Shown piece after piece: positions 1-32,000 of a DNA stretch of 32,000 nt. The translations under genes were made by a program, and so were the position numbers. Positions within the stretch are counted from its first letter, which is position 1, and each line of letters begins with the position of its first letter. Source of the stretch: Candidatus Methanoperedens sp. (GTDB lineage: Archaea > Halobacteriota > Methanosarcinia > Methanosarcinales > Methanoperedenaceae); contig JAPZAR010000027.1 of NCBI GenBank assembly GCA_027460535.1, positions 1 through 32,000 of the forward strand. Reading direction: 5' to 3'. Below the pieces are notes generated by a model that was not told where the DNA came from, did not search any database, and worked only from the letters and a program-made list of their open reading frames with translations.

Positions 1-264
1 GGTAACTCAGCAAATAGTGGTGGTGGAGGTAACTCAGCAAATAGTGGTGGTGGAGGTAACTCAGCAAATAGTGGTGGTGGAGGTAACTCAGCAAATAGTG
101 GAGATGGAGGTAATTCAGCAAATAGTGGAGGTGGAGGTAACTCAGCAAATAGTGGAGGTGGAGGTAACTCAGCAAATAGTGGAGGTGGAGGTAACTCAGC
201 AAATAGTGGAGGAGGAAGCGCCGGGAATAGCGGAGGAGGAAATTCCGGGAATGGTGGAGGGGGG
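1..264 (+). repeat. 27-bp tandem repeat: 8 near-identical units (1-216), then two degenerate 24-bp units
   Basis: The unit is ggtaactcagcaaatagtggtggtgga. Units 1-3 are identical and units 6-7 are identical. The array runs off the 5' window edge. Confidence 0.95.
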
Positions 265-282
265 AATTCAGGGAACAAGTAA
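1..282 (+). CDS. 3' end (partial) of a Gly/Asn/Ser-rich repeat protein, (GNSANSGGG)n
   Basis: Frame 1 is open from the window edge to TAA at 280-282. Three of the 4 distinct inter-unit substitution types are synonymous in frame 1. All 4 are non-synonymous in the frame-2 track ORF 17..295. Confidence 0.45.
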   Translation, partial: GNSANSGGGGNSANSGGGGNSANSGGGGNSANSGDGGNSANSGGGGNSANSGGGGNSANSGGGGNSANSGGGSAGNSGGGNSGNGGGGNSGNK

Positions 283-439
283 AATCGTGAAATGAACAAA
301 ACCAAAAAATTGAGGATCATGAAGAAGAAGGATTTGGGTCAAAAGCGAGAAAGTAAAAGAACAGTATGAAAAAAGTAAAGGGGGCCCGGCAGCAATCAAG
401 CAGTAAATCTTATTACTTATCTCGCCGAGTTCAGTGTAA

Positions 440-1444
440 ATGAGAATAGTAGCTTTGCTGTTTATTTCTCTACTACTTTTGGTGCACGTAGCCAGTGCTG
501 AAACTGTCATCACAATTGAAGTGCTCGAGAATGGGACGGCGATGTGGACTACCGAAAAGCGTTTGCCTCTCACCAACCAGACAGAAATAGGAGACTGGGA
601 AGAATTCGTTAGCATGGGGGAGAACACTGATCAGGATGGGAAGGATATTGCAGATTTCAGAGACCGCATAGATTGGTTCATAAGTTCAGCTGAAAAATTC
701 TCAAACCGCTCAATGGAAGCTAAAAATTTTAATATTTCCTATGGTACGACAAAAACTCTGGCAGGAGTTTTCAGCATTATCAGTTACACCTTTGAATGGA
801 AGAATTTTTCGCGCGTGGATTCATCAAATATTTTCATAGGGGATGCATTTTCAGAAGGCATGGTGCTTTCCCAGGACAATGTTCTTATCATTAAAATACC
901 TGAAAATTATGAGGTAGAGACAGTTTCTCCGGCTTTCGATCTGCGCGATGGGAACAGGTTGATATGGGATGGTAGAATGTTCAGGAGCTTCGGTAGAGGA
1001 GAACCTTCCATCACACTCTCCAAAAAAGGCCGATTCACATGGTACATAATAGGAATTGTCATGTTCAGTCTGGCCTCAGGAACCTCCTTGATACTTTGGA
1101 AAAAAAGGCAGACAAGGGATTTTGGAGATAAGATTCACGATCCCACTCCACCTGAAATCAATGCACTCACCACTGGAGCCTCTCAGATAGCAGGCACTGA
1201 GATACAGCCGTCACACCAGGAGGATTTAACACTTGTTCTTTCAGAGATTGATCTTGGGGATGAAGAAATGATAGAGAACCTCCTTCACAAATCGGGCGGA
1301 CAGGCCTATCAGTCAGATATCGTCAAAGAGAGTGGATTCTCAAAATCCAAGATAAGTATAGTTCTTGCCAAGATGAAGGAAGATGGAAGGATAATTAAAA
1401 TAAAGAAAGGCAAAGAGAACATAATAAGGCTGATTAAAAAATAA
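440..1444 (+). CDS. Membrane-anchored winged-helix regulator with an extracytoplasmic N-terminal domain
   Basis: It has an N-terminal signal/TM segment (MRIVALLFISLLLLVHVASA), a central TM (WYIIGIVMFSLASGTSLILW) and a C-terminal wHTH-like segment (QSDIVKESGFSKSKISIVLAKMKEDGRIIK). This architecture is typical of archaeal COG2512-type proteins. Confidence 0.65.
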   Translation: MRIVALLFISLLLLVHVASAETVITIEVLENGTAMWTTEKRLPLTNQTEIGDWEEFVSMGENTDQDGKDIADFRDRIDWFISSAEKFSNRSMEAKNFNISYGTTKTLAGVFSIISYTFEWKNFSRVDSSNIFIGDAFSEGMVLSQDNVLIIKIPENYEVETVSPAFDLRDGNRLIWDGRMFRSFGRGEPSITLSKKGRFTWYIIGIVMFSLASGTSLILWKKRQTRDFGDKIHDPTPPEINALTTGASQIAGTEIQPSHQEDLTLVLSEIDLGDEEMIENLLHKSGGQAYQSDIVKESGFSKSKISIVLAKMKEDGRIIKIKKGKENIIRLIKK

Positions 1445-1452
1445 GTGCTTAC

Positions 1453-2868
1453 TCAGAAGTCAAACAAGGAACTCTGGGGTTTGACATCCTTTTTTGATTT
1501 GATTTCAGGTTCTTCTTCAACTTCAATTTCTTCTACCATTTCCCCCCTTAAGCCAAACCCACCAAATACTTCTATTTCATGCTCGGTCTCTCTTTCGATC
1601 AGAGCCCGGGACTCTTCATATATTTTCTGCACCTTTTTGGTGATTGTTTTTGATTCCAGCAGGAATGCAATTTCCTCGGTCTCAAGGCCTAGCAAAGCCG
1701 CGATCTTCGGGGCGTATTTTTCGTCGTTCATCATCATTCTGAAAAACGGCAACAGCTGGGAACGGGTAAAACCCTTTGACACATGGCAGTGCGTTCCTAT
1801 CTTTTTGGCCGTCGAATCGCGTATATTTCTCATCCCCTTTGTCGAACCGAGCTTCCTCCAGAGGGAAGGGGGTTGGAATTTTGCAAATCCGGTATAGCGG
1901 GCTGAACGCGCAACCACGATCCCCGAGGTCATCATAACGCCTGCATACCTCCACATGTTGTAGTTCTGCCTTCTCCTCACCCGGCCCAGAAAGAGGGATG
2001 CCCTGGAGAGACAGCGATACCCTTCTTCGAGGTCTTCCGGCTTTGTATATTCAAGTGGAAGATTCTCATCCACCCACTGTATCAGATCCTCCGGGTTCTC
2101 ATCCAGATTAAACGTGGATTTATGTGCCACGATTATATCACTCCCTTTAAAGATCTTCGCCAATACCTTGAATATGTTCTCCCTGGTATCCCTTTCTCCT
2201 GTGGCAATGTCCCCGGGTTCGATACTGGATCTGCCCTGCGCAATAGCCTGCAGGTCATTTATAGCGCTTCGAAGATCTCCGTTTGCATTCTCCGCGATCT
2301 CCTCGAGCACACCCAGACCGCACATAACGCCTTCCGCTTCGGCGATTTTCTTCAATACAGGTATCATGGAACGCGAAATTACTGAATTGAACTGGACAGG
2401 TTTGCAGGCGTTACGCAGACCTGCTGACATATCATAGAGCTCATTTGCGATAAGAATGATGGGCTGGCTTGTTTTCTTTATCAGTTCCACTATAGCCTTC
2501 TCTCCTCCGCGGTCTGCCGTGCCGTGGATGTTATCGGCTTCATCCATTATCACGAGCCTTTTCACGCCGCTTCCATCCAGCGTTCCCATCTGTGAGGCCG
2601 AGCCAGCCACTTTCTCGATTATCTCCGCAGTGCGCTGGTCGCTTGCATTTAATTCGATCGCCTCCCATCCCATCTCGCGGGCAAGTGCATGCGCTGTAGT
2701 GGTCTTGCCTATCCCTGCCCTTCCGTACAGGACGATTGCCCTTTCTTTTGGAATCCCATGCCTCCAGGTTTGCGCCCAGCGCCTGAGTTCCTCCACCGCC
2801 TTATTATGGCCCACGACCCCGGAAAGCATTTGCGGGCGGTATTTTTCTGTCCAATCGAGTGATGTCAT
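1453..2868 (-). CDS. rfcL: Replication factor C large subunit
   Basis: It starts WTEKYRP and carries Walker A GRAGIGKTT and a DEAD-type box VIMDEADN. The C-terminus has a PIP-box-like QSSLFDF. Confidence 0.93.
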   Translation of the reverse strand: MTSLDWTEKYRPQMLSGVVGHNKAVEELRRWAQTWRHGIPKERAIVLYGRAGIGKTTTAHALAREMGWEAIELNASDQRTAEIIEKVAGSASQMGTLDGSGVKRLVIMDEADNIHGTADRGGEKAIVELIKKTSQPIILIANELYDMSAGLRNACKPVQFNSVISRSMIPVLKKIAEAEGVMCGLGVLEEIAENANGDLRSAINDLQAIAQGRSSIEPGDIATGERDTRENIFKVLAKIFKGSDIIVAHKSTFNLDENPEDLIQWVDENLPLEYTKPEDLEEGYRCLSRASLFLGRVRRRQNYNMWRYAGVMMTSGIVVARSARYTGFAKFQPPSLWRKLGSTKGMRNIRDSTAKKIGTHCHVSKGFTRSQLLPFFRMMMNDEKYAPKIAALLGLETEEIAFLLESKTITKKVQKIYEESRALIERETEHEIEVFGGFGLRGEMVEEIEVEEEPEIKSKKDVKPQSSLFDF

Positions 2869-2923
2869 TATTAGGTGGTTTTACAAACTGTATCGCTTAA
2901 ATAGATATCTTTTCATTAAACAC

Positions 2924-4018
2924 ATGATGAGAATAAACGCTATCCAGCTTTTCATCAATTCAGCTGTGATGATGTCAAATCTTTTCATCCCCGTGCTTGC
3001 GCAAGATCTCGGCGCAACGGACACCGAGATAGGTATCATAGGCGCTGTCTATGGGGCATCGCTTTTTATTTCGACGTATATATTCAGCAGGGTTACTGAT
3101 GCATATTCTCCGAAAACATTGCTGTACGCAGGTTTTCTGAGCGCAACTGTATCTTTTTTTCTTCAGATATTCGCAACATCCCCTTTAACTCTTGGAGTGA
3201 TAAGAGCGCTTGTGGGGTTCAGCATCGGAATATATCCCGCAGTGCTGATGCTTTACGTTTACAATCTGAAGCGGAGCATAGCAAAGTTCAGTTCCTTCAT
3301 GCCCCTGGGATGGGCAGCCGGGAACATGCTGGCAGGATTTATCGCAATTTACTGGACCCTAAGGGGGATTTTTGTTGTTTCATCATTATTTTTTGCGCTG
3401 GCGTTCTTGATCACATTGACCTTGCCGCCAGGGGAAATCCGTACAAAAAAGAAAGCGGATTATTTTTCCTCGGAAATTCTGAAAAAGAACTGGAATGTCT
3501 ATTTTGGATTTTTCCTTCGCCAGATCGGGGCTAACAATGTCTGGATAATTTTCCCCCTGTATCTTGCAAGCCTCGGAGCAAATGAATTAGAGGTGGGATT
3601 AATTTACACATTGAACCCCGCCCTGCAATTTTTCATAATGAGGAGACTTGACAGGATAAACACTTCAACACTTATTCATGCAGGGGACCTGTTCTCCGCT
3701 GCCGCGTTTATAGCCCTGATACCGCTGACTGTATATTACCAGGCAGTGACGGGAATGATACTGATCGCACTCTCCTATTCTTTCCTGTATGTGGGCTCAA
3801 TACGAATGCTGATTGAAACAAATGAAGAGAAGGGGGCGGCCACGGGGTTGCTCAATTCCTCTATCGCTTTTGCAACAATAATAGGCTCCCTTATTGGAGG
3901 TGTGATCCTTGAATATTACAATTTCAGGGCTGTAATGGCAATGGGCGCAATTTTTGCCGTCCTGGGTTTCGTCATCGTGCGTTTCAATAGTTCAGGCAGA
4001 CATCAAAGAAATTCTTGA
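2924..4018 (+). CDS. MFS-type transporter
   Basis: The protein is multi-TM and hydrophobic. The track ORF 2456..4018 was trimmed to ATG 2924 because its upstream part is antisense to rfcL. Confidence 0.7.
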
Positions 4019-4547
4019 AAAGGTCGTTCCCGCGTTCCGTATGCGAGACTTCCGGATGCCACTGCACGCCATACAGAGGCTTTGTCTTGTGTTTCATGGC
4101 CTCAGTCTCGCAGATACGCGAACGCGCAAGCCTGGTGAAATCAGGCGGCAGAGAAGATACCTCGTCTGCGTGCGATGCCCATACATTCGTCCTGGGGCCG
4201 ATACGTTTTAGAATATCATCCTCATCGAGAATCTCTATCTCTACGGATGCATAGCCTCCTGCAGTGCCTTTTCTCACCGCTCCGCCAAAAGATAGCGCCA
4301 TCACCTGATGGCCAAGGCAAATACCAAGGATTGGAAGGTCAAGTTCCTTTACGTAACTGGCGCAATTACCTGCGCGCTCAAGCGTGGGTCCGCCGCTGAG
4401 TATAACACCGTCAGGTCCTTTCGAAAGGATTTCTTCCACAGTCGATGTGTTCTTCATCAGTTCCACCTCCTGGTCAAGATCCCGCACGGCGCGGTGTATC
4501 AGGTGGCAGAACTGGCCGTAGTTATTGATGACGATGATCTTTACCAT
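3984..4547 (-). CDS. guaA: GMP synthase (glutamine-hydrolysing) subunit A, class I glutamine amidotransferase
   Basis: It has the GATase triad context ILGICLGHQ and WHPE. At 187 aa it is a stand-alone subunit, as in archaea. Confidence 0.9.
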
Positions 4548-4603
4548 TCTGTTGTGAGATTGTTGTTTGGTTTTAAATATTATTCTATAGTTTGTTTGCC
4601 GAA

Positions 4604-5173
4604 TTAAGATTTATTTACAAGTTGTTGAGTCAAAAACCAGTATTCAAAGAGTTCTTTTTCTTTTTCGCCATAATTTTCGAATTTGTTCGATATCATATTC
4701 CAGAAATGATCGTTATGTTTTCTTTCAATCAAGTGGACCATTTCGTGAAAAATCACATATTCCATTAAATCATCTGGCAAGTACTTCAAAAGAGTATTGA
4801 TTGTAAGATTTTTCTTAGAACTGCAGCTTCCCCATTTTGATTTCATTTTCCTGAAATAAATGTTGCTAATGGTGATTTTTAATTCCTTTGAAATCTTTTC
4901 AACAAAAAAGTGTATTGACTGCTTGAATTCTTCATCTGTTCTTCTCAGTTCAAGTCTTTTTTTCCGTGCTTCCTCTAATGCCGCTGCTATCTCACTATTT
5001 CGTTTGTATATCCATTTTTTATGTTTTTCTATGATATCACTTTGATTTTCACAGTTCTTCGGCAAGACCAGAACCAGTTCGCCAGTTTTAAATTCCAGCC
5101 TTGGGTATCTTATGTTCCGATAAACTACTTCGTAGCTTAAAGTCGAATCACTGATTCTAATTTGGTTTACCAT
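4604..5173 (-). CDS. DUF45/YgjP-like (M48-type) zinc metallopeptidase
   Basis: It carries an HExxH motif (FHEMVHL). Its start overlaps the hsdR 3' end by 17 nt. Confidence 0.8.
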
Positions 5174-8100
5174 AGTTCTCTATATTTTCCATTAGATTTT
5201 GATATAGACTATCAAGCTCGTCAAGCTTCAATCCATATCTTTTAACATATCTGCGTACAAAACGGCGGACTTCTCTTTCAACAGTTTTTCTTGCTGTTTG
5301 CTGTACTGCCCAGTTGTTAAAGATATGATTTCGTAATCTTTCTGATAGCTCTCTTACATCTCTTGTAAATTCGCTACCCTCTCCGAAATTCTTCTCTAAA
5401 TTCAGAAGCAAAGCATATTCCATGTCTGAGAAACCTAATTCCTTTTGTCTTTGGGAGAGTTTCTCAATCTTGTTAAATACTTCCATCCCTTCAGTGTAAA
5501 TTCTTTCAAAATCCTTGGTTTTTTCTTTCCAGAGATTTAAAATCCTTTCCACTTTATCGGTCAGGGATTCATAAACCGGATTTTTATGCTTTTCAACTAA
5601 AACAAGCCTGTTCAATGTAAATACGATGCTTGCGGCTTTTTCTTCTTTGCTTTTTACTTTTTCTTCCAGATCCTTAAGATAATTTTCATCAAAACTTATT
5701 ACAGGCAGATCCTTTCGCAAATTTTCAAGTTCAGTTGTCCTGTGAACGTACTTTAAGGTCTTTTCAAAATATTTCTGGACATACATTTCATGCCCAAGCT
5801 GACTCTGCAAAACAGTATTCATATAAAATGTGTAAATACTAGAGATCCATTTATAGTCAGAGAATCGTTCAACTTTGATTTCAGCAGGTCCTAAAAGCTC
5901 AAAAATCTTCCTGAGTTCTCTGTAATCTTCCAGGAATCTCTTGCTATTCTCTTCATCTGTTGTGAGAACTTCAATGGCTCTGAGCATGGTAAGCCTGTCA
6001 TAGCTTTCTTTAGGAATGTGAGAAAATAGCGCAAGTAAGCCATCAAGCAGCATATTGAAGTCCTCCCTCAGACTTCCCATCCCGGAGAGTGCACCTTTTA
6101 TTTCCTCTTCGCTGTATATCTCAAAAGCTCGCTTGAATTCTTTTAATATCCCTATATAGTCTAATATTACCCCGGCTTCTTTTATTCCTTTGTAAGGCCT
6201 GTTTGTCCTTGCTATTGCCTGGAGTAGACGATGTTCCTTTAACGGTTTGTCAAGGTACATGGTCTGAAGAATGGGCGCATCAAAACCTGTCAATAACATA
6301 TCTGTGACTATCAGAATCTTTGGATACTCTTCTTCTTTGAATTTATCTATTACTTCCTTTCGTATCTCGTCAATCTCTTTCTCGCCGTATCTGGCTCTTG
6401 ATTCTGTGCTGGTGTGCTGGACGATTTCGGTGTCTTTTTTAGTGTAGGTCATGACGACTTCTGAGTATTCTTTCGGCAGCCACTTATCCAGATATAATTT
6501 ATAGTAGGCGCAAGCTTTCCGGCTAGCTGCAACAACCATGGCTTTGAATGTTCCATCAACATTTTCTTTAAAGTGCTCTGCGATATCCTTAGCAATGAGT
6601 TCAATCCTTTTGGGATTTTCGAGGAACATGTTTATTGCATTGAGCCGCTTCTTTACTCCCTCTTCCACCTTGTCCCTTATATCATCAGAAAGTTCCTCAA
6701 ATTCCACCTCAAGGAAGGTCTCAAGCATATCTTTTTTCAGGTGAACTTCCTTTTCCAGCCTCGGCTGGTAGACAAGTTTTACCGTGAAACCATCCTGAAT
6801 AGAGTCTGTAATGAAATACCTGTCAAGATATTTTTCTTCAGGGGGATAGCTGAATTCCAGATAGGTATCCTTTCCTCTCTTTGAGATTGGGGTTCCTGTC
6901 AGGGAAAAGAAGAAGGCATTTTTCAGGATTTTTTTCATCTGGCCAGCCATGGTTCCATACTGGCTCCTGTGCCCTTCATCGATGAACGCAACCACATTCT
7001 TTCTGGTCAGAATTGTTTCTTTTTGCTTTGAGAGTTCTTCCAGTTCTTTCTGCAATTCGCCAAGTTCTTCAACCCTGAACTTGTGTATCAGAGTAATCAT
7101 TATACCCCGCTTGCCCTTTCCCTCATCATGTTTGAGAACCTTTCTCAATTCATCGATGGAACCGATAATCTCAGGCTTTACTATATCAAGCGAGTTAAAT
7201 TCCGTGTAGAGTTGCTCTTCCAGCTCGATCCTGTCCACAATGAAGAAAATAGAGGGGTTTTCAAGGCTCTTTAGATGATAGAGCTTATGGGCTGCAAAGA
7301 TCATGGTGAGCGTCTTGCCCGACCCCTGCCAGTGCCATATCAGCCCTTTATTCTTTTCGTCCTCTCCTTTCAGGTTGGCTGATACCCTCTCCACTATTTT
7401 TCTGGCTGCCCTGTACTGCATGTACCTTGCGATGACTTTCGTGGCATTTCCCATCTCCACCCTGAAGAACATGAAATTGCGGATGATATCCAGCAATATG
7501 TCCTTTGAGAGCATTTCAATAGCAGAATCGATGGAGTCTTTCCCTTCTTCTTTCCACTGATTGACTTTGATCTCATCCTGCCATGGGACAATAGGGAAAT
7601 ACATGGCGGTTTGCTCTGAAGCTATGCCTATCTGGACATATTTGTAAAGCTCCGGAACTATTTTTTCATAGTCCTTTATCTGTCTGTATGCATCGAACCA
7701 GTTTTCAGAGAAGCTTGCAGGATTCTTGCATTCGAACTCCACAAGAGGAATACCATTGACATAAAGCATTATGTCGGTTCGTATATCATCCCTCCCATGA
7801 TAGATAACCTGCCTGCTCACGATGAACTCGTTATTGTCCAGTTCCTCAAAATCAAAAAGCCTGACATACTTAACAATCCGCTCTTTTTCAAATTTTATTG
7901 GTACGCCGAACTTGAGATAGTTGAGAATTTGCTTTAATCCCTCATTCCCGGAGCCTTTGAGTTTGAGTTCGTTCAGGACGTGTTTTAATTCCTCGTCCCC
8001 GATTCCTTTTTCTGAATTCAGCCTCTTTATTGCCCTGACAAGATTATTGAGCAGCAGAGGTTCGCTGAAGCTTTCCCGCTCAAGCTCATTTGCGGGCACG

Positions 8101-8174
8101 AAGCGCCAGCCTTTTTCAATGAGTTTTTCAATGATGTAATCCTCGACAAGGGATTTTTCAGAGAACTTTGGCAT
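5157..8174 (-). CDS. hsdR: Type I restriction enzyme R subunit
   Basis: Helicase motifs are present: motif I QGSGKTLT, motif II FIDEGHRS and motif VI QAIARTNRP. The start is trimmed to MPKFSEKSLVEDYIIEKL (ATG 8174), which removes the overlap with the upstream gene. Confidence 0.93.
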   Translation of the reverse strand: MPKFSEKSLVEDYIIEKLIEKGWRFVPANELERESFSEPLLLNNLVRAIKRLNSEKGIGDEELKHVLNELKLKGSGNEGLKQILNYLKFGVPIKFEKERIVKYVRLFDFEELDNNEFIVSRQVIYHGRDDIRTDIMLYVNGIPLVEFECKNPASFSENWFDAYRQIKDYEKIVPELYKYVQIGIASEQTAMYFPIVPWQDEIKVNQWKEEGKDSIDSAIEMLSKDILLDIIRNFMFFRVEMGNATKVIARYMQYRAARKIVERVSANLKGEDEKNKGLIWHWQGSGKTLTMIFAAHKLYHLKSLENPSIFFIVDRIELEEQLYTEFNSLDIVKPEIIGSIDELRKVLKHDEGKGKRGIMITLIHKFRVEELGELQKELEELSKQKETILTRKNVVAFIDEGHRSQYGTMAGQMKKILKNAFFFSLTGTPISKRGKDTYLEFSYPPEEKYLDRYFITDSIQDGFTVKLVYQPRLEKEVHLKKDMLETFLEVEFEELSDDIRDKVEEGVKKRLNAINMFLENPKRIELIAKDIAEHFKENVDGTFKAMVVAASRKACAYYKLYLDKWLPKEYSEVVMTYTKKDTEIVQHTSTESRARYGEKEIDEIRKEVIDKFKEEEYPKILIVTDMLLTGFDAPILQTMYLDKPLKEHRLLQAIARTNRPYKGIKEAGVILDYIGILKEFKRAFEIYSEEEIKGALSGMGSLREDFNMLLDGLLALFSHIPKESYDRLTMLRAIEVLTTDEENSKRFLEDYRELRKIFELLGPAEIKVERFSDYKWISSIYTFYMNTVLQSQLGHEMYVQKYFEKTLKYVHRTTELENLRKDLPVISFDENYLKDLEEKVKSKEEKAASIVFTLNRLVLVEKHKNPVYESLTDKVERILNLWKEKTKDFERIYTEGMEVFNKIEKLSQRQKELGFSDMEYALLLNLEKNFGEGSEFTRDVRELSERLRNHIFNNWAVQQTARKTVEREVRRFVRRYVKRYGLKLDELDSLYQNLMENIENYGKPN

Positions 8175-8179
8175 GGGTC

Positions 8180-9139
8180 TTATGACTTCTCCTTGCCCAT
8201 GCAGCATTTTTTGTATTTTTTCCCCGAACCACAGGGACATGGTTCATTTCTTCCGATCTTTTCTCTTTTAATTGTTTCATCATCCATTTCAGATTCAGGG
8301 TCATCCTCTCCGAGCCATGCGAAGTCCTCCTCTTCGGATTTTGAGCTGTGATCATCCAAACTTTCAATGCTCTCCCTGGAAAAATGGTCTAAAGGATCAC
8401 GCGTATTTCTCTTGATATCGTCACCGTCATCTGAACGCTTGATCCTCGATTCCACATCTTCTTCTTTCATGAAGATTTCCATGATCCTGCCCTCTTCAAA
8501 AGCCCTGTGTATTTCTGGCATAACGGACATATCGTGGAACCGAGCAAGGTCTTGAATTATCAGACTTGCGAATGTAATATCATTGGTTGTATTTAGCAAT
8601 TCTATAAGGTGTTTCACGACTCCATTTTTATAAGAAGGCTTGTTTCTCGACAGTATAACAAGAGCAGTCGTGGCTGTCCCTCGTGCAAAAGATTCCAGAG
8701 TTTCGTCTCTTGTGAATTCTTTGAGGGGCTCTATAGCCTCCTCACCGAAGGCAACAAGCAAGCTTGTGACATTTTCTGTCAGCCAATCATATAATTCAAA
8801 GTTCCTAAATCTGATAGTGTCCAGCAAGAGCGATAGTGCATTTTTACTTTTTATCAGGGCAAGTATGTGAATTGCATGGATCGGAGTCCAGCGATTTCCT
8901 GGAGCTATTTGGCTCCAGTATTGTCCATCCTGTATCAGCTTCCTAATATGAAAAACCGCATCCTCCCTTCCTGCGATCTCCTGTGCAAATTTTTTATTAA
9001 CATAAAGCCCCAGAGCAGTTAATCCCTCTATCAATTCTCCGGTTGAGATTTCATGCATATCTTTCATCATTAAATCCCAATCCATCCTGGTGTGGCTATT
9101 TATCAGATCCGCGAGATCTTCATCTTTTTCTATTGCCAT
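8180..9139 (-). CDS. SEC-C motif protein with helical-repeat (DUF1186-like) body and acidic linker
   Basis: The C-terminus carries [13 protein letters not shown]. The likely start is ATG at 9139 (MAIEKDEDL), because the track start at 9145 is TTG. The gene ends 5 nt before the hsdR start. Confidence 0.75.
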
Positions 9140-9141
9140 TT

Positions 9142-9276
9142 TCAATCCTTTTTTCCACGCATCCAGTTCACTATTTCAACCGCATCATCCATTTCTTTAA
9201 ATACCGGATGCTTGCACCATTCACCTCTTGTCTCTCGCATAATATTCTCCCATTCATTCACATTTTTCTCAAGCAT
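9142..9276 (-). CDS. Small 44-aa ORF ([44 protein letters not shown])
   Basis: It is too short for the ORF track. Its ATG overlaps the MNT stop (ATGCTTGA) and its stop lies 2 nt before the SEC-C protein ATG. No recognisable domain. Confidence 0.35.
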
Positions 9277-9562
9277 AGACAGCCTCCTCAATTATGTGAG
9301 GTTTTGTCAGAGGCTTTAACGCATCAGGAGTTACCAGATCAACCTTCGCCCCAAGCTTTTCGGTCAAGTAATCCTCAAGTTCTATGAACTTAAAGAAACT
9401 CACTGGCGCCTCAAACTGAACAAGCATGTCGATGTCGCTTGTTTTTGTTTGCTCTCCCCTCACGTAAGAGCCGAATATGCCTATGCTTTTTACTTTGAAT
9501 TTTTCCTTGAGGTTGGGGAGTTCTTTTTTCAGGACTTTCAGGATCTCATTTTTGCTTTTCAT
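9269..9562 (-). CDS. Minimal nucleotidyltransferase (MNT/MntA-like antitoxin family)
   Basis: It has the pol-beta NTase signature GIFGSYVRGEQTKTSDIDMLV at about 97 aa. Confidence 0.85.
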   Translation of the reverse strand: MKSKNEILKVLKKELPNLKEKFKVKSIGIFGSYVRGEQTKTSDIDMLVQFEAPVSFFKFIELEDYLTEKLGAKVDLVTPDALKPLTKPHIIEEAVYA

Positions 9563-9632
9563 TGTTTCACGCTTTTTGTATTTATGATTTTGATTATCTG
9601 GCGCTGTCCTTCAGAGTCTATAAGACCAGATA

Positions 9633-9959
9633 TCAAACTACCTCAATCATGAACTCCTTCTTAACCTCTTTAACCATTAGAAAATGTTTATCCTTCGTAA
9701 CAAGCTTCAATTTATTGTTCAATGCAACAGACGCGATCACCGAATCCACGGCTGGAATCGGTTTGCCGATTTTTAAAAGCTCTGTTGAAATTATTAAAGC
9801 AAGATGGTAGTCAGATTTTGACGGGAAAAGAACTCGAAGTTTGAGTTCCATTGCTTTTGGAAACTCTATAATGTTCAAAATGGTCGTATAGCCTTCGATT
9901 GTTTCCTTTTTCCTGTACGCATCGATTAATGTATTTGTGTCGTATAGACTCTCTTCCAC
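9633..9959 (-). CDS. vapC: PIN-domain ribonuclease toxin
   Basis: The four conserved acidic positions are present: YDTN, IIEF, AVDS and TKDKHF. Confidence 0.8.
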   Translation of the reverse strand: MEESLYDTNTLIDAYRKKETIEGYTTILNIIEFPKAMELKLRVLFPSKSDYHLALIISTELLKIGKPIPAVDSVIASVALNNKLKLVTKDKHFLMVKEVKKEFMIEVV

Positions 9960-10204
9960 TCTGCATCCCTCATCTTTTCATATCCTTTTTCAGCTTTCTC
10001 AAAACTCAGTTCGCTCAAGGTTTTTCTAAAATCATCGCCAAGCTCTTCAAGGAGGTCTTTAGTCGTCGTCTCAGAGCCTCTCTCTTCGAGCTTTCCAATA
10101 AACTCGGTTATAGCTTTTCTTACGACTTCGCTCCACCTTATTTCTTTATGTAGCTTCATTCTCGCATATACTTCGTCCGATATCGAAAGGGTTATGTTGG
10201 TCAT
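9926..10204 (-). CDS. vapB: Ribbon-helix-helix antitoxin
   Basis: The N-terminus shows an RHH pattern (ITLSISDEVYARMK...WSEVVRKAITEFI). The gene overlaps the vapC start. Confidence 0.65.
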   Translation of the reverse strand: MTNITLSISDEVYARMKLHKEIRWSEVVRKAITEFIGKLEERGSETTTKDLLEELGDDFRKTLSELSFEKAEKGYEKMRDAEWKRVYTTQIH

Positions 10205-10300
10205 AATCTTATTTATGTGATCTCACTTATTTAAGGATTTTCTTCATTATACATATTGTTCTATATGTAACACATTTATTCCATTATACTGATGCAATAA

Positions 10301-11521
10301 TTAATTTCGGATCTTAACTCTCTTCCTCCCAGTCAGCAGCTCATTCATAAGCCCCTTCTTCACCCTCTCCAGCTTCTCCTTCCTCCTGCGCTCAAGCTCC
10401 AGCTTCCTGTCAGCGGCGCTCAAAATCTCGGCGATGCGGCGCTGTTCGGAGAGAGGGGGAAGTCCAAATTTAAATTTGCTTATTTCCTTCCAAGAAGTTC
10501 TGGGATGGTTTGTTCCAGATGTTGCAGAAATTGAATTTTGAATAAATTGATTTGAATGAATTAAATATATAAGAAATTCTGCCAACGCTCTATTTTCAGC
10601 ATTGGTTAAAACTAATAAATCTGTTGAACAAATGCCATCAAAATCTGCTATAACAGCTTTGTCAAGATAAGGTCGTAGCTTTCCATATAATATATCTCCT
10701 CTGCGAAATCTAAATTTAGAACTTTTAACATCAGTATCTAACTGATATGTATGTATTTTTAGTTCACCTGGGTTTATGTGTTCCAATCCCACAAATTTAT
10801 TCTCTCCTTTTCCTGAAGGCATAGTGATTTCACTTCTATGGTTACATACATCCCCCAGCCTCGACACCCCCCATTCCTCCGGCACCCTCCCAACATCGCT
10901 CTCCTTAAACCTCTCATGCCCTATCCCCCTCGTCAGCAGCCTCTGCATCATCCCCTTCTTCAGGCGCTCCGTGCTCTCGATGGCGCCGCCCACCTTCTGG
11001 ATGGCGCTGTCAACCGTGCCCAGGACTTCGGCAATGCGGCGCTGTTCGGGGAGAGGGGGGAGGGGGATATTTATGTTGCTAACGATTGCTAAATTAAGGC
11101 CACTTCTATCATAATGCCCAGTCAAGTTTCTTATTTCCAAATATCTGTTTGATAAATTATAGTGCAGATATTCTGGAACAAGTTCCGAATTTGGTATCAT
11201 TATGGCAACAGATTGGCTACAGGCCATCGGTCTTTTTATTATGGCAGTTTTTCCTCTTGTTTGTCCCCTCCCGGATAAAGCAATAGCAACGGTGCCAGGC
11301 GGATGAATTTTTGCATTTGAGTTTTCTATACCCGACTGCGTAATTTTTTCTTCGGTATCATAAATATAAAGTTCTTTAATATCACCAGATTTAAGCCATT
11401 TTATAGTGCCTCCAAAATACTCTGGATGCATTGTACTTGGCGTCCCACCTGTCACTACTTTACAAATATCACCTATTCTTACCACTGCCCACTCCCCCGG
11501 TATCTCCCCGATTCCTGTCAT
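10301..11521 (-). CDS. hsdS: Type I restriction enzyme S (specificity) subunit
   Basis: It has two TRDs separated by duplicated conserved regions (LPPLPEQRRIAEVL and LPPLSEQRRIAEIL). The start is trimmed to MTGIGEIPGEWAVV, because the upstream 96 nt of the track ORF is GC-rich repeat sequence. Confidence 0.9.
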   Translation of the reverse strand: MTGIGEIPGEWAVVRIGDICKVVTGGTPSTMHPEYFGGTIKWLKSGDIKELYIYDTEEKITQSGIENSNAKIHPPGTVAIALSGRGQTRGKTAIIKRPMACSQSVAIMIPNSELVPEYLHYNLSNRYLEIRNLTGHYDRSGLNLAIVSNINIPLPPLPEQRRIAEVLGTVDSAIQKVGGAIESTERLKKGMMQRLLTRGIGHERFKESDVGRVPEEWGVSRLGDVCNHRSEITMPSGKGENKFVGLEHINPGELKIHTYQLDTDVKSSKFRFRRGDILYGKLRPYLDKAVIADFDGICSTDLLVLTNAENRALAEFLIYLIHSNQFIQNSISATSGTNHPRTSWKEISKFKFGLPPLSEQRRIAEILSAADRKLELERRRKEKLERVKKGLMNELLTGRKRVKIRN

Positions 11522-11621
11522 CCTCCCGCCCTCCATCCCCCCGCGCGGCTCAACCGCGGATGAAACGCAGGCTGCGGCGCGCGCCCAGGCGCCGGGGCGG
11601 AAGAGGCGTTTAACCACGGAG

Positions 11622-11986
11622 AGCGCAGAGGACGCAGAGATTCCTGCCGCGCAGCTTTGCGCTCTTTGCGTTCTTTGCGGTGAATTATTTTGCTAAAATC
11701 AGTTGCAGTAGGGTATCTGCGTTCATCTGTGTTCATCTGCGGTTCGTTACATTCAGGATGGAACACGGAGGCCACGGATGACACGGATGCACACGGATTA
11801 AAAATATCCGTGAAAATCCGTCCAATCCGTGTCATCCGTGTTCGATGTCGCTGCGGCACCTTTGATATATGTCCAATAAATGTCTGAAACAAGTCCGTTA
11901 TTTCAGCTTTTGCGTCTTTGATGCCCCTTTTGTGTCCCAATACTACCTTTCTAATCATCAACCCAATCATCAATCTAATCATCAAC
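11622..11986. repeat. Repeat-rich spacer of short-period tandem repeats and a nested inverted repeat
   Basis: Repeat families: 9-nt x2 (11622-11639), ctttgcgNt x3 (11655-11681), atctgYgttc x3 (11715-11745) and ctaatcatcaac-type 12-nt x3 (11951-11986). A perfect 16-bp inverted repeat (11773-11788 / 11825-11840) encloses a 7-bp inner hairpin (11792-11798 / 11806-11812). Confidence 0.9.
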
Positions 11987-13025
11987 CTTGTTTTAAGCGA
12001 TAGGAAAGGCTTCGCCCTCTTCCAGCCGGCTCAACAACATCTAATCTAACCAGCTTGATAAGCTCTTTATGAGCAGCCTGTGAAGAAATCTTGAACATCT
12101 CTCTTACGTCCCGATTCGTTATCCTCTCATTGCGGTTTATGAACTCCACAATCATCATCTGCCTCTCTGTAAGGGCAATCTGTCCTTTCTGTGCCTTTCT
12201 CAGCCTTTCGCTGCTGAGCCTTACAACCCTCTCCTTCACTGCTTCAATACTGACCCTGACCCCTTCCACGAAATACTCGAGCCAATTAGTTAAATCAAGT
12301 GTATTCTGGTCAACGCCTTGAAGCGCCCTGTAATAAGAAGGTCTGTCCGAATCGTAGTAATCATCTAAGCAGAAGAACTGCTTGGAATCAAAGCCCCGCA
12401 GGTAGAGTATCAGGGTAGCAAGGACGCGCGCCGTTCTGCCATTGCCGTCCACAAAAGGATGGATTCTAACCAATTCGTAGTGGGTTATCCCGGCTTCGAT
12501 GACGGGATCAAATGCATCGGCTTCGGGGGAGTTAAGCCACTCTAGCAGAGCCCTTACCAGCTTGGGGACGTCTTCATTTGAAGGCGGTCTGAAGAAAATC
12601 TCGCCGGTTAACCTGTTCCCAACAACTACGTAACGACTGCGATAGGCGCCGCAATCAGAAGGATTTTCCAAAGTTTCTTGTGTCAGCATTTTGTGGGCCT
12701 TCAAAAGGTCTTTCTCGGTAATCTCCTCGCCGTCGGTTAGCTTATCAATATTTTCCAGTGCCTCAAGATAGTTTAAGACCTCCAGCCTATCCTTTCGCTC
12801 TGCCATTACTTCGCGTCCGTGAGCCAAATCGCTGACTTGCTCAAGGGATAATCTATTTCCTTCTATACTGGTAGAGGAGTGGGCACTTCTCACGATTGCC
12901 TCGCGGCGAAGGGCAACTTCCCATTTAGGAACTAATGGGGAATTCAGAATTAGTTCTCTCGCGACGGCAATCTGTGTCAGATTATTCACCATCTTATCGG
13001 TATAACGAAAATTTGGTTTGAACAT
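11982..13025 (-). CDS. fic: Fic/DOC family protein (probable AMPylase), class II autoinhibited, with C-terminal wHTH
   Basis: It carries the Fic motif HPFVDGNGRTARV and the N-terminal inhibitory motif STSIEGN, i.e. (S/T)xxxE(G/N). Its ATG directly abuts the hsdM stop. Confidence 0.9.
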   Translation of the reverse strand: MFKPNFRYTDKMVNNLTQIAVARELILNSPLVPKWEVALRREAIVRSAHSSTSIEGNRLSLEQVSDLAHGREVMAERKDRLEVLNYLEALENIDKLTDGEEITEKDLLKAHKMLTQETLENPSDCGAYRSRYVVVGNRLTGEIFFRPPSNEDVPKLVRALLEWLNSPEADAFDPVIEAGITHYELVRIHPFVDGNGRTARVLATLILYLRGFDSKQFFCLDDYYDSDRPSYYRALQGVDQNTLDLTNWLEYFVEGVRVSIEAVKERVVRLSSERLRKAQKGQIALTERQMMIVEFINRNERITNRDVREMFKISSQAAHKELIKLVRLDVVEPAGRGRSLSYRLKQG

Positions 13026-14801
13026 TTACATGACCTCATTCAGATACCCCTGGATATTTTCCTCTACCTTTGCGATTTCTTTCTCTATGCTACGCAACTC
13101 CTCCCATTCCCTGCCTATATCTATTTCCTCCTGCGCCTCCTGTGGAAAAACATAGAGCGTAACGTTCAGGTTATAATCATTCTCTTTTATCTCATCCAGA
13201 GGAACTGCGCGAACAAACCCATCGCTAGCGCCAAATTTCCTGTAAGCCTCCGCAATCCTCTGTATATGCACCTCGCCGAGCCTGTTGAGCTTTCTTACCT
13301 CGGGGTGCTGCTCGAACTCGCTGCTGGCGTTAATGAACAGAACCTTGCCTTTCCTCTCCTCCGGCTTATTCTTATTCAGAAATATCAGGGCGCCCGGCGC
13401 TCCTGTATTATAAAATAGTTTCTCAGGCAGCAGTATCACTCCATCGATTAAATCATCCTCCAGCATCCTGCTCCTGATTGCCTGCTCCTTGCCGCCCCTG
13501 AAAAGGCAGCCGTTATCAATAACCACACCCACCCTTCCAGTATCATCCTTTGCGCTTGCAAGCATGTGCTGCACCCATGCCCAGTCTGCTGATTGCTTCG
13601 GGACAAAACCGTATCTGAAGCGCTGCTTCCAGAACTCGCCCTTCTTTATGACTTCCTCATCATAGCCATCCTGGTTCCATGGAGGATTGGCAATGACCAC
13701 ATCGAATTGTTTCAGCCCCTCACCTTCTTTGAATTTGGGATATAGCAAAGTATCGCCATATGCAAGATTGGCATTTTTTATATCATGGATATAAAGGTTC
13801 ATCCTGCCAAGCGCAAGAGTCTTCTGGTTTGCCTCCTGGCCATAAAGGAACAACCTATCAACCTCTGACTTCCCATACTTGTCTTCAACATGCTTGTACG
13901 AAACGATCAGCATACCGTTAGAGGCTGATGCAGGGTCATACACGCTCTCTCCCGGCTTGGGGTCAAGAATCTCGATCAGGAGCTTGATAACCTCTCTCGG
14001 AGTGTAAACCTCTCCCTCTTTTGCTTTCATCGGCGCGAAATATCTTAAAATCCACTCGTATGCATCCCCGAGAATATCGGGCGAGACATGGTGGAGCTTC
14101 TGAATACTGAAAAGTTCTACAAGCTGCCGCAATATTTCGGCATTTTCCCTGCTTGTGGTGAACTGGATAAAATCAACATTATCAAGGACATCCTTTAAAT
14201 GGGGATTTCGCTCAGCTAATGTCTTCAATGCATGGGATAGCTTTTCTGGAAGTGTACTTACATCTTTTCTGATATTATCCCACAAGAACTCGGGAGGAAA
14301 GTCAAAATCGTGATACGCGGAATTTTTGGCTTCTTCCTTTGCCTCATCCTCGCTTAGACCATCCTCAATAGCTTCCCTATATGCTTTCTCGAATTCAAGC
14401 TCCCACTTATCGCTGAATCTCTTCAGGAACAGGAGGATTAAAATGAACTTATAGTCAACCCTTGTCCTGATGAGATCTGCTGCCTTTTTTAATAACCTTT
14501 CAACCTCTCCCCGGTCTAACTTATTATTGGTAATAGCGAAAATCTCACCAATGATTTTTTCCTTGCTCTTTAGTTTGTATATCCTTTTTCTTGCATCATT
14601 TGGATCCGGTTCGTCGTTGAGCCATCCGGCCTTTCTTATTTCAGAAAGGTAAACGGGTATTTCTTCCCTTCTATCTTTATTTTTCTCTTCCAATATTTTT
14701 GCAGCTTGCTCAATATTAAATTCAGAATCGCTGAATGAATCCCATAACAAAGAATATCTTTTCTCGACCCATGTTGGTACTTTAAATTCCACCTTTGCCA
14801 T
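13026..14801 (-). CDS. hsdM: Type I restriction enzyme M subunit (N6-adenine methyltransferase)
   Basis: It carries motif IV VIANPPWN, motif I region VYDPASASNGML and the HsdM N-domain LLFLKRFSD. ATG 14801 is preferred over the TTG at 14846. Confidence 0.92.
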   Translation of the reverse strand: MAKVEFKVPTWVEKRYSLLWDSFSDSEFNIEQAAKILEEKNKDRREEIPVYLSEIRKAGWLNDEPDPNDARKRIYKLKSKEKIIGEIFAITNNKLDRGEVERLLKKAADLIRTRVDYKFILILLFLKRFSDKWELEFEKAYREAIEDGLSEDEAKEEAKNSAYHDFDFPPEFLWDNIRKDVSTLPEKLSHALKTLAERNPHLKDVLDNVDFIQFTTSRENAEILRQLVELFSIQKLHHVSPDILGDAYEWILRYFAPMKAKEGEVYTPREVIKLLIEILDPKPGESVYDPASASNGMLIVSYKHVEDKYGKSEVDRLFLYGQEANQKTLALGRMNLYIHDIKNANLAYGDTLLYPKFKEGEGLKQFDVVIANPPWNQDGYDEEVIKKGEFWKQRFRYGFVPKQSADWAWVQHMLASAKDDTGRVGVVIDNGCLFRGGKEQAIRSRMLEDDLIDGVILLPEKLFYNTGAPGALIFLNKNKPEERKGKVLFINASSEFEQHPEVRKLNRLGEVHIQRIAEAYRKFGASDGFVRAVPLDEIKENDYNLNVTLYVFPQEAQEEIDIGREWEELRSIEKEIAKVEENIQGYLNEVM

Positions 14802-15116
14802 GAATGCTCTATTGACTAATAAGCTATTTAAATTTTTGCTTATCAATAAGTAATATATATATTTGCTTATCTTTTATCCTTATTCCAATTGATTGATAAT
14901 TTGACTGATATATAACATAAAATAAAATTTACGTTAGTTGTACGGGACAAAAATTAAAGATGTACTTTTAGAGTCAAATACATAATTCAAGCAAGAACTC
15001 AAACTGGAATAACCTTGAAAGGTAAGAACTGCCAAATATAAGAATTATGCAACTCAAGGTGTCCCGGCGTCTAAATTCTTTTAAGGGGAATCTAACTTCT
15101 GTTGGTCGCCCTGTTA

Positions 15117-15302
15117 TCATTTATCCGGCATTTCGGCGAGCTTCAATCCCGCCAGACCCATTATGGTAACAAAGACAAGCACTGCAATGGTGTAGCCATA
15201 GCCCGGAGATGCAGGAAGAAGGAGTTTCGACGAAGTAATTAGAATGATCAATATGATTACGGAACTAACTGATGCAATTATCTCAAGATTCATTTTTTCC
15301 AT
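15117..15302 (-). CDS. Small two-TM membrane protein
   Basis: A 61-aa ORF with two hydrophobic helices. No other support. Confidence 0.35.
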   Translation of the reverse strand: MEKMNLEIIASVSSVIILIILITSSKLLLPASPGYGYTIAVLVFVTIMGLAGLKLAEMPDK

Positions 15303-15344
15303 AACAGCTATACTCTAAATCTATAATATATCAAGATTGCGCAC

Positions 15345-16916
15345 CTACAATGCTACGAGCTTCGCATCAATGATACCATCAACAGACCTTATATCGTCCA
15401 GAATCCCGCTCTCCACCTCGCTATCGATGTTGAGCACCATTATTGCTTTGCCACCTGCGGTTATCCTGCCTACCTGCATGCCTGCGATATTGATATTGTT
15501 CTTTCCCAGGATCATGCAGCATGGGCCTATGATATTGGGATGGTCTTCGATTCTTGTCACAATCATAAAACCTGTGGGAATAACATCGATCCTGTATTCA
15601 TCTATCTGAACGATGCGCGGTTCTTTCCCTATGACGGTACCGCTGACCACTTTCTCCTCATCCTTCTTGCTTAATTTGACGGAGATCTGGCTCGGATAAT
15701 CCGCAGAGGTTTTTGACTTGCTCTCTATTACCATTATCCTTCGATCTTTTGCAATTCCGGGCGCATTAACATAATTCACACCTGCACCCAGTACCGGCTC
15801 AAGCAGTCCCTTCAGTACGGCAAGTGTTAATGGAGCCACATTCTGCTCGGATATCTCCCCGCAGTATGATATCTCCACTTTTTCATAATTGCTCCCTATA
15901 AGCTGCATGCAGAGCTTACCCATTTTTTCTGCAAGAGGGAAATACGGCTCAAGGATCTGCATGACCTCGGCTTTAATATACGGCATGTTGATGGCGTTCT
16001 TTACGGGCAGCCCTTTGAGTGCATTGACTATCTGCTCGGCCACAGAAACTGCCACATTGATCTGGGCCTCCTCGGTCGATGCTCCCAGATGAGGGGTCAC
16101 TACAACATTATCCAGACCAAGAAGCGGGCTGTCAAACGGCGGCTCTTTTACAAAGACATCGATCGCCGCGGCGCTGACTATTCCATCTTTGACGGCTTTT
16201 GCAAGAGCTTCTTCGTTTATGATGCCTCCTCTCGCGCAGTTGATTACTCGGGCACCTTTTCTCATCACCCCGAATTCCCTGGTACTGATGAGGTCTTTGG
16301 TCTCTTTTGTGAGCGGGGTATGTACGGTGATGTAATCCGCACGTTTGACTATATCTTCAACCGTGGTTAGCTCCACACCCAGGTCTTTGGCCCTCTCCGG
16401 CGATATGAACGGGTCATACGCCAGGATCTTCATCTCCATGCCCTGAGCACGCTTTGCGACTTCAGAACCTATTCTCCCGAGCCCAACAACTCCCAGCACC
16501 TTGTCCCTTACCTCGACCCCCATGAACTTTTTCCGTTCCCACTTCTTGCCTTTAAGCGATGCATTGGCCTGAGGGATATTCCGTGATATGGCCATTATCA
16601 TTGCTATTGTATGCTCGGCCGCTGAGATCGTGTTGCCTTCCGGTGCATTGACTACGATGATCCCGCGCTCTGTTGCGGCGCTGACATCAATATTATCCAC
16701 GCCCACGCCTGCACGCCCGATGATCTTGAGCTTTTTGCCCGCATTTATGACATCTTTTGTCACCTGCGTCTCGGAGCGCACAATTAGCGCTTCATAATTC
16801 CCTATCTTCTTGATCAAGTCTGACGGTTGAAGACCCGTTGATATATCAACATCAAATTCTCTTTTTAATATCTCAATACCCTGTTCGGCCACGGGGTCGC
16901 TTACAAGTACTTTCAC
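15345..16916 (-). CDS. serA: D-3-phosphoglycerate dehydrogenase
   Basis: It has the NAD-binding segment GVVGLGRIGSEVA and 2-hydroxyacid dehydrogenase motifs (NCARGG, TPHLGAST). A C-terminal ASB/ACT region brings it to 523 aa. Confidence 0.92.
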   Translation of the reverse strand: MKVLVSDPVAEQGIEILKREFDVDISTGLQPSDLIKKIGNYEALIVRSETQVTKDVINAGKKLKIIGRAGVGVDNIDVSAATERGIIVVNAPEGNTISAAEHTIAMIMAISRNIPQANASLKGKKWERKKFMGVEVRDKVLGVVGLGRIGSEVAKRAQGMEMKILAYDPFISPERAKDLGVELTTVEDIVKRADYITVHTPLTKETKDLISTREFGVMRKGARVINCARGGIINEEALAKAVKDGIVSAAAIDVFVKEPPFDSPLLGLDNVVVTPHLGASTEEAQINVAVSVAEQIVNALKGLPVKNAINMPYIKAEVMQILEPYFPLAEKMGKLCMQLIGSNYEKVEISYCGEISEQNVAPLTLAVLKGLLEPVLGAGVNYVNAPGIAKDRRIMVIESKSKTSADYPSQISVKLSKKDEEKVVSGTVIGKEPRIVQIDEYRIDVIPTGFMIVTRIEDHPNIIGPCCMILGKNNINIAGMQVGRITAGGKAIMVLNIDSEVESGILDDIRSVDGIIDAKLVAL

Positions 16917-17001
16917 GTATTATCACCAGATAAGTCCGCATAATAGGATTACAAGCATTTCAGCTTTTCGTTTATAACCCTGGATTGACGCAAAAATTCG
17001 A

Positions 17002-17367
17002 TCAAATTTCCTTTATTTTTTGGGCTGCTTTTTGCATTTCAAACAGCACCAGGCCCATTTGCGCATTCTTTCCGGTCATTACAACAAGAAGAGCATCATC
17101 TCCACTGCGGATTATCATGACCCTGTGATTTTTTGATTCACAGAGCAATGTGTCATTGGTTTCTTTTGAAAGCTCCTCCATGGTCTCCCCGGCATACCTG
17201 AACGTCGCGGCGCCATATGCCGCAAATGTCTCATTGTCTATCCCATTGGATGAGGCGCTTGACATAACCAATCCGTCATTGGTCACTATGGCCGTGCTCA
17301 GGATATCATTGGAGGATTTCTTTAATTCTTGAAGCAGGTGCAGATATAATTCAGCTTTTGTTGCCAT
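17002..17367 (-). CDS. Roadblock/LC7 (MglB-like) domain protein
   Basis: It shows a typical Roadblock pattern (TNDGLVMSS...FAAYGAATF...ALLVVMTGKNAQMGLV). The ATG at 17367 lies 1 nt after the upstream gene's stop. Confidence 0.7.
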   Translation of the reverse strand: MATKAELYLHLLQELKKSSNDILSTAIVTNDGLVMSSASSNGIDNETFAAYGAATFRYAGETMEELSKETNDTLLCESKNHRVMIIRSGDDALLVVMTGKNAQMGLVLFEMQKAAQKIKEI

Positions 17368-17368
17368 A

Positions 17369-18088
17369 TTACTCACTCTGCATATGTTTTGATAATTTTC
17401 GCAGCATTGTTGCCAGCATATACATGGAAACTATTGCAAAAAAGCCGAACAGCGTTTCAACTATTTCACGAATTGAGTAAGGTATCGGTGAGCCTATACT
17501 TTCTATGAATCCCATCAATTTCCAGGTGAACGCGGAGAATGCCGAAAACTGGAAGAACATATATACTTTCGTAAATTTTCCGGTTGCGTGCGTTCCAAGC
17601 ATATATGTGGCGTAGATTATTATTGCACTTGCTATCATCCATACAAGACTTTCCATGCCTTGCATCTCATTTTTTAGAATGGTAATATCTGTTCCTGAAA
17701 AATACAGATAGAGGAGAATTAACGGAAATACTATGACGAGAGCGAACGGGGCGTATGTTAATATCTTCGATTCTTTCCTTCTCTCGCATATTCTCATATA
17801 TAAGTAGATGAATGCGGATGCCATGAAAATTGCGGACCATATGCCAAAAACGTATCTTATAGAGCCAATATAAAGCGATGTACTTAAATGTCCCAATTCA
17901 CGAATTCCGAAAGAAAGGAAAGTTAAAAACAAAAAAGTCCATGGCATGTCGCCCACATTCCATAAGTGCCTGTACCTGTAGGCAGCTATCGTAAGTATGA
18001 CCGAGACCCACCAGAACAAATTAGAAAAGACTATATGCAGTCCTACGTCTTCCTCAATTCCATACTGACCCAGGTTAATCATGAGCAT
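17369..18088 (-). CDS. Seven-TM integral membrane protein (HisKA_7TM-like stand-alone domain?)
   Basis: Seven hydrophobic helices can be read in 239 aa. There is no soluble domain. Confidence 0.65.
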   Translation of the reverse strand: MLMINLGQYGIEEDVGLHIVFSNLFWWVSVILTIAAYRYRHLWNVGDMPWTFLFLTFLSFGIRELGHLSTSLYIGSIRYVFGIWSAIFMASAFIYLYMRICERRKESKILTYAPFALVIVFPLILLYLYFSGTDITILKNEMQGMESLVWMIASAIIIYATYMLGTHATGKFTKVYMFFQFSAFSAFTWKLMGFIESIGSPIPYSIREIVETLFGFFAIVSMYMLATMLRKLSKHMQSE

Positions 18089-18162
18089 GATAATTAACCT
18101 ATGGGTTATATATTACTTTTTGATAAGGCAAGCCATATTGAAATTTAAATCGCGTTAATTTT

Positions 18163-19110
18163 TCAAATTGCATGCTGTAGCGGGTGGTGAGCTTTAATTT
18201 TGATGGACTCAAGCAATTTTTCCACTTTCAAAAACGAATCTTTCTGTTCATTCCCATTGATATCATACAATTCCGATAGTTTTTCTAATGTTTTTTTTGC
18301 TATCGGGAGATATCCATCAAAGTATTGAACGTGATCCAATATGAGGTTATTCTGGAGATCCTGCTGGATTTTTCCAAATATGAGATAGTCCCAGACAAGA
18401 TACATATTATATTTTTCCAGTAGCTCGATCTTGATCTTGCCTTTAGCATTTTCATTTGTAGAAGAAATACATTTTTTATAGATAGATTTCAGGGAGGTTG
18501 TGTCGTTATCAACCAGAAAGAACCTGACATTGGCAGGTGAATTTTTCAAAGCATACTCAAAATAATCATGATCCGGTAATGGAAAAAGCTTGTTATCATT
18601 CAAAAAATCACACAAATTTGTATAATAATACTTTAAATTTTCTTTAAAATATTTTGTTTCCATGAATCTTGACAATTCTTTATCTTCTAATAGTATGGCT
18701 ATCTTTTTAAAAGTTCCAATATCATCTTTAAATTTTATAAAATCCAGGGGAATATCCCCTCGATTTCCGTCTTCTGCGTGTATACTATTCCCGGTCCCGA
18801 AGTCCAATAAGCCCAGATCGTTCAAATTTTCGATCAACTGATAATTCGATTGCTTGTTTTTTGCTATTTCAGATAACGTAACCCCGTTATCCTTTGCGAT
18901 TTCAAATATCATGCCTTTTAACTGACCTGCCTTGCCTTTTTTCGACTCCATCGTCATACCCTTCTTAAGGTCTTCTTTGGCCAGATCTTTTCTTTTCCCT
19001 GCAAGCTCATCCTTAAGGTTATCGATCTTTGAAACGTATTTATTGTTAATTGCTAAAGCCATATGCTCCTCTGTTATATCATAGCCTATGAGGGGTTCTC
19101 CAGTTTTCAT
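18163..19110 (-). CDS. Hypothetical protein, AT-rich gene, possible internal wHTH
   Basis: A long clean ORF of 315 aa. The segment GMIFEIAKDNGVTLSEIAKNKQSNYQLIENLNDLGLL looks HTH-like. No catalytic motif recognised. Confidence 0.5.
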   Translation of the reverse strand: MKTGEPLIGYDITEEHMALAINNKYVSKIDNLKDELAGKRKDLAKEDLKKGMTMESKKGKAGQLKGMIFEIAKDNGVTLSEIAKNKQSNYQLIENLNDLGLLDFGTGNSIHAEDGNRGDIPLDFIKFKDDIGTFKKIAILLEDKELSRFMETKYFKENLKYYYTNLCDFLNDNKLFPLPDHDYFEYALKNSPANVRFFLVDNDTTSLKSIYKKCISSTNENAKGKIKIELLEKYNMYLVWDYLIFGKIQQDLQNNLILDHVQYFDGYLPIAKKTLEKLSELYDINGNEQKDSFLKVEKLLESIKIKAHHPLQHAI

Positions 19111-19737
19111 TCCTTTTCTCCATCACCGCTCTTCATTCCAGGGCATTTTGATAATCCTTCTATCAGTTTATCTTTAATTAATTATTAGAGTCACAACAAT
19201 ATATGCCCGGTTGCTACAAAAGTTGGCAACTCAAAAAACATATTCATTCCCCTATCTGGGGGGAAGAGGTAATTACCTCCCCGGATCCCAACAGGCTCAA
19301 AGAATGCTGATATGCGTAAACTCCGGCACATTTACACAAAAATTTTCTGTTGTAACATATACGTTTCACATTTTCCTCATTCATTCTTGATCACGTGTTT
19401 AAGCCCGAGCCAGTGCATCTTTCATATCGCCTTCATTGGGCATCATGGGTTCGACGAACTCGGATGCCAGGTTATCTGAAAGTCCCGATTCATCTTTAAT
19501 GAGATAGCTGATCTCCTTTTTGTGCATGGCCTTGCTGATGACTTATAATGCTACCATTCGATTTAAATTTAATCATTGAAATATAGTATTTTTCATTTTT
19601 ATAGTTCAATTATTCTGTCGAACCTATGATTACCGGATCCCACTAACGCTCATATTTTCAAGTTGATCCGGGGCACGATAGAGTTCATTATCTTGAGTTG
19701 AATCAAATTAATATAGGTTCAAAGACTTTTTTAGTAA

Positions 19738-20202
<465 letters not shown>

Positions 20203-20217
20203 TAGTGGAGGCCGTAA

Positions 20218-20526
20218 ATGGTTGAGCCCATCACTTTAACAGATTTCATTGAATACAGCAAAGGTTCGGTAGTAAGCAAGACCCTGAAACAGAACCCTGC
20301 AGGCACTATAACCTTGTTTGCCTTCGATGCCGGACAGGGATTAAGCGAGCATTCAGCGCCTTTTGATGCCGTTGTCCAGGTAATAGAAGGCGACGGATTT
20401 TTCAAAATCGGTTCTGAAGAACATAACCTGAAAGCAGGGCAGATGATAATTATGCCGGCGAATGTTCCTCATGCCGTAAGAGGTGAACGAAAGTTCAAAA
20501 TGCTGCTGACAATGCTGAGGTCATGA
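20218..20526 (+). CDS. Cupin domain protein
   Basis: Cupin motifs are present (GLSEHSAPFDAVVQVIEG; GQMIIMPANVPHAV) in 102 aa. Confidence 0.75.
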   Translation: MVEPITLTDFIEYSKGSVVSKTLKQNPAGTITLFAFDAGQGLSEHSAPFDAVVQVIEGDGFFKIGSEEHNLKAGQMIIMPANVPHAVRGERKFKMLLTMLRS

Positions 20527-20589
20527 TTCCAATGCATTAACAAAAGGCTTAAATTAGAGAATGCCTTTTATGAAACTCCTTGACCAAGA

Positions 20590-20662
20590 GCCGCCATAAC
20601 TCAGCTGGTAGAGTGCCTGGCTGTTAACCAGGATGTCACAGGTTCGAGCCCTGTTGGCGGCG
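20590..20662 (+). tRNA. tRNA-Asn (GTT)
   Basis: It folds as a cloverleaf. The acceptor stem is GCCGCCA/TGGCGGC, the anticodon stem CCTGG/CCAGG with loop CTGTTAA, and the T-arm contains GGTTCGAGCC. No CCA is encoded. Confidence 0.9.
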
Positions 20663-20685
20663 TACACCGGACTAGTTTTTCTTGA

Positions 20686-20760
20686 GGGCCCGTAGCTTAG
20701 TCCGGTTAGAGCGCCCGGCTCATAACCGGGCGGTCACCGGTTCAAATCCGGTCGGGCCCA
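20686..20760 (+). tRNA. tRNA with CAT anticodon (elongator Met or Ile2)
   Basis: The acceptor stem is GGGCCCG/CGGGCCC, the anticodon stem CCCGG/CCGGG with loop CTCATAA, and the T-arm contains GGTTCAAATCC. The G1:C72 pair argues against an initiator. Confidence 0.88.
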
Positions 20761-21073
20761 TTCTCGATTTTCAGAGACTGAATTCAAGAATCAGATCTTA
20801 GCATTAACAAAGGTGTTGAGGATCCTGGATTACAAAAAAGTTTATCTTAAAGAAGGGATAAAACAATATCTAAATATCAAAAATTATTTTAAAAAAAGTA
20901 ATGAAGAAGAATACAGTTCTATTGATTGCACAAAACCAGACGTTGTTATTAGTATGCGATGAGGTTTAGGCCATATTTTCAATGAGAAAGGCAGTTGAGC
21001 AAGATATCGGTACCAGGAACTCATTATAGTAGGTTGTAAGCTTCATAAATCCCAATTTATATAGAATTAAGAA

Positions 21074-21664
21074 ATGAACCTGAGAAAAATCATTGACCCT
21101 TGGATTATTATAAGTATTTTTATTATAATTATTCTGATCTCCATCAATATCCCTTACACGACCAAAGAACCTTATACGGATAAGGAATATTACACGGCGC
21201 AGGAACCATATGTATCGACAGAAACATACTATGAAAAACAACCTTATATAGACAATGTGCCTTTGAATCTAACAACAACCGTGAACTGGGATATAACTGA
21301 TCATAGTTTTAGCGATGAGTTTGACTTAATGGTATCAATAAGAAATACGGATAATGCCAGGGGAGAATTTTGGGTGACTTTTCATGTAGAAAGCACTAAT
21401 GGGTCATTTGACTTTACAACAGATAAGATGTTTTTGATGCCGGGTGAAAGCCGTGATATCAAAAAGACATTTAGCGGCAGATTTTCATATGTTACATACA
21501 GGGTATATCAACCCACAAGAGAAGTAACGAGATACCTGGATGTCCCTAAAGAAAGAACTATAGCAGGCTATCGTGAAGTTGAGAAATCTCGCGAGGTAGT
21601 TAAATCAAATGAAATTAAATTGTCATTGCTTGAACGAATATTAAATGGAGAAAAAAGACTATGA
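21074..21664 (+). CDS. N-terminally anchored hypothetical protein with hexapeptide Tyr/Glu repeats
   Basis: An N-terminal TM (WIIISIFIIIILISI) is followed by PYTTKE/PYTDKE/YYTAQE/PYVSTE/TYYEKQ/PYIDNV and then a beta-rich region. Confidence 0.5.
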   Translation: MNLRKIIDPWIIISIFIIIILISINIPYTTKEPYTDKEYYTAQEPYVSTETYYEKQPYIDNVPLNLTTTVNWDITDHSFSDEFDLMVSIRNTDNARGEFWVTFHVESTNGSFDFTTDKMFLMPGESRDIKKTFSGRFSYVTYRVYQPTREVTRYLDVPKERTIAGYREVEKSREVVKSNEIKLSLLERILNGEKRL

Positions 21665-21696
21665 TCAATAGCGCCTAGAATTGCCGGGAAATCAAA

Positions 21697-21954
21697 ATGG
21701 AATGGTATTTGATAGGAAGTGGGGCTGCGCTCCTCACAACATTCGGGTTCGTGCCGCAGATAATAAAAATGCACAGGACAAAATCGGCCAGGGATGTCAG
21801 CCCTGCCACGCTTTACCAGTTCTGCGCAGGGGTTGTCCTCTGGACGCTGTATGGCATCCACCTGGGGGATATCATCATTATTGCGGCCAACGCCGTCAGT
21901 TTCATGACGCTTGTCGTGGCAATAGTTTTGTATCATTATTATAGTATGAAATAA
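21697..21954 (+). CDS. SemiSWEET / PQ-loop transporter
   Basis: It is 85 aa with three TMs and has a PQ motif (FVPQIIKMHRTKSARDVS). Confidence 0.8.
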   Translation: MEWYLIGSGAALLTTFGFVPQIIKMHRTKSARDVSPATLYQFCAGVVLWTLYGIHLGDIIIIAANAVSFMTLVVAIVLYHYYSMK

Positions 21955-22147
21955 GTATATTTTCCTGGAACAGGATGTCAAAGGGGCTGGAAAAGGCAGG
22001 ATTTGGGCGTTGGCGGTCAAATCCTAGGGTATAGGAATGTTGGTCTCGGTTTGTGTGAAACGGTTCATGGGAAACGTCGCTGATATATTTTTACGGCTCT
22101 GTGGGAGCATCTCTATATATTTGGCCGGGTTGAATATACCGAAATGT

Positions 22148-22783
22148 ATGAGGAGAATTGTATCGAAGAAAATCGAGCAATACTGCAGAGAAAATACCAC
22201 TCTGGAGTCCGGAATCCTGCGCGAACTTGTCGCAGAGACTTATGCAAGAACAGCGTTTCCTGAAATGCAAATAGGGCATCTTGAAGGCGCATTTCTTAAG
22301 ATGCTCGTTCGAATCGCGAAAGCAAGGCGCGTTCTTGAGCTGGGAACATTTACGGGCTACAGCTCGCTTGTCATGGCAGAGGCGCTGCCAGAGAATGGAA
22401 AACTGATAACATGCGATAATGATCCCGATGCTACAGAAATCGCAAGACGTTACTGGAGCCGGAGCGGGCATGGAAAAAAGATAGAACTCAAACTTGGTCC
22501 TGCGCTTGATACACTTAAAACCCTCGAAGGCCCTTTCGATATGGTGTTTATCGATGCCGATAAGGAGAATTATATTAATTATTGGGAATTATGCATGCCA
22601 AAAACGATCTCAGGCGGTATGTTGGTCGTTGATAACGTACTCTGGAGCGGTGATGTACTTGATCCCCATGATGAAACAAGTAGAGCAATTGCCGAATTCA
22701 ACAGGCATGTTTACAACGATAAACGGGTGGAAGTCGTCATGATCCCGATACGCGATGGAGTGACAGTGGCGCGGAAGTTCTGA
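22148..22783 (+). CDS. Class I SAM-dependent O-methyltransferase (caffeoyl-CoA OMT-like family)
   Basis: Family motifs are present: VLELGTFTGYSS, FDMVFIDADKENY and VVDNVLWSG. The start is trimmed to ATG 22148. Confidence 0.85.
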   Translation: MRRIVSKKIEQYCRENTTLESGILRELVAETYARTAFPEMQIGHLEGAFLKMLVRIAKARRVLELGTFTGYSSLVMAEALPENGKLITCDNDPDATEIARRYWSRSGHGKKIELKLGPALDTLKTLEGPFDMVFIDADKENYINYWELCMPKTISGGMLVVDNVLWSGDVLDPHDETSRAIAEFNRHVYNDKRVEVVMIPIRDGVTVARKF

Positions 22784-22874
22784 ACCCGCGAAGATATGAC
22801 TAAAAATTCTGTTCTGCTCTCAATTGATTATCTAATAAAAAAGGCTAAGTACATATTAAACATTGTTACCAAGA

Positions 22875-23765
22875 ATGCTGTCTCTGACACTTACACGACT
22901 TAAACTCAAGAACCCCCTGATGCTTGCAGCAGGGATAATGGGCACAACGGGCGGTTCCCTGAAAAGAATAGCACTGGAGGGGGCAGGTGCAGTGGTCACA
23001 AAATCCATCGGCTTAGAACCGAAGGGAGGGCACAGAAACCCGAGCATGGTAGAGGTAGATTGCGGTTATCTGAACGCAATGGGTCTTCCAAATCCTTCCT
23101 TCAGGAACTTCCAGGATGAGATCGATATTGCCAGAGAGGGGGGCGTGCCAGTTGTCGCCAGCATTTTCGGGGGATGTACTGAAGAATTTTCGGAAATCGC
23201 CGGTACAATCAAAGCAGATGCTCTTGAACTCAATGTAAGTTGTCCGCATGCCCATGGATACGGCGCTGATATCGGCACGGACTCTGGTCTGGTCGAGGAT
23301 ATTACTCATGAGGTCAAAAAAGCCGCTCAAGTGCCTGTCTGGGTTAAGCTCACGCCCAATGTCACGGATATCAAGAGCATAGGACTTGGGGCGCAGCGTG
23401 GGGGGGCTGATGCTGTGGTGGCGATAAACACCCTTCGCGGCATGGCCATAGATATCGAAAGTGGCTATCCGATCCTTGGCAACAGGTTTGGAGGTCTCTC
23501 GGGCCGCGCCATCAAACCTGTGGCGATAAAATGCGTTTATGACCTCTATGAAGCCCTCGATATACCTGTGATAGGTGTTGGCGGGATTTCAGATTGGAAA
23601 GATGCTGTGGAGTTCATCATGGCAGGCGCACGCGCCGTGCAAATAGGCTCCGCAGTGGGGAACAATATGGATATTTTCATGGATATTTCCTCAGGCATGG
23701 AAGCTTTTTTGAAGGAAAAGGAATTGACCCTTGAAGAGATATACGGGATGGCGCATGAATTATGA
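22875..23765 (+). CDS. pyrD: Dihydroorotate dehydrogenase 1B, catalytic subunit
   Basis: Family motifs are present: LKNPLMLAAG, LNVSCPH, GGLSGRAIKP and IGVGGI. ATG 22875 is preferred over TTG 22863. Confidence 0.92.
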   Translation: MLSLTLTRLKLKNPLMLAAGIMGTTGGSLKRIALEGAGAVVTKSIGLEPKGGHRNPSMVEVDCGYLNAMGLPNPSFRNFQDEIDIAREGGVPVVASIFGGCTEEFSEIAGTIKADALELNVSCPHAHGYGADIGTDSGLVEDITHEVKKAAQVPVWVKLTPNVTDIKSIGLGAQRGGADAVVAINTLRGMAIDIESGYPILGNRFGGLSGRAIKPVAIKCVYDLYEALDIPVIGVGGISDWKDAVEFIMAGARAVQIGSAVGNNMDIFMDISSGMEAFLKEKELTLEEIYGMAHEL

Positions 23766-24508
23766 AACCTGTTAATGCAGTAATCACAAAAGTAGTTGAT
23801 GAGACTCCCACCATCCGGACTTTCTTCTTTGATACCTCCTTTGAATCAATTCCGGGGCAATTCGTGATGGTCTGGATCAGGGGAGTGGATGAGATCCCCA
23901 TGGCACTTTCATACGAAAATGCTATAACGGTGCAGAAGGTCGGGCCTGCGACATCAGCATTGTTCGAGCTTGAAGAATGCGACTCGATAGGCATTAGAGG
24001 GCCTTACGGCAAGGGATTTGAGATAAAGAAAGGGCACGTTCTGATGATCGCGGGTGGAGTTGGGGCAGCTCCCCTGGCGCCGCTGGCTGAAAAGGCCTAT
24101 GAGGAGAGCGTAAAGGTTACGACGCTGCTCGGCGCAAAGACAAAGGATGAGTTGCTGTTCAGGAAGCGCTTTGAAGCAGCAGGAGAGGTACGGGTTGCCA
24201 CTGACGATGGCTCGGAAGGAATGCATGGGTATGTGACACAGTTGCTCGATGATGCAAAAAGCTATAATCAGATATACTGCTGCGGCCCCGAGGTCATGAT
24301 GAAAAAAGTACTCGATAAAGTCCCGACGTCAAAAGCACAGTTCAGCCTCCATCGCTATATCAAATGCGGATTGGGGATATGCGGGGCGTGCTGTGTGGAC
24401 GGGCTGCGGGTTTGTAAGGACGGGCCTGTGTTCTCTGGCGATGTTTTGAAGAAGACCGAGTTTGGGATTTACAGGAGGAACGAGTGCGGGGAGAGGGTTA
24501 GGGTGTGA
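23762..24508 (+). CDS. pyrK: Dihydroorotate dehydrogenase electron-transfer subunit
   Basis: It has an FAD/NAD-binding fold and a C-terminal 2Fe-2S Cys cluster (CGLGICGACCVDGLRVC). It overlaps pyrD by 4 nt. Confidence 0.9.
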   Translation: MKPVNAVITKVVDETPTIRTFFFDTSFESIPGQFVMVWIRGVDEIPMALSYENAITVQKVGPATSALFELEECDSIGIRGPYGKGFEIKKGHVLMIAGGVGAAPLAPLAEKAYEESVKVTTLLGAKTKDELLFRKRFEAAGEVRVATDDGSEGMHGYVTQLLDDAKSYNQIYCCGPEVMMKKVLDKVPTSKAQFSLHRYIKCGLGICGACCVDGLRVCKDGPVFSGDVLKKTEFGIYRRNECGERVRV

Positions 24509-24514
24509 ATATTT

Positions 24515-24985
24515 ATGCCAGAAAATAGCCCACCTACATATTCCAAATTAATTCGTAAACTTCCTTATAAATTGCAGAGACGATTTGAAAGCTTTGGAAA
24601 TTATGTAGAAGGTATTTTGAGTGAAAAAGAGCCAAAAGGGGGATGGAATCTTTCCGAAGAAGATATTGATGGGATTAAACTTATTGCATTAATTTTTTCA
24701 TTAAAAGTCTTCCTTAAACAAGGAACAATTATAACAAAACAGGCAATTAGAGTTTTTGGCGTTTTGGGCGCTGATGGTTTCACTGTAGGCAATGCCATTT
24801 TTACAGACCAAAGTGAGGATACATATAGGGGAGAGAAATTATCCAAAGAGCTGAATAAGTTGCTAATTGAGACAAACCAATTGGATTTTTTACAAGAAGA
24901 TAAATCCATTTCTCAGGTAATATTAGAACTAGCAAGGAGGAGTTCAAATAAACAATCTATGGATAGATCAAAGAAGAATACGTAG
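24515..24985 (+). CDS. Hypothetical protein (156 aa), first gene of the AT-rich island
   Basis: A clean ORF whose ATG lies 6 nt after the pyrK stop. No recognisable motif. Confidence 0.5.
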   Translation: MPENSPPTYSKLIRKLPYKLQRRFESFGNYVEGILSEKEPKGGWNLSEEDIDGIKLIALIFSLKVFLKQGTIITKQAIRVFGVLGADGFTVGNAIFTDQSEDTYRGEKLSKELNKLLIETNQLDFLQEDKSISQVILELARRSSNKQSMDRSKKNT

Positions 24986-24989
24986 ATTA

Positions 24990-25670
24990 TTGGCGGACTT
25001 TTTTGAATACAAACAAAAAGATTTAACGACTTTCGGAAACACAGTAAATCAGACATTTGAAGCTTTTGTTTTCGCATCTATAATAAATTGGTATCAAGAA
25101 AATGGTTGGAGAATCAGGTTTGAACATCCTAAGAATTATGGGGGAAAAGTTCGTCTTAAGTATTCAACACGAGGTAAACCAGAAAATTATACTTATGCAG
25201 TTGCTGTCAAAGGAAAAAAACAAATTGAAATTCGACATAATATTAGAATACGTTCAGCTCATAGTGATTATGAAAGTCCGGTAGCCTCATTTGTTGTTGA
25301 TGTAGGAGTATTAAAAGTTCATAGTGCTGAAAATTTTTCAACATATGATTCTGTTGAAAATAGAAATTTAATTACTTTTTCAGAAGCAAAGCATATGTCA
25401 GCTTTTGCAGAATTGATTGGCGGGTTTATCGGAATAGTTCATGAATTATTGCCTAAACGATTAAAAAGGCACAAAACACCAATAGGGAACCCTATTCATC
25501 CACACCCTTTTTTATTTGTGTCTGGATTTTCAAATCCGTCTGCAAAAGGTGTTATTGCAACGATACTCGAAAGAGGCTATCGTATTAGTATAATCGATCG
25601 TGATTCGAAAGATTTGTATGGATTACCACTTCAGGAAATCCCCACTAAACCCGCGAGTATAAGAAGATGA
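24990..25670 (+). CDS. Candidate PD-(D/E)xK-fold nuclease (226 aa)
   Basis: It uses a TTG start 4 nt after the upstream stop. An N-terminal helix carries a Glu (TFEAFVFASII), followed by FVVDVGVL (D) and ITFSEAKHM (ExK) in the expected order and spacing. Confidence 0.45.
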   Translation: MADFFEYKQKDLTTFGNTVNQTFEAFVFASIINWYQENGWRIRFEHPKNYGGKVRLKYSTRGKPENYTYAVAVKGKKQIEIRHNIRIRSAHSDYESPVASFVVDVGVLKVHSAENFSTYDSVENRNLITFSEAKHMSAFAELIGGFIGIVHELLPKRLKRHKTPIGNPIHPHPFLFVSGFSNPSAKGVIATILERGYRISIIDRDSKDLYGLPLQEIPTKPASIRR

Positions 25671-25704
25671 CCTTAAAAGTAAACTGATTAGTATTACTGT
25701 AATT

Positions 25705-26625
25705 TCAATCTTTTGATTTATCAAAATCAAAAATCGTCGGTATCTTTTCATTCTTTTTTGTTTCTAATTTCCCCCATTCTTCTAAAGTTTTTATATATTT
25801 ATTTAAATATTTATATAATTTCTTATCGTCCATGACATAATCCATAATGTTTTTTGCAGCCGTCTCATTATTACTCCCATAAATCAGATAATATATTGTT
25901 CTCTGTGTTTGTTTTAAGGACAGAACATGCCTTATTGGTACACTTTTAACGACCGAATAACCAGCTATCTCATTTAACCTTTTCTTGTACAAATTAACAA
26001 TTTCTTCTTCAAATTCACGAATTTCCAATGATCCGTTTACCTTTTTTTCATAGAGTTGTTTCCAATAATCACAGCCAAAGAAATTTGTAATACCTTCAGG
26101 ATCATTTTCCCAATTATTATACGCATTCATAGTATAAAATGGCAGATGAATAATAATGTCGGTACCATAAGGTTTTTCATGTTGAGCAATATTTTCAACA
26201 GTACTCCATTTTAGTTCATTGTATTTTGTGATATCCAACAAAACAGTGACTACAGTGAATGAGGGAATTTTATCTAGAACTTCAACAACTTTTATGTTTG
26301 CATCTCCTCTCAAACATTTCACATTTTTTATTTCACCAATATAGCTTTCTAAATCACTAAAATTTTTAGGATCATTTTCTATAAAAACACAGCTTATTTT
26401 TTTTGATTTTTCAGGTTGCAGTTTTTCAATTGCTATTAGAGGAGAACCAGCAATCAATTTATTTATTCCCCAATCAGAATCTTCAAAATGTACTTTTCCC
26501 GGGCCCGAGTATCCATCTATATAGAGAAAATTTGGCTTTCGCTCGGATTCAAATAAAATCTTACACGCCCCAAGATATTTTTCAATGATTTCATATTTTT
26601 TCAGAGTATGTCTAACTATGTCCAA
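25705..26625 (-). CDS. tcmP: TcmP-like protein (three-Cys-motif partner family), Rossmann/methyltransferase-like
   Basis: The N-terminus reads HTLKKYEIIEKYL, followed by FLYIDGYSGPG (SAM motif-I-like), VFIENDP and LRGDA. It uses a TTG start 6 nt after the radical SAM gene's stop. The family assignment is from memory of family motifs. Confidence 0.6.
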   Translation of the reverse strand: MDIVRHTLKKYEIIEKYLGACKILFESERKPNFLYIDGYSGPGKVHFEDSDWGINKLIAGSPLIAIEKLQPEKSKKISCVFIENDPKNFSDLESYIGEIKNVKCLRGDANIKVVEVLDKIPSFTVVTVLLDITKYNELKWSTVENIAQHEKPYGTDIIIHLPFYTMNAYNNWENDPEGITNFFGCDYWKQLYEKKVNGSLEIREFEEEIVNLYKKRLNEIAGYSVVKSVPIRHVLSLKQTQRTIYYLIYGSNNETAAKNIMDYVMDDKKLYKYLNKYIKTLEEWGKLETKKNEKIPTIFDFDKSKD

Positions 26626-26631
26626 TTAATA

Positions 26632-27585
26632 TCACCAAATACAATTGCACCCAATTTTCTTATAATCTAACCCGATCTTTTCCCACATTTCAACAGTCTC
26701 CTTACATAATGCAACATTCGTATAATCATATTTATTTTTCAAATGATCAATAACCGTAGAATACATTTCATACCTGATGTCAGAATCTATCTTTTTACCC
26801 CAATTTGATTTTTCAGATAGGAAAGTTACCCAGGTTTTATCTTTAGAGTTATTTATCGTGCTTTGAAGCCCTCTCAGCGAACCGAGAGTAATCCTTTCAG
26901 GAGTAAATTGCTCAAATATCATATCGACAAGCTTTGTATAATGCGTATCCCATTCGAAAACAGGAACCATCGGGTCAATTCGAATTCTTGTTTCATACCC
27001 TGCATCGCTAACTTTTCTTGCAGCTTTAATCCTTTCTTCAACTCCCGGAGCTTTTTCCCACTTTTTTGACACTGCTGGAGCATTCATACTAAAACTGACA
27101 ATAACATTTCTATGCTCATCGATTTTTAATAAATTTTCAACATTAGTTGACTTCGTTAAGAAAAGCACTTTATGCTTTTTTTGAGCTTCAAACAGGGGAA
27201 TAATGAATTTTGAAAAAGGGTCATGAGAGTTCTCAGATAATAAAGAATCACTTAATTCGCCTGTATTCAATACTTCTGGAAGAGAGCCATTATTCAAAAA
27301 AGTGCTGACATGTTCTTTCACTTTAAAGCGGTCTTTTTGTCTTGGCTGCTTTCCTGTAAATCTGAATGTCCCCTGCAAAAAACACCATGCACAGTCGTAT
27401 GCACATCCATTTGCCCATTTCAACTCTAAAAAATGAGGACAGATGACATCAGTCTTTTTCTCAGGCAGCGGGGTCTTTTCAAATCTGCAAATTATTGAAC
27501 CATCCCCAACTTTCTGGACAAGACTTTTTTTAGAACCATCAAGCGTCGGATAGACTTGTTTTTTTATCTGCATTGATTGTTCCAT
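26632..27585 (-). CDS. Radical SAM enzyme, spore photoproduct lyase (SplB/COG1533)-like
   Basis: A CxxxCxxC cluster sits in GCAYDCAWCFLQ (compare SplB GCMGHCHYCYLQ). It is colinear with SplB at FLTKSTNVENLL and at VSFSMNAPAV...RIKAARKVSDAGYETRIRIDPMVP. Confidence 0.8.
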   Translation of the reverse strand: MEQSMQIKKQVYPTLDGSKKSLVQKVGDGSIICRFEKTPLPEKKTDVICPHFLELKWANGCAYDCAWCFLQGTFRFTGKQPRQKDRFKVKEHVSTFLNNGSLPEVLNTGELSDSLLSENSHDPFSKFIIPLFEAQKKHKVLFLTKSTNVENLLKIDEHRNVIVSFSMNAPAVSKKWEKAPGVEERIKAARKVSDAGYETRIRIDPMVPVFEWDTHYTKLVDMIFEQFTPERITLGSLRGLQSTINNSKDKTWVTFLSEKSNWGKKIDSDIRYEMYSTVIDHLKNKYDYTNVALCKETVEMWEKIGLDYKKIGCNCIW

Positions 27586-27707
27586 TGATTTTGATCCTCA
27601 TAAATATATCTTATTATTATCTTGAAGCTATTTAATTACAAATTATAGAGCACTCTATATACAAAACTTTGGAGAGCGGAGTGAAAGTATTTTCTCTTAA
27701 TTATAAT

Positions 27708-27737
27708 ATCTGCGTTCATCCGCGTTCATCTGCAGTC
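27708..27737 (+). repeat. Second copy of the atctgcgttcatcYgYgttcatctgc motif
   Basis: 24 of its first 26 nt match 11715-11740. It lies 20 nt beyond the truncated mazF stop. Confidence 0.85.
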
Positions 27738-27757
27738 ATAATATCATCTCCTCTTCT

Positions 27758-27928
27758 TTAGATAACCTTTTCTAAGCTTGAAGTGATAGGAAGAATGGTT
27801 ACAGTTTCAGCCAATTCATTATTAATATCGTTTGAAATTACAACGGCAGGTCTGGTTTTCCCAATCTCAGATCCTTCAATTGGGTCGAGTTTGACCCAAT
27901 AAATATTACCCCTTTTAATCAATTCCAT
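27758..27928 (-). pseudogene. mazF: MazF/PemK-like toxin, C-terminally truncated
   Basis: The sequence MELIKRGNIYWVKLDPIEGSEIGKTRPAVVISND...ILPITSSLEKVI stops at about 56 aa. Family members run to about 110 aa, so the C-terminal half is absent. Confidence 0.6.
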
Positions 27929-28138
27929 CTCCAGAGGTTGAATCCCATTCAAGAGCAAGCTTCTTATCCTCTGGCCTTCTCAGACTATAACCTTCGCTTA
28001 ATTCTTTTACGAGAGTCAATTTTTCTTCTTTCTCGATCCTTTCTTTGATCGCTTCGGCCATGAAGGCAGATTTATTCTTAACATTTTTTAACATTTCTGC
28101 AATCTCTGCCTGCAAGTTATGATTCTAATTGTATTCAT
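27915..28138 (-). pseudogene. RHH-type antitoxin, apparently frameshifted
   Basis: ATG 28138 opens MNTIRII (the RHH beta-strand) in one frame. The helices (AEIAEMLKNV...KSAFMAEAIKERI) continue in the frame of track ORF 27915..28115, which begins with TTG. Confidence 0.4.
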
Positions 28139-28225
28139 TATAGACCTCAATCGATGCATTATTGGCCTGTATGAATGATGTATTTAAAGATGCCTTCCAG
28201 CATTATAAAAAAAATAAAAACAGTC

Positions 28226-29566
28226 TCACCTCCCCTTCTCCAGCTTCCTCACCGCAAAATCCGCCGCCTTGTTCAGTGCATCATAATTCTCCGCCACCAT
28301 GGGGCAGTAAGCCATCTCGGTCTGGCTGAGAGCATACACATCCATTCCGCATTTTATTGCAATGGATAGCACGTTCACGCGCGCCCCTGCACTCTCGCCT
28401 ATAACCTGCCCTCCCAGTAACTTGCCGGTCTTTGCATCCGCGATTATTTTGACCGTAATATCTTTTGCGCCGGGATAATACTCTGGCTTGTTCTTTCCTC
28501 GTGCCTTTCCCGAGATCACTTTGTATCCTGCGGCCTCAGCGAAGAACTCACTGAAACCTGTTGCTCCCACTTCCATATCACCGATAAGCGAAACATAAGT
28601 GGATAGCGCCCCCTCGTATGTATCATACCCGCCTGCGGCATTCGTGCCCGCCACCATCCCCTGCCTGTATGCCGCTGAGGAGAGCTGCATCATCGTTGGC
28701 CTGTGGTTTATGAGACTTACGGTCTCGATGCAATCGCCCACGGCGTAGATATCCTTGATATTCGTCTCCATCCTCGCATTCGTCCTGATGCCCCATTTCC
28801 CTATCTCGATCCCCGCATTTTTTGCCAGCTCAAAGTTCGCTCTCACACCCGAAGCGAGGATGACCATATCCGTGCCCATAACTTCCTCACCTACTGTAAC
28901 TGATTCTATAGGAGCGCCGTTTATACTGCTCACGCTTTTATTCATCACCAGTTTTATCCCTTTTCCTGCAAGCGATTCTTCAACTATTTTTGCCATATCC
29001 CGGTCAAGTGCGCGGGGCAGGGCATATGAAAGCATCTCGACCACAGTTACATCAAGACCTTTTTTCAACAAAGCGACAGCGATCTCAAGACCTATAGGCC
29101 CCGCGCCCACTACCACTGCTTTTTTGGATTCCTCAGCATGCTCCATGATTTTCTGGGCACTCTCAAGGTCGTGAAGCACAAAAACGCCTTTACCGACATT
29201 TTCCTGTGCCCCCTTAACCGGTGGGATGAATGGCGCCGCACCTGTTGCTAATATGAGCGAGTCGTATGGGACCGATGCGGTTTCCAGGGTCTTCAGGTTC
29301 TTTACTACGACTTTTTTCTCTGCTGTAATTATTGCCTGCGCTTCATGCTCAAGAAGTTTTGTTATTTGTTTATCTGTTGGCAAAGAGAATTTGAGATCAT
29401 CAAGACTCACGATCCCTTCTATCGCAAAAGGCATACCGCAGGGGGAAAACATCTCGTACGATCTTTTCTCGATAATTGTTATTGAAGCATCAGGGTTCGT
29501 TCTCCGTATCGCAAGAGAGGCTGCAAAACCTCCACTTCCAAGACCTAAAATTATTACTTTCGGCAT
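28226..29566 (-). CDS. Pyridine nucleotide-disulfide oxidoreductase (CoA-disulfide reductase / NADH oxidase family)
   Basis: It carries GLGSGGFAA (FAD), the redox Cys context FSPCGMPF, VVGAGPIGLE (NAD) and AVGDC. The start is trimmed to MPKVIILG (ATG 29566). Confidence 0.85.
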   Translation of the reverse strand: MPKVIILGLGSGGFAASLAIRRTNPDASITIIEKRSYEMFSPCGMPFAIEGIVSLDDLKFSLPTDKQITKLLEHEAQAIITAEKKVVVKNLKTLETASVPYDSLILATGAAPFIPPVKGAQENVGKGVFVLHDLESAQKIMEHAEESKKAVVVGAGPIGLEIAVALLKKGLDVTVVEMLSYALPRALDRDMAKIVEESLAGKGIKLVMNKSVSSINGAPIESVTVGEEVMGTDMVILASGVRANFELAKNAGIEIGKWGIRTNARMETNIKDIYAVGDCIETVSLINHRPTMMQLSSAAYRQGMVAGTNAAGGYDTYEGALSTYVSLIGDMEVGATGFSEFFAEAAGYKVISGKARGKNKPEYYPGAKDITVKIIADAKTGKLLGGQVIGESAGARVNVLSIAIKCGMDVYALSQTEMAYCPMVAENYDALNKAADFAVRKLEKGR

Positions 29567-29676
29567 AATTGGTTCATTTCCGGCTGACTTATTATAACCT
29601 TCCGATTGCCCATTCGGCAGATCAGACATTAGCAGAGAAGTGGCGGATAAAACAGTTAAACGTCCCGCAGCTTCAG

Positions 29677-30585
29677 TTATTCAGCGTATTTCAGGACGTC
29701 GCTGATCGTTTCGACATATTCCACAGTTATTCCTATGTTTTTCTCTATGTATTCCTTTGCGTCAATTGTTTCCGGTACCTGCTCGATTACGGTTATACCA
29801 TAATAGTTTCTCCTGCTTTCGGTGTACTGAACGAGCCTGCTATTCCCTTTCGGAAGAAGGATCAAGGTTTTCCCGCTTTCTTTCGCTGCCTTTGCCTTTT
29901 CGATAACTCCCCCGATTTCCCCGACTTGACCGTACTGGTCTATCGTACCTGTCAATGTCAAGCTGTTTTGTACCTTCTGGTTCTCAAGGGCTGAGATCAC
30001 GAGCAGGGTCATCAAAGCGCCCGCGCTTGGCCCGTCCACCTCAGGGATTTCCCCCTGTGCCTCGATGGAGAAGATCATGTCGCTGCCCGAAAGGTCCTTC
30101 CCGGTTCTATTCTGTGCTACAAAGACCGCGGTATTGGCTGCATCCTGGAAAACAACGCCCATAAGAGGCCTGGTCTGAACCAGAACCCTTCCTTTCCCCG
30201 GCCGTATCTCAACCGAGATATTCATCATGGAACCTTCCTCCACGATAGTCTGCCTCACAAAAGGATAATCATTTACATATTCGACCTTTTGCATCACCGC
30301 AGGCGCCTGAAGCTCGGCCGATCCCTGCAATCCGGTGGGAGTATTGTTCAGCCTGCCGTCAAGATACGCTATCCTTTTCCTGTAGAGATCAAGCTGTGAT
30401 GCGTAGTTCTGGATGGAGAGATTGTCGCTGTGAACCTGCATGCTCAGGTCTGCATTAACCTTTTCAAGCTTGTTTATCCGGTCATTCAGCAGGCTTAGGT
30501 CTTTTTGCGCTGGCTGGCTCATGACCAGATAGAAATTTGTCATAATTGATAAAATAAGCAAAACTGTCAGGATCCTGCTTTTCAT
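29677..30585 (-). CDS. Membrane-anchored Lon-like (S16) protease domain protein, no AAA+ module
   Basis: An N-terminal TM and coiled coil precede the catalytic Ser context VDGPSAGALM. A downstream Lys lies in GGVIEKAKAAKESG. Confidence 0.8.
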   Translation of the reverse strand: MKSRILTVLLILSIMTNFYLVMSQPAQKDLSLLNDRINKLEKVNADLSMQVHSDNLSIQNYASQLDLYRKRIAYLDGRLNNTPTGLQGSAELQAPAVMQKVEYVNDYPFVRQTIVEEGSMMNISVEIRPGKGRVLVQTRPLMGVVFQDAANTAVFVAQNRTGKDLSGSDMIFSIEAQGEIPEVDGPSAGALMTLLVISALENQKVQNSLTLTGTIDQYGQVGEIGGVIEKAKAAKESGKTLILLPKGNSRLVQYTESRRNYYGITVIEQVPETIDAKEYIEKNIGITVEYVETISDVLKYAE

Positions 30586-30668
30586 GAAATACGATTAACG
30601 GATTGGATTATAATATTTTCGATTAGGCACCCATTATTTTTTTATACGAACATTGCTTTTTTGATGGC

Positions 30669-30968
30669 ATGAGTAAAATTATACCATCTGATGTGAAAAA
30701 AGGGATCCATAAGTCCAGGGGAGGACTCATAAGGTCATTCTTAACAACTGAAAAAGGGATTATCAAGGACATATCTATCTCAGGGGATTTTTTTTTGTTC
30801 CCTGAGGAGGCTTTTTTTAAAATTCTAACGGGATTGAAAGGAATTCCTGCTGCGCGTCTGGAGATACAGCGGAGGATCGAAGAGATATACGAGAAAGAGA
30901 ATATCCAGTCACCGGGTACGACGCCGGCTGATTTCACTGAATCAATAATGAAAGCGCTGGAGGGATGA
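30669..30968 (+). CDS. lplB: Lipoate-protein ligase C-terminal domain protein (LplB-type)
   Basis: It is about 99 aa with ISISGDFFLFPEE, as in split archaeal LplA/LplB. It sits immediately upstream of lplA. Confidence 0.7.
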   Translation: MSKIIPSDVKKGIHKSRGGLIRSFLTTEKGIIKDISISGDFFLFPEEAFFKILTGLKGIPAARLEIQRRIEEIYEKENIQSPGTTPADFTESIMKALEG

Positions 30969-30969
30969 A

Positions 30970-31713
30970 ATGGAAGAGTGGCGCTTCATTGATTTCGGGC
31001 TGGTGGATATACGCGAAATGATGGCAATGGACGAAGCCATATTAAAAGGCAAAGAAGGAAATACCTTCTTTTTCTGGACACCCAGGAAATCCATAATCCT
31101 TGGATTCTTCCAGAAGGCAGAGGTGGAATTGAACCTTGATGAGTGCAGGGATTATACAATCACGAGACGGATAAGCGGGGGTGGTATTGCCTTTTCAGAT
31201 GAGCGGTGCAGGCAGATAAATTACGGCGTAGTAGGGACAATAGACAATGACCACTTCCCGCTTGATATAATAGAATCGTATAAACAGATATGTGGCGTGC
31301 TAATTGACACGCTTGTTCATTATGGGCTGAATGCAGCGTTCCGCCCCATTAACGATGTAGTCGTGGACAACAGGAAAATCTCCGGCAACGCCCAGACAAG
31401 ATGGGAAGGACTGTTGCTCCAGAATGGTACCCTGCTGCTTGATTTTGACATAGAGGAGATGCTTCGGATATCCAATATCCCAAAAGAGAAATTCATTGAT
31501 AAAAAAATAGCTTCCATAAGGGAAGGGCTCACCTGGCTTGACAGGGAACTCGGGGAAGAACGCGACATGGAAGAAGTGAAGGATGTGATGAAGAAAAAAT
31601 TCGAGGAATGCTTTGAGGTAAGATTGAAAACCGGGGCTCTCAGCCCCAGAGAAAAGGAACTTACAAATATGCTTCTGTCGAAATATTACTCTCCCGAATG
31701 GGTATACCGCTGA
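30970..31713 (+). CDS. lplA: Lipoate-protein ligase A catalytic domain
   Basis: Family motifs RRISGGGIAFSD and NRKISGNAQ (catalytic Lys) are present. Confidence 0.85.
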   Translation: MEEWRFIDFGLVDIREMMAMDEAILKGKEGNTFFFWTPRKSIILGFFQKAEVELNLDECRDYTITRRISGGGIAFSDERCRQINYGVVGTIDNDHFPLDIIESYKQICGVLIDTLVHYGLNAAFRPINDVVVDNRKISGNAQTRWEGLLLQNGTLLLDFDIEEMLRISNIPKEKFIDKKIASIREGLTWLDRELGEERDMEEVKDVMKKKFEECFEVRLKTGALSPREKELTNMLLSKYYSPEWVYR

Positions 31714-32000
31714 TGGATTACGATGTCATAATCATAGGTGCGGGGCCGGCCGGGTCAGTTACGGCAACTGCCGTTGCAAAGGCTGGTTATCGCGTACTTG
31801 TGCTTGAAAAAAACCAAAAATGCATGTCCCCCTGTGCGGGGTATATCAGCAACACCATTAATCTTGAGTTGCCTGATCCTTCTGTTATCCAGTCAAAAAT
31901 CACAAAAATGCGCACCTATTCTCCGGATCTCTCTTTTCACGATTTCGATCTGAATGGATTTGTGGTGGACAGACCATCCTTTGACAGGTCACTGGTTGTG
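31713..32000 (+). CDS. FAD-dependent oxidoreductase, geranylgeranyl reductase family (5' partial)
   Basis: It is missing from the ORF track because no stop falls in the window. The ATG overlaps the lplA stop (TGATG). The N-terminus reads MDYDVIIIGAGPAGSVTATAVAKAGYRVLVLEK. Confidence 0.8.
   Translation, partial: MDYDVIIIGAGPAGSVTATAVAKAGYRVLVLEKNQKCMSPCAGYISNTINLELPDPSVIQSKITKMRTYSPDLSFHDFDLNGFVVDRPSFDRSLVV

Follow-up and report, generated by a model that had tools for sequence, protein, structure and literature searches.

The window, a 32 000-nucleotide stretch of DNA from Candidatus Methanoperedens sp., contains an AT-rich interval (24509-27757) with a GC content of 0.33, compared with 0.51 in pyrD-pyrK and 0.49 in CoADR. 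An earlier note on this DNA gave hand-counted GC values of 0.60, 0.333 and 0.267, which were reproduced exactly, and its four open reading frames (ORFs) were found as described, including both TTG starts, with the second gene of each two-gene unit beginning 4 or 6 nt past the preceding stop codon (Table 1). The interval is a variable slot between the housekeeping genes pyrK and CoADR that holds three unrelated items: the AT-rich stretch consists of two independent gene pairs, orfA-orfB and an SPL-like radical SAM gene with TcmP, plus a dead toxin-antitoxin (TA) remnant, and not of one four-gene restriction-modification (R-M) system. In 60 of 62 loci the radical SAM-TcmP module is richer in AT than the DNA around it (median -7.9 points), and since this is typical of it in nearly all hosts, the base composition is no sign of recent arrival here.

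Table 1. Features at the pyrK-CoADR locus of the window
Feature	Position	Strand	Basis or remark
Variable cassette slot, pyrK stop to radical SAM stop	24509..26631	.	Here orfA, orfB and type-1 TcmP allele
orfA, 156 aa, uncharacterised family	24515..24985	+	Obligate upstream partner of orfB
Ancestral orfB 5' end overlapping orfA 3' end	24948..24989	+	Still encodes conserved N-terminal peptide INNLWIDQRRIRRL
orfB, 226 aa from fallback TTG, PD-(D/E)xK-fold nuclease-like, unnamed family	24990..25670	+	Homologues; AlphaFold2/Foldseek
TcmP (type-1 allele), 306 aa, TTG start	25705..26625	-	TIGR04474, 137.6 bits (cut-off 53 bits)
SPL-like radical SAM enzyme, 317 aa	26632..27585	-	Pfam SPL PF20903, 57 bits (cut-off 27 bits)
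Conserved stretch upstream of radical SAM gene, presumably its promoter and 5' region	27586..27736	-	Ends in decamer-type repeat 27707-27736
Lineage-specific insertion, decayed MazEF-type TA module	27737..28214	-	PemK_toxin match
MazF/PemK N-terminal half	27758-27958	-	PemK_toxin 3e-16, profile positions 1-48 of 109 only
66-aa ORF in antitoxin position	27915-28115	-	Part of decayed MazEF-type module

The earlier reading of this stretch as an island proved half right when the pyrK-CoADR intervals of relatives were compared. The cassette does vary between genomes, but the radical SAM gene is fixed in the slot throughout at least 10 other Methanoperedens assemblies, with 85-95% protein identity. 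Nucleotide homology to seven other Methanoperedens loci stops at window positions 26628-26642 and restarts at 24508-24510 wherever the locus reaches pyrK. These breakpoints are the stop codons of the radical SAM gene and of pyrK, and the content between them differs by genome, with the TcmP in this slot falling into at least four allele classes that are mutually only 21-32% identical. On the other side, the radical SAM homology block reaches window positions 27725-27736 in four loci (L009-L012), in one of which (L011) the CoADR block abuts it with no sequence in between. The MazEF remnant of the window is dead; the decayed TA border with a truncated MazF was recognized correctly, as the ORF spans just 48 of the 109 PemK profile positions. 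The type I R-M region does share a repeat with this locus, as noted previously (30 nt at 11714-11743 and 27707-27736, 90% identity), but the match carries little weight, being intergenic and made up of a few GATGAACRCR decamers.

The Pfam score of the radical SAM protein supports the earlier SPL-like call. Its CxxxCxxC motif is formed by C61, C65 and C68, and four further cysteines (C49, C294, C313 and C315) are invariant among family members. The 2110 homologues are 58-65% identical across bacterial and archaeal phyla, and a dN/dS of 0.06-0.08 indicates purifying selection; its dS is lower than that of pyrK, possibly owing to AT-biased codon constraints and not to recombination. No PADLOC model matched this protein. 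Its sole PDB relative is SPL (E 7.5e-14, core residues 57-229), which, with the passed Pfam SPL model and hosts that are strict anaerobes, where a radical SAM repair enzyme is feasible, could suggest a DNA-repair lyase that reverses a thymine-dimer-type or other radical-accessible lesion as SPL does, with TcmP as lesion-recognition or accessory factor. We consider such a role very unlikely. The protein scores far under the equivalog cut-offs (67 versus 400 bits for NCBIfam photo_TT_lyase, and 47 versus 437 for a second SplB equivalog), the H-atom donor Cys140 of SPL aligns to Ser112 in the window and to Ala in the family, the four extra invariant cysteines have no counterpart in the SPL-aligned stretch, and the N- and C-terminal regions cannot be aligned with SPL. 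Moreover, a sequence-independent repair enzyme should need no hypervariable partner, and the hosts are non-spore-forming.

That partner, TcmP, scores well above the TIGR04474 cut-off, in agreement with the previous assignment to a Rossmann fold. The family motifs YxDxFAGPG, GSPLIA and FxDPFG appear in the window allele as YIDGYSGPG, GSPLIA and LLDITKY, and across the family G43, G60 and D131 are invariant while D37, G41 and P132 are nearly so. Motif I, which binds SAM, and the aspartate of motif IV are retained. The family profile matches RsmD-like methylases and RlmJ, and the best 14 Foldseek matches of a moderately confident AlphaFold2 model (pLDDT 65.6) are all RlmJ or its DUF519 homologue; the modeled fold of TcmP is that of RlmJ, an rRNA m6A methyltransferase. 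A C-terminal winged helix (GMT-wHTH) was detected in 9 of 34 TcmP partners, and Pfam detected none in the window allele. This missing wHTH, the replacement of the family motif IV ‘DPFG’ by ‘DITKY’ and the pLDDT of the model are observations that weigh against the function proposed below. In the PADLOC run no known system matched, as the earlier note had expected, and the single hit was the candidate model PDC-M41A on TcmP (1e-12). TcmP genes are rare (455 of 1.84 billion cluster representatives in a single-sequence search), and a dN/dS of 0.09-0.15 within allele classes shows that each class is under purifying selection.

Across more than 15 phyla, a TcmP-like gene adjoins or is fused to the radical SAM gene in 68 of 84 loci, and the occurrence of the two as full-length single-ORF fusions (17 cases, 606-730 aa) confirms that they form a real unit. 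The hosts are anaerobic bacteria and archaea. The remaining 16 loci have no detectable TcmP, four of them with too short an upstream sequence to tell, and in L013 and L018 the radical SAM gene persists without it. Other TcmP partners are DUF5131, in L117, and, in L105, a generic radical SAM protein. Among non-syntenic neighbors of the pair, N6 DNA methyltransferases and type IIG restriction-methyltransferases are the most common, with 7-9 of the 127 nearest ORFs, and often sit directly upstream of TcmP, so that the defence-type context suggested for the window is also seen in other phyla. The distribution of the module is patchy, while its chromosomal position is stable within lineages, and we found no third gene conserved beside the pair. 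Such stability without a conserved nuclease partner is unusual for restriction-type defence and counts against the function proposed below, as do the radical SAM genes without TcmP and the presence of R-M neighbors at only ∼10% of loci. The searchable literature holds no published function for the module, consistent with the earlier statement that none had been assigned to the TcmP pairing.

From the observed pairings and fusions, independence of the module, folds, allele turnover, purifying selection and contexts, we infer a modification and defence role: the radical SAM-TcmP pair is best read as a targeted nucleic-acid base-modification module that probably acts on DNA, with TcmP setting its specificity. 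The two proteins would form a complex in which TcmP recognizes a specific nucleic-acid site, most likely in DNA, and presents or flips out the target base, which the radical SAM enzyme would then modify via a 5'-deoxyadenosyl radical. By analogy with the allele turnover of R-M systems, exchange of TcmP beside a near-constant radical SAM gene would change the target specificity, and its wholesale replacement points to self/non-self marking or defence rather than housekeeping. For the locus as a whole, we give an even chance to the best explanation, which combines this base-modification module with an autonomous orfA-orfB pair and a dead MazEF.

Because the nearest structural relatives of TcmP, RlmJ (23S rRNA m6A2030) and the RsmD-type methylases, are rRNA methyltransferases, RNA is a serious alternative substrate. 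The pair would then modify rRNA or tRNA, with TcmP working on one particular nucleotide as RlmJ or RsmD does and the radical SAM protein acting like RlmN or Cfr, established radical SAM enzymes that act on rRNA, and it might thereby protect the cell from a toxin or antibiotic that targets the ribosome. The identity of the radical SAM protein across domains under strong purifying selection fits a universal conserved substrate, and the stable position and absent nuclease also agree with an RNA target. However, the divergence of TcmP alleles beside a well-conserved radical SAM protein is hard to fit to a fixed RNA target, many TcmP homologues carry a wHTH domain, and the neighbors are DNA methyltransferases and R-M genes instead of translation genes. 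The module is also patchy, AT-rich in nearly all hosts and a match to PADLOC defence-candidate models, and the only solved relative of the radical SAM family acts on DNA; we regard an RNA substrate as unlikely. A viperin-like route, in which the product of the pair would be a small molecule, such as a modified nucleotide, and not a modified polymer, appears highly improbable. Prokaryotic viperins and the recently reported Ophion system, which uses a radical SAM enzyme for modified-nucleotide/small-molecule defence (10.1101/2025.09.30.679545), provide a precedent, and the modeled TcmP fold is a nucleotide-binding Rossmann fold. Yet PADLOC shows no likeness to viperin or Ophion components, the relatives act on polymers (SPL on DNA and RlmJ on RNA), and nucleic-acid sequence recognition is what the wHTH domains, as well as an allele turnover like that of R-M systems, suggest.

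The plus-strand genes behave as a unit of their own. Searches of Pfam, NCBIfam, PADLOC and PDB gave no match for orfA that passed the threshold. Of the 82 orfB loci, 65 have an orfA homologue immediately upstream of orfB and in the same orientation (7 more are cut off by a contig end), and with two fusions (L143 and L152) the previously suggested pairing is real. The 155 orfB homologues, ∼45% identical and found in Chloroflexota, Planctomycetota and Bacteroidota, share the invariant residues E24, D104, E132-x-K134 and H135. The AlphaFold2 model (pLDDT 86.6) has BsoBI as its best Foldseek match (E 2.5e-4), followed by NucC, AF1548, Cas4, LlaBIII and Cfr10I; these nuclease matches and the invariant acidic and ExK residues uphold the PD-(D/E)xK-like call. 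Neighboring genes encode type I/III R-M, pAgo, Dsr1-like, GajB, TIR, relaxase and recombinase proteins, which places the pair in defence islands and on mobile elements. We take orfA-orfB to be an autonomous module, distinct from radical SAM-TcmP, with a candidate role in defence or addiction. The pair is decaying in Methanoperedens. Comparison of the in-frame translation of 24933-25049 with P0122 (MEKVWIDQERTRR...) and L088 (ATG GAA AAA GTA TGG...) shows that the native ATG of the orfB family is mutated to ATA at 24948-24950 in the window. With no ATG, GTG or TTG between the in-frame stop at 24930 and position 24990, the TTG start previously assigned is present but is a fallback, and the window copy is without its native start codon. 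Elsewhere, L088 carries a frameshifted orfB, L014 only a 37-aa remnant of it, and L090 and L181 no copy; orfA has a dN/dS of 0.24 against L088.

The earlier note proposed to join all four genes in one modification-plus-restriction system, with radical SAM and TcmP as the enzymes that modify host DNA and orfA-orfB as the cognate nuclease against unmodified DNA. In its favor, three independent settings place orfA-orfB immediately next to a TcmP-radical SAM pair, each time with another radical SAM family: SPL-like and convergent in the window, DUF5131 and divergent in L117, and generic PF04055 and divergent in L105. Given the rarity of TcmP, two TcmP neighbors among the ∼150 ORFs flanking orfA-orfB are more than uniform chance predicts, and orfB has a predicted restriction-endonuclease fold. 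The modules nevertheless almost never co-occur. When neighborhood conservation was followed across genomes, no SPL-like radical SAM gene was near orfB in any of the 82 orfB loci, 80 of which have orfA-orfB without any TcmP or radical SAM gene, and among 74 non-redundant radical SAM loci orfA-orfB is confined to the window's own lineage; every SPL-like pair outside it is without orfA-orfB. L090, L181 and L088 all share the window's TcmP allele type and have an intact radical SAM-TcmP pair, yet orfA-orfB is missing from the first two and orfB is frameshifted in the third. With the lost ATG of the window orfB, no third component conserved beside the pair, and a general clustering of defence genes in islands that can account for the three juxtapositions, a single system is quite unlikely. 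The juxtapositions are residual support for a looser link.

Among known systems, type II restriction endonucleases and NucC (BsoBI 1DC1, NucC 6P7P and Cfr10I) resemble orfB in its modeled restriction-endonuclease-like fold and E...D...ExK signature. In contrast to them, orfB has TM-scores of only 0.3-0.4 and no sequence-level similarity to these nucleases, is invariably accompanied by the small orfA protein but by no methyltransferase, and in the window is a predicted nuclease stripped of its native start. The PADLOC ‘phage defence candidate’ models PDC-M41A and PDC-M30A match 32 and 27 of the 34 TcmP partners, with the window protein among the matches of PDC-M41A, but they are candidate models and not validated systems, and the SPL-like pairing is not what they model. 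RlmJ (23S rRNA A2030 N6-methyltransferase, PF04378/DUF519; PDB 4BLV and 6QDX) is the structure that the TcmP model matches best (E 7e-5), sharing ‘Y-L-D-x-H/F-A-G-x-G’, ‘P/D-G-S-P-L-I-A’ and the class I Rossmann methyltransferase fold. TcmP is only ∼16% identical to it, is paired or fused with a radical SAM protein, often carries a C-terminal wHTH and is hypervariable, whereas RlmJ, a conserved housekeeping enzyme, stands alone; the window allele further departs from RlmJ in the absence of the motif IV Pro and aromatic residues. SplB (TIGR04070; PDB 4FHD) shares the CxxxCxxC radical SAM core and, alone among solved structures, has a detectable sequence match to the window enzyme, over the core barrel. 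The window enzyme differs in its H-donor position (Ser or Ala), additional cysteines, termini and equivalog score, and also in its obligate TcmP partner and its hosts, non-sporulating anaerobes and archaea. Also close is the pairing of TcmP with DUF5131/Gp37-Gp68 (PF07505), whose classical arrangement we observed directly in L117: the window likewise has a TcmP (‘three-Cys-motif partner protein’) immediately beside, and in the same orientation as, a Cys-motif enzyme of radical SAM type, and DUF5131 and SPL belong to one RadicalSAM.org megacluster (5-2 and 5-3; PMC9477430). The window differs in that the partner is SPL-like (PF20903) and not DUF5131, and that the SPL-like pair is also found fused into one protein. 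The radical SAM-TcmP pair is a variant of the annotated TcmP/three-Cys-partner pairing in which the SPL-like partner is new.

Open reading frame calling places four genes directly after pyrK (see the table), in agreement with the earlier note, which had read them as a single modification-plus-restriction system. Comparison with other genomes contradicts that reading, and the architecture is very probably one of two autonomous modules in a variable slot: a radical SAM-TcmP pair and an orfA-orfB pair. The four-gene unit was tested by tblastn and iterated HMM searches, with loci retrieved via the genes of interest (radical SAM and TcmP; orfB). The radical SAM family was sampled at 80 loci in genomes of Dehalococcoidia, Zixibacteria, Omnitrophota, Nitrospirota, Bathyarchaeia, ANME-1, Thermococcus and other groups; for orfB, 80 metagenomic loci were fetched, and counts in this census were made over 82 orfB loci. 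None of these 82 contains an SPL-like radical SAM gene, and orfA-orfB accompanies such a gene in the window's own lineage only. When conservation of the SPL-like/TcmP neighbourhood with PD-(D/E)xK genes was checked, the pairs were found separately elsewhere; modification and nuclease genes do not co-occur across genomes as in an R-M system. Clustering of all neighbours of radical SAM-TcmP gave no conserved third gene, the recurrent neighbours being lineage-specific housekeeping genes. The four-gene unit was therefore rejected.

Features of the pyrK-CoADR interval and of the type I R-M locus in the window
Feature	Coordinates	Strand	Assignment
orfA	24515-24985	plus	small uncharacterised protein, partner of orfB
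orfB	24990-25670	plus	PD-(D/E)xK-fold family without a name
TcmP	25705-26625	minus	TIGR04474, 137.6 bits (cut-off 53)
radical SAM enzyme	26632-27585	minus	SPL-like
MazF ORF	27758-27958		PemK profile positions 1-48 of 109, then stop
type I R-M locus	5157-14846	minus	complete
HsdR	5157-8240	minus	
HsdS	10301-11617	minus	
HsdM	13026-14846	minus	

The radical SAM gene and TcmP are found together far beyond Methanoperedens. With a TcmP profile that was iterated after trimming off the radical SAM part of fusion ORFs, 68 of 84 loci proved to have a TcmP-like gene adjoining the radical SAM gene or fused to it, and in 17 of these the two form one full-length ORF of 606-730 aa; of the 16 loci without TcmP, four extend too little upstream for a decision. 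TcmP also occurs with other radical SAM proteins. Comparison locus L105 (4588-6490) pairs a TcmP-like gene with a generic PF04055 radical SAM gene, and the DUF5131-TcmP pair is seen directly in L117 (4142-6154), both pairs lying beside and divergent from orfA-orfB. Together with the SPL-like pairs, TcmP therefore has partners in at least three radical SAM classes. Adjacency, fusions and these alternative pairings show, at the level of gene organization, functional coupling of TcmP to the radical SAM enzyme.

Several loci depart from the simple pair. Three IMG/VR loci (L092-L094, 7995-11273) carry tandem SPL-like radical SAM paralogues of 321 and 370 aa with a convergent TcmP gene behind them, a layout that also occurs in three Bathyarchaeia loci (L022, L045 and L059). 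The 640-kb Methanoperedens contig of L011 has a second radical SAM paralogue of 69% identity (L018, 6803-11687) with no detectable TcmP, flanked by an N6_N4 DNA methyltransferase gene and uncharacterised ORFs of 531 and 291 aa. Locus L013 is without TcmP and L016 retains only a 94-aa TcmP remnant. The radical SAM ORFs of L058 (7863-8957) and L077 (7890-8927) start with a short TcmP-like remnant, FFKxKRPWSxIKD, which suggests that TcmP was deleted from a former fusion; the ORF in L077 overlaps the end of a gene called HsdS-like from a sequence motif only.

The radical SAM protein carries the CxxxCxxC cluster motif as C61-AYD-C65-AW-C68, aligned to C90/C94/C97 of spore photoproduct lyase (SPL). 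It passes the broad Pfam SPL model (PF20903, 57.3 bits against 27), and to this extent its earlier placement in the SPL family stands; the SplB equivalog TIGR04070 gives 67.3 bits against a cut-off of 400, and TIGR03886 47.2 bits against 437.55. SPL is the sole PDB match of the 23-sequence family profile (E 7.5e-14), restricted to core residues 57-229. At the position of the H-atom donor of SPL (Cys140 in G. thermodenitrificans, Cys141 in B. subtilis), the window protein has Ser112 and the family consensus Ala, and four further cysteines (C49, C294, C313 and C315) are invariant in the family. Because of the sub-cut-off score, the core-only PDB match, the replaced Cys140 and the extra invariant cysteines, the enzyme is classified from its sequence as SPL-like, not as an SPL orthologue. 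True SplB, which repairs 5-thyminyl-5,6-dihydrothymine in DNA, was rejected on score and the absent Cys140, and we regard a DNA-repair role for the present enzyme as very unlikely.

The earlier identification of the 306-aa protein as TcmP is secure on its TIGR04474 score, with positions 2-260 of the 263-position profile covered. The stop codon of the radical SAM gene lies 6 nt ahead of the TcmP start on one strand. Aligning 34 partners drawn from many phyla brings out the family motifs YxDxFAGPG, GSPLIA and FxDPFG. SAM-binding motif I (D/E-x-F/H-A-G-x-G) reads YIDGYSGPG in the window protein, G43 being invariant in the family and G41 nearly so, and motif IV has the consensus F-I-D-P-F-G, with D131 invariant and P132 shared by 90% or more of the family; in the window allele this stretch is L-L-D-I-T-K-Y, conserved within its allele class. 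The TcmP profile weakly matches RsmD-type methylases and RlmJ. A Foldseek search with an AlphaFold2 model, built on a shallow alignment (pLDDT 65.6 overall, 80-91 in the core), gave RlmJ or its DUF519 homologue in every one of the first 14 places, with RlmJ itself at E 7e-5. TcmP has a predicted RlmJ-type SAM-binding fold with conserved motif I and motif IV aspartate. A C-terminal Pfam GMT-wHTH domain was found in 9 of the 34 partners. RNA modification by the radical SAM-TcmP pair would fit these nearest structures, which are rRNA methylases, as well as the extreme conservation of the radical SAM protein (58-65% identity across domains in the 80 genomic loci), and is in our view a rather unlikely account of the pair.

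Within the genus, the radical SAM gene lies beside pyrK, beside CoADR or between both in at least 10 other Methanoperedens assemblies. Nucleotide identity is 82-88% across the radical SAM gene together with about 150 nt of its upstream sequence, with lower values of 77-81% in the flanking CoADR and pyrK; homology breaks off at most a few bases from the stop codon of the radical SAM gene and starts again at the stop codon of pyrK. The TcmP genes in between belong to at least four allele classes with a mutual identity of 21-32%, whereas the radical SAM proteins are 85-95% identical. Purifying selection acts on TcmP within a class (dN/dS 0.09-0.15) and on the radical SAM gene (dN/dS 0.06-0.08), whose synonymous divergence is about half that of pyrK. 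These alignments show TcmP turning over as whole alleles beside a nearly constant radical SAM gene. Among loci of the window's TcmP class, orfA-orfB is intact in the window only, bar the lost ATG of orfB; L088 combines orfA with an orfB that is frameshifted, both genes are missing from L090 and L181, and L014 has a 37-aa orfB remnant. Metagenome contigs as long as 90 kb carry identical copies of the interval, and an NCBI protein assigned to a Methanoperedens MAG matches the window's radical SAM protein at 100% identity. The window-type radical SAM-TcmP pair also occurs outside the pyrK-CoADR context in L014 and L008, with 89-90% identical TcmP; L014 is a 17.6-kb Methanoperedens contig with an unusually low GC of 0.36 and may be an extrachromosomal element.

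The change in composition after pyrK is real: GC is 0.33 over 24509-27757, compared with 0.51 in pyrD-pyrK and 0.49 in CoADR, and the three hand counts of the earlier note were reproduced exactly. However, in 60 of 62 loci, whatever the phylum, radical SAM-TcmP has a lower GC content than its flanks (median -7.9 points), so the GC step is a property of the module and not a sign of recent arrival. With the slot occupied across the genus, the recent-island reading from GC was rejected. The island reading holds only in part: in loci of relatives retrieved through the radical SAM or TcmP gene, the pyrK-CoADR interval keeps the radical SAM gene and varies in TcmP and orfA-orfB content.

At the border, the MazF ORF ends at half length and is not a full-length MazF/PemK toxin, in keeping with the decayed TA module noted before, and the MazEF remnant (27737-28214) is an insertion specific to the window's lineage. 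The 30-nt repeat common to this border and the R-M locus does exist (27707-27736 and 11714-11743), and the copy at 27707-27736 stops precisely at the outer margin of the conserved block upstream of the radical SAM gene, where the MazEF remnant was inserted. Being a short intergenic run of GATGAACRCR decamers, it is weak evidence and was rejected as a mobile-element boundary. No tRNA or Rfam features that could serve as integration markers were found in 24000-28600; tRNA-Asn and tRNA-Met lie at 20590-20760, about 4 kb upstream of the interval and not adjoining it. Elsewhere in the window, hsdS has an internal 56-nt direct repeat at 10407 and 11007, low-GC patches occur at 4501-6000 and 14501-15000, and positions 1-270 hold a tandem array of at least seven copies with a 27-nt period.

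The second module is a two-gene unit of its own. An orfA gene lies directly upstream of orfB on one strand in 65 of the 82 orfB loci, usually with overlapping ends, a further seven end at a contig border upstream, and in L143 and L152 the two genes are fused. Relatives of orfA were not found in Pfam, NCBIfam, PADLOC or PDB, even with a 45-sequence profile. The orfB family has 155 matches at about 45% identity in Chloroflexota, Planctomycetota and Bacteroidota, and none in IMG/VR. The PD-(D/E)xK assignment of orfB holds up: E24, D104, E132 and K134 (the last two as E132-x-K134) are invariant in 35 sequences and occupy helix 19-37 and the strands 100-109 and 127-134 in an AlphaFold2 model (pLDDT 86.6), for which the best Foldseek match is BsoBI (E 2.5e-4, probability 1.0), followed by NucC, AF1548, Cas4, LlaBIII and Cfr10I, with modest TM-scores of 0.3-0.4. 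The second gene of each unit in the window does begin at TTG, 4 and 6 nt past the upstream stop, which had been taken as a sign of coupled translation. For orfB, this TTG is a fallback start, as the stretch 24948-24992 shows: the native ATG is now ATA (24948-24950), in-frame codons for the family's conserved N-terminal peptide persist upstream of the TTG (INNLWIDQRRIRRL in the window, MEKVWIDQERIRRS in L088), and the TTG start drops 14 residues. The L088 orfB keeps its ATG and is frameshifted further downstream.

Neighbours of orfA-orfB include type I and III R-M, pAgo, Dsr1-like, GajB, TIR, pPIWI-RE, relaxase and recombinase genes. There are three independent cases, namely the window, L105 and L117, in which orfA-orfB immediately adjoins a TcmP-radical SAM pair, each with a different radical SAM family. 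TcmP is rare (455 of 1.84 billion cluster representatives in a single-sequence search), and two TcmP neighbours among about 150 ORFs flanking orfA-orfB therefore exceed uniform chance. These juxtapositions favour the model in which all four genes act as one system; given the separate occurrence of the two modules elsewhere, we consider that model quite improbable. Defence-island clustering may have caused them, and a loose, facultative partnership of the two modules is compatible with the data.

The surroundings of radical SAM-TcmP in other genomes were annotated as family counts, not as per-gene tables. Among the 127 nearest neighbours at 74 loci, the commonest non-syntenic ones are N6 DNA methyltransferases and Eco57I/type IIG enzymes (7-9 ORFs), with ResIII, N6_N4_Mtase and Schlafen-AlbA_2 also represented. 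In Dehalococcoidia (L031, L033, L036, L044, L046, L048 and L086), radical SAM-TcmP lies between mtnA (IF-2B family) and MTAP (PNP_UDP_1), a slot that in some genomes (L086) holds a type IIG restriction-methyltransferase gene and in others (L031) does not; like pyrK-CoADR, it is a variable hotspot flanked by core genes. Both mtnA and MTAP also salvage 5'-deoxyadenosine, a by-product of radical SAM enzymes, and the position could reflect a hotspot or a functional link. The radical SAM family occurs on just five of 2.9 million IMG/VR contigs and has no close relatives in GenBank phages or PLSDB, a near-absence that counts against a phage or plasmid origin.

We infer that the radical SAM enzyme and TcmP would form a complex in which TcmP recognises the target and presents the base, on which the radical SAM enzyme then performs radical chemistry, with a role in self/non-self marking or defence. 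The substrate would most likely be DNA, because of the wHTH domains, the DNA methyltransferase and R-M neighbours, the relationship to SPL and the R-M-like replacement of alleles. We give this scheme as a whole about an even chance. The sole PDB relative of the radical SAM partner is a DNA-acting lyase, and a small-molecule product of the pair appears extremely improbable.

If this inference holds, a methyltransferase-like adaptor would aim radical SAM chemistry at specific DNA sites, and a new base modification could exist in the anaerobic bacteria and archaea concerned, among them methane-oxidising Methanoperedens, ANME-1, Bathyarchaeia and Dehalococcoidia. More tentatively, and with odds against it, the SPL-like radical SAM-TcmP pairs and their DUF5131 and generic sister pairs may be an unrecognised class of enzymes that use radical SAM chemistry for sequence-targeted modification of nucleic acids. 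In such a class, the radical SAM active site would receive a specific DNA base from the methyltransferase-fold subunit, the product would be a new epigenetic mark or site-specific damage to foreign DNA, and a swap of the TcmP cassette would reprogram specificity, a radical-chemistry analogue of R-M specificity switching; nucleases of the orfA-orfB type might occasionally be recruited as readers or effectors. Near-identical radical SAM genes beside at least four unrelated TcmP alleles in one chromosomal slot amount to a natural experiment, so allele-specific modified motifs should appear in existing long-read data from Methanoperedens enrichments. Beyond correcting a tempting four-gene reading, the analysis defines two uncharacterised modules in a function-agnostic way for defence-system catalogues.

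In PADLOC-DB v2.0.0, TcmP alone has a match, to the candidate model PDC-M41A only, while orfA, orfB and the radical SAM protein have none at E up to 1; the components do not make up any validated PADLOC system, in line with the earlier statement that no known defence system fits. Across the 34 TcmP partners, the candidate models PDC-M41A and PDC-M30A match 32 and 27, respectively. The recently reported radical SAM defence system Ophion was set aside on its different composition and the lack of a PADLOC match. As the earlier note had supposed, our searches found no paper assigning a function to TcmP, DUF5131, PDC-M30/M41 or the family accessions, with mentions in annotation tables only, and none of these names was found in the part of the Millman et al. 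2022 supplements that was available. These searches turned up no earlier description of the SPL-like partner, the fusions or the allele-swap pattern. At RadicalSAM.org, DUF5131 and SPL fall in one megacluster (PMC9477430). The pairing of TcmP with a three-Cys-motif partner is an annotated genomic association (NCBIfam TIGR04474). The classical partner is DUF5131/Gp37-Gp68; in contrast, the partner in the window matches the Pfam families PF20903 and PF04055, and not PF07505 of DUF5131.
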